Shown in pieces: positions 1-64,000 of a stretch of 64,000 bases of DNA (position 1 is the stretch's first letter; each line of letters starts with the position of its first letter). The stretch comes from Octopus sinensis (taxonomy: Eukaryota). Below the pieces are notes generated by a model that saw nothing but the letters and a program-made list of their open reading frames with translations, searched no databases and was not told where the DNA came from. The DNA is taken from positions 49,104,001 to 49,168,000 of the forward strand of contig NC_042998.1 in the NCBI RefSeq assembly GCF_006345805.1, read 5' to 3'. The position numbers and the translations under genes were made by a program.

Positions 1-2240
1 GTTAAGACACTCCCAAAAATGCAAAGACCCAGCAAGTGTCTCAGCACCACATCACTATAAATATTTAAGTTACAATAAGCTTCCAGTTGTGAATATATCT
101 GTCCTGAAGCAAACAGAAAGGAGGTGGGGAAAACTACCTAGTATCATTTTTTTAGTTTTTAGCATACAACTCCCTGCCTCTATTACTGTCAAAATAAGCG
201 ACCCTTATTGGGTTAGGGCCAAAACACACCGGGGTGAAAAGGTTGCAACAAATGTATAAATTAGCTGTCACAATATTTTCTATCAGGATAAATTATATTT
301 TTTTCTTAAATGACTCCATGATTAATAAATATCACATGTGATTGTCCAATAAATAAAAGAATTATACAGAGAAACTAATATTCAAATGGACAGGGTGACT
401 TAAGTTGTTTAAGTGTTGGGCTGTAGACTTAAAAGGGTAAAAAGTTCCTGTGTAATGAACATGGTTACAATCATTCTTATTTAGGTGATTGGTTTGCATA
501 AGCAAGGAAATGTGGTTGTAGAGTACCTTAAATCTAGCATTTCATGCAAATATCAACATTTGCAGATCCATCCAACCAATGCTAGCAAGAGAAAAATCAC
601 ATTCAAACATGAAGGAAAGCAAGAACAGTACCAAAAATAAAAGGTATTGTAAATGAGAGTAAAACAAAAATAGGTGATTAAATGTTTCATCTCTGAACAA
701 GGTAACCACATGTCCTTGTCAGCATATAACTAAGACCAATATTTTACGCTTAATTTTTTTTTTAAAGTAAGCCCTGAGAAAATTGGGACTTTAGTATCCT
801 ATTGCAGGAGGATATGATGTTCAGCTCTCAAACAAGTCACCATTTTACCATAAAGCTAGCATTGACTACTTCAGTGTGTACTAGAGCAAGTAATGACTGT
901 GTAAGTAGAATTAGTTACATTACACAGAACAACCCAGCTATCAGACAAAGCACCAAAAATTTACTTCAATGCAAAGAAAATTATTAAATTCTTTTCTTTT
1001 TTTTTTCTGTTTAAGTTTCATTTTACTTGAACAAAATATATTTTTAGCTTTCTTTTTCAAAATATATTTTTATTTTACATTTGTTTTTGTCTTGACATGT
1101 ATTTCACTTTTAAACTTCTAGATACTAATAAAGCATATTTAGTAATTCAAGAGAAATTACTAACATTAGAACAGTCAACAGAAGCTGCATCACCAGGTAA
1201 TTTAAACATTCAAACTGAAATAATTTTACAATGGATAACATTAATATCACCAGCTACACACAAAAGGACAAGAAATCATTCTTTTCTTTTAAGTTGTCTT
1301 CTTCAAACCCTTCTTAAATGGAATAATCACATTTGACAGTGAATATTTATGTGAACTCTTGCATGTAACATTTTCATTCCCTTAGGAAGCAATATGATTA
1401 TAAACTGGTTAGTTACAGTAGTCTAAAAATATTACACATTCATATTTGGAAGTCATTATTTGTACTTTTTTTTTTTTTTTACATAGACATAAAATCTAAG
1501 ATTTTTACAGAAAAATTTGGAATTTGTGGCAATCATGCACTTTATATGGCAATAAGTATGGCAATAAAAGAAAATAGTGGACTTCTGACATAAAGTCATA
1601 TAATTTACAAGGACACTGTTGATTATACTAAGCCCAGTAAGTGACTGGAACTTTAATATATCAACTCTGAAAGGATGAAAAGCAAAACTGACATTGGTGA
1701 GATGTGGATTCAAAATTTAAATATCACTAGACATGAAGCCCAATGCTCTACTGATACTATCAACATTGGCACAAGGTTCAAAATTTATATAGCAGTAGTA
1801 AAGTTGATACTCTGAGTACTTATTTTATTGGCCATCGCCAAGGAGAAATGGAAAGTAAAGCTGAGCCCAGCAACATTAGCACTCAGACCAATAAAGTGAC
1901 AAAACCAAGTACATCTATCCTCATCTATCATAGATTCATTCAGCTCTGATCCAGGATAACATGGCGCACTCACTGTGGACTATGTTAGACTTATCATGAA
2001 TTGATCTGTGATAACACAAGTGGGTGATCAGTCAACAATGCTGCTTGGACTGCAGACTTGGGGACTCGGAACAAAACCTATATTTCCCATATGGTCTATT
2101 ATTCATTTACCAGTTTCATTTAATTCTCTGTTTTTTTTTTTTAACCAAACACTTGTGATGAACAAAGATAGATGTACTGCAAGTCATTAGGTCCAGTACT
2201 CTAGTGTTTTAATCACACCAATACCCATAATAATGATAAT

Positions 2241-2448
2241 AATAATCCTTTCTACTATAGTCGCAAGGCCTGAAATTTGGGGGAAAGGGATAGTCGATCA
2301 CATCAACTGGTACTTATTTTATCGACCCTGAAAGGATGAAAAGCGAAGTTGACCTCGGCAGCATTTGAACTTAAAACATGAAGACAGACGAAATACTGCT
2401 AAGCATTTTGCCCAACATGCTAACGTTTCTGCCAGCTCACCACCTTAA
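2241..2448 (-). mobile_element. tRNA-derived SINE (family with core ...ttcaaattccgccgaggtcgactttgcctttcatcctttcggggtcgataaa...)
   Basis: Minus-strand head with box A/B-like motifs and an (ATT)n tail. Further copies at about 10200, 10503, 24130-24790, 34327, 40290, 43960, 46860, 49560, 49865 and 56820. Confidence 0.8.
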
Positions 2449-2866
2449 TAACAATAATAATGATGATGATGTAAGCAGTAATAGTTACATTGCAAAAAGC
2501 TAATGAAGAGCTATGAGAAGGCCACTAAGGAAAATATAACAAGCTAACAAAAATGCTAAAGTATTGTTATGTACAAATTTATATTTTCAATTTAACAAAG
2601 TGTAAGATTAAACCTAAAAATTATACATTGTTGGAAAAAGTAGGAAGTACTACTGAGATATATTTGTTAAACAAACTGAACAGAAACAGTCAACATATGA
2701 ATGAAAATTAAAAATAAATAGCTACAAAACTGGAAATTCAACGTACATAACAGGAAAATTTAAAGAATATATATATATATAATAGAAAAATAATAAATTA
2801 AGAAACATTCAGCAATGATAATTTGGAATAAATAGAAACATTCCACTATTATCAAGGACTGACTGA

Positions 2867-2981
2867 TCATGTGTCTATGTTAGTGAAAATGCGGGACACT
2901 TCGGCTTTCTGTGTTGAGCTCATGTGTTGCTTGATATGAATAATTGAGTCCATGGCAACTTCAGGATTGTTCTGGATCAAA
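2867..2981 (-). CDS. ACC: ACC last coding exon ((S)[15 protein letters not shown]...NIDT*)
   Basis: tttcag acceptor; phase 2; TGA at 2869-2867; [11 protein letters not shown] matches the ACC C-terminus. Confidence 0.95.
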
Positions 2982-5405
2982 CTGAAAAATTCAAAGGTAA
3001 AAATTATTGCAGGTGATTGTAGATGGAATGGGAGTAAAGGGAGAGAACTTTTCAAGTGCTGGTATCACAATCATCATCATCATTTAATGTCCACTTTTCC
3101 ATGATTGCATGGGTGGGACAAACTTCATTGAGGCAGATTTTTCTATGACTAATGCTCTCAAAGTTGCCAACCTGCACACGTTTCCAAGTGAGGTATTATT
3201 TCTCACGCCCAAACATTTTTCACAAAAGACTGGAAACAAAACATTTGCTCATTTATAATCATCATGTCAATATAAGAGTACATACACATGACAGGATTTT
3301 TTTCAGTTTCCATCTACTAAATGAACCAACATGGTTTTGGCTGACCCAGGTCTATGGTAAAAGATACCCAAGGTGCTGCACAGTAAGACTGAACCCAAGA
3401 CCACGCGGTTGGGAGGTAAGCTTCTTAACCACATAGCTACACCTATGCTAAAATACCCAAAATACTATTAATACCAACAAGCCTAGTATGGTTTCATATG
3501 CACTTTTTATAAAGGGTAGCAATGTAACAGAGATTTATAGCAAGATATATAAATATTTTGTTTACTTGTTTCAGTCATTGCACTGTGGCCATGCTCGGGT
3601 ACCACCCTGAAGGGTTTAGTCGTACAAATCAACACCACAACATGTTGAAATGCTAAGTTACAGGAACATAAACAAACCACCAACACTGGTTTGGTTGGCA
3701 AGCAGTGGTCGGGGGAGACAAACACAGAGGCACACACTCATACATTTATGTATATATGGCATGGTTTCTATGGCTGGATGCCCTTCCTAATGCCAACCAC
3801 TTTGCAGAGTGTGCTAGGTGCTTTTATGTGGCACTACCAATTCCACTCACAGAAGTCACTTGCCAAAGGTGCCAACTAGTGAGACTGAACCCAAAACCAT
3901 GTGGTTAAGAAGCAAAAAAAAAAATGAAAAAAAATATACAGCAGAACTCGAAGCAATCCAACGAAGCTACACTAAAAAGATCGTCTCAATGCAAAATATC
4001 AGCTACTGGGAAAGACTGAAAGTATTAAAACTCTTCTCCCTGGAGAGAAGGCGAGAGATATGCAGTGATATACATCTGGAAAATCCTGGAGGGTCTTGTC
4101 CTGAATTTTGGCATTGAAAGTTACCCCAACTGTAGAACGGGGCACCACTGCATGGTGCCAAAGATCCCAACATCACCATCAAAATACAGGACCAGATACT
4201 GCAATATCTTGGGTTTCAGGGGACCACAGCTCTTCAATATCCTTCCTAAATGCTTGAGAGACCTGCATGGTGTGAATGTGGGTTTCTTTAAAACTAAACT
4301 GGATCTCTTCTTGTCAGGGGTTCCAGATGAACCTACCTCTTGGCAGGAAACACAGATGCGGGCAGCAGCGTCAAACTCCCTTGTTGACCAAGTGCCACGT
4401 ATCAGAGGTGGTTTCACAGACTAGTGTAGCTCATTCAACGGTGGTGCCCCAGCATGGTTGCAGCTTTTGGGCTGAAACATTTTTAAGGATTCAAGGATAT
4501 ATATATATATATATACCTCAGGCACGTTACCATAGTACAATGGATGCAAAACAGTCAGATGCAATAACAGCAACAACTTTTATTACATACAATATGTCTG
4601 ATAGTGGTAATCATTATCAAGATACTTTCTAAAACTGATATAAAACTGACTGTTTTATCTAAAGGATCTTTAAGCTGAAGTAAGAAATTACCTTCGAATT
4701 TGTTGAATGACATGGTCTCTCTGCAGACATTTTATGTTTTCTGCAATGGCATTGTGGAGCCCGTCATCATCCATTTGATCTCGCAACCATTCAACAACAG
4801 CCTTGTCGTTTTCCCACAAATATGCCTGCAAATAATCAGAACAAATTATGGAGTTTAAAATCATTTTTGTACTTCTTCTCTCTCTCTTGTGTGTGTGTAA
4901 TTTGAGGTAGCAAAGCCATAATTAATTCAAGAACTTAAAATCTTACTCTCCACACCAAACATGATACATGAATGTTATAAACATATAACTTTATAGACAC
5001 GTGGATATGGGTTTTCATCATCAGCAGCATTTTACGGTTCTTTTTTCTATGCTTGCATTGCATGGATGGAATTTGTTGAGGTGGATTTTCTACAATTGGA
5101 TGCCCTTCCTATCACCAGCTCTTAACCATTTTCATGCAATGTAGTATTTCCCCATGGCTGAACAATGTTCTTGCAGCATTTATAAAATGAAGACAGACAC
5201 TGCTTGTATGGTACCGACAATCAAACTCAAGACAACACACAAACTCACACACTCATACATCAAATCCACTCACAAGGCTTTGGTTGGCCAGAGGCTATAG
5301 TAGAAGACACTTGCCCAAGGTGCCATGCAGTGAGACTGAACCCGGAACCATGTGGTTCATAACCAAGCCAAGCTACTTACCACACAGCCACTCCTACGCC
5401 TATTG

Positions 5406-5439
<34 letters not shown>

Positions 5440-7045
5440 GCACACACATATATAGAGAAACATATACATACAACTACACACACTCACAAGCACATACAGA
5501 CACATGTATTGTATGCATCTATATCATTATCATCATTTATTGCCCATGTGCCATGCTGGCATAGGCTGGACAGTTTGACAGGAGTCGGTGAACCTAACAA
5601 CTACATTATGCTTCAGTGTCTTCTTTGGCATAGTTTCTAAAGCTGGATGCCCTTCCTAACACCAACAACTTAACAGCATATACTGGATGCTTTTTTTTCC
5701 TGCCATCAACACTAGAGATGTTGCCATACAGCTTGCAAGACCAAACAGCAACAACTTTATGGTAGAGAAGGGTAAAGTATGAGAGATAAGGGCCAGAGCA
5801 GAATAGATTTTTTTGCTGTTGAGAAGCTATATGACTACTCATATTTTAGAAAAGAGAGTAGGAACAAATAATGACATTGTGCTCAGATAATGATTTTATT
5901 AATGAACGAAAAATATGGCAATATTTCCAAAATGAAATGTAAAAGGGTAAACTGCATTCCAATTGTCCATGATCTAAATGAATAAGACTGTACTAAAAAC
6001 ATGCACCCTCAAGGTGTAAAAGAAAAACATTAAATTAATTAACATATTAAAGATATCACCTGACAGAGTCAATAAAGTGTCACACATAACTGGACGAATA
6101 GGTGTAAGCTAAAAGACAAATGATGTGGGAATAGGGAAACTTCACATGATAGAATTGTGTCACATGAACGGATGAATAAAAATAGGCAATTGATAAACAA
6201 TGTTTTGTATCGAGACAACAGGAGTTGTCTCAAAGTGGTTGGTATCCAGCTATATAAATTATGCCAAAGCAAACACTGGAGCATAAGGCAGTCCTAGGGC
6301 CACACGGATCCTGTTAATGGAATATGGTCTTTAAATGATGATGATGATATAGCAGGTATATTTTTGTCTCAAGTGTAATTCCTGTTTTGAGACTGCAGGG
6401 TGTGTAACTTCGGGGAAATTTGGTTGCTATTTCTAGAAGGTTGACTATGTAGGAGTTATCTCATTTAGTTACTGTTTTAGAGGTGAACGAGTATCAATAG
6501 TAGTCTACTATCATTACTTAAGAAAAGCAGTCCCAGTAATGTTAGCAAAAAACACAAATAAAAAGCTTACGTTTACTGTTGACTGGTCTTCAACAAACCA
6601 TCTACGTAACATGGAGTTTAATTGCCCATCTTGCAGATCTTTGGTAAATTGTATCATCTTCATCTTTAGCTGACTTTCAAGAAGTCTGCGACGCAAACGC
6701 CAATAAAAGAATTCACGACTCGTATTCCATCGCACAATCTCCTAAAAATGGGGAAAAAAAGCAAAATATATCACTTATAATACAAAAGCAAAATAAAATA
6801 GTGTTAATATAAATATACAATATACAACTGTAAAGGTTATCACTGAGATTATTACTGAGAATTTTTTTTCCACAACCCATTAAGCGCAGGACTGGCTGTG
6901 TGGTAAGTAGCCTGCTTACCAACCACATGGTTCCAGGTTCAGTCCCACTGCGTGGCACCTTGGGCAAGTGTCTTCTGCTATAGCCTCGGGCCAACCAAGT
7001 CCTTGTGAGTGGATTTGGTAGACGGAAACTGAAAGAAGCCTGTCG

Positions 7046-7078
<33 letters not shown>

Positions 7079-10000
7079 ATATGTGTGCGTGTGTTTGTGT
7101 GTCTGTTTGTCCCCCTAACATCGCTTGACAACCGATGCTGGTGTGTTTACGTCCCCGTAACTTAGCGGTTCAGCAAAAGAGACCAATAGAATAAGTACTA
7201 GGCTTACAAAGAATAAGTCCTGGGGTCAATTTGCTCGACTAAAGGTGGTGCTCCAGCATGGGCGCAGTCAAATGACTGAAACAAGTAAAAGAGTAACCCT
7301 CTTTGAATATAATATAAGTTGCATGGCTGTGTGAGAAAGAAGATCACTTTGCAACCATGTGGTTTGATTCCACCTTACACCCAAGTTCAATCCCACTTAA
7401 GCCAAATGTCTTCTGTAGCCTTTGAAGTGGCCAATACTCTGCATGTATGTATGTGTGTGCATGCATGTATGTACACATCATCGGCATTATCTAACAACTG
7501 CTTTCCCTGCCGGTATGGGTTAAACAGTTTGATACACACAACCTGTTTTAAAGTGATCTAAACCGAAATCTTTCATCAAAATTTCATGATGTGTCCAAAT
7601 ACCACTTTAAGAATGACAAAGTTGTTTTACTAAATTCTTCATTATTTTCAAAATTAATTACAACTAAAGTAGTATATTTCAACAGAAATATGGCAATGAA
7701 AGAGTTAAGGGAGATGTGACTGCCATTTCTAGCAAGTCAAGCAACCACGCAGCAGCTCCTTCAGGGAGTAGGCAGTAGATGAAATGGTCACAGGATTTCA
7801 AGAACATTTCAAGAATCGGTCAGAAACTTCAAACCAGCAAACAAACAGATAGGCAACCAGGTACAAAGCAGAGCCCAATTAAACAACACAATGCCAGGTG
7901 AAAATTGGGAAGGGAAATGAGCAGCTACTTACATTTATGACTTCTTTGTCTACCATGCGTCCAGCAGTGTCGTGAAGGTCAGCAAACTCTACCGCTACCT
8001 GCTGGTAGATGGACATCAGTTCATTTTCACTGTTGCTCAAGTCCAACTCTAGATGGTTTTTCTCCTCTTTGGTCAGAGTTGGACAGTTGAGCTGTTCCAC
8101 TAACTTGGCACATTGGGGGTCAATACGGCGAATAGCCTTAACAAGATCTTTTCTTCGGAATTTAATTTCAACAGTACCTTGTGGTTCTAACACACCACCT
8201 CTGCAGAATTCAAAAGAAATTGAAGAAAACTCAACATAGATAAACATTTTTTTTTTTTTTTTATAAAGCGCAGGTTACACTGGATGTTTTATCAAATGTA
8301 AAGCAATGAAAATCAGTCAGGTATTGTGGCTTTTTAAACACATATAAGTAAACAAGAATCTGAAACTGATTGGAAAATTTACAAAATAGATAAAGTTTGT
8401 ATCTTAACATAAAAAAGTGACAGAAATACATTGGAAGTATTGTATCATGCCATTGCAAGGTCCAGTCCTTGTTGTAGTGAGGTAGCTGGTGTACCACAAT
8501 GATTCTGAGAGCTTTGCCAGCAGAGCATGAGCTCTTAGGAGGGCCTCCCATGTCAGACAGATCAAAGGATAGATGCCACAATAATACAGACTAACTTTTC
8601 CTAGAGGTAAAAAATGATTTGCATAAGGCCAATACCTCATCATCATCATCATTGTTTAACATCCACCTTCCATGCTGGCAAGGGTTAGAAAATTTGACAG
8701 GAGCTGGCCAGGCAGAAGACTGCACCAGACTTCTGTACCTGTTTTGATACAGTTTTTATGGCTGGATGCCCTTCCTAACACCAACCACCCAGCAGAATGG
8801 ACTGGGTGCTTTTTACATGGCACCAGCACAGGCAAGGTCGGTCTTGGCATGGTTATTACAGCTGGATGCCCATCCAAATGGAAACCACTTTACAGTGTGG
8901 ACTGGATACTTGGAAGACAAAGATCCTCTACCCAGAAAAAAAAATGTACAGCTACAAAAGCATCAATGACAATTCAAAACCAACATGACCTGAGAGAGGA
9001 AGGCCTTCCCACAGGGAAACATGAACCAACAAGGGTAGGTGGAAGAGAGGATGTCTTAAAAATAGGTGGCTGTGTGGTAAGTAGCTTGCTTACCGACCAC
9101 ATGGTTCCGGGTTCAGTCCTACTGCGTGGCACCTTGGGCAAGTGTCTTCTACTATAGCCTCAGGGTGACCAAAGCCTTGTGAGTGGATTTGGTAGATGGA
9201 AACTGAAAGAAGCCTGTTGTATATATGTATATGTATATATATGCATGTGTGTTTATCCCCCCCACCCCAACATCGCTTGACAACCGATGCTGGTGTGTTT
9301 GTGTCCCTGTAACTTAGTGATTTGGCAAAAAGAGACCGATAGAATAAGTACTGGACTTACAATGAATAAGTCCTGGGGTCGATTTCCTCGACTAAAGGCG
9401 GTGCTCCAGCATGGACACAGTCAAATGACTGAAACAAGTAAAAGAGTAAAGGAGAGAGAGGAGGATGGGTACTGAAGCAGAGCTAAATAAGAAGAGATCA
9501 AACTGAATAAAAGGATAAAGACACCCTTTGGTCATGAATGACCATGGGATTGCACCTAGAGAGTTACCCTCCAAGGCACAAGCTTGGGCAAGGTTGTTTA
9601 TGGAAGACCAGCAGTCACCCATGCATACCAGCCTCCCTCTCCACACCACCAATATTATCCAAGAGAAAGGCAAAGGCCAATACACCTTGGTACCAGTGAT
9701 GTTGCAAAGCATTTCTACAGCTGACTGAACTAGAGCAACATGAAATAAAGTGTCTTGCTCAAGAATAAAATATGTAGCTCAGTCCGGGAATTGAACTCAC
9801 TACCTCATGATTGTGAACCCAATGCTCTAACCACTGAATCATGTGCTGAAGCAGAGAAGACAGCCCAAGTCATCAATGCAGAAAAGTCTTCAATAGCCTA
9901 TGCAGCACAGGGAGTGAAGGGCTTAAATAAGTGTTGTGTTGTGTCATTGGAAAATATGAGCTTCTTCACTCAATATTGTTTACATACCTGGCATATTCAT

Positions 10001-13000
10001 CAGCAAATATTTCCATGTGCGTTGGATTAATGGAGGGATCAAGAACAACCCATGCACCACCTCGTAATTCAGCATAAGGTGGAATGTAAATCATGACTGG
10101 CTGTTTGTAAACACGAAGGGCATCGACAATGTAGGAGCCAAACTTGAGAATCTGGTCATACATATCTGCAATGATAAACATAACAACAATAATAATAATA
10201 ATAATAATCCTTTCTAATAAAGGCACAAAGCCTGGAATTTTTTTTATGGGGTGGGGGGAACTAGTCGATCATATCGACCCCACTGTTTCACTAGTACTTA
10301 ATTTATCGACCCTGAAAGGATGAAAGGTAAAGTCGACCTTGGTGGCATTTGAACTCAGAATGTAAAGACAGATGAAACAACAACAATAATATTTGTAATA
10401 GTAACTACTAGCTGGACCCATGAAAAATTCACCGAAAATATTTAAAAATGTTAGCATCTGTAAACAGTGTACTGGCGCCATGAGAAATGTTTGTATATTA
10501 TGACCGTCTATCTTTACATTCTGAGTTCAAGTTCTGCCGAGGTTGACTTTGCCTTTCGGGTCGATAAATTAAGTATCAGTTGTGTACTGGGGTCGATCTA
10601 ATCAACTGGCCACTTCCCCACAAAAAATTCAGGCCTAGGTAAATATATTGTGACTGTTACAGAATATAGAAAGTAATGTAACAACAAAGACTAAATAATC
10701 CAACCAAAATATCTTGGTTACACAAACATAAACAGAATTACTATTTAACCTTAAAATACATAGTACATATTCCAAGAACCTTAATGAACAGATTGAAATG
10801 CAAAAGAACGAAATGGTAAATGGATTTATGAATGAAAGTTTGTTAATTGTGTTTATTTCCCCCACACGACACTTATTGCAAACATGTTTTAAGTAACCTA
10901 AACTATACACACAAATACATTCATATATATATGTCTCAAATTGTAGCTGTAATTCAAAGGGGCCAGCCTTGTCATATTCTGTGTGAGGCTGAATCTCCAT
11001 GAGAACTACGTTAATGTTATGCATGTCTGTGGAGTACTCAGCCACTTGTGAGTTAATTTTATTGTCATGTGGTAATGAAAAGTGAAATTGACATCCAATA
11101 TTTGCTGTGTGTACGTATTTATGTATAAACTTTTCTTTGGATTTATGTATCTACTGTCTCTCTCACTTTCCTTCTTTCTCTTTCATTTCCTTTGTGTCCC
11201 TGTTCTCTCCCACTTTTGATTTAACAATGTATATATGTATCTACTTCTCTTGTGATGTGATAAACATTTAAAAACACAAAACGAACACCGTCACCACTCG
11301 CAGTCTCTTTCACTCTCTCTCTCTCTCTCTCATTCTTTCTTACTTCCTCTCTGTCCTCCTCTCTCTTGCTTTGCCACTTCTTTGAAGTAAGTGTGACACA
11401 CACAACAGGTACATATAAAAACAAAAAGTTAGTGTATTAATATTATTGATAATAATTAAACTCTCCTGGCAACAAATTTGATCATGTAACCCTTTACCAT
11501 TCAGATTACTCTGTCAAATGTAATGCTTATTTATTCACATTGTTTTGAATGAATCATGTATTATCTTGTAGCTTTGGGATTTCAATAAAGTGTTTATTTT
11601 CAGAATGACATTGTAGAGTAGGTGTGAGAGGTCAGATGTGACCAGTTTGAACATAAAACAGGCAGAATATTTAGGTTGGATATGGCTGGTTTAAATGCTA
11701 AAAGGTTAAATCTATGAGAGAATATGACTAATACTTAGTGCTTCTTTGATGAAATGATAAAATTCTATAAAAATCTCTGTAACAAGCTTCTTTTTTTTTA
11801 CCTTTCATTCCACCAGAAAATCCTCTCCAGTTGGCAAAAATGATTAAAGGTAATTCTTCTTGATTAAAATCTTTAATTGTCTGAGCAGTTTTGTAGGCAG
11901 AATCAGGAAACCACACTTGTCCAGCTTGTTGAAGATTCTGTATCAGAAATGAAAATAACCAAAGTCAAAAGTGTAAACATTGAGGTCTTCTTTACGCACA
12001 CACACACACACACACAATACATACATACATACACCACACACATGGAGAGGTGGAAAGGTAAAGAAACAAAACTGTTTTCTTCTTTTTCGTGTTTTCATAA
12101 AATTAAGTAAGCAAGAAGACGTGAAAACAAACAGATTTTCTTAAAGAGAGGCAAATATTTACAAGAGTTGAGAGAAAGGCTTAATCTAAGCTATAAAAAG
12201 TCAGATAAAAAACAACTTAAATAGAAAATTTGAGATGAAATAGGAATAGCTATCAACAGGTATTACACAAAGTTACAAACATTGTTGTTATGTATTGATT
12301 GTTCATTTTCTTGTTGATAAAACCATATGTAGTTAATATTCCGTTGTAGTTTCACAATCACACAAACTTGAAACTAACATTACAAAATGTTGTGCTTTAT
12401 ATACTATAGATATTTTGAGAAAAAGTGATTTAAAATAATGTATAAATAAATAAGACGTACTTTTGATTCTGAATCAAGGTTAGCTGGATCAGCAGGAATG
12501 GTAACTTCCACAGTACGAGTCTCTACACATACGACACCAACTGGAATTCCTCCCAAACTGATCAACAAAATTGAGAGTAAAAACAAATTTAGTAATATTT
12601 AAATTTCCAGAAATTTGTCATAATAGAATGATGATGATGATGATGATGATGATGAGACTATTAGAAATGGCAGTAAAACATTTTTAAAAAAATTAGAAAT
12701 AAATTTTCTTGCAGCTCTACTTGATCATTCTCATCCTCTCTTCTGAATGTGAGCAGCCTCTTCAAGAACCTGCTCTATTCCCTTCTCTCAAACTTTAACC
12801 CCTCATCTTCTAGCATAAAGCTGACTACCAGCCTTGAGGTTTGTAGTCTTGCAAGCTACATGCTGAACTCAATAGTGCTGGTCGCCCCCCCCCCTAAAAA
12901 AAACCCCGTTATAATAATAATAATAATGAAATTATTGTATACAGTGCTCAGGTGCACCGCAACTTGTCAAAAGTGCGTATAAAGCATATGCAGTAATGTA

Positions 13001-14380
13001 CAAATGTTTGGAAAGTGAACATTGTATGAGTCAGATACATGCTTGCGTGTGTATTGAGGGGAGAAAATCAGGTGTAATGTTGGCAAATCTCAGGAAGCAT
13101 GTAAGTTTTGAAGGATGCAATGCTCCGACAACTAACAACTGATGCCAGCAGCTTGTTCCATACTTCAGCAACTCTTAGTGTGAAAAAATGTTTCCGAAAG
13201 TCATGGGAGCTGTACTGTTTTCTGACTTTGTAAACATGTCCATGGGTGTTAGACAGGTGGAGTTTGAAAAGGTGCTCAGAGTTATTGTTTGTAAGATGGT
13301 TAATAATTTTATGGGTGTCTGCCAAGTCACCCATAAAATTGGTATATGCTGTATAGTGGTTGATGTTAGAAAGGGCATCCAGTAGACACTGGAGCATGAT
13401 GCAGTCCTTAGACCCCTAAGATCCTGCCAAACCATCCAGGCCATGCCAGCATGGAACATGGGTATTAAATGATGGTGATGACTGTTTTTAGTGGTGGAGC
13501 AGAGTTGAGATTTCAGAAAAATACTATGGTAAATTCAGATCTTACAATAATACTTTATAAAAATATCCAAATATGCACTTTAAGTAGATGACAACCTATC
13601 AAACCTATACCTTCATGGAAAGTAGATTAAAATGATAATGATGACGACGATGATGATGATTAATCTTTCATGGCCAAGAACGATGAATACACAACATGCA
13701 ACTCTTACAAAACTAGAGTCCAGAGCTAATGACAATATAAGGTAAACTGCTAACTCTACTACAGGACTCTTGTATAATTCTGAAACAAAGTGATCTCATA
13801 CAGGTAGATAAAAAAATAAGGGGAAGTAGAATAAAATGACCATCCCAAGAATAAAACACTAGCACTGGATTAGAACCCATGGTTCATAAGCATATTATTC
13901 ATTACCTTATCCACTCTCCTGTCTCATCTGTGAATTTATGCATATACGTATAAGTATATCACCAGCATCGCCATTCTAAATCCAACTTTCCATGCTTGCA
14001 TGTGTCACATGGAATTTGTTGAGGCAGATTTTCTTATGGCCGGACGCCCTTCCTGTCACCAACTCTCACCTGTTTCCAAGCATGGTAAAGTTTCCCAAAG
14101 CCAGACAGAAGATAGGAAACAAAAAACACCGCTTGTATGGCAGTGATGCTTGTTACAACTACAATGCAATGTCAGGACATATAAACATACACATATATAT
14201 ATGTCCCATACACATGTATATACATTTATATACACACTCACAATGGGCTTCTCCTAAATTCAATTAAAAGGCTTTAATCAACCATGGCTATAGTCCAAGA
14301 CTCTTGTCCAAGGTGCCACACAGTGAAACTGAACCCTAAACCAGTTGATTGGGAAGTAAACTTCTTTACCATGCAACCAT

Positions 14381-14436
<56 letters not shown>

Positions 14437-17400
14437 GTTTGTTTCATTTTATCTACTAATGTAGGCTATAAGTCCGGTGTTTGGCTTTACACATTGTAAT
14501 CTCATGAAAGAAATCACCCTTTGGATTGAACACCAAACTATTGCAGTCAAACTGCTAGAAGGAATGATACATATTCCCAACAGATTGGTAAATTAAGGTA
14601 GGCAAAAATCAATGTGTCAGATATGAAAAAAATAATCATGACCCAGTTATTTGTCCACTCATCCAAACATATACATACACCTTCTCTTTCTCCAATACAC
14701 ATACACAAAAACGTATCTCTCTATGCATGCGCATGCACACACACGAACACACACACACACGAACACACACACACAGACATGCACGTGCGCACACACACAT
14801 ATTACAAGGAACAAATCTATTTCTTCTAGACAAATCCTTCTTTCCAATGCAAAAATTTGATCATTTGTAAAGAGATGACAGAGAACTGAGTTATGCAGTG
14901 CACTGCTGTACTCGAGAAGACTCATCCATCACATCATCATTTAATGTCTATTTTCCATGTTAGCATGGGTTGGACGGTTCAACCGGGGTCTGGGAGGCCC
15001 GGAGGCTGCACCAGGCTCCAGTCTGATCTGGCAGTGTTTCTACAGCTGGATGCCCTTCCTAACGCCAACCACTCCGTGAGTGTAGTGGGTTCTTTTTATG
15101 TGCCAACGGCACAGGGGTCAGGGGAGGATGGCAAACGGCCAGGATCGGTTGGTGCTTTTACAATCAGGCGGTGCTGAGCGGAATTGAAATCCTAAAACCA
15201 AGATGGCATGCAAAAAGCACTGGTGCCACTTACAAAAAGCACTGGTGATGGTGCCACATAAAAAGCACTCAGTACATTCTGTGAAGTGGTTGGCATTAGG
15301 AAGGGCATCCAGACATAGAAACCAAACAGACTATGGAACCTAATGCAGTTCCTGGTCTTGCTAGTTTCTGTCAAGCCATCCAACCCATGCCAGCATGGAA
15401 AACAGACATTAAATGTTGATGACAATGACAAATGATAACAGATGTAGCACATCTGCTATGACAATTTAATTCAAAGTTATTACATAGTTAATATATGTTG
15501 ACATATTTAATTAATTTATAAGCTTCTGGATGGCCTAATAGTTAAAGATGATGTGATAAGTTTTAAAAAGTTGGTAAGACAAAACTAAGTTCTTACCGTG
15601 CACGTCCACAAATAACTGTCTGTGCCCAGGGACGCATTATCTCCATGAAGGAATCACGATCAAAGAAGCCGCTGATCCAGTCACCATCTACAAAAGAAAT
15701 TAGGTCATTTGATTCATTTTAAATTTATTCATTGCTTGTAATAACAATGTGACAGCAATAGCCATATACAACACTATAGATTATAAAAATTATAACATGT
15801 TAATGTGTGGAGTGTTGAATTCGTGACTGTAAAATTATGGTTTCAATTCCTGCACCAGGCAATGCATAATTTTCTTGAGCAAAACACTTCATTTCATGTT
15901 GCTCCAGTTCATTCAACTGGTGAAAACAAGAAATCTTGCAATAGACAAGCATCCCATCCAGGGAGGAATATCATCATTATCAATTAATGTCTGCTAGCCA
16001 TGCTGGCATGGGTTGGATGGTTTGACAGGAGCTAACTAAGCAAAGATTGCACCATGCTTTGCTGTCTGTTTTGACATTGTTTTCACAGCTGAATGCCATT
16101 CCTAACATCAACCACCCAGCAAAGTGGACTGAGTGCTTTTTACATGGCACCAGCACAGGTGAAGTTGGTCTTGGCATAGTTTTTTTTTTTTTTTTACAGC
16201 TGGAGCCCTTCCAAACGCCAACCACTTTACAGTGCAGACTGGATGCTTTTTATATGACACCAGCACCATATATGTCATGGAAACCTGCCCTGTGAGTCTA
16301 AATGACTCAAAAAGGATCATTGTCCTTTCCCTTTGTTTTTTCAAAAATATTAATGTGGCATCATGAACGCTTTCTGAAAGGAACTATTTCAGTTATTGAA
16401 GAAAATAATTATAACACTTACAAGCTACACATTAACTCAGTTGTTATTTAGATATGAAATTAGTTTTAGGGATACAACTATAACAATAAATAAATATATA
16501 TTTCCCCCCCATAACTCCTGCTCCTTATGCAATCTTGCGAACACCCCATTTACCCACTTCTACTTACCACATATCTTGAAAGGCCACCTGGACCTCATCT
16601 CAACCTTCTTATCTATCTTATTGCAACACTAGCTGATCATGATCATTCTTTCCCTCCTATAATAAATGTAAGCAACTGTGTCACTTTTCTACAAGAACCT
16701 GCTCTGTCCCAACCCTATCTCTCATACTTTAACTCCCTCAGATTTGAAGTCCTGGATGCTGCAAGGCAACCTCAATAGTACTGGTGGTATGTAAAAAAAG
16801 TACCCAGTGCATGCTAAAAAGTGGCTGGTGTTAGGAAGGGCATCCATCCATAGAAACCATACCAAAGCAGACATCAGAGTATAGCACAGTTCCTGAACCC
16901 ACTGAGTCTTATCAAATCACCTAACCACCAGGGAATATGGACATTAAATGATGATGATCATCATCATCATCGTTTAACATCCGCTTTCCATGCTAGCATG
17001 GGTTGGACGATTTGACTGAGGGTTGGTGAATCAGATGGCTGCACCAGGCTTCGATCTAGATCTGGCAGAGTTTCTACAGCCGGATGCCCTTCCTAACGCC
17101 AACCACTCCAAGAGTGTAGCGGGTGCTTTTACATGCCACCAGCACAGGGCCAGTCAAGCGGTACTGGCAACGACCTCACTTGAATCTTTTTACACATGCC
17201 ACTGGCACAGGTGCCGGTAAGGCAATGCTGGTAAGGATCACGCTCAAATGGTGCCTTTTACATACCACCGGCACGGAGGCCAGTTGGCCGCTCTGGCAAT
17301 GATCACGCTCAGATGGTGCTCTTAGCACCCTACTAGCATGGGGCTCAAGTGCCAGTAAGGTGGCACTGGTAACAATCACACTCGAATGGTGTCTTTTATG

Positions 17401-19072
17401 TGCCACTGGCACGAAAGCTGGTTAGCCACTCTACAACCATGATGGCGGCACGTAAAAAGCACCCAGTACACTCTGTTAAGAGGTTGGTGTCAGGAAGGGC
17501 ATCCAGCCGTAGAAACCATACAACAATAGATAATCAGTCTGGACAGCTTTGTTAGCCAGTTCCATGTCAAACTGTCCAACCCATGCCAGCATGGATAGCT
17601 GATGTAAACGATCATAATGACGATGACATCTAATTTCTTTGAAGAATGATTCCAGATAACAGATTTTATATTACTGAGACTATCTGAGAACTGTAAATAC
17701 ATGAAAAAAGTAAAAAATGAACTTACTTGTGTCTTTCTTGCCGCAAAGCATCATACGAGGATTGTAACAGGTTTTACTTGGAATAAATTCAATGGTACGA
17801 TCAACTGGATCAAGAGGACGAACAATTGGCAGTGGTCCACCGTGAAACTAAATAAAATAGGAAATTAACTGAGATTTAATCAAAATCATGGTATTATATT
17901 TTATAACAAATTTTTCCAACATTTTCAAGTCAAAATGTTCTAAGGGACACAGTAACTAATAACATCTTTTATTTGTTTCAGTCGAAGGACTGCAACAATG
18001 CTGGAACACATCCTTGAAGGGGTTAGTGGAACAAATCTACCCCTGTACTTTTTTTTCTCTCATAAGTAGTACTTATTTTATCAATCCCTGTTGTCAACTA
18101 CTAAGTTACAGGGACAAATACACACACATACACATATATATTTGAAATATAAAGAAAGGAGGCATAGGATGTTTTGTTTTGGTTTACTAGGATTTGTAGC
18201 CTGATTCAGTAAAGGAGCTTTTTGTGAATAACACATCCATATATTGTACATTAAATTTACACAACACACACACACACACACATTAGTTTCCATCTACCAA
18301 AACCACTCACAAGGCATTGTGCAGCTTGTGGCTTTTCTAGAAGACACTTGCTCGAGGTACCATGCAATGGGACTGAACCTGAAACCACATGGTTGCAAAG
18401 TGAGCTTCTTAACCACACAGCCATGCCTACAGCAAAAACTAAATTCATTAAAACAAATCATGTAACAGTAAGGCCTAGATAACAAAGCTGAAGGATTTAG
18501 ACAAAATTAACGTTTAGTGTAAAAGCTACAAGATGCAATAGGTTTAATATAACCAAATATATCCCTTTTCTAATGAAATTAACACAGATCTGCTGGATTT
18601 ACAATATCAAGCATTTGCATAATTCGTGATTTGTTAAAACATGTGCTTTATGACATTAGAGAGTCCTGAATGTTGTTCTTTTAGATTAGTCCTCTGTATT
18701 TCTGTTGTATAATCACAGATCAGTAACATAGAGAACAGAATCCAGGAGAGTATATGACTGATTAGTAAACCTTTTAGGCATAGGAGTGGCTGTGTAGTAG
18801 GCATAAGAGTGGCTGTGTGGTAAGTAGCTTGCTTACGAACTACATGGTTCCAGGTTTAGTCCCACTGCGTGGCACCTTGGGCAAGTGTCTTTTACTATAG
18901 CCTCGGGCCAACCAAAGCCTTGTGAGTGGATTTGGTAGACAGAAACTGAAAGAAGCCTATTGTATGTATATGCATATATATATATATATAAATAGATGAT
19001 TGTATTTTTCCCTTGTTAACAATAAACATGGGAAAAATATTTGAATTATACCTGCGTTAAACTCCATTTATT

Positions 19073-19103
<31 letters not shown>

Positions 19104-22100
19104 CTGTGTTTGTCCCCCAACATCGCTTGACAACTGATGCTTGTGTTTACATCCCCGTAACTTAGCGGTTCGGCAAAAGAGACCGATAGAATAAGTACTG
19201 GGCTTACAAAGAATAAGTCCTGGGATCAATTTGCTCAACTAAAGGCGATGCTCCAGCATGGCCACAATCAAATGACTGAAACAAGTAAAGGAGTAAAAAA
19301 GTAATCAACACTAATATCTATCTTTGTAATTTCCTATATTTTCATTTTATCATAATTCCTCTTCCTCCTCATCATCATCATCATTTAGCACCTGTTTTCC
19401 ATAGTAGCATGAGTAAGATGGTTTGACCAGAGCTGATAAGCCAGAGAGCTGCACCAGACTCCAGTCTGTTTTGGCTTGATTTCTATAGCTGGATGCCTTT
19501 TCAAATGCCATCCACTCCACAGAGTGTACTAGGTGCCTCTTATGTGTCACCAGCATAGGTGCTGTTAACATGTTACCAACACAGGTACCTCTCATGCGTC
19601 ACTGGCACATGTGCCTTTTAACTGTCACCAGCATAAGTGCCATTAATGTATCACCAGCATAAGTGCCATTAATGTATCACCAGCACAGGTGCCTCTTATG
19701 TATCCCCAGCACATGTGCCTTTAATGTGTCACCAGCACTGGCCATGACTACAATTTCACTTAACTTGACGTGTCTTTTCAAGCACAGCAAATCACCAAAA
19801 TTACTTATCTGTTCTAAGTTTGCTAGATATAGTATCCTACACTCCAACAACTCTGTATCCCAAAAGCTAAGCTTCTTTGTACTAGAAAATACTTTATTTG
19901 CTTCAACAATAGCAAATATGTCAATTTTACCCAAATTGCCATGAAAATACATATGCATAGGATTCACGCAGAGATTTTAAAAAAGAGTTTCAATAGAGAT
20001 TTTGAATGAAGGAACTTGGTCTAGTGGTGAGAGTAAAGTAAACACAACTGTAAGACCATGGTTTTGATTCCTGAACCAAGCACCGCATTGCATTCTTCAG
20101 CAAGACACTCCATTTCATACTGCTTCAGACGCCACAATTGTAAATGAGTTCCAGTAATAACTAGGAAGTTAACACTGCAAAGGACTAGAGTCCTGTTCAA
20201 GGGCAAAGGAGTGTTGTAATCTCAGTCATTTATGCATCATGGAAACTGGATTAAACATGAATCCTGGAGCTCATAATTGACCTAACCTCAGAGATTTTGC
20301 GGATTCATCAAGACTGAACAAAGAATACATTTACTTTTGTATCCATGCGCACTTTAGAAAACATAAACATGTATTTAATATCATGATTATCATTTAACAT
20401 CTGTTTTTCCATGCTGGCATGGGTTGGATGGTTTGACAGGAGCTAAGTAGCTGAAGGGCTGTTCAGACTCCATGTCTGTTTTGGCATGGTTTCTACAGCT
20501 GGATGCCCTTCCGAATGCTAACCATTTTACAGAGTGTACTGGGTGCTTTTCATATATGGATTTGATGTTATAGTTTTGATTCGATATTTAACCCTTTAGC
20601 ACTAGCCATATCTGGCCAAAATGTTCCACCTGTTTAATGTTCATACTGGCCACATCCAGCCTCTCACACCTACTCTGCAATGTCAGTCTAAAAATATACA
20701 ATTAAGTCATTGAAATCTTGAAGCCAATGTGAATAAAAAAGCATTGCATTTGACTAAGTAATCTGAATGTTAAACAGTTAATATTGATTTACCTTAGGCA
20801 TGTAAGAGAGCCACTGTAATATTTTGTAAACTCCCTCAAAATCATCTGAGGCCACATCATGGGAAACACCATTATTGTGCATGATTTGGATACCACCCAA
20901 CTGAGTGTTGCTTGTATACACTTCTCGGCCAAGCACCTATAAAAAGAAGATGGAAAATAAAATTTTGAAAAAGATGACATTTTAAGATGGAGATTCAAAA
21001 ATACTAAAGTTTTAAAAAAAAATTATTTTCTAAACTATCAGAAAGTTCAAGTAATTCCTAACAATGAATCTGATAAATTTCTTCCAATAACCAAATATCT
21101 TTAGAAAGATAATGAATATATATGTATGGCACCAGAGGAATATAAACAAGACAAAAATAACTGTAAAGGTGCAACACTAAACTCACTATGAGAAAGTATA
21201 TACAAACACACACACATACACACACGAGAGTGTGCTGAAAAGTTCCTGGCTTTGGGTAAAAGAAAATACAGAAGGATCAGTAAATTATGATTTCATTCAC
21301 CATATTCCCTTCACAGATTCACACTCACATTGCAGCGGTACTTCAGTTTTTCTAAGCCCTGTAAAAGGGTTCGGAAGGTTGGGCCTTTCACGATGCCCTA
21401 AAACCCAAGAACTTTTCAGTACCCCCTTGTGTGTGCATGTATACTTTATTTGTGGGTTAACCAGGCTACCATTGGTTTCATGCAAAGAGAGGTATATCTC
21501 TTCAAAGATGGAAACCAACACCAACATCCCATGCAATAGGCTTGAAAATTGTGAAAAGATATACCTCTCTTAACATGAAACTAACTGTAGCCTGGTTAAC
21601 CCACACAAATAAAGAATGTTTATCCACTAATGTGGTGTTGAGCACTCATTCTTATTGTTCAATACTAACATGTGTGTATGTGTGTGTATGAGTGTGTGCG
21701 TGTGTGTGTATGTATATAATATATTCATTCAAAATGTGACCGCATGTGTACCATTGGCGATTTTTTTCCTCTGTCTTCCCTCCCTTGGATCTTTCTTTTT
21801 CCTATGTTTCTAACGAAGAGCTCCGCTCATAACGTCAAATCCTCCTTCTTTCCTTCCTTTCCTGAGCATCCAATAACACTATACTTGTTCCACGTCCTCG
21901 CGTTGTTGTGTTTTCATGTTTGGATTAACTTTATATATATATATCATCATCATCATCATCATCGTTTAGCGTCCGTTTTCCATGCTAGCATGGGTTGGAC
22001 GGTTCTACTGGGGTCTGTGAAGCCAGAAGGCTTCATCAGGCCCAGTCAAATCTGGCAGTGTTTCTACGGCTGGATGCCCTTCCTAACGCCAACCACTCCG

Positions 22101-22610
22101 TGAGTGTAGTGGGTGCTTTTTACGTGCCACCATATATATATATTTAAAATCTAGAGGGTTACCTTCAGTTGTGGAGTATGAAATAGTTAGTGAAGACTGG
22201 AGTTGTTTGCTATTACATTTACTCCACAGTTTACAGTCATAACACTTGTGAAAAAATATGACTAGATGACTAAGGGTTTCTTATTATATAATCAATATAA
22301 CATAATCAATAAGACAGTATCATTGCTCTCTTCCGTGTTTTCCAACTTATTTTATGATCTGTCACCCAAACGTTATGGAAACAGCTGTAAACCATGCAGT
22401 AAATGTCTTATACTAACTATTTTATATGTGAACAGTGCACCCTCCATAGATCAAATAAAAGATTAGGTCCAAAATTCCAAAACAGCTGAGGTCAACACAA
22501 GACACCTGAAGAAGGCTGGAGCATACAACAGCCGAAATGTAGTGAAAGCAGTCAAGATGAGGACACCAGACTAATATAAACAATATACATTGTACTCTAT
22601 TTTTCACTTG

Positions 22611-22648
<38 letters not shown>

Positions 22649-25600
22649 AATAAGCATCATTCAATCATAGCCCATGCCAGTGCCGCCTGACTGGCACCCA
22701 TGCTGCTGGCATGTAAAAAGCACCCACTACACTCTCAGAGTAGTTGGCATTAGGGATGGCATCCAGCTGTAGAAACCTAGCCAAATCAGATTCGTGTCTG
22801 GTGCAGCTTCCTGGCTTGCCAGTTCTCAGTCAAACCATCCAACTCATGCCAGCACTGAAAGCAGATGTTAAACGATGACGACGATGATATATATATATAT
22901 ACACACACACCAACATACTTTTAATGTGTGTGTGTATGTGTGTGAGTGTGTGGGTGGGTGTGTACATCTTATAGGTATCTGAGTATCAAAAGGGTCAAGA
23001 TATTTCATAGTAAAAGTGAGACAAACACAATTGACTCTCTACAATTACTGATTGCACTATTTTGTTAACTTGAAAATTTAACAGCTAAATCATTTTATAT
23101 TGCTGCTTACTACCTCTTAAAATAGCTATATCCAAGTGATTTAAATGATTCAAATATGTAATACTATGAGCTAATCAAGGAGTCTCTATGCAATCTCCCA
23201 GCTTGCTAGAAATAGAAACTAAATACATCTCAAATCACAACCTCTCATTATAAAACAAAAACTGGATAATAGTACAGTATGTCTTATTAAAGAAGTTAGT
23301 CATGGTTGGAATGACTTTGACCATATGTTTGTCTGGTCAGGGCAGATCAAGGTTAATAAACAACAGCAACAACAACAACATACAAGTTCAGCTGAAATAT
23401 AATTCAAAAACGGAGTATGGACTTACTTTATTCAGAGCACCAGCACCAGTTAAAATGATATGCGAGTTCTCTACTTGAATAATTCTTTGGCCAAGTCTCA
23501 CAAGATAAGCACCAATGCCAATAGCTCGACAAGTCACCTGAAAAGAAGACGAAAAAAGAGATACACTTCAGAATGATTGAGTTCTTCACTTACACCAGAA
23601 ATATGAAATATACATTTTAGCTGTCATGTATAACACATGAATAGCTGTGTGGTTAAAAAGTTATCTTCCAACCATATAGTTTCAGTTTCAGGTTCAGCCT
23701 CACAGCATGGCACTTTCTGCTATAGTTCTAGGCCAACCAAAGCTTTATGAGTGAATATTATAGATAGAAACTGAAAGAAACAGGTCGTGTGTGCACATGT
23801 GTGTATATGTGTGTGTGTGCATGCGCACCTGCTAGTGTGAGTATGTTTGCATCACCATGTAAATATTGTGGAATTGTTGCAAATGAGTGTCATCCACTTC
23901 CAATATTCAGCAAAAACCTGTCCGGCCACAGAGAAATATTACTCTGCATGGTAACAAGAGTTGGTGGCAGGAAGGACATCTGGCCATAGAAAATCTGCCT
24001 CATGCAGGCATGTAAAAGGGGATGTCAAAAAATGTATGGTGATGATGATGTATGTTATAAGGGCAAAACAACAATAATAATGGAAATGGTATAATAACGG
24101 AGAGGCACACAAAGGACATCTTACTGTTTAACCTATTTCTTTACTACCCACAAGGGGCTAAACACAGAGAGGACAAACAAGGACAGACAAATGGATTAAA
24201 TCGATTATATCGACCCCAGTGCGTATCTGGTACTTATTTAATCGACCCCGAAAGGATGAAAGGCAAAGTCAACCTCGGCGGAATTTGAACTCAGAACATA
24301 GCAGCAGACGAAATACCTATTTCTTTATTACCCACAAGGGGCTAAACATAGAGGGGACAAACAAGGACAGACATAGGTATTAAGTCGATTACATTGACCC
24401 CAGTGCGTAACTGGTACTTATTTAATCGACCCCGAAAGGATGAAAGGCAAAGTCGACCTCGGCGGAATTTGAACTCACAACGTAACGACAGACGAAATAC
24501 CGCTAAGCATTTCGCCCGGCGTGCTAACATTTCTGCCAGCTTGCCACCTTAAAAATATCTTTATTACCCACAAGGGGCTAAACATAGAGGAGACAAGCAA
24601 GGACAGACAAACGGATTAAATCGATTATATCGACACCAGTGCGTAACTGGTACTTATTTAATCGACCCCGAAAGGATGAAAGGCAAAGTCAACCTCGGCG
24701 GAATTTGAACTCAGAACATAGCAGCAGACGAAATACCGCTAAGCATTTTGCCTGGTGTGCTAATGATTCTGCCAGCTCGCCACCTTACTGTTTAACCGTC
24801 ACCAAGCTAATACTAAATGTGAAGCCATGGTGAAAGAAGTTTCACTGGAAATTCACTTTAGGCAGGCAGTTTCCAGCCTCAAACATACAATATTTGGAGT
24901 AGTATGCTCTAAAGCAGCATAACTTTCCTTCAAATGTTGACATTCACAGTAGTGGTGCTGACCAAAGAATGCACTGAATATTAGGACTGATGTATCTTAA
25001 GTTTCAAACAAGATGGAGATTTGTCATAAGACACTTGCAAACCACAAGTCACCACCAGCTACAAACAGCTACTGGACCCCCACACAGACACATACTGGGT
25101 TTTAGGTGAGCAATTCTGTTACAGCACTAAGCTCTTACTTTCACAAATATGTTATATATGTGTGTGGTTGCCATACAAGTTATGTCATAAATGTTGTTGT
25201 CATTCAAAGATTATGGAGTCTTGCTATGTTTAATTGTGAGTTATGTGAAAAAAGTGAGTGCAAAAAGTTGTGTTGTAGATTTATCTACTTGATATGTAGT
25301 CATTGTGTCTTGATGCTGTACAAGTAGCCTGCCGTCTATTCAACCAGAACATATTACATTATATTGGGCTGTCCGGAAAGTTCGTGCCGATTTATAGTAG
25401 CTTACATTTCGACTTATTTTAAAACATGGTTGAGTCCATAAAATAAGATTTGACTACACTTCCATTTAGAGCACAGTTTAAGCTATCTTTTCGTGGAAGA
25501 AGGTTTATGTTCCTATAACCTGTGTTAATTTTGTAACCCTTTAAAATGGAAGATAAGTAAGTTCATTTTCGGCACTTGATGCTTTGGGAACCAAACAAAA

Positions 25601-28600
25601 ATTGCTGCAGTTTGGCTGGGATGAGTTACCCCACCCTTCATATTCATTAGATATTGCTCCTTTGGATTTCCACTTATTCAGGTCTCTGCAGAATAGTCTT
25701 AATGGTAAAAATTTCAATTCCTTGGATGACATAAAAAGATACCTTGATGAATTCTTTGTCATAAAACCACCATAATTCTGGGAAGAGGGTATTTTCAAGT
25801 TAAAGGAAAGAGTGAGACGCATTGTGCAACAAAATGTTTCATATTTGGTTGATTAAGAATGTAATGGCAAGTATTTATTGACCTTTTTCTTTCCTTTAAA
25901 AATCGACACAAACTTTCCGGACAACCCAATAGCTTTTCCTTACCAAAATTAGCTTTAGCCGATTCCAAAGAATTGAATAAAGACAATTATTCCACAGGAA
26001 AAAATGGTTCTTATTTTTATTATAGTAACAGAATTTTTAAATACAATATGCAACAACACTTACCAAACTTATTGTAACAATTTCATCATAAGCTTGAGAC
26101 GTCTCTCCTGCAATCATACCAGAACCCCTCAAGTTTTCAACACCGATTCCATCTTCTTTACCTGAATCAGAAAACATTTTAACATTAATTTCTTAATTTT
26201 AGACTTCCTTAATTATTTATTCATCATTTGTCAGAAAACAACTGAAAAAAATATTAAGAAATTTTTGATTGTCCACATTTCTGAAGTAAGTTATATAATG
26301 GAATAGTATTGATTTATTGAACTATGGACTCCAATCAATAGCTTTAACAAGTTACCATAGCTTGGATGACTCATCATGAAACAAATCAGTTTTTCTTCAG
26401 AGTCTACAATCCTCCTCAAGAGGTCAGAGAAAGGCAAGGCCAAAAAACTTAGCACTACAGTCATCAAAGGTTACTCTTTTACTTGTTTCAGTCATTTGAC
26501 TGCAGCCATGCTGGAGCACTACCTTTAGTCGAGCAAATCGACCCCGGGTCTTATTCTTTGTAAGCCCAGTACTTATTCTATCGGTCTCTTTTGCCGAACC
26601 TCTAAGTGACGGGGACAAAACCACACCAGCATCGGTTGTCAAGCAATGCTAGAGGGACAAACACAGATACACAAACATACACATACACATACATATATAT
26701 ACACATATACGACAGGCTTCTTTCAGTTTCCGTCTACCAAATCCACTCACAAGGCATTGGTCGGCCCGGGGCTATAGCAGAAGACACTTGCCCAAGATGC
26801 CAGCCATGCAGTGGGACTGAACCCGGAACCATGTGGTTGGTAAGCAAGCTACTTACCTCACAGCCACTCCTGCACCTGATGTAGACATCAGAACACAAAG
26901 AAGCAGAACAGATATTGCAAAGTTCTAACATCAGATGCTGCAACAGTTCCAAGCCACAGCCCTGGAGTGGTACATTTTTTTCTCAAACCCAAAAGGATGA
27001 AAGGCAGAGTTGAACTCAGTGAGATTTGAACTCTGAGTGTCGTGAGTTGAAACAAATACCACAAAACATTATATTTTATACTCAAACAACTCTGCTAATT
27101 CAATGTCTATTTACGACAGTGAGCACTCTACTGAAGTGAGTACTATAATGAAGCAATAAACAGATAATGAGCTAAATGTGTATCTGGTTTCAATTCCTAG
27201 ATAAAGCCTTTCACTTCACTTACATCAACAATGATCTTGAGGAAAGTGTGGATCAAAGTTAGTTCCTTCCTCCTATAAATTTAAGACCTTTCATTCTATG
27301 TGTAAAGCTTTTCTTTTATTGGTCTTTGATTAAAGAAATCATTTGATATTAAATGTCATATGATCATAATAGTTATTTACATGCAAACCATAAACAGAAA
27401 TTAATCGCTTCTTTCATAATAGACATGACACTTGAATGACTCGTTACATGTTTGCTTAATTAACAATATACAATTATTTTCAATCCATCAAAATAATTAA
27501 ATATAAGACCATCTTCCTTTTATTTTCATTCTTAATCATTAAAAAACCTCTGAAGAAAAATTACATTATCAATAGGAGTTACAGACAAAATGAAATAGTT
27601 GTTAACTACAGGATCAAGGAGTTGTATACTGAAAGACAATATAGTTTCAGTGAAGTCCTAAACCATACCAAATTATCATTTGGTTAAGAAAATATGAGCA
27701 ATTCATTACTTTACATAACCAAATGCCATCAATTTATTTATTCATGACATTGAGCTCATAAATATGAGCTCAATGTCATACTTTGTTATACTCAACATCA
27801 TCATCAGTATCATTTGACATCTTTTCTTTCAAATTTGGTATTATGCTTCAAGCATTTTTTCTGCAACACCATATATTTCTATGTATACTAATCCTGAATC
27901 ATTTCCCTGATGAGATCCAACATTTTCATCAACCAATCTATCTACTTTATCCCAAGCCTTAATAAGTCTATCTCTACAGATTTGTCTCTCATGAATATAC
28001 ACTGGAAATTCCTTCAATACCCAGTAATTTTTCTCAACTCGTACTCAACCTTTAAAAAAATTTTTGCTGGTCACATGTAACAGGCCATGCTCAAATCACT
28101 CCTTACTATTTTCTAACTCTCACCTCATGGAGTTTTTTTATACACGTTCATATGGATGAGGACATTTGCATAAAGAAGTGCCGAGCTCTAATTGAAGGGT
28201 ACCTGCAGAAGGGGTAGACCAAGGAAGACATGGGATGAAGTAGTGAGAAAGGATCTTTGGATGTTGAGCATCACTGAGGAAATGACAAGGGACTGGGAGA
28301 TGTGGTAATCTTCTGTACTTGGTAAGACACATCGAGCTAAGTAAAATCGCTGTCTTCCACACAAACAGGTTTGTCCTTTCAGGTGCTGGAGCCACTTAAA
28401 AAGCACCTGTGCCAGTGTTGCATTATCGTAAACATGCTGGTACTGTGTTGACATACCCATGCCTGTGCTATGTAGATACACTTGTACCGGTGACATGTAA
28501 AAAGCACCCAGTATAGTGTGAAGTGGTTGATGCTAGGAAGGGCATCAAGCCATAGAAACTATGCCCTAATAGACAGGTGGAGTCTGGACAGCTCCCTGCT

Positions 28601-31600
28601 AGTCAGCTCCAGGTCAAACCATCCAACCCATGCCAGCATGGAAAGCAGATGTTAAATGACGAAGCCATAGAAACTATGCTAAAACAAATAGGGAGCCTGA
28701 ACAGCCCCTCAAGTTGGTCAGCTTCTGTTAAACCATCCAACCCATGCCAGCATAGACAATGGATGTTGAAAAAAAAAAAAAAAGAAGAGTAATAATTCTC
28801 TAAAATATCTGTCTAAAATTCAATTTACTGTATTCTATACGATCAGTAATTACATAAATTACAAACATAAATGATCTATTTTTTTTTACCTATGATATCA
28901 GTAATCTTATAACGTGCTTCTCCATCATCATCTATCAGTTCAGCTCGGACAGAATTGGCAGCACTAACTTTCTTGAAATCATCAGGTCGGAGATAAAGAT
29001 ATTTGAAACCCTAAAGACAGATGATAAATAAAATCAGAGAGTAGATGAATCAACAGATAAATTGTTTATGATGAAAGACAAGGAGAGTAAAGACAAATCA
29101 GTTTACAGAATAAAAAAAAAACTGATGGGGGAAAGCAACATCATGAAATAGGGAAGACACGAGGGGGTGCTGAAAAGTTCCTGGCTTTAAAGGTATTGCA
29201 AAAGGCCAGGTTGGAGGCCCAAGCTTCTCAATTTCGTTACAGAACTTACAAAAACTGAAGGACCACTGCAATAAGTGTGTGAATCTGAGAGGGGAATATG
29301 GTGAATAAAATCATCATTAACTGATTCTCCGATATTTTCTTTTACCCAAATCCAGGAATTTTTCCAGCACCTCCTTGTGTGTAACAAGGAAAAAAGTGTC
29401 CAATGAAAACACAAAAACAAAAATGTACTAACAGACTGAAATTAGATGCCATCAGGTGAAGCAAAAATGTTGTAAAAAGCAATAAGGAATATCAAAATAA
29501 CATTACATAGTATTAATGGGAAAGTATAAGTCTGTTTTTCTGGAAACCATTGTTCTTTTATAAGGCTACGGCAATACTTACTTTATTAGGATCGATTTGA
29601 TCAACCCAGGCCACACGGAACAAATGCTTAATCTCTTCTGCTAGACCAATTCTAGCACCACTGTTTGCTGCCAGGTAAATACGGGGTAATTTTAATTTGC
29701 GAGCCAGTTCAGATGCACCCTAAAACAGACAGATTAAAGCAGTAGTATTTTGATGAAGACAGAAGCAAAAATAACATAAAACAACGATTGAGGAGTATCA
29801 CTTTCTTGAGAATCTATTTTTAACATTCAAAATGGATGGAGTTTTTAGGATGAAAAAAAAATGAATAAATAAGTGAGGTAAAAATTACTTTTTGAGTATT
29901 TTTTCACTCAACTGAAACAGAAGTGACAGCAGATTTTATCTTGAGAGCACAAACCAATATCAATGAGATATTTTGTTTTTTAAGACAGTATAACTAGCTC
30001 CTCGACCACCCAGTGGTTCTTTAAATATTTTTATTCCTATAAAAATAGATTTCAAATTCTGACAAGCCAAATAAAGTGGCTTATATTATTTTTTTAAGCT
30101 ATTCATTTATGGATACTTATATATTAAACTAGCAGTATCGCCCGGCGTTGCTCGGGTTTGTAAGGGAAATAACTGTAAAGCAGTTTTAGAGAGTTATAGC
30201 CAAAAAATGGAAAAAAAATGATGGTAAATTTTTTTTTTTAGTTAAAAAGGTCGAGTTGCGTCCCCTAGACAGTCTGTGGGTTGTGTTTCTGATTCTCGAC
30301 CCCATGTCGAATTTATCGATTTTTTTCAGAACTGGGGGAACTTTTCAAAATTTTCGCTGCGTTAGTTTTGAATTATGACATTGGGCTATGTGTGTGTCAA
30401 GTTTCATCAGAATCGGTTGAAAGCCGTGGTCAGGGTGAGGGTACAACCTAACAGACACACAGAAACACACACAGACAAACTGCCATTTATATATAGAGAT
30501 GTAAATACAAATAATCAACATCTGAATAAATAAATAAAAAACATACTTTGAACAACAGATCTTCTTGAGGTCCGAAGGAACCTATTTTATGTGTGATATC
30601 ATTTGCAATGACAATAATATCTCGGCCATTTTGAAACTCAGGTGTTTTCAAAGTCATTTTCCAAGCAACCATACCAACCTAAGTAAATAAAATAAAAAAT
30701 GATAGTGAGAAAGATATACACAAACTATTTTCTTCTCAATTTTACATATATTTCTCTATACTAACAAGGGTAAAATAGCTTTGGAAATATGGATGAGCAC
30801 AAAATATTGAAGCAATTGTTTTTTACAGTTAATGTTCATCCTACAACTAACAGTGAAACAGGGGGGTACATAACAAACAAACTGTAACTTTCCATGTTCG
30901 CATGGATTAACATGAACACATACAAATACATATTTTGGTACCTATTTTTCCACACTAGTATACTTTGGGTTATTTAGAAATGAATACATTTGTTTCAGTT
31001 ATAAAAGTGAATTTAAGCACAAAAAAAATGTGTTCAATAAATTTCAATGAAATTTATTTTCATTTAATGAATCACAATACAAAAATTATTACAAAAATCA
31101 ATCAATCAATCAAATGTTATCTAGATAACTTACTTCATTTTGGCCATGTAATCGGTTCTGCATACAGATTTGTCCGTGGCTATCAAGTACAAGTTCAATG
31201 TAAATAAACATATCAGACATTAGAGTGAGATCTGCTTCACCAGCTTGCATAGAATATTCTTGCCAGAGTTTCATGAGAGCCTGCAAATAAGAAGTAATTT
31301 TCATAATGCAATAACAGGTATAATAGTCATGTAACAACAACAACAACAACAACAGCTGCCACTATCATTTTTACACTACCACGACCATTTTTACATCAGC
31401 ACCATGGGCAGGTCTCCTCTGCTAGAGCTGCAGACTGACCAAAACCTTGTGAGTGAATTTGAAAGAAGCATGTTTTGTGTGTGAATGTGTGTGTGTGTGT
31501 GTGTGCATGCACAGACATGTGCATAAGTGAGTGTGTGTGCATGTGTTTGTGTCCCACTTGCCATGATATCAACCACTAATTGCAAATGAATGTCACACAA

Positions 31601-34600
31601 ATAGTATAACTCATTAGCTATACTCCGTGAAAATATATACAGCCACTAAGGCAAATGTGTTCAAAGGGCCAGGATAAATATTACCTCACATGGAAACTGG
31701 TAAGGGTCGGACATAGGAAGGGTCTCTGTCCACAGAAAATCTACCTTATCTGACCCATGCAAACATGGGAAAGTAGACATTAAAGTGGTGGTGGTGGTGG
31801 TGTTGGCAGCAGCGGAAGTGGTGGTGGTTGTTGTTGTTATTATTATTATTTATGTGTGCATATATTGAGTGCAATTATCTTACACTGAATTTCAACCGTT
31901 AAATTTACAGTTAATTCAATAAACAGCAATTCAATTATCAAAACACGATATATCAATTGGGTTATTTATACCTGTCGGAACATCTCGGGGAAATCATAAA
32001 CATATGTTGTCCCACTAGACTGAGCTTGGAAGCGTTTCAGCTGTAAATGATCCTTTGTCATGTAAGGAGTGCTTGTCAAAAGGCCATGGTATGGTCCTTG
32101 TTTGGTGCCGTATCCTTGGAACATAACCTAAAATGAATACAATATATTTATGTTTATCAGTAAACATTATTCAAACACTCATTCTATTTTTTTTTTCATC
32201 TCAGCCATTTTAATAACTTAATTTTTCTACATAAACACAGTTTTAAATAATTCCCCAATTATCATGCTAGTGTGATACTTACTTAAGCCCTTGACTTTCC
32301 ACGGAGCCCTAAGCTTATCAACAAAGTTTCCCCAACATTCTCAGTCCTTGGTTGTCTTTTCTACTTTTCTCCAGTTGGATCTCTACTTCTCCAGTTCTGC
32401 CTCCAGCTATTTTTAGGGGCTCCTCTTTCCCTTCTCTCTTGTGATTTCTAAGTCAAGGCCTATTGTATAATGTAAGGTGTTGATTTTCTTAAGATGTGGC
32501 CCACCCATCCCCACTTATACATCAGGATCCATTATTCCACTGGCACCTGCCCTACTTTCTGCTGCAGCTTTTCATTTCTATCTTTTCCAGTCAACTAATT
32601 TGAAGAATATGTCTTGCACAGTTACTCATGAAGGTCCATTGTCTTCTGCGATGTCTTTTTAATCCTTCTCTATGTCTCTGATTATTGTTGTTAATCAGCT
32701 ATTGATGGGTACAATTAAGAAAGCAGCAGACAAAACTGTATTATAAGTTGTTTATTGTGACAACCTAATGTATCAAACTACTTTGCACATGGTTTCAGAA
32801 GTCCAAATTATATGATGTATTTCAAAAGAACAGTACTGAACTTATATATTATTCTGCTGTATATATTATGTTCAGCTTCTGACCAAAATCCATCAACCAT
32901 TTCAGTCTGTTTTTAATACTGCCAGCAGACAATGGTTATCATTACGAACAGCATGCAATGCTCATTTATTCGCATTGTTTTGAATCAAACATGCATTATC
33001 TTGTAACTCTGATATTGCATTGATGCGATTGTATATTTTTAGAATGACATTATAGGATAGATGTAAGAAGCCAGGTTCTGACACTTTGGACATAAAAGAG
33101 ATAGAATATTTGAGCTGGATATAGCCAGTGTGAATACTAAAAGATTAAACACATCACACAGCTTTCCACATTATTGTTATTATTATGACCGGTTCCAACC
33201 TGGGCCACAGCAACAAAGTCTACTTGCTACACTTCTCAGTCCACCATCATTGGCTTGATGTCCTGGATACATTCCAGGCCAGTGTCTGCAATCAAGTTGT
33301 CGATGTAAGTGTGACAATGTTTTCCCCTTCTCACGTCACTGTGAAGTGGGTTCCACAAGACTAATTTGGATGCTTCCAGTAAAACTGGTTAGTTAAGAAT
33401 AACTGTGCAGATGTTTTGCAACCTTAAGCAAAGAAACATTTCCCAAAGCCAGAAAACATACAAAGTGTACAGGCAAGTAATGCATTTCAGTAACATATTT
33501 TGTTTAGCTAATGCATAGTGAATTAACACAGATTAAATTAGTAATACCTACCAAACCTGTTTTTGCATCTGTAACCTCTCGGTAAAGAGATATATCTAAA
33601 TAATATCCACTCTCATTGGTCACATTTAGTCGAATCGGGAAGCTTGAACCATTGGAATGTAGTCTGGAATTCAAAAGAGAAAAATATTATAACATTTCTT
33701 TACGTTATGGTTTTCTAAAATTAAAGCTGTCTTTTTTTTTTTATGAGATAACAGTCTAAATCAGTGTTTCCCAACCCATGTTTCCCCCAGGCTCCACAAT
33801 AACTTTCCATAAAAATGGTGGTTGAAAAAAAAAAACAACTTTATTTTTAATATTTTATCACAACTATTTAATACAAAAGAATCTACCAGTAACTCTTTTT
33901 TTAAGTACAGAGTATAAAAAAAAGTACATTACTGACTAAAAAAAAAAAGATTTTCACAATTCCATGTCCCACTAAAAAAAGAGAAAAAAAATATTTGGGA
34001 TCTTGTGCCCCATCACAATTTTCCTAGACACCACCATGGGGCGCATGCCCCACGTTGAGAATCACTAGTCTGAATTTTAAAAGAGAAAAAGTATAAAACA
34101 AGTAACATGTGAAGAGTAACTTCAAATGCATAAGTAGCTTGATTGTGTTCACTGTATTTCAATACAGAATATGTATTATTCAGTAACTCTTATTCCTTGG
34201 TTTCAAGACTAAATCCCTTTATTAAGTTCTCTTTGACATAGATTTCTCATTATTTCATGGACTTATTTAAAGAACTCTTTAATTAAGAGCAGCTACAGCG
34301 CAATGTTAATATTTTTCATTCACAACAAGGCGGCAAGCTGGCAGAAACGTTAGCACGCCGGGTGAAATGCTTAGCAGTATTTCATCTGTTTTTACGTTCT
34401 GAATTCAAATTCTACTGAGGTCGACTTTGCCTTTCACTCTTTTGGGGTCAATAAATAAACATTATTTACATTTGACAGATATTTGTTCTTATCTTGTTTG
34501 TTGTTAACAGCGTTTCGGCTGATATATGCCCACGGGCATATGGTGTAGTGGTTAAGAGCGCGGACTACTAACCCCAAGATTCCAAGTTCAATTCCAGGCA

Positions 34601-35180
34601 GTGACTTGAATAATAATAATAATTATCATTATAATAACATCGAAAAAATACCTTAGGAATGAGAACCCAGGTTCGAAATTTCCCCAAGACACCTGATGAA
34701 GGCTGGAGGGAATATCAGCCCAAACGTTGTGTTAACAACAAAGATGAGGACAACTATCCGTCAAATGTAAATGATATATATAATTCCTTATCTCTTAAAT
34801 ATAGATCAATAAATTAAGTACCAGTTGCATACTGGGGTCAATCTAGTCGACTGGCATCCTTCCCAAAAATTTTGGGCTTTGTGCCAAGAGTAGAAAAGAA
34901 TATTTTTCATTCACTGATAAAAAAGAAAGTCTAAGGGAGATTTACTCACCGAATCATAAACTTCAGTTCTGAATGCATCACACGTAGTTTCCACAGTCTG
35001 CTACCATAACGCATTACAATATTCCGTACTGTATCTTCCAGCTACAATATATATATGTATCATCATTATAATCATTTAATGTCTATGTTCCCTGCTGGCT
35101 TGGGCTGCACTACTGGCACACACAGAAATATGCTCATGCACAGATATACACATATCTGTGTACATGCACACACACGTGCG

Positions 35181-35212
<32 letters not shown>

Positions 35213-38200
35213 TCATCGCCGTTTAACGTCCGCTTTCCATGCTAGCATGGGTTGGACGATTTGACTGAGGACTTGCGAACCAGATGGCTGCACCAGGCTC
35301 CAATCTTGATTTGGCAGAGTTTCTACAGCTGGATGCCCATCCTAACGCCAACCACTCTGAGAGTGTAGTGGGTGTTTTTATGTGCCACTGGCACGAGAGC
35401 CAGTCAGGTGGTACTGGCAACGGTCACGGAAAATCGTGTTATTTTATAATTTTTTTTTTTTTTTACACATATATATGTATATTTACATTGCCCCACAGTA
35501 CACACATTTTGGTAAATGATTAGATTATTAGAAAAGCTTTGAGTATTACCAATACGGCTTATAAACCCACAAGTAAAAACAGAGGCTGCTAGCTCCATGG
35601 TAATTATTGTAGTGACCAGACATGCACAATCATATACACTACCGTCAGAAATTAATTAGCACCCTTGATTTGCTCTTCACTCAAGGTATGTGCTGTCACC
35701 TAGTGGCCATATCTCGAACTATTGCTTTGTTGCGAGTTCACTGTTGTGCAGAACGATGACGTAACTTTGTTTGCAGAGCAGTTTGAGAGTCTACAGCCTT
35801 ATGATGTTGACATAGCAGTGCAACAACTTGGAGTGCGGATGCAGACAAATCTTCCTTTGTTTAATAGATATAGGTAGCGCCTCGCAAGGACCGAAATCAC
35901 ACCATACTAAGTTTTCTCATCGCGTAAGACGTTTTGAACAGCTCATAGGTTAATTGATTTAACCTATTTAATGTAGAAATTTGAGAAGTGCTAATTAATT
36001 TCTGACGCAAGTGTACACTGTATATATATCTAACTAAATATAACCAAAATAATCACTAAAGTTCTACTTATTCATACACTTTCGAACACTATATACTTAG
36101 AACAGTCCTAGATACAATATGTTTAGTGTGGAGAAAAAAAAAAACAGAAGGGGTAGTCACAGTTGGAATGCATTAGATCATAGATCTTACTTAGGGGTAA
36201 ATAACCATAAAAACAAGCAGACTTTTGTGCATACCCTGTTAATGATAGGATTCACATCTTTCAAAAGAGGAAACAAAAGTAAAAATCAAGGAGTCATTTA
36301 ACAATTTCTCACCTTGCCAGGTTCAGACAGAGTCAGTGTTGGTACAAAATTCAAAAAGATATGATTGCAGTCAGTTCTTTTAGACTGAAAGAGAAGTACA
36401 AGTTTGGACAATGAGAAATAAAGAGTGAGAGAAGGAGAAATAGGGAGAAAGAAAGAGAGAGAGAGAGAGAGCTGTTATATGATTTCACAGTTAAGCATCA
36501 GTTAATCGAAGTCTAAAGTGAAAATTTTAAAAACTTTTTAAAATTACAAGCTCTTTTCAACAAGTATAATTAATGCCAAGTGTATGAGTAATTTCTAGAA
36601 TTAATTAAATATTGTCTTAGAGTGATATATTTCAAAATTGAATCAAATACCAAACAATTCTTACAAATGGATGTGAGAAAGCAACTTCAAGAGCATCCAT
36701 AGCTTCGAGTAATGTTCGTTCCCCTTCATTTTGTAAATATTCAAAAGATGCTTCCTAGGAACAAAAATTTAAAACAAAAAAATCCAAAGTTTTATTTGAT
36801 GCTAAAAAATATATAAAAACAATATTTAGAAAATATTAAAAAAATATAAAAGGACAAGAAAATACAAGCAAGAATTGAAGTGTTATTGATATGTTATTGG
36901 TCCTAACTGCACCAAGGCTATGTTGTATAGATGACAGAATTGGTAGCATATCAGAAAAAAACAGCTTGTGGTATTTGGGTATTTCCTTTTACATTCTGAG
37001 TTCAAACCTCCCACCAAGTCCACTTTGTCTTCCATTACTTCCAAAGTTGATAAAAATAAGTGCCGGCATCAATGTAATAAACTACTCTCTAGAAATTGGC
37101 ACTTCCAATCAAATGAGTGGAAACAATAAAAGAAATACTGAAGATATCGTAGAGGGCAAGCGAAAACAGTGTTGCATATAAACAAGCATTTAGATCAGTC
37201 CAAATATATTTGAGACATATTTGACCTGTACAAAGGATGCATTCACAGTTAAATTAGCTGTGGAAAGCCTTTCTTGCTTTAGGCAATAGGTTGTTGAAAA
37301 ACACCAACAATCATTTCAAGCAGAACAGTGATTGCATTTCTAGCTCCTAAGCAATGATCTACAAGAGAAACAACCTTAAAATGACTCTGGAAGCATTTGT
37401 TTCTTTATAGTAAATCAGCATCAAAACCTGAGCTGGTCACACACAACATTGGCACAGGCTAAACAAAATATAACAGTGAGTGCATGAAAACAGTGCTGTG
37501 AATGAACAAACATATTTGAAATGATCTAAATGTTTGTTTAAACCAGTGGCTCTCAACTGGGTCCATATGACCCTTGGGGGTCCACGTATGGTTTTGCTGT
37601 TAAAATTTATGTTAAAATTGCTTACATATCTACAATGCACAAAATATTCTAACAATTTTTTATAAAATTCCTAAATATTTAATTATAAAAACATAATAGG
37701 ATTTTTCTAAACATCAACTGACTACAAGGGTTCACCTAAGTAAAATAGGAATCAAAAGGGTCCATAGGTAAAAAATGGTTGAGAACCAGAAAAAGTAAAA
37801 TGAGATATGCTTGGCAAAATATAGTTACGAATAGAAACAAATATAGAATTGTATACAGAAATAGTCTAAAAGTTACATATAAAAAATTAGCCTTTCTAAA
37901 ACAACAGCTACAGGCAGTTTATGATAAAAAAAAACTTAGCTAAAGACTTATTATCTGAAGTACATGATATGTTATTCATAATGAGTTAAATTCAAATTTA
38001 ATTACAGCTTCTGTAAATGGTATTGTTGAAGACTTTACAATGTTATGAAGAATAAAAACAAATGATTTTTTTTTTTTTTGCATATCCAATATTTCAATGT
38101 GAATTAATTATATCTAGTGAATGATTAAAAAATATATAAAACAAACCTTTGTGACCAAGTCTGAGTGACGAATAATAGAACGCACAAAGAATCTATAGTC

Positions 38201-41200
38201 AGTAACTTCTTGGCCTTTTGCAACCTGTAGAAAGTAATAAAAAGAGGATGTGGTATTTATCTAATAAAAGATAAAATGGAGGTTAAAAGTTAACTTGATA
38301 GAACAAAGGACTGCAACTAATACAAAAAGAAAATTTTAAATATAACACTGTCATTTTAAGAACAACTTAATTAAACTATTGCCTAACTCTGCAAAATCAT
38401 TTCTAATTCAATAGCAAATGATAATAACATTGGAGTACCAGTGACTGCAGATTCACTATACAGCACAACTGTATTGTCTGGACCAATATAAAAGACAGTT
38501 TGAATTGCAAAGTTATGATTTCACAAATATGAGAATTGCTATCCTAAAAAAAGGTTACACATTAGTTGCAATTGGTAGTTCAGGAGTTCTTTAGTAGATT
38601 TAAAAGTATTATGGTTCTGGTCAGTAAAGTAATGTAAAAGATGAAGCTATGTTGCTGTAAAAGTAAAACTGAGAACAAAATAAATTTTGATACAAGGTAA
38701 ACTTGACCTACATAGGTCAGTGACATCTAGGATGGAAATATGATGCAAAGGTATAATTTACTAAACTCACCTTAGCTTTTCCCAAGTAGAGATGCATCTT
38801 ATGGTTGGCAGTGGGAATAGCTTCAAGATCAAAGTTTCTCAATCGATTGATCTCCAATTGGAATGCCAGGGCAGGTTCAAGATGGCGGTAAATTTTATCC
38901 TCTTCAAACTAAAGCAAGACACAAAGCAATAAATGCATTACTATTAGGACAAAATTTATTATTATAGTTACTAGTAACAAATATAAAGAAGTTCAAATCA
39001 AATTTAACAATATAAGTCAAAGTAATAAGGATATTATTTTAATTATATATTTTGTATATTCTTATTTGAATGGTCAGTTTAAAAAAACATGGACATTTAA
39101 ACAGTTCACTTGTCAAAAAACTAATAGTAAAATTTACATATATATAGGAGTAGGAGTAGCTGTGTGGTAAGTAGCTTGCTTACCAACCACATGGTTCCGG
39201 GTTCATTCCCACTGCATGGCACTTTGGGCAAGTGTCTTCTACCATAGCCTCGGGCCAACTAAAGCCTTGTGAGTGGATTTGGTAGACGGAAACTGAAAGA
39301 AGACCGTTGTATAATATGTATGTGTCGGTGGCACATAAAAACACCATCCGAGCGTGGCCGTCTGCCAGCCTCGTCTGGCACCTGTGTCGGTGGCACATAA
39401 AAAACACCATCCGAGCGTGGCCGTTTGCCAGCCTCGTCTGGCACCTGTGTCGGTGGCACATAAAATCACCCACTACACTCTCGGAGTGGTTGGCGTTAGG
39501 AAGGGCATCCAGCTGTAGAAACACTGCCAGATCTGACTGGACTGGTGCAGCTTTCGGGCTCCCCAGACCCCAGTTGAACCGTCCAACCCATGCTAGCATG
39601 GAAAGCGGACGTTAAATGATGATGATGATGATGATGATGTGTGTACATGTTTGTCCCCCCAACATTGCTTGACAACCGATGGTGGTCTGTTTACGTCACC
39701 GTAACTTAGCAGTTCGGCAAAAGTGACTGATAGAATAAGTACTAGGATTACAAAGAATAAGTCCTGGGGTCGATTTGCTCGACTAAAGGCGGTGTCTCAG
39801 CATGGCCACAGTCAAATGACTAAAACAAGTAAAAGAGTATGGCTGTGTAGTTAAATAGTTTGCTTTCCAGTCAGATGGATTTATCATGTTGCATGACTTC
39901 AGGTTGAGACAAGTTTTATGAATGAAACTGAGTAGACAGAAACAGTTCAAAAGTCCATCAGTTGGTCTTTAATCTGCTCTTGGTGTAGACTTAATCTGTT
40001 GTCCTGTTTAACACCATCACCTGTCTCTTGAGTGCTTTTGATAAAATATAGCTTGTTGCAAGCATTCAGATCCAGTTTTCAATCTGAGGATAAGTTGGTG
40101 TCTGGATATGCTGTTTACTAATATAGCAACCTATGTATTGTGGTTGTTACCTCTCTTTCCCACCAACAGATTATTTGGAGGTCCTGCAAAAAAGGTCACA
40201 GGTGGTGCTACTACTCCTCTAAAATAATTTACTTCATTTTTGTTTTTTAGAACAGTGGATCTTGAAGCAGATAAAGCTATAAATAATCCATTCTACTGTA
40301 GGCACAAGGCCTGAAATTTTGGGGAAGGGAGCAAGTCAGTTACATCAATCTCAGTGCATAACTTCAGTGCATAATTTCATTGACCCCAAAAGGATGAAAG
40401 GCAAAGTTGACCTCAGTGGAATTTGAACTCAGAATGTAAGGACAAACGAAATTCCATTAAGCATTTTGTCCAGTGTGCTAACAATTCTGCTAGCTCACCT
40501 CCTTCATAAAGCTATAAATAATAGCATCTATATATCAAGTTTAAAAACCCTTTGGACAGAAAAGTTGAAGGCTGCCAGTGAGACTGAGACTTGAACCCAC
40601 ATTTCCTGTTGATATGACAGGCATTCTATCAAAGGACCACAGCAATCCTAATTTCTGAAGTCAACAAAATTTACAATAATACTGTGTTGTAATCATAAAC
40701 ACAAATGATAATTTCATTATGTAAATATTAAAAGAGAAAATAGAACAACTTACTCCAAAACGGGCACGGAAAGTGAAAAATTGAGGAAATTCCCGCTGAA
40801 ATTGTAAAACATAAATAAACTCATTATAAATCTCAACTATTTCTTCCTGGGTTTCCTATTTAGTTTATTCAAATATTTATGAAGAATTAGATATGGTTGA
40901 AAGTTATGTTCCACATAATGTGTTTATGTGTGTTTGTGTGTGTGTGCGTGTTCACATGCATGTGTATACACACATACATATATATATATATATACACACA
41001 CATGTATGTATATACATATATATGTATGTGTGTGAGTCCCTATGAAACTGATAAATGAAATTCAAATTTCCGATAAAAATTTGCAGTTTTATTTTGACTA
41101 AACAACCAGCATCTTCAGGGCAAAACCTTTGAATGCTGTTAGCCTGTCATTAGTGTCTCTGACTGTCACCCACTCCGACTCCATTTGTTGTTTTACTCTC

Positions 41201-44200
41201 CTTTTCCCTCGAGTGACTGATGAGACATGCATTGCATTTTATAATATGTAAGTTAGCTCGCCTAGAGATCAATGGACAGCTTATATTTCCATGATAAGTT
41301 GAATGGTTAAGAAGTTCACTTTGCTACCACATGGTCTAGGATTTGTTCCCAGCATTTATCTCTTTTACTAGACCCTCAACCCTACCCCTCTTGCAGTGTG
41401 TCAATGCAAGCTCAAGCTACATACTCAAAATGAAGGCAACATTAATCTAATAGACAAAAACCAAGCCGAATAAATACACTTCTAATAAAAACTAAACATT
41501 CTGATAACATTTAACAACAGGATATTTCATTTTATTTAATAAATTAAAGAGAGAAAATGTATTTTGGTTTACCTTAAACAAAACCAAGAAAGTGATTCTG
41601 CGTATGCCCTTTTCGCTTAATATTTTCTCCTGAATTAAGAAAAGAAATGTATAAAAATAAATTTTAGTTCATTTAAAAAGATATATGTAACAGCTAGTAT
41701 ATGAAACTAATTATTTACACACCAATTTTTTTTTTATATATACCCAGGCCTATTCCCCATTTTTTTTTAGGAGTGGGTAGCCACAAGACACACACCAGGC
41801 ATTCCATTCATTTCTCAGCTCAAAGAGGCGAGCCCCGTTCTATGCTTGGGTCAAGGCATAGAATGCAATCCCCAATATCAGCAGCTGAGCCTGACAGCAT
41901 ATTCTGGTTTACCTCCGCTGCATCATGCTGGTTCTGTACCCCTTTAAGCAACATGAAATTCACTCATCCATCAATAAACACTCTCCAAGCTTTCCTGTCA
42001 TTCATGAATTTTCTTGCCTCTCTCACTCCAATACCTCTAACCACCAAAGCTTTCCTCATTCCATCCATCCTCACGTTTGTTCTTTCTCAAGCCACGCCTG
42101 GCTCATAAGGGCCGGTTTCCCAGTTTCTTAGGCATATAGGTTCCCCACCTGGACAGGACGCTGGTACATCGCAGGTGAGCAGCAAGATGCAGGAGGAAAA
42201 AGTGAGAGAAAGTTGTGGCAAAAGACTCAGCAGAGGTTCACCATTACCTTCTGCCAGAGCCGTGTGGAGCTTAGGTGTTTTGCTCATAAACACACACATC
42301 GCCTGGTCTGAGATTTGAACCCACAATCCCTTGACCGCGAGTCTGCTGCTCTAACCACTAGGCCATGTGCCTCCACATCAATCCACATAGCTGAGTTAAA
42401 ATAATTCCTATAATAAAATAATATAGATGGTAGTCTCTCATAGTCAAAGAAAGACAGTTCTGCAATTTCATGCTGAACAACCAGCATGAATGACTTGTTT
42501 ATAGTGAGCAAATGTTTGTGCTGTATATTAGCTCACTCGCTTGGTCAAATCAATGGACATTGCTTGAACAGGTGTATGGTGTACCACGCATCAGGTAATG
42601 ACATAATTTCAGAACAGCATAAGATGAAATGCTAACCACAAAGTCCAGAAATTGAAACCATAGTCTTGCAATCATGAGTACAACACCCTAACCACTAAGC
42701 CATGTGCCTTCAAAGTAAAATAATATAATTCTAAACTAAACATCATCACTACAGGTACAGGTGTGATTGTGTTATTTTAAGAAGTGTGCTTCCTGACACA
42801 TGGTTCCAGGTTTAGTCCCACTGCATGGCACCTTGAGCAAGTGTATTTTACTATAGCCCTAGGTCGATTAAAGCCTTGTGAGAGGATTTGGTTGATAGAA
42901 CCTGAAAATATTAGTTTCGTATCTATTCAAAGAAATTCTTCGTTATTTGAAAAATCAAGTACTTTAGTGCAATGGTCAAAATTTTTGCTGACTAAATTAT
43001 TAACCACATTTCAATTCCCAAATGAACCATGCATTAAAAAACATAGAAACACCACAACACTACACTTTTTAAAAATTTATTTCTCCAGCTGTAACTTAGA
43101 TGTTTTATAGCAAAGTTTCTGAAAAATACTTCATATTACAATAAGAACCACCAACCTTCTCCTTACAGAACTCTTGAAATGTTCGAGCCAAAGTTTCATC
43201 ATCCAGTTTCTCAGAATATTTGATAGACACATTGATAATATTAATAGGCTCGTCAATGTCAGATGTACTCTATAGAGGATAAAAGAAAATTCATTTACTG
43301 TTCATTTAGAACACACAACGACTAAATAATCGAGCATACATGATGAGTTGAAATAGAATTGAAAAACAAAGTATTACTATCAAAAATGGATTGCATAACT
43401 AAAATTACTACTAACTTGTATAGAAACAGCATCTTCCATTCCTGATTGTAAAGTCTTCTGTATTAAAGGAATTTCAGATGCATCTTCATCAGAAAACCTC
43501 AGCATTAATTCATCAAAATATCTAAAACAAACAAGTTATAAAAAAATTAATGAGAATGGGAAACCTGAATTACATCTCAATAATTTGTTCCCTTAGTTAA
43601 CCCTTTCGTTACTGTATTTATTTTGAGATGCTCTGTGTTTCTTTCAATTACTTTAAATATAACAAAAAAATTTAGTAAACTAACTTAGTTATCATTCAGC
43701 TAGTGTTAGGAACATAAATTGTGACTAAGGTTTGGTGGAAGATTTTAATTCAAAACTTATGAAAATAAGACATTTGTACTCAGAGCCAGAGCTGGTTTCA
43801 GTTGGGTTGGTAATGAAAGGGTTAACTGGAACAAGAACTGAGTGAATTCACTTTGTAAGAACAATTTTGTAGAATTATAAATTATTTATTGTAACTATAA
43901 AATAATTTACTTTTACAATAAGAATAACATTAAATGGTTTCAAATTGGTTTCAAATTTTGGTACCATGTCAGCAATTTCAGAGGGAGGGGGTAAGTTGAT
44001 TACATCAACTCCAGTGCTCAACTGGTACTTATTTTATTGATCTCAGAAGGATAAAAGGCAAAGCTGACTGAGGCAGAATTTGAACTCAGAACGTGAAGAC
44101 AGATAAAATGCCACTAAGCATTTTGTCTGGCATGCTAATGATTCTGCCAGCTCACTCACTGCCTTAAATAGTCCAATATTTAAAACAAAAAAAATACTAT

Positions 44201-47200
44201 CTTATCCCTTTTGATACCAACCTACTTGAGACTGCCCCAATTCTATAATACAAATTTCTTGTTTTAAAGGGATTTAAATTAAAACTTTCTCTCAGACATT
44301 CATGTTAATTTGTGTCTCAAACACTATCTTTAAAACAACTAAGTCATTTTACTAAATTATTCATTATTTTGAAAATTAACTGAAACAAAAGCAGTGTGTT
44401 TCAAAAGAAATATGGTAACAAAAGGGTTAAAGATAAATATAGAATAAACCACCTTTGCTTTGAATTTGTTGACCTGGAAATTAGCTTTTAGCCAGGTTTC
44501 TTCTGTAGGCTGGTGGGCTCTAACAAAACAGTCAGATGAATGGCATATTTAGGATATGTATTAATTTTGGAACTGTGGTTTTGAGTTTATTGTTAAGAGG
44601 ATTATTGTAATTTATGTCAGTGACACAGTTATGTTTGAGAATGTAACAACCACTGTAATCTTTATATATACACCTTACCAATAAGATTAACAGATGAGTG
44701 AATGGGCCATTTTTGTTTTCAAGTACATAGTAAGTGCTACTGATAAAGTTGATGATCAGAATTTCATTATCAAAAGTAATTTTAATTGTTATGTTAATTC
44801 ACTTGAACAAATATAATATATATATATCTGAAGGGTTATGACTGGAAAAATATATGGAACTTATTTGATGCCAATTATTCTAACATCTGCAGCATAAACT
44901 CAGAAAATAAGGCAGTCAGTCAAAAGATTTTGAATTAGATTGGTGTTATTGTGGCCAAGAAAATGCATAAGCAAATGGTTATAAACTCAGAATTTATTTG
45001 TTGTCAGTAATATCTCATTCCAATTTAGGCTAGTGGGTTGTGGATTTAGATTAAAAGCATTAGGAGCAGCTAGGATAAATACAGTGGAGAAAGTTGCTAT
45101 TATGAACGATATGCTACAAGTGCCTCTAGTAAAGGCTTTTATGTTTCATAGAAAACTCATAAAAATGTAAAGGATAGCTGTGTCTCTGTTGTCCCTGTAA
45201 TGGATGTAGCTGTATAGACTATATTGAATGAGACATTGCCACTGAAATGTTTACCTGACATATCTAATTGATCTGTTCTTATTGTCATCACCCTTGGTAG
45301 CTTTTTATTTTTCTGATTACAATTGACAACTTTTGGTGATTATTAAGATATTCCTGCAGCTCTCAACTGAAATATGGATTTTTTGGTTTCATGTTCTGAT
45401 ACAAACCTAAACTGTAACTCTAACTTGTACAAACTTTTAACTCTCTCAACTACTTTCAAAGCTTGGTTATCAACTGCTTGTCTCCAATATATCACTTTTA
45501 CCCTTGAAGTAGTTGATGATGTAGTGTCAGTCCTTGGGGATTGCACCTTCCTGCACTAATCACACAACAAAGTTAATAATAGAGTATATAGAATGTAAAA
45601 AAAAAAAGCTTCCAATTCACCAAACTGTACGCAAGATTGTTTTGTGCATGCACACATGGACGTTTAGCCATACAAAAACATACATGTGCTTCATACACCC
45701 TTGTATTTGAAGTGTGTAGAGTGTAATGTATGTATATATGGTAACTAATATTAACAAACCATTCCTGAAAAGTCCCCTTCAGCCAGCCTTGTTAGGGCAA
45801 CAGTACATTGTTACCAACTTTGTTAGGGCAACAGAATATTGTTGCCCAAATAGTATACTAAGTTATTAAGATAAAAGGAATAAAATAGATAACTAATTTG
45901 TTATTTCTTTCAACCCATTGATGTATGTATTATCACTCAGATAAAGCTAGTTGTAAACTTCATTTAGTTACTTACTCTCTGAGTTCTGCAAATGATGAGA
46001 AAGCAGCAACAATACCCATCCTCTCAGTGAGCATGGAAGATTCATTATGATCCCATTGCTGTTTTATATCATCTTTTGCTATGCCGCCATCAAACCGCAT
46101 TACCATCAATCTGGAAAAGAAAAATATATAAATAAGAAAAAAATCCATAAGAACACAAGAACTCCAACAAGCATTCTCCAACAGGTTGATCCTTTATAGT
46201 GTTTCAATGAAAAAGCCATATTTTTAAAACAGACACTGTCAATGATGGTAATTAAGATATTTCTATATGTTACACTCATTTGTAGAGCCTTCTAATATTA
46301 TTTAACTCACATTGGCTGATAGTTTGTGTTTTATTGCTTCAAAGAAGAGAAGAAAAAAAACAAAATATTTTGCCAACCTATTAATCAAGCGCAGCACTAC
46401 TTATCAAATTCTTCAGTGAAGTCACAGACACTATATCTTCTTCTTCGTTAAACTTCAGAAACAAAATGTACTTCATCTTCCTTCTCTCTGTATTATCAAT
46501 AGCAACATAAGACACTGCTTCCCTAAACTTAATGCTTAAATATCATCTCTCATACCTTTTCCTGTCGTCCTGAATGGACTTCATATCTCTTGACTCTGTC
46601 CTAAGCACTTTGCCAAATCCTGAATCCCTATAACTGAAGCCATCTGAAACCCCTGCCTTATTTAAGTTTACCTTTACACACACACGCAAATAACCGACAT
46701 TCAAAAATTCATGAACATTACCAAGCACTGTGCCTCTTCACCATCAACCTATGAATATTCTGGAAACATCAAGAACATCACTCTTCCCCCACCTCAAACT
46801 AAATACAACTTCTAGGTCAAGAGATGACACGTCTAGTAATATCAGTTTCAAATTTTGGCACAAGGCCAGCAGTTTCAAGGGAGAGGGTAGGTTGAGTAGA
46901 TTAACCACAGTGTTCAAATGGTACTTATTTTATCAACCCCAAGATGATGATGGGTAAAGTTGACCCCAGTGGTATTTAAACTCAGAGTGTAAAGATGGAC
47001 AAAATACTGCTAAGCATTTTGCTTGGAGCGCCAATGATTCTGCCAGCTCGCCACCCTGTAATGTCTTGTAATTTTCTTATAGGATTGTTATAAATGTCAA
47101 CTTTCATATATTCAATATGAATTAACAGCAGTACAATACATTTTGTTTAGCAACAAAGAGTTTCTCAAAATATATTTAGCCAAACTAATGCTTATGGATT

Positions 47201-48322
47201 AAATGTTTATTTCCTCTTAGACTTATTAAGTCTTTGAGTTCTTTATTTTAAGTGGCCAGACAGCTCATTTGAATTTGTCCACCTGCTGGAATATAAACTA
47301 AACACAAATGACATTTTTATACCTATGCCTCACCAAGGACCCACTAGTGAACTGAATCTAGGGTTATACTTTGGATTTAGTACTTGCATTATCTACAGTA
47401 TCCAGCTAACACTTGAAGCCTTCAATGTTGTTTTATTTCACTCTGAGTTCTACGTGATCATAAGACCCCAGGACTTATTCTTTGTAAACCTAGTACTCAT
47501 TATATCGGTCTCTTTTACCAAACTGCTAAGTTACAGGGAAATAAAGGCACCAGCATCAGTTGTCAAGCAATGTTGGGGAGACAAGCACAGACACACATAT
47601 ATATATTATGGTGGGCTTCTTTCAGTTTCCATCTACCAAATCCACTCACAAGACTTTGGTCAGCCCAAGGCTATAATAGAAGACACTTGCCCAAGGTGCC
47701 ATACAGGGAGACTGAACCTGGAACCATATGGTTGGTAAGCAAGCTACTTACCACACAGCCACTCCTGTTTTATTTGTTTCACTCATTTGACTAGTGCCAT
47801 GTTGGAGCACTGAAGGATTTTTAAAGCCAAGCACTTATTCTGTTGTTCTCATTTGCCAAACTGCTAAGTTATGGGGACGTAAACACACCAACAACAGGGG
47901 GGACAAATACAGACACACACACATATACATATATATATATTCTTTTATTCTTTTACTTGTTTCAGTCATTTCACTGCAGCCATGCAGGAGCACTGCCTTT
48001 AGTCAAGCAAATCAACCATAGAGCTTATTTTTTGTAAGTCTAGTACTTATTCTATCGGTCTCTTTTGCCAAACTGCCAAGTTACAGGGACATAAACATAC
48101 CAGCATCAGTTGTCAAGCAATGTTGGGGGGACAAACACAGACACACAAACATATACACACACATACATACGACAGGCTTCTTCCAGTTTCCGTCTACCAA
48201 ATCCACTCACAAGGCTCTGGTCAGCCTTGCCAAAGGTGCCTCGCAGTGGAATTGAACCCAGGACCATGTGGTTGGTAAGCAAATTACTTACCATACAGCC
48301 ACTCCTGCGCATATATATACAC

Positions 48323-48355
<33 letters not shown>

Positions 48356-51300
48356 TATATATATACACACACACACACACACATATATATATATGCATAC
48401 ATGAAAACAGCTTTCTTTGTCAAAGTATAGATGAAGGGAAGCATGTATGCACATGTGTGTGCGCACACGCACATATATACATGCATGCATACATACATAC
48501 ACACACACATACATACTACATACATACATACATGAAAACAGCTTTCTTTGTCATAGTATAGATGAGGGGAAGCATGTATGCACATGTGTGTGCACATACA
48601 CATCAAAGCCTTTCTGGCTGTGTTTGTCCCTCCGCAACTGGTGTGAGCAGAAAGAGACCAATAGAATAATGACTGGACTCCAAAAAGAGAGACCGGAGTC
48701 AAATTCTCCAACTAAAAACCCTTCAAGATAGAGCCCAGCATGGCTGCAGTCCAGTGACTGAAACAAGTATAAAGAATAGTCTTCCTTGTTCTTTGTAAAT
48801 CAATTCAGTTATAAACAACATGTAACAATATTATTGGGTTGGTGCATATTATTGCAGCCTTTTTTTCAACAAATTTTATTCAACAAAAACAATAACAGCA
48901 TGTAACAAAAACATCTTCAGATGGTTATTCTGGAGCATATTCACCATCTACTTCAATTGCTGCTTCCCATTTGCTTGGCAGATGGTCAAACCGTCATTTA
49001 AAGACGTTTTTGTTAAATATTGTTATTGTTTTTGTTAAATAAAAATGTGCTAAAAAAAAAAAGCCACAATAGTTAATCACCAACCCAATACTATGAAACT
49101 TATGACATGAAACTAAATAAAAGATGGCTTGTGAATATGCAGGAACTTGAACATGGCTACAAGAACCTGGTTAAAGTGAAAGAATGCTTAAGAGATGAGT
49201 TCATCAGCAGAGCATCAACGTCCCATCACCACCACCACCCACTGACATATACAACAAAGATAAAAGAACATGTAAGAAATAACATCTGAAAGGAAGGTGC
49301 ATGCTGGGAAAGAAAGTGGTACAAAGTGGGTAATAGAGGCTACAAAACTGGGCAAAGTCAAAACAGAATAAGGATGTACAGGGGATAGATATCATCTAGG
49401 AAGGTGAGACAGCACTGTATCATGTTGAAAGGTGATAGGTTATGAATAAACTATAAATATATATTCAATAATAAATTGATACATGTGTTTGTGTACGTAT
49501 GACAATATCAAGTATTAGATAGCTCTCCAAATCTAGATATTTGCAACAATTCTATGACTAAATACCAATTTCTTTATTACCCACAAGGGGCTAAACACAG
49601 AGGGGACAAACAAAGACAGACATAGGTATTAAGTCGATTACATCGACCCCAGTGCATAACTGGTACTTAATTTATCCACCCCGAAAGGATGAAAGGCAAA
49701 GCCGACCTCGGCGGAATTTGAACTCACAATGTAACGGCAGACGAAATACCACTAAGCATTTCGCCCGGCGTGCTAACGTTTCTGCCAGCTCGCCGCCTAT
49801 GACTAAATACCAACTATTAAACCAAGAGGTAAGAATGATGCACACATTTTTGCATTAGGTATCTTTTCTATTATAAGCACAAGGCCTAAAATGTTGGGGG
49901 AAATGGGTTAGTCAATCACACCAAGCCCAGTACTCAACTAGTACTTAATGGACCCCAAAAGGATGAAAGTGAAAGTTGACCTCGGTAGTATTTGAACTCA
50001 GAATGTAAAGCCAGAAGAAATGCTGCTAAGCATTTTGTCCAGCATGATTCCACCAACTCAAGAATACACAGTAAATACAGAGAACACTTAGTAACCCAAG
50101 CCATGAGGGAATGGGGGGAGGGGGGCAATGACAATAGAAAGACCAGAAACAATGGCTGAGAGGTGGGAATGGGGTAAGAGTATAATTGAGAAGTACTCCA
50201 TAACTTAGGGTGTGTACATTTGTGATAGAGAGTGAAGATGGGAAGAATGACATTGGACAGACCAGAATGGGTAGATAAAAGAACCAAGACCATGATGCAA
50301 AGGCAGGGTTATTGGAGGAGGAGTCGGGGGGGGGGGGTGACTGACAGTGGCAGAAGTGGACAAAGGTTAACATGAGTGATGAGACAGAGGTAAAGGTAAA
50401 TGACAGGTGGTAACAGAAGTGGCCAAGCAGAGAGGGAAAGGAAGAGAGGGATGGTATATTGGGTAGGGAGTTGAGGGTGGTCTGATGCTGTGTCATATAC
50501 ACAGGCCTAGTGAAGGGCAAAGGAGCTGGAGTGATGAGGATGATGTCAACACAAGTGGTGGAGTGATGGAGAGCTATGAGTGATAAAGAGACAAACAAAA
50601 AGAGGGAACAATATGGGGATGAATGATGCAGAGTAAGGAGGGTAGCTAATATTAGGCTTTGCCAGGTACAAAATATTTCAGCCTCTAAATATTACAGTTC
50701 TATATTTAAGAGATGAGGAATTATGTATATTATTTACATTTGACAGATCTTTGTCCTCATCTTGTTTGTTGTTAACACAACGTTTTGGTTGATATACCCT
50801 CCTGCCTTCATCAGGTGTCTTGGGGAAATTTCGAACCTGGGTTCTCATTCCTAAGGTATTTTTTGATGTTGTTGTTATTATTATTATCCAGGCCACTGCC
50901 TGGAATCGAACTCGAAATCTTGGGGTTAGTAGCCCGTACTCTTAACCCCAAGATTCCAAGTTTGATTCCAGACAGTGACCTGAACAACAACTAAGTTGTC
51001 GTCGTCATTATCATCATCATCATCATCATCATTGAAAAATACCTTAGGAATGAGAACCCAGGTTCGAATCTTCCTCAAGACACCTGATGAAGGCTGGAGG
51101 GTATACCAGCCGAAACATTGTGTTAACAACAAACAAGACGAGGACAAATATCTATCAACTGTAAATAATGTACTCTAAATATTACCCTCATACCAAGGTG
51201 TGTTTTGCTGTGGTTGGACAGATCATCACTAATCAGTATGGTCTTTTGTTGTCTGTTCTGCAAAATGCAGCATCTTCAGTTCAGTCTTCACCACTTCATG

Positions 51301-54300
51301 ACAACACTTCCTTAGTCCCCCCACCACCACCAGAATTTTCTATGTCAGCACTCCCTTATGCAGCAGTCATCTCCCAAACATCTCACATGCCCATATTAAT
51401 GCGACCTTCTCTCTTGTATACTATACCTGATTCTTCTTCACCTAGATATTTCTCTCAGATTATTCATACACTGTTCATATCATCAGTAACATTTCAGATT
51501 TCAAAAAATACTATCATAAAATAATTGCCACACACATTTTATCCAGAAATCCAGAAAATTATATATACAAACCATTTTACCTGTTTCACCTGACCCCAAA
51601 CTCTACACCAACTACCTCTAGAAAAACAAAAGCTGTCATACAATAAGCCCACTTTGCCAGTCTTTTCCGTGGCCACAGGAGCTTTAAGACCATCTTTGAA
51701 TATTCTAAAGAGAAATACAAAAGCAATAGCCTATATGGTGATGTGTAGGGAAGCTATGCACCTCCTCGTGCCAACCATTGACAAACAATGTCTATAGTAA
51801 TACTTGAGTAGATTGAACCAGGGTTCACTAGATCTATAACATTTGATCAGGTACCACCAGAACATAAATCTTCTCAAGAAGGAAGTTATTCAACAGCCAC
51901 AACAGTGAATGAAAAATGAATGAAAACAGGTGAAGGTTAGGACAATGTTTAAGACAGAGACGACAGTTAGTGAGAAATGGAAACAGAGTTTCATGCCAAA
52001 GATGTTAGAGGTTGAAGGACAGAAGGTGTGAGGTTAGCAGGGCTACGTCAAGAAGAACAAGGTTCAGAGAAAGCAGGGATTAAATATAAAGGTGAAAAAA
52101 ACTGGGGGTTTTTTTAACGTAAATTTTAATGCAAATATGATGCCTTAGGAGAAACGTTGGCTACACATACACCTGATACTGTGAAGGAGATGAAAGATTA
52201 AATATGAAAGAATCATTTAAAAACAAAATGCAATGACCTGCATTTAAATTAGAACAGGAGGAGAAAACAGTAGTTAAATGTAGAAATGAAATACTAATTA
52301 CAAAGTTCAAACTATAGATATAGAAATAATATCACTGTAAATACATTAGATTACATTACTATATCGATACGTGCACGTATGAGTAAATATATTAATACAT
52401 TATGAAACAAACAATTATAATGTAAACCACAACAATAACTATTCAGAAGTTATATGATTATGCACACAGAGCAGGATGCCAAAATGCATTTTTAAATAAT
52501 ACCTAAGTTGCAGTAAATCTTTTTGAAAAACATGATGATAGAATGAGCTTCTCCATTGCTATTGCTACAACTCCTCAAAGGCAAGGAACAGAGTTCTGAG
52601 TAGGTAGCAGTGATGGATGGGGTGGATGGTGTCATCAAAAGATTTGGCAGAGAAATGGATAGATCAGGAGTTCGCAACAACTTTTTATTTATGGACCCCT
52701 TTGATTACTATTTTTATGCTGGTGGACCCCTTGGCCATTCAATGTTTAAAAACTAATTTTAATAGAAACTTCTTTCAAAATTCCTATTTTACGTTTCACA
52801 AATTAACTTGTGTAAGTAGTAATATGTAAACTGTTAGAGAAAGGAACCTAACTGATTCTTGTAATAAATACACCTAAAGTAAAAATTTTCAGGGGCCCTT
52901 AAAATACTAATGTAGATCCCCAATTTACTATTTTGTTATGTGGACCCAAACCCCTCTTATATGAACCCTCAAGGGCCATATGGACCCTGGTTGAGAACCA
53001 CTGGGATAGATAAAGTGGTTGAAGTAATCAGAGTGTGATAGGGTACTTAAGCTTAAGACTAGTCTTAGAAAACATCACAGCATTTATTTCTGCATACACT
53101 CCACAGGCTGGCTTGGCATATGAACAGAAAGACCTTTTCTAACACACACACACACGGATACGTTTTGTGGATAATGTGGGGATGATAAAATGATAGTATC
53201 ATAATGCGAGATGTAGTTGATGTTCTCAAATTAAATTACTTCATTTATACAATTGTTCAACTTCAGCAAAAAATAGAACTTCCCCATTCGATGACACTTT
53301 ACATCTGAAATAAGATATCTCAGAAAGATGCATATGTGTCTGCATATACATGCTTTATCGTCATCCTCATTCTACATCTATTTTTCTATGCTGACATATG
53401 TAGTATGGATGTCATAGCAACTGGCCATTAATAGCGTAATAATGTTTAGGCAGAAATATTTGCTAACACATCAAAATACAATTAGGCAACAATATATCTG
53501 ATTTGATGAATCACCACAAGAAAAAAAAAATGAAAGAGGGGACTTAGAAAGTATATCGCACATTTTGATTATTCAAAGTGGGATCAACTTTTATTCAATC
53601 CCTATTTTACTGTCTACAATGAGGTCATTTAATAACTGTGACAGATGTTTAAAGCTCTGATGTATTTGTAGTAACGTAAATGAAATACATAAAGATAAAT
53701 GTTAACGTAAGGTTATTATTTTAAAGCAAGTTTAAGATTAACAACAGAATATTTACTGAAGGAAAGATTCAATGTGAAAAGCAGAGTCAAACATTATAAT
53801 TTATTTTGATGGCAACTTTAGCTTTCATATGATGGTTTATTTAACTAGACTGGTTGAACAAGTCTTTAAGTGAACATATAATGGATCTTTTCGGTTTGAA
53901 CGGCAGTTTTTAACATAATTTCAAGGTAATTAAAAAATTTTAAACTTTGTATACTGGTAGAATGTGATTATAAAACATCTTTTTCCCTTGGCTTTATTGA
54001 GAAAATTCTATAGTTTGTAAGATATTTGTTGTTGTTTTTCTTTAATTTCTGCAATTTCAACCAATCAATGACATCCATTGAGGTAAAAAAAACATTCTGT
54101 GCCGTATGAATATGTCCCTTGTTTACATTAGTGAAGAAAAAAAGATACCCTTCCCCTAACCCTAAAACAGATTGAAATGCAATAGATCGATACTAGGGTC
54201 ATAATTATGGGTGACAATTTCATATGACACCACTAGAAAAAACTGCCATTCAAACCGAAAAGATCCCATATAATTAATATCTTCCTCATGTTTATCAGAG

Positions 54301-57300
54301 TTCCTAAGTTTTATGTGAAGCTTCTTTTTGTATCTTAACAACACTGACCAAAAACCCAAACAGATAAGAAATACAAAACTCATCATTAAACTAATTCAAC
54401 AAATCAAACCAGAAAATAGAATTCAACCACCATATCAGAAAATAAATCATTCAAGTTCATAACATTTGTCACCACTTTATTACTTAAAACACAACTATTC
54501 TTACAAAACATGGTGATGTGAATGCACAGAAGTGAGAGAAGAGACATCATTTGTGCTATAAAAGAAAATATATTTTTAAGAAACTTTGTTGTAGAGAAAT
54601 TACTGCGTGCTATTAAACAGTCTGAACTTGAAAGTGTTCAGAAGAAAAAATTTAACTTGGCTGATCTCTCCAGTATAATTCAATTAGAATTGAAATAACT
54701 AACATTTCATAGGCATTTTATAGACATATGATTCTTTTTTAGTAACAGAGGGCTAAGTATTTTTTTTTTTCTTTTTAAACCTAATGTAGCATTGAATAGA
54801 AAAGAAGACTGTAGCCATGTGTGAAATTAAGAACCAGTTTGTTAAAGACCATACAGGATGCAGAGTTAGGTAAGAGAAATATATTTTGAAAACCAGGCAT
54901 GCGTAAGAGAATATGATGAAGAATTACCCCGTGCACAAGTTAAAGGCTTATCCTTTCTGAGAAATAAAATAACAAAAATGTCATCTCTCTCGCTCTCTCT
55001 CTTTCAGTATCAGAATTATTCTTAAAGTAAAACTTTTCCACAAAATATCTCTACTGAAAGACATATTAACTTACACTTTTAATTCATTTTTTTAAAATTT
55101 CATCTCCCAATGCTGCTTCGCAAATTGTCAACCAAAAATTTACAATAAAAACAGGTATAGTTATTGAATTAATCTAAATATACCCCTGGTACTTAATTTA
55201 TCAACTACAGAGGAATGGAAAGTGAAGTTGATTTCAGTAGAATTTGAACTAAGAATGTAAGAGACATAACAAAACACCGAACCTGGCATTCCACTGTTTC
55301 TGTCACTGTTGTCCTATTGGATTTCTTAATATGACTAACATTTCTTTAGGACTTCCACAACAGCAATTAATGTATAAAAGTATGAAGTGAAAATAATTTT
55401 TCTTATCCTTTTACCCTTATCTCCTTTAGATCTCTCTCCCTTTTGTATCAATATACAACTAGACAACAAAGAAATTTATAGTTTCATTGAGGACAGCCTT
55501 TCATGTGAGTAAATGCACTGGTCTGCTCTTTCAAATATATCAAAGCTAAAGCAATAGGATAGATGAGGGAGGCAGAGGAAATCACTTACCCAGGATGAAT
55601 CAACCTGAAAGTCAATAGGATCAAACAAAAAAAGAAAACAAATAAAATAAAATACATACATAAATCATAATTAATGATGAAAATGTTAATATGGTTGAAA
55701 ATATATTGGCTTCGTATTTTAATTTTGAGTCGTAAGTTTGGAACTGGGAACCGAAGACATCTAAAAAAGCAATGGGCTTTGTTTTATATTAGAAGTTTCA
55801 TTAAATATTTCCATCATAATGACTTTTCTTTTTTTTTTAACCAACTAAAACATGATAATATTAAAACAAAATAATATGATAGGAGAATTAAATAATGATC
55901 CTAAATTAGATAAAATTATAATAAGAAATATTGTGTCTATGTTATACTGATAATGGCTAGAGCACTTTTTGCGCGACCTGGAATGTAGATCTCCTTTGTT
56001 CCACTATTATCAGCAGTACAGATTTAATATATGAGATACATGAGTTAGCAAAGAGGACTAATGACAGCTTGTATCAAGTTTGTTAAAGAGAAATCAAAGA
56101 ACTTATGAACAAAAATAAATAGTAGTAACACTACTACTAAAGGAATAAACATGCAGGAACAATATTGAGATATTCAGTAGCCTTGCTTCAATAGAGGTAA
56201 AAGAAAAAGAACTGATGAAGCCTATAGCTGAACCAGAAAGATGACAACAGTAACAGCAGCGTACAATGAATACATCCACAAAACAGTATTTAAATACAGA
56301 CTGACAGAGGATTACTCCATATAATAGACACTTGGCAGCTACAGGACTAGAAATAACATTAGAAAATGTGAAGAGAAGCTTAAATTAAATCAAATTAAAT
56401 GCTAAGTTTATTTGACAATCATATAGAAAAATCAATATTTGTAGCAGCAAACATTTTCTAAATGCATGAAAAAATTAATAAATATACATCTCTTTATACA
56501 ACTAAATGTTTCACATCTATTTGGGAAGAGAAATGGAAATGACGTGTTCAACATCATTAGCTAATGATATAAATGAAGCATTTCTCATTGGGAACCAAAA
56601 ATACAAGCTTCCCAAAATTTAGTGAAACAACAGTAACCATCATAATAATAATAATAAAAAATAATATTTCTATCTTCAAACCAAAACCACAAATTTTGTG
56701 GAAAAATATAGCCAATTGTGAATGGCACTTATAGTAACCATCTGGAAATATGAAAAGAAAAATTCAACTCCAGTAAGATGTGAAGGAAAAGTAACAAAAT
56801 ATTGGTCTCAAATTTTTGCACAGGGGAGAGGGTAAGTTGTTTACACTGACCCCAGTGCCCAACCAGTACTTACTTTATTGACCCCCAAAAGGATGAAAAG
56901 CAAAGCTGACCATGGCAGAATTTGAACTCAGAACATTAAGACAGATGAAATGCTTGCTAAGCATTTTGCCCAGATATTGCAGAATATTGCAAGGCATTTA
57001 GTCAGGCACTATACCATTCCTGCTGCTCAGCTGCTACAGCGACATTAATATTATCATGAAGGTAATTAAGATATTTATTGTGAATTTGTGAAAAACGTAC
57101 CTGTTGGGGTGAGATGTCGGCAAAAGAAACTTGAATTCAACAACACAGAGACTATTCAAGAGTTGATCATGACGCAAACACACAAGTTCATAAGCAGTAT
57201 AGGCTCTTCGGACATACACCTTAAATATTGGAATGGTAAAAAAAAGAAAATAAAAGAAAAATACATAAATACCATGATTAGATAAAGTGGTTATACTGCT

Positions 57301-57901
57301 CAATCAAACAGAAGTAAATAGTTAAGAGAAATGACTGTAAATGTAAATCAACATGAGATTTAATGAGAGATATGATCATTTACACCCTCCACACACATAT
57401 ATTTGTTTCCTTTGGACTGCAGTTATGCCAAGGCACCACCTCCTGGGACAGACAGGGGGACCCTTTTTATATCAAAAAGTTGCATTAAATTAAATGTAAT
57501 CCAAAAAGGATGGATATAAACATGTAAACAAAATGCACATTAAATGACATCGATGATAGGAATAATGAACTATACTGCTAATATTTAGCTAATTTCATAA
57601 TTACTGCAAAAATATTCAAACTGAGTGTGAAAATACCCAAACTTGTGATAATTAAAAGCTTTATTTTCTGAAAAATGATTCAAATAGTCTAAATTTCAAA
57701 TTTCATTTCTAAAACTGTTACAAGATAAATGAATCCACAAATGCCTTTGTAAAGAAAATTTGTCTTCTGTGACAATATTACAGAGCAGACTTACCTCTAA
57801 AGCTGCTGTTCTCACCAATGAGTTTGAATGGAAAAAGAATTCTTGCAAAACATCATAAATAGCAGTCTCAGAATTAATGAGTTTCTAGGAAGAAGAAAAA
57901 G

Positions 57902-57951
<50 letters not shown>

Positions 57952-60900
57952 TTTCTTTGTTTACTTTTTCCCCCACTTTTTCTCTATCACATGACTTTGT
58001 AAATGAACGATCTGGTGTGTTTATTTTAATGGCCAACAAATGCATACAGTGCATTTCAGACAAACAATTGAAAGATGATAATGAAAATGGTGGTGGTGGT
58101 GACGGTAAAAAGTAATGTTGACCTCACTGAGATATTAACTCAGAATGTAAAGAGCCAAAACAAATACCACAAGGTATTTTGCTCATAGTTTCGGACATTA
58201 ATAATTATTTTTTATGTCCTTTAGAGAAAAATATGTTGGTCAAAGAAACTGAAATGTTCTTAGAATAAATATATATTTTGCCAAAACAGTTCATTGTGGT
58301 GCAAAAATATCTTGGCGAATACACACTTTCACACAAACTCTTCTACCTAAAAGATAACTTCCAATGCATTTTTGAATTTTGGAATCCTGAAAAACAGAAG
58401 AAAGTTGTTGCTTATATAAGCAACAAGGAAAAGAAATTTCTAGCAATTGAAGGTATATGAGAAAGTGAGGATGAGAAGTAAGAGAAAAAAACAGTAAGAA
58501 ATAACTAGAAAGAAATCTCAGCGGTGATTCCTGATGAGCCATGGGCTTTCCCTGTCTTCATATCCTTAATTGCCTTATCTACAAGGGTACTGTCAATTCG
58601 GGTAGCTGGTCCCTCAATTGGGTCAACATTTGGTAGGCTCTCCTCCTCCTATTCATTCTCCACATTCAGCAGTCTTTCATAATAGCATCTCCAAGCCTCT
58701 TTCTTTGCAGAATCATTAACTGCAAGTGCACCATCATCCATGCAGACACATTTCTCTCCTATGACATCACAATTTTCTCTCACACACTGTCTTGTGATCT
58801 GAAATACTTCAGTTCTTTGGTCCTCACGTCGCTGAACATTAGCAAACTTCTTTTCTGCTTTTCCCTTGGCTATATATACCAGTCTCCTAGCCTCTCTTCT
58901 GGTTATCTGATACAGTTCCCTGCTACCCCCACTCTTCCAGGTTTTCCAGGCCTTTTTCTTTGCTCTAATGGCCCTGTCTACAGTATTATTCCACCACCAC
59001 ATTACCCTAGGTCTGGACGGGACTCTGCCCCAGCCACAAATTTGGTCTGTGGCACTCAGTAAGCTGTCATGCAAGAATTTCCATTTGCCCTCTATGTCAC
59101 AAGTCTGTAGCTTCTCCTCCCGCTCATCAAATTTCTCAATGAGGATGTCCCTAAATGTGTATGATTAGATACTGTCTGAAAAGAATTTAGTCTTAAGCAA
59201 ATATATATATAAAATGTGTATGATTAAACATATAGTTGAAGATGCAATATTTTAACTAAAGCTGCATAATCAATTTTCGGAAAACTGATGGTTTTAATCT
59301 AGAAAAGAGATCAAAAAAAATTCTCAATGTTTAAATAAATGAAAGATAAAAAAAAAAAACACAGTTACCTGAAGGTTCTCAGGACAGAAATCGTGACCAG
59401 ATATATTAATAGCAGACAGAAAGATTGATTCCATTTGATTATGTCGCAGTTCAAAGGCAGGCTGATGTGCAGCAATCAGAATCTTAAAAAGAAATGGCAA
59501 ATATTGATTAACTGATAAATCAAAAAAACCTGGCAGCTAAATGGTACAGTCTCAGCTATTTTGGTTATTATAGAATAACTGCAACTCCTAATCCCTAAGT
59601 TCTGCATTTTGACAACAACTACGACATATAATTATTTCATTTTCTCACTTAACTAACTGCAAGAACCTTCCCACTTGATTTCATGCAAGCACTTACTTTC
59701 CAAATGATCCAAAACATTGTGACGAGAAATGGCTTAACCCTTTCGATACCAACCCTGCTGAAACTGCCTCTGGCTCTCTAGTACAAATGTCTTGTTTTCA
59801 TAAGTTTTGAATTAAAATCCTCCACCAAAACCTTAGTCACAATTTATGTTCCTAACACCAGCTTAATGGTAACTAAGTTATTTTATTAAATTCTTTGTTA
59901 TATTTAAAATTAATTGAAAGAAACACAGAGTATCTCAAAATAAATACGGTAACAAAAGGGTTAACCCTTTAGCATTTAAGCCAGCCATATCCAGCTAAAA
60001 TACTCTACCTGTTTTATCTTCAGATCAACCAGATCTGACCTCTCACATATACTCTACAATGTCATTTTAAAAATAAACAGTCGCATCATTGAAATCTCAA
60101 GGCTATATGACAGTGCATGATCACTTCAAAACAAAGCAAATAAATATTACGTTTGACAATGTAATCTGAAGGCTAAAGGGTTAAACCAGCCAAATTCAGC
60201 TAAAATACTCTACCACTTTTGTGTTCAAACCAACTAGATGATCTGACCTATCATACCTAACCTACAATGTCATTCTAAAAGTAAACAAATACATCATTGA
60301 AATCTCAAAACTACAAGATAGTGCATGATTAATTCAAAATAATGTGAATAAACACGCATTATATTTGACAGAGTAATACAAATGCTAAAGGGTTTAATGG
60401 CCCAAGATCCTGCACCACCCACTTTTAACTCCACTAATAAAAAAGAAATGATAAAATTGATAACTTACCTGTCGTGCTCGGAGAGCTACTTTGGCATTTT
60501 CAGTTTTGTTCAGAGTGGTCAACTCACTGAGAATCTGTGCTAGGTCATCAGTGAGACCAGATTCATTTCCACACAAGTATTCCTGCAAGAAACATACTTT
60601 ATCAGTTAATTTTCTGTTTTTAAAAAAAATTCCATTTAATATTTAATATATATTTCTTTTTACAGGTACATTGCATGTTATTCAGCAACTGCTGAAGATC
60701 ACAGTAAGCCATAAGAATATCAATTTTCAAAAGCAGACCTTAATTCTAGAGTACTAGAGTATTAACATATAATGCATTAACACTCTCTTTAGTTCAGTAT
60801 ATCATCATCATCATCGTTTAATGTCCGCTTTCCATGCTAGCATGGGTTGGACGATTTGACTGAGGGCTGGCGAATCAGATGGCTGCACCTGAATCCAACC

Positions 60901-62371
60901 TTGATCTGGCAGAGTTTCTACAGCTGGATGCCCTTCCTAACGCCAAACACTCCGAGAGTGCTTTTACATGCCACTGGCACTAGTCAGGCGGTACTGGCAA
61001 CAACCTCGCTCAAATCTTTTTACACATGCCACCGGCACAGGTGCCAGTAACAATCACGCTTGAATGGTGCCTTTTATGTGCCACTGGCACAGAAGCCAGT
61101 TAGCCGCTCTGGCAACGATAAAGAAAAAATAAATCAAGTTTTACAGAATCATTTACCACCAAAGCTTTGATAGTTTTAAAAAGTGTAGTGTTTAGTGACT
61201 TGTATCCACTTCACCCAACATTTGGTAACAATATATTTCAATTCTTTAAACATTTCGACACATCTCCTTACAAACTCATAACTCAAGTAGAATAAGCTAT
61301 TTACTCTCTTTCAGCTCACAGATTTCCAAGATATCTACTAATTAACAACTCTTGAGGATAAATATTCCCTAATATTTATCGAATATCAAAATTATATATA
61401 ATTTTTAGCAAAACAGAATAAGCACAGTAAAGAATATTTGTGTCTGCATGGGCATCAAATCAATGGCATAACACATCTGATTCTTGGTAGTCCTGTAGAA
61501 CATTTCACAAAGATTTTCTAACAATATTACAGAATTGGTTTGCATTAAGCTATCCTCACTCTTGGTTCAAATGACAGAACTCCAATCAGTTTTTGCGAAC
61601 CAAATTTCATTCACAAAGCTTCATGCGTCTCAAGGCTATGTAGACATTTACTCAAGGCACAGCATGGTGGGATTGAACCTGAAGCCATGTAGCTGTGGAA
61701 ACTACTTAACCACACAATTATGCCTATATCCATGAACTTGGACATCATCATTTAATGTCCGCTTTCCATTCTGGACAACTACCAAATCCACTCACAAGAC
61801 TTTGGTCAGTTTGGGGTTTTAGTAGAGTATACTTGCCCAAGCTGACAGACAATGAGATTGGTCATATAATTTTTTAATAGAATATGAAATGTTTAGCAAT
61901 ATGTAATACAAAAAAAAAAAGCAAAATAAGTGGAAAATAAAATAAGAAAACACCACAAACAAATAGCCAAAATCATACGGCAGACACCCATAAAATTATT
62001 AACCATCTTACTAACAATAACACAGAGCACCTTTTCAAACTCCACCTGTCTAACACCCGTGGACATGTTTACAAAGTCAGAAAACAGCACAGCTCCCATG
62101 ACTTTCGGAAACATTTTTCACACTAAGAGTTGCTAAAGTATGGAACAAACTACCGGCATCAGTTGTTAGTTGTCGGAGCACTTCATCCTTCAAAACTTCC
62201 ATGCTTCCTGAGATTCGCCAACACTACACCTGATTTTCTCCCCTCTATACACACGCAAGCATATATCTGACTCATACACTGTTCACTTTCCAGACATTTG
62301 TACATCACTGCATATGCTTTATACACACTTTTAACAAGTTGTGGTGCACCTGAGCACTGTATACAATAATT

Positions 62372-62409
<38 letters not shown>

Positions 62410-62635
62410 TTCATTGGCTTCCAGTGGTAAGTAAATGCTTCATACATTGAAACTTCACAAATGAAATGAAAGAGTGCAAGCATGCCTATGTATAACACAA
62501 CTTTACTTACTATGAGTAATATGACCAGTTCATTCTTTTCAGCAATCGCAGAATGAGAAAAAATTGTGGCTGTAACTGCACCCATGTCATCCTTGTGTCT
62601 TTCTCGAACTTGGGCAACACATTTATCATAGTGAC
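2867..62635 (-). CDS. ACC: Acetyl-CoA carboxylase, 3' portion (33 exons; central domain + carboxyltransferase domain); 5' exons lie outside the window
   Basis: Spliced translation contains ACC motifs [116 protein letters not shown] and [11 protein letters not shown]. All introns are GT-AG with matching phases. Summed exon length 3956 nt = 2 + 1318 codons including the stop. Confidence 0.98.
3932..4515 (+). mobile_element. 5'-truncated LINE (CR1/L2-like), ORF2 C-terminus with a frameshift
   Basis: [13 protein letters not shown]...[18 protein letters not shown] / [10 protein letters not shown]...GPQLFNILP...FKTKLDLFL...RAAASNSL; ends in (TA)n. Exact clade not determinable by eye. Confidence 0.85.
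4692..4825 (-). CDS. ACC: ACC exon ([14 protein letters not shown]...QQIR)
   Basis: cag/gtaatt boundaries; 134 nt; phase 0 to 2. Confidence 0.95.
6571..6741 (-). CDS. ACC: ACC exon ([18 protein letters not shown]...STVN)
   Basis: tag/gtaagc; 171 nt; FFYWRLRR and MLRRWFVE motifs. Confidence 0.96.
6888..7300 (+). mobile_element. tRNA-derived SINE with an internal (TA/TG)n microsatellite, full-length copy
   Basis: Head ggctgtgtggtaagtagc...ggttcagtcccactgcgtggcaccttgggcaagtgtctt; tail ...gactgaaacaagtaaaagag. Other copies or parts at about 3570, 5240, 9063, 18110, 18775, 23640, 26470, 39150 and 47390-48770. Confidence 0.85.
7933..8200 (-). CDS. ACC: ACC exon ([19 protein letters not shown]...KEVIN)
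   Basis: cag/gtaagt; 268 nt; phase 2 to 0. Confidence 0.97.
9988..10165 (-). CDS. ACC: ACC exon ([15 protein letters not shown]...ADEYAR)
   Basis: cag/gtatgt; 178 nt; phase 1 to 2. Confidence 0.97.
11802..11937 (-). CDS. ACC: ACC exon ([16 protein letters not shown]...SGGMK)
   Basis: cag/gtaaaa; 136 nt; phase 0 to 1. Confidence 0.97.
12461..12557 (-). CDS. ACC: ACC exon ([14 protein letters not shown]...DSESK)
   Basis: cag/gtacgt; 97 nt; phase 2 to 0. Confidence 0.96.
12911..13340 (-). mobile_element. CR1-like LINE 3' fragment with (ATT)n tail
   Basis: HKIINHLT...[16 protein letters not shown]...FK; near-identical + strand copy at 61979-62409. Confidence 0.85.
15597..15687 (-). CDS. ACC: ACC exon ([13 protein letters not shown]...GRAR)
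   Basis: tag/gtaaga; 91 nt; phase 1 to 2; not in the ORF track. Confidence 0.95.
16975..17430 (+). mobile_element. RTE-tail non-autonomous element (catcatcgtttaacgtccgctttccatgctagc...) with internal tandem units
   Basis: (CAT)n followed by the family core gctggatgcccttcctaacgccaaccactcc. Copies at about 8640, 14935, 21960, 22670, 35215, 39450 and 60805. The element's own sense is probably opposite to the reading shown. Confidence 0.75.
17727..17847 (-). CDS. ACC: ACC exon ([17 protein letters not shown]...KKDT)
   Basis: tag/gtaagt; 121 nt; phase 0 to 1. Confidence 0.95.
20793..20936 (-). CDS. ACC: ACC exon ([15 protein letters not shown]...WLSYMPK)
   Basis: tag/gtaaat; 144 nt. Confidence 0.97.
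21223..21431. mobile_element. mariner-derived MITE (irritans-like TIR)
   Basis: TIRs cacgagagtgtgctgaaaagttcctggcttt / aaacccaagaacttttcagtacccccttgtg; same family as 29158-29379. Confidence 0.8.
23427..23537 (-). CDS. ACC: ACC exon ([18 protein letters not shown]...GALNK)
   Basis: cag/gtaagt; 111 nt. Confidence 0.97.
24130..24790 (-). repeat. Head-to-tail trimer of a tRNA-derived SINE
   Basis: Three consecutive units each starting at ...ttta(c/t)tacccacaaggggctaaac: about 24130-24318 (truncated), 24316-24550 and 24558-24790. Confidence 0.85.
25364..25929 (+). mobile_element. Internally deleted mariner transposon
   Basis: 30-bp TIRs (ttgggctgtccggaaagttcgtgccgattt; 3 mismatches); TA on both flanks; residual transposase C-terminus [29 protein letters not shown] (YSPDLAPSD-type motif). 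Confidence 0.93.
26064..26161 (-). CDS. ACC: ACC exon ([20 protein letters not shown]...TISL)
   Basis: cag/gtaagt; 98 nt; phase 1 to 0. Confidence 0.97.
28141..28370 (+). mobile_element. RTE LINE ORF C-terminal fragment
   Basis: Translates with a frameshift as [34 protein letters not shown]. Confidence 0.8.
28890..29010 (-). CDS. ACC: ACC exon ([12 protein letters not shown]...ITDII)
   Basis: tag/gtaaaa; 121 nt; phase 0 to 1. Confidence 0.96.
29158..29379 (+). mobile_element. mariner-derived MITE (irritans-like TIR)
   Basis: TIR cacgagggggtgctgaaaagttcctggcttt; internal [18 protein letters not shown] resembles the mariner transposase C-terminus. Confidence 0.82.
29582..29719 (-). CDS. ACC: ACC exon (GASELARK...[12 protein letters not shown]...DPNK)
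   Basis: tag/gtaagt; 138 nt. Confidence 0.97.
30125..30500 (+). mobile_element. Non-autonomous Helitron/Helentron-like element
   Basis: Starts taaactagcagtatcgcccggcgttgctcggg (subterminal hairpin); has a (CA)-rich segment; ends gccatttatatatagagat. This layout resembles HINE/DINE-type elements. Confidence 0.6.
30547..30678 (-). CDS. ACC: ACC exon (VGMVAWKM...[12 protein letters not shown])
   Basis: tag/gtatgt; 132 nt. Confidence 0.97.
31134..31280 (-). CDS. ACC: ACC exon (ALMKLWQEY...NRLHGQNE)
   Basis: cag/gtaagt; 147 nt. Confidence 0.94.
31972..32127 (-). CDS. ACC: ACC exon ([12 protein letters not shown]...YDFPEMFRQ)
   Basis: tag/gtataa; 156 nt; [20 protein letters not shown] motif. 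Confidence 0.96.
32287..32660 (-). mobile_element. Degenerate RTE LINE fragment
   Basis: [15 protein letters not shown]...AL...[12 protein letters not shown] with in-frame stops. Confidence 0.7.
33190..33400 (-). mobile_element. RTE LINE C-terminal fragment (second family)
   Basis: [33 protein letters not shown]. Confidence 0.7.
33552..33663 (-). CDS. ACC: ACC exon ([23 protein letters not shown]...KTGL)
   Basis: cag/gtaggt; 112 nt; phase 2 to 0. Confidence 0.94.
33762..34067. mobile_element. hAT-type MITE
   Basis: Ends cagtgtttcccaac / gttgagaatcacta; 8-bp TSD gtctaaat / gtctgaat (7 of 8 match). Confidence 0.85.
34457..34805 (+). mobile_element. Composite element: tRNA-like head + (AAT)n + Penelope-like tail with a minimal hammerhead motif, preceded by an inverted partial copy; nested in a SINE
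   Basis: Box A TGGTGTAGTGG at 34541-34551; box B GTTCAATTCC at 34586-34595; CTGATGA-A-GGCTG..CAGCC-cAAA-CGTT at 34693-34728; 9-bp TSD TCAATAAAT at 34448-34456 and 34806-34814. Confidence 0.75.
34950..35041 (-). CDS. ACC: ACC exon ([21 protein letters not shown]...MIR)
   Basis: tag/gtgagt; 92 nt; phase 0 to 2. Confidence 0.95.
35637..36013. mobile_element. Tc1-like MITE
   Basis: TIRs cactaccgtcagaaattaattagcac / gtgctaattaatttctgacgcaagtg; TA on both flanks. Confidence 0.85.
36313..36384 (-). CDS. ACC: ACC exon ([15 protein letters not shown]...PGK)
   Basis: cag/gtgaga; 72 nt. Confidence 0.95.
36665..36754 (-). CDS. ACC: ACC exon ([30 protein letters not shown])
   Basis: tag/gtaaga; 90 nt. 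Confidence 0.96.
37544..37787. mobile_element. hAT-type MITE with a degraded right end
   Basis: cagtggctctcaac ... gttgagaacc; no matching TSD visible. Confidence 0.6.
38147..38224 (-). CDS. ACC: ACC exon ([26 protein letters not shown])
   Basis: cag/gtttgt; 78 nt. Confidence 0.95.
38771..38908 (-). CDS. ACC: ACC exon ([19 protein letters not shown]...GKAK)
   Basis: tag/gtgagt; 138 nt. Confidence 0.97.
39322..39466. repeat. 62/63-bp tandem repeat (about 2.3 units) at the junction of a SINE and a nested RTE-tail element
   Basis: Units start at 39322, 39384 and 39447 (gtgtcggtggcacataaaa...). Confidence 0.9.
40754..40795 (-). CDS. ACC: ACC exon ([14 protein letters not shown])
   Basis: cag/gtaagt; 42 nt; matches REFPKFFTFRAR as I recall it from vertebrate ACC. 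Confidence 0.93.
41573..41629 (-). CDS. ACC: ACC exon ([19 protein letters not shown])
   Basis: cag/gtaaac; 57 nt; GIRRITF motif. Confidence 0.93.
41775..42376 (-). mobile_element. tRNA-head SINE joined to an RTE-derived 3' tail
   Basis: Head gtggaggcacatggcctagtggttagagc...ggttcaaatc; tail encodes [30 protein letters not shown], typical of an RTE C-terminus. Confidence 0.75.
43156..43269 (-). CDS. ACC: ACC exon ([17 protein letters not shown]...FCKEK)
   Basis: tag/gttggt; 114 nt; EPI.I.NV motif. The donor is weak but is the one that fits the phase. Confidence 0.88.
43416..43521 (-). CDS. ACC: ACC exon ((E)[13 protein letters not shown]...VSIQ)
   Basis: tag/gttagt; 106 nt; phase 2 to 0; FDE motif. 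Confidence 0.85.
43601..43821. mobile_element. piggyBac-like MITE
   Basis: TTAA-ccctttcgttac ... gtaatgaaaggg-TTAA. Same family at 44206-44426 and 59738-59960; related families at about 11480, 20590 and 63818. Confidence 0.85.
45976..46110 (-). CDS. ACC: ACC exon (LMVMRFDGG...[16 protein letters not shown])
   Basis: cag/gtaagt; 135 nt; phase 2 to 2; RMG...F..F motif. Confidence 0.88.
48250..48600. repeat. Compound (TA/CA)n microsatellite with a duplicated unit of about 70 bp
   Basis: catgaaaacagctttctttgtca(a/t)agtatagatga(a/g)gg..agcatgtatgcacatgtgtgtgc occurs at about 48399 and 48531. Confidence 0.85.
48834..49088 (-). mobile_element. mariner-derived MITE (cecropia/Hsmar1-like TIR)
   Basis: TA-ttgggttggtg ... 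caccaacccaa-TA; internal minus-strand [21 protein letters not shown] resembles a mariner C-terminus. Confidence 0.8.
50683..51185. mobile_element. Head-to-head inverted dimer of the tRNA-head/hammerhead composite element
   Basis: Minus-strand copy about 50692-50945 and plus-strand copy about 50943-51172; flanked by the direct repeat CTCTAAATATTAC at 50683-50695 and 51173-51185. Confidence 0.8.
51079..51124 (+). ncRNA. Minimal type-I hammerhead ribozyme motif (core intact, stem III palindrome mutated)
   Basis: GACAC-CTGATGA-A-GGCTGG(agggtata)CCAGCC-GAAA-CATT-GTGTT; stem I GACAC/GTGTT; 6-bp stem II. Confidence 0.55.
52665..53003. mobile_element. hAT-type MITE
   Basis: caggagttcgcaac ... gttgagaaccactg; perfect 8-bp TSD GGATAGAT on both sides. 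Confidence 0.9.
53879..54270. mobile_element. MITE with TIRs of about 30 bp (superfamily uncertain, TA-rich flanks)
   Basis: ggatcttttcggtttgaacggcagtttt / aaaactgccattcaaaccgaaaagatcc. Confidence 0.8.
55590..55604 (-). CDS. ACC: Candidate 15-nt ACC micro-exon (adds about LIHPG), probably alternative
   Basis: Minus strand reads long U-rich tract ...gactttcag|GTTGATTCATCCTGG|gtaagt; phase 2 to 2; no stop. No transcript evidence is available. Confidence 0.6.
57101..57219 (-). CDS. ACC: ACC exon ([12 protein letters not shown]...LPTSHPNR)
   Basis: aag/gtacgt; 119 nt; phase 0 to 2. Confidence 0.96.
57795..57884 (-). CDS. ACC: ACC exon ([13 protein letters not shown]...AALE)
   Basis: tag/gtaagt; 90 nt. 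Confidence 0.95.
58530..59155 (-). mobile_element. RTE LINE internal fragment (endonuclease-RT linker)
   Basis: [22 protein letters not shown]...[17 protein letters not shown]. Confidence 0.85.
59369..59482 (-). CDS. ACC: ACC exon ([24 protein letters not shown]...PENLQ)
   Basis: aag/gtaact; 114 nt. Confidence 0.95.
59734..60396. mobile_element. Three abutting piggyBac-like MITEs sharing TTAA sites
   Basis: TTAA at 59734-37, 59961-64 and 60181-84; units 59738-59960, 59965-60180 and a 5'-degraded relative 60185-60393; ccctt/aaggg termini. Confidence 0.8.
60469..60582 (-). CDS. ACC: ACC exon (EYLCGNE...[10 protein letters not shown])
   Basis: cag/gtaagt; 114 nt. Confidence 0.96.
61979..62409 (+). 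mobile_element. CR1-like LINE 3' fragment with (ATT)n tail
   Basis: Same family as 12911-13340 (ggcagacacccataaaatt...gcacctgagcactgtatacaataatttc(att)n). Confidence 0.85.
62511..62635 (-). CDS. ACC: ACC exon ((G)[11 protein letters not shown]...VILLI), the most 5' exon in the window
   Basis: tag/gtaagt; 125 nt; phase 1 to 0; GHYDKCV motif. Confidence 0.95.
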
Positions 62636-62744
62636 CTAGAAAGTGACCAAAGACATTATTAGGCAATTAGTTCATACAATTAATTACAGAATTGGAAATG
62701 AAAGACTTCACATTTTAGGGAATAGCATGCATCCATCCATCCAT

Positions 62745-62787
<43 letters not shown>

Positions 62788-64000
62788 TATATCATCATCA
62801 CCATGACCATCATTGTTTAACGTCAATGTCTTAGAAGTGCCCTGTGTCAAAAAATATCATTCATAGCAGATGTTCTCTGGAAATCATTCACACACGCCTG
62901 ACTCAGGCTCAGAAGTTACAGCCCAAGTTGTTACCTATAATCATAAAATTTAAAAGTAATTCAAATTCAATATTTTCTTGAAACAATAAATTTCTATAGA
63001 AATTAGGATTTAAATTCCAATCCATAGAAAGTTTCCATTCTACGATATTCTTAAAGGAACAAAAAATTTTCCAGTAACTCAGGCTAATATGAACAAGCTT
63101 GGTAGGTGTAAAAGACCAACTGGCATCTCTTGTCAAAAGTACAGGCGACAGTCAGATTGTTGATGTTTGTTGTGCACTTCGCTGACGTACTTTGATAGCT
63201 GTTATTCCATGCATCTGTGTGTAAAGATCAGTTGTGTTTTGCAGGGCTGCTTTATTTTTACCCGTAACTTAGAACTGGAGAAAGACACAGTGCTAGATAT
63301 AAAAAATAAGCCAGTTGGGGCTAGAAATACTGCAGAAAAATGTGAAATTCTTCAAGCAAGCATGTGTCTTATGCGAAATCTGTGATGAGCCTGAGTGACA
63401 CTGATGACCAGGAATCACCTCTGATATATATATATATATATTTTGTGTGTGTGTGTGTGTGTATATATAGCCCCAATGCCTTGTGAGTCAATCTGGGACA
63501 TGGAAATTGTACAAAGCTTGGTGTGTGTGGTGTGTGTGTGTGCATGCGTTCTTGTGAGAATGTTTACATCCTATGTACTTTGCATGAAAATGCACTGAGA
63601 ATACAGGCAGCGAAGTTTGTTGTCTTCCTGTCACATACCCTCACTTCCAAGCAATGTAATATTTCCCCATGACCAGCTATATTTTCACAAAGACCAGAAA
63701 TGAATGATATCACTTGTATAACAATGGCACTCATTTACAATTGTATAAATAAAGAGGTACAAACACACATATGTACACATGCAGCCATGCCTGTCCATAT
63801 ATAAATTAAATACACTTTAACCCTTTGGCATTCACATTGTTCAGTTGAAAGTAATGCTTATTTCTTCACAAAGTTTTGAATTAATCCTGCATTATCTTGA
63901 AGCTTTGAGATTTTGATGAAGCAACTGTTAATTTTTTAAATTATATTGCAGGGTTGTTGTGAGAGGCCAGATATGGCCAGTGTGAATATAAAACAAGTAG

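What the first reader, a model, noticed from the sequence alone, without database searches (positions are those of the whole stretch)
55590..55604. 15-nt micro-exon at the position of the alternatively spliced 8-aa exon of mammalian ACC1
Seen: consensus donor G|GTAAGT, acceptor TTTCAG with a long U-rich tract, and frame preserved (HPNR-LIHPG-LMV versus HPNR-LMV). Established: mammalian ACC1 has an optional 24-nt exon directly after SHPNR that affects nearby phosphorylation. Inference: a conserved or convergent micro-exon switch, possibly tissue-specific, that standard annotation would miss.
Basis: partly seen in the sequence, partly recalled or inferred. Interest (0 to 1): 0.7.

Follow-up and report, generated by a model that had tools for sequence, protein, structure and literature searches.

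The report
Octopus ACC 15-nt cassette micro-exon
The 15-base micro-exon in the octopus acetyl-CoA carboxylase gene is real and conserved, adding five amino acids at the start of the enzyme's regulatory loop, but public gene annotations of four octopod species already contain it, so it is not a missed feature.

Summary
GTTGATTCATCCTGG lies at window 55604..55590 on the minus strand. It is flanked by tttcag| and |gtaagt and sits in the ~11-kb phase-2 intron that follows the ACC exon ending ...PTSHPNR. Sequence alone is only suggestive: about 0.05 equally strong in-frame candidates are expected per intron.

Comparison settles it. In Argonauta hians the same intron has one unique conserved island. 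Its exon differs at 3 of 15 bases, all synonymous third positions, and still encodes LIHPG; 19 of the 20 bases upstream are identical, while the neighbouring constitutive exons are only ~76% identical.

The exon is already annotated. O. sinensis X1 and X3, one O. vulgaris model, O. bimaculoides X1 and X3 (LTHPG) and Argonauta include it. The X2 models and one O. vulgaris model skip it. "Standard annotation would miss it" is therefore wrong.

The site does match the vertebrate 8-aa cassette (GNIPTLNR, Acc1 exon 28), at the N-terminal base of the central-domain regulatory loop. The peptides are unrelated, however. Octopods also lack the nearby regulatory serines, and mussels, scallops and ticks carry other, unrelated cassettes at the same site. 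Independent origin at a recurrent splicing hot spot is most likely. Tissue specificity and true skipping were not tested at read level.

The parts
55590..55604 (-). 15-nt cassette micro-exon GTTGATTCATCCTGG. With the split codons it encodes (R)-L-I-H-P-(G).
   Evidence: Sequence. Present in annotated proteins P0283, P0287, P0281 and P0280 (LIHPG) and P0282, P0286 and P0289 (LTHPG). The Argonauta orthologue is GTTGATCCACCCCGG, with 3 synonymous changes.
55605..55655 (-). 3' splice region of the micro-exon: a long U-rich tract followed by TTTGATCCTATTGACTTTCAG. The last 21 nt are almost invariant between Octopus and Argonauta. TTGAC is a possible branch-point-like motif, which is inference only.
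   Evidence: 19/20 and 26/30 upstream bases are identical to Argonauta. The BLAST island spans window 55645..55568 at 86% identity; alignment.
55584..55589 (-). Consensus 5' splice site GTAAGT, preceded by the exonic G.
   Evidence: GTAAGT is conserved in Argonauta.
57101..57219 (-). Upstream constitutive exon [39 protein letters not shown](R). It ends in phase 2 (AG|).
   Evidence: It aligns to human ACC1 1152-1191. It is 76.5% identical in DNA to Argonauta with 1 aa change.
45976..46110 (-). Downstream constitutive exon (R/G)[44 protein letters not shown](E). It carries the rest of the regulatory loop and the next beta-strand.
   Evidence: 76.3% DNA identity to Argonauta.
2870..62636 (-). 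C-terminal ~57% (aa ~1000-2322, about 33 exons) of the Octopus sinensis/vulgaris-type acetyl-CoA carboxylase gene.
   Evidence: tblastn of P0283 against the window. The window peptide has GGIAKDD/LIHPG as in O. sinensis and O. vulgaris, not GSITKDD/LTHPG as in O. bimaculoides.

Best explanation
This is a genuine, evolutionarily conserved U2-type cassette micro-exon of the octopod acetyl-CoA carboxylase gene, and it is already in public annotation. When included, it inserts Leu-Ile-His-Pro-Gly directly after the invariant ...LPTSHPNR motif. That places it at the N-terminal base of the disordered loop, about 30 residues long, between two beta-strands of the CDC1 sub-domain of the non-catalytic central domain. 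The loop grows from 29 to 34 residues and gains a Pro-Gly turn.

Shown here: the exon, its splice sites, its conservation, its presence or absence in annotated isoforms, and its position in the loop.

Inferred: the two isoforms differ in how this loop packs at the CDC1/CDC2 hinge, which would tune ACC conformational freedom, activity or filament behaviour. This would not act through a Ser1200-type phosphosite, because octopods lack those serines.

The cassette most likely arose within cephalopods, independently of the vertebrate 24-nt exon. Both occupy an ancient phase-2 intron that has repeatedly acquired alternative cassettes in other lineages.
For: Sequence and frame. Splice-site strength and rarity.

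Annotation: searches give XP_029649533.1 and XP_029649551.1 (O. sinensis X1, X3), CAI9718472.1 (O. vulgaris), XP_014784494.1 and XP_014784510.1 (O. bimaculoides, LTHPG) and GAB1607442.1 (Argonauta hians) with the insert. XP_029649542.1, CAI9718471.1 and XP_014784503.1 lack it and differ by exactly 5 aa.

Conservation: in the Argonauta locus L002 the micro-exon lies 1359 nt after the upstream exon, against 1496 nt in the window. It is the only unique conserved island in the intron. The exon is 12/15 identical with all 3 changes synonymous, and the upstream 20 nt are 19/20 identical. The flanking coding exons are only ~76% identical.

Structure: in the AlphaFold2 model of the X1 segment, strand 50-57 (CVVEFKFL) and HPNR 62-65 are followed by residues 66-95 at pLDDT below 50, then strand 100-107 (RMGIVAAF). 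The insert is residues 66-70. The model matches human ACC1 filament structures and the yeast central domain. The segment is Pfam ACC_central with E = 1.7e-131. PMC4833862 places human Ser1201 and Ser1216 and yeast Ser1157 in the regulatory loop between beta2 and beta3 of CDC1, which wedges between CDC1 and CDC2.

Independent origin: the cassette peptides are unrelated. No cassette at this site appears in the listed isoform sets of Haliotis, Biomphalaria, Liolophura and oysters. Different cassettes occur in Mytilus, Pecten and Rhipicephalus.
Against: No RNA reads or transcript contigs from cephalopods were found in the searchable collections. Evidence that both isoforms exist rests on gene models. 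The first 6-7 nt of the micro-exon (GTTGAT) nearly equal the first bases of the downstream exon (ATTGAT in Octopus, GTTGAT in Argonauta). Short read overhangs could therefore create false 'skipping' junctions, and the exon might be constitutive. The O. vulgaris models may not be independent of the O. sinensis annotation. The functional mechanism is inference only, and the AlphaFold loop is low-confidence by nature. Squid, cuttlefish and Nautilus could not be examined, so the age of the exon is bounded only by the Octopus-Argonauta split. The splice-site PWM used was approximate.
Confidence: 0.75

Rival explanations
1. The octopus micro-exon is a true orthologue of the vertebrate ACACA/ACACB 24-nt exon. 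On this view the intron after SHPNR already carried an alternatively spliced cassette in the bilaterian ancestor, and the cassette sequence and length have since diverged beyond recognition.
For: The insertion point in the protein alignment is identical. The cassette is alternatively spliced as far back as lampreys and in both vertebrate paralogues. Among 23 same-species isoform sets this site is the most recurrent internal cassette position: octopods, mussels, a tick, lamprey ACC1 and snake ACC2. Many genomic ORF fragments run into an intron right after HPNR, so the intron is old.
Against: LIHPG, GNIPTLNR, HFANQCR, DMAALSR and HDSCLFEGYFYPPAR share no sequence similarity, and their lengths differ (15, 24, 21, 21 and 45 nt). 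No cassette appears at this site in the listed isoforms of Haliotis (2 species), Biomphalaria, Liolophura and four oysters. A disordered loop that begins at an exon boundary is an easy place for independent exonisation.
Confidence: 0.15
2. The micro-exon is real but constitutively (or almost always) included. On this view the skipping models (X2) are artefacts of aligning short reads across a 15-nt exon.
For: The micro-exon and the downstream exon start with nearly the same bases (GTTGAT vs ATTGAT; identical GTTGAT in Argonauta), which favours mis-placed short overhangs. The single Argonauta model contains the exon. All changes between Octopus and Argonauta are synonymous.
Against: Skipping isoforms are annotated in O. 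sinensis and O. bimaculoides, two separately annotated RefSeq genomes, and in O. vulgaris. The near-invariant 3' splice region is better conserved than synonymous sites of neighbouring exons, which is typical of regulated rather than constitutive exons (the generalisation is from general knowledge).
Confidence: 0.15
3. It is a chance pseudo-exon: a fortuitous AG...GT pair in a long AT-rich intron that is never spliced in.
For: Sequence statistics alone give only p of about 0.05.
Against: Independent annotations include it in four species. It is the only conserved unique island in the Octopus/Argonauta intron, with synonymous-only substitutions.
Confidence: 0.02

Closest known systems
RefSeq/GenBank isoform models of octopod ACC (O. 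sinensis XP_029649533.1 X1 vs XP_029649542.1 X2; O. bimaculoides XP_014784494.1 vs XP_014784503.1; O. vulgaris CAI9718472.1 vs CAI9718471.1; Argonauta hians GAB1607442.1)
   Same: This is the same feature. The 5-aa LIHPG/LTHPG insert after SHPNR is exactly what the window's 15 nt encode.
   Different: Nothing in the sequence differs. The databases only list the isoforms. I found no paper describing the exon, its conservation or its position in the regulatory loop.
Vertebrate ACACA exon 28 (24 nt, 8 aa GNIPTLNR) and the equivalent ACACB cassette (GSSPTLSR)
   Same: Both are frame-preserving cassettes of micro-exon size, inserted directly after ...SHPNR at the N-terminal base of the central-domain regulatory loop. 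Both inclusion and skipping isoforms are annotated.
   Different: The length is 15 nt rather than 24 nt and the peptide is unrelated. The vertebrate cassette sits two residues before Ser1200/1201 and is reported to influence its phosphorylation (title of Kong et al. 1990, and Barber et al. 2001, as cited in PMC11494077). The octopod loop has no serine there and also lacks the Ser1216/yeast Ser1157 equivalent. The cassette is not phylogenetically continuous between the two groups.
Cassettes at the same site in Mytilus (45 nt HDSCLFEGYFYPPAR, plus an optional 21 nt DMAALSR), Pecten (69 nt) and Rhipicephalus microplus (21 nt HFANQCR)
   Same: They occupy the same insertion point after SHPNR, and same-species isoforms exist with and without them.
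   Different: The sequences are unrelated and the lengths differ. They are known only as gene models, and their exon structure was not checked on DNA here.
SRRM4/eMIC-dependent neural micro-exons of bilaterians
   Same: Similar size (3-27 nt), strong splice sites and highly conserved flanking intron.
   Different: There is no UGC motif in the 50 nt upstream of the 3' splice site (read directly; the motif requirement is from general knowledge). Neural specificity is untested, and ACC is a metabolic gene.

Membership tests
Alternatively spliced cassette micro-exon | Exon of 30 nt or less, a multiple of 3, open in the gene's frame | tested here: met
   15 nt; AG|G TTG ATT CAT CCT GG|A gives R-LIHPG-L.
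Alternatively spliced cassette micro-exon | Canonical AG/GT splice sites of normal strength | tested here: met
   tttcag| and |gtaagt; the approximate PWM scores fall within the range of neighbouring real exons.
Alternatively spliced cassette micro-exon | Both inclusion and skipping mRNAs exist | tested here: inconclusive
   Both forms are annotated as isoforms in three Octopus species. No reads or transcript contigs could be inspected. The GTTGAT/ATTGAT similarity could generate false skipping calls.
Alternatively spliced cassette micro-exon | Conservation of the exon and its flanking intron in related species | tested here: met
   Argonauta hians: exon 12/15 identical with only synonymous changes, 19/20 identical upstream, and the only unique conserved island in the intron. 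O. bimaculoides has LTHPG.
Orthologue of vertebrate ACACA exon 28 | Same intron and insertion point in the protein | tested here: met
   Both follow SHPNR directly. The intron phase was checked on DNA only for Octopus and Argonauta.
Orthologue of vertebrate ACACA exon 28 | Recognisable sequence similarity of the cassette | tested here: not met
   LIHPG versus G[NS][IS]P[TA]L[NS]R.
Orthologue of vertebrate ACACA exon 28 | Presence in intervening lineages | tested here: not met
   No cassette at this site in the listed isoforms of Haliotis, Biomphalaria, Liolophura and oysters; unrelated cassettes in mussels, scallop and tick. Only up to 15 members per cluster were listed, so absence is not proof.
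Orthologue of vertebrate ACACA exon 28 | Lies next to the Ser1200/1201 phosphorylation motif | tested here: not met
   The octopod sequence after the insert is [25 protein letters not shown]. It has no Ser/Thr for about 23 residues, and the conserved PRVxS motif (human Ser1216) is absent.
Eukaryotic multidomain acetyl-CoA carboxylase, central-domain regulatory loop | Host protein is ACC with an ACC_central domain | tested here: met
   Pfam PF08326, E = 1.7e-131. Exon bodies match O. sinensis ACC X1 at up to 100%; lower values occur where tblastn HSPs run into introns. PDB hits are to human ACC1.
Eukaryotic multidomain acetyl-CoA carboxylase, central-domain regulatory loop | Insert lies in the loop between beta2 and beta3 of CDC1 | tested here: met
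   AF2 model: strand 50-57, HPNR 62-65, pLDDT below 50 for residues 66-95, strand 100-107. The fold matches 8xl0, 6g2d and 5i6e. The loop definition comes from PMC4833862. The equivalence of strands was inferred from the alignment of human Ser1201/Ser1216, not from superposition.
SRRM4/eMIC-type neural micro-exon | UGC-containing enhancer close upstream of the 3' splice site | tested here: not met
   No TGC in the 50 nt upstream (sequence).
SRRM4/eMIC-type neural micro-exon | Neural-enriched inclusion | not testable with these tools
   No expression data were available.

The most novel reading that the evidence does not exclude
The phase-2 intron after SHPNR, at the base of the ACC central-domain regulatory loop, may be an ancient bilaterian alternative-splicing site. 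Its cassette would have been repeatedly replaced (vertebrates 24 nt, octopods 15 nt, ticks 21 nt, mussels 45 and 21 nt). This would give animals a splicing-based way to tune the regulatory loop that is independent of phosphorylation. In octopods, which have lost the loop's conserved serine, the micro-exon could be the main remaining switch on this loop.
Probability: 0.2. Interest if true: 0.5.

Novelty: already known. Interest (0 to 1): 0.25.

Why it matters
ACC catalyses the committed step of fatty-acid synthesis. Its central-domain regulatory loop is the allosteric hinge through which phosphorylation controls the enzyme in yeast and mammals. A conserved 5-residue splice insert at the base of that loop, in animals that lack the loop's usual phospho-serines, suggests isoform-level control of lipogenesis in cephalopods.

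Cassettes recur at the same point in vertebrates, mussels, scallops and ticks. That makes this position a natural experiment in convergent, or possibly very old, splice regulation of a core metabolic enzyme.

For the scan itself the lesson is more modest. The exon is real, but it is already in RefSeq and GenBank models, so it is not an annotation gap.

Tried and rejected
1. I searched the protein collection for short and medium cephalopod transcript fragments spanning the junction. None appeared. The only cephalopod hit was a genomic ORF of the downstream exon from another Octopus (P0001, loci L003/L004). No direct RNA evidence was obtained.

2. I searched for full-length relatives with an X-padded query. 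The only cephalopod cluster was Octopus plus Argonauta. No squid, cuttlefish or Nautilus ACC turned up, so conservation beyond Octopoda is untested.

3. Early on I took the 'HPNR-IPHN[RK]' proteins (P0010, P0023, P0113) for molluscs with a possible 15-nt orthologue. The named hits with this motif are arthropods (Daphnia, collembolans, crabs), where it is probably constitutive sequence. Idea dropped.

4. The P0113 locus has a gene range too long for DNA retrieval. I expected the same for the Octopus genes and did not attempt them.

5. I tried to use the morpholino sequence in PMC11494077 to confirm the mouse exon 28 boundary. The printed 15-mer could not be matched to a GT donor by eye, so I abandoned this.

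6. Literature searches for an octopus or invertebrate ACC micro-exon found nothing relevant.

7. A self-BLAST rejected the idea that the exon lies in a repeat or transposon copy.

8. An NMD or poison-exon reading is rejected, because the exon is frame-preserving and has no stop.
Full report
**What is in the sequence.** On the minus strand the window reads ...tttgatcctattgactttcag|GTTGATTCATCCTGG|gtaagtgat at 55604..55590. The exon upstream (57219..57101) encodes [39 protein letters not shown] and ends CAG-phase AG|. The exon downstream (46110..45976) begins |A TTG ATG and encodes [14 protein letters not shown].... Splicing the 15 nt in gives R-LIHPG-LMV and leaving it out gives R-LMV, both in frame. 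A tblastn of the annotated protein shows that the window holds the C-terminal ~57% of an acetyl-CoA carboxylase gene: aa ~1000-2322, about 33 exons, minus strand 62636..2870.

**Is it more than chance?** I built an approximate splice-site weight matrix from consensus frequencies recalled from general knowledge. With it the candidate's sites (3.95 and 4.71 bits) fall within the range of the five neighbouring real exons.
- It is the only in-frame, stop-free candidate of 3-51 nt at or above those scores in the 10,990-nt intron.
- It is the only one of any length on the whole minus strand of the window, with one more on the plus strand.
- Simulated introns (second-order Markov, n = 400) contain 0.05 such candidates on average.

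Sequence alone is suggestive, not conclusive. The exon is not part of a repeat present elsewhere in the window.

**Existing annotation.** A search of the protein collection, using the window's spliced peptide padded to full length, found one cephalopod cluster. Its 12 members divide as follows.
- With HPNR-LIHPG-LMVMRF: O. sinensis isoforms X1 (XP_029649533.1, 2322 aa) and X3, O. vulgaris CAI9718472.1, and Argonauta hians GAB1607442.1.
- With HPNR-LTHPG-LMVMRF: O. bimaculoides X1 (XP_014784494.1) and X3, plus the UniProt-only O. bimaculoides model P0289.
- Without the 5 residues: O. sinensis X2 (XP_029649542.1, 2317 aa), O. vulgaris CAI9718471.1 and O. bimaculoides X2.

The micro-exon is thus already in standard annotation, in fact in 'isoform X1'. 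The window's peptide (GGIAKDD, LIHPG) is of the O. sinensis/O. vulgaris type.

**Conservation at the DNA level.** The Argonauta hians gene locus could be fetched (L002). There the upstream exon, a 15-nt exon GTTGATCCACCCCGG flanked by ccag| and |gtaagt, and the downstream exon lie in the same order. The micro-exon is 1359 nt after the upstream exon, against 1496 nt in the window. A BLAST of the whole Octopus intron against the Argonauta intron finds only three colinear unique matches. These are the two flanking exons (about 77% identity) and an 80-nt island around the micro-exon (86%). Everything else is low-complexity repeat.

Counted directly, the flanking exons are 76.5% and 76.3% identical, with nearly all upstream-exon changes synonymous. 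The micro-exon differs at 3 of 15 positions, all third-codon and synonymous, so LIHPG is kept. The 20 intronic bases upstream are 19/20 identical (TTTGATCCTATTGACTTyCAG), and GTAAGT is conserved. An intronic element better conserved than synonymous sites of neighbouring exons is what one expects of a functional, probably regulated, splice region.

**Position in the protein.** The upstream exon aligns to human ACC1 residues 1152-1191, so the human sequence continues R1191-GNIPTLNR-M-S1201. [quoted passage not shown] It says the exon is skipped in some tissues and that skipping increases phosphorylation and lowers activity (citing Kong 1990 and Barber 2001). Annotated isoforms confirm the site:
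- Lamprey ACC1 occurs as HPNR-GSIPTLNR-MSFP and as HPNR-MSFP.
- Snake and amphibian ACC2 occur as HPNR-(G/E)SSP(T/A)LSR-MS and as HPNR-MS.

The octopus insert is therefore at exactly the position of the vertebrate cassette (alignment).

According to PMC4833862, human Ser1201 and Ser1216 (equivalent to yeast Ser1157) lie in the 'regulatory loop' between strands beta2 and beta3 of sub-domain CDC1. When phosphorylated in yeast, this loop wedges between CDC1 and CDC2 and restricts the enzyme's dynamics, and its N-terminal part contacts CDC2.

An AlphaFold2 model of the octopus X1 segment (mean pLDDT 76, pTM 0.72) shows a strand at 50-57 and HPNR at 62-65. Residues 66-95 then fall below pLDDT 50, and a strand follows at 100-107 (RMGIVAAF). 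The insert is residues 66-70, the first residues of that loop. The model matches human ACC1 filament structures (TM 0.73) and the yeast central domain. The segment is Pfam ACC_central.

**How it probably works.** Shown: inclusion lengthens the loop between HPNR and ERMG from 29 to 34 residues and adds a His-Pro-Gly turn at its base.

Inferred: this changes how the loop lies on the CDC1/CDC2 hinge, and so changes ACC dynamics, activity or oligomerisation.

After the insert the octopod sequence is [25 protein letters not shown], with no Ser/Thr for about 23 residues. The motif that carries the conserved serine in most bilaterians (PRVxS[LVI]x[DE]; human HVAS1216VSD) is replaced by GGIAK-DD in Octopus and NRVAK-EE in Argonauta. 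There is no UGC motif in the 50 nt upstream of the 3' splice site, so it does not look like a classical SRRM4-type neural micro-exon. The motif rule is from general knowledge.

**Homologous or convergent?** Same-species isoform sets show other cassettes at the identical point.
- Mytilus: no insert, +HDSCLFEGYFYPPAR, or that plus DMAALSR.
- Pecten: +23 aa, while a Logan transcript lacks it.
- Rhipicephalus microplus: with or without HFANQCR.

I mapped all internal isoform indels of 23 species sets onto the octopus protein. This site is the most recurrent one (octopods, mussels, tick, lamprey ACC1, snake ACC2). Secondary hot spots lie near aa 1117 and aa 1327. The cassette peptides share no similarity, however. 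No cassette at this site appears among the listed isoforms of Haliotis, Biomphalaria, Liolophura or oysters. The simplest reading is repeated, independent exonisation in an old phase-2 intron that opens onto a disordered loop. An ancestral alternative exon with complete sequence turnover cannot be excluded, and I give it about 0.15-0.2.

**Caveats.**
- No cephalopod reads or transcript contigs were reachable, so the existence of both mRNA forms rests on gene models.
- The micro-exon starts GTTGAT and the next exon starts ATTGAT (GTTGAT in Argonauta). Short read overhangs could be mis-assigned and mimic skipping. A constitutive micro-exon remains possible (about 0.15).
- Squid, cuttlefish and Nautilus were not in the searchable data.
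- No publication describing this exon was found.

**Verdict.** It is at the same site as the vertebrate cassette but is most likely not its orthologue. It is already annotated, so novelty is low. Residual interest lies in the recurrent use of this loop-base intron for alternative cassettes across animals, and in octopods having lost the loop's conserved serine.

Noticed in passing
Proteins P0233, P0354, P0365 (Mytilus edulis); P0198, P0352 (Pecten/pectinid); P0202, P0370 (Rhipicephalus microplus); P0425, P0426 (Lampetra planeri); P0230, P0234 (Pseudonaja ACC2). The site corresponds to the window intron 57100..46111.: Alternative cassettes of unrelated sequence (21-69 nt) are annotated at exactly the same point after SHPNR in mussels, scallops, a tick and both vertebrate ACC paralogues. 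Among 23 isoform sets this is the most recurrent internal indel site.
   Followed up: partly
Window 46110..45976 (-), peptide [19 protein letters not shown]; Argonauta L002 65435..65569: Octopod ACC lacks the regulatory-loop serine conserved in most eukaryotes (human Ser1216 / yeast Ser1157, motif PRVxS). Octopus has GGIAK-DD and Argonauta NRVAK-EE. The motif is also absent in pteriomorph bivalves and ticks.
   Followed up: partly
Window 55604..55598 versus 46110..46104 (-); L002 59035 versus 65435: The micro-exon and the downstream exon begin with almost the same bases (GTTGAT vs ATTGAT in Octopus; GTTGAT in both in Argonauta). Both isoforms therefore read NR-L-(I/M). This could reflect origin by local duplication or a shared splicing or protein constraint. 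It could also cause false skipping calls from short read overhangs.
   Followed up: no
Window introns 59368..57885 (after X1 aa ~1117) and around 41572..40814 (after X1 aa ~1327): Other species carry alternative cassettes at these exon boundaries: Haliotis and Saccostrea at ~1117; lampreys (15 aa DFRKHYDYEVDQRFH), Biomphalaria and Pseudonaja ACC2 at ~1327. The PWM scan found no other strong micro-exon candidate anywhere on the window's minus strand.
   Followed up: partly
Window 58649..59074 (-): A 141-aa ORF lies inside an ACC intron ([20 protein letters not shown]...[20 protein letters not shown]...). By eye it resembles a retroelement fragment, but it has no Pfam hit at E <= 0.01.
   Followed up: partly
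Window ~47900..48720 (both strands): Low-complexity TG/CA- and TATG-rich repeats in the long intron give long spurious ORFs (MCVCVCV...). They cross-match similar repeats in the Argonauta intron, and these are the only other BLAST hits between the two introns.
   Followed up: no
Loci L003/L004 (Logan SRR11869394 and SRR11869384): Genomic contigs from another Octopus-like species carry the downstream exon with GSITKDD...FAQLRE. This is close to O. bimaculoides but not identical. At ~1.25 kb they are too short to reach the micro-exon.
   Followed up: no
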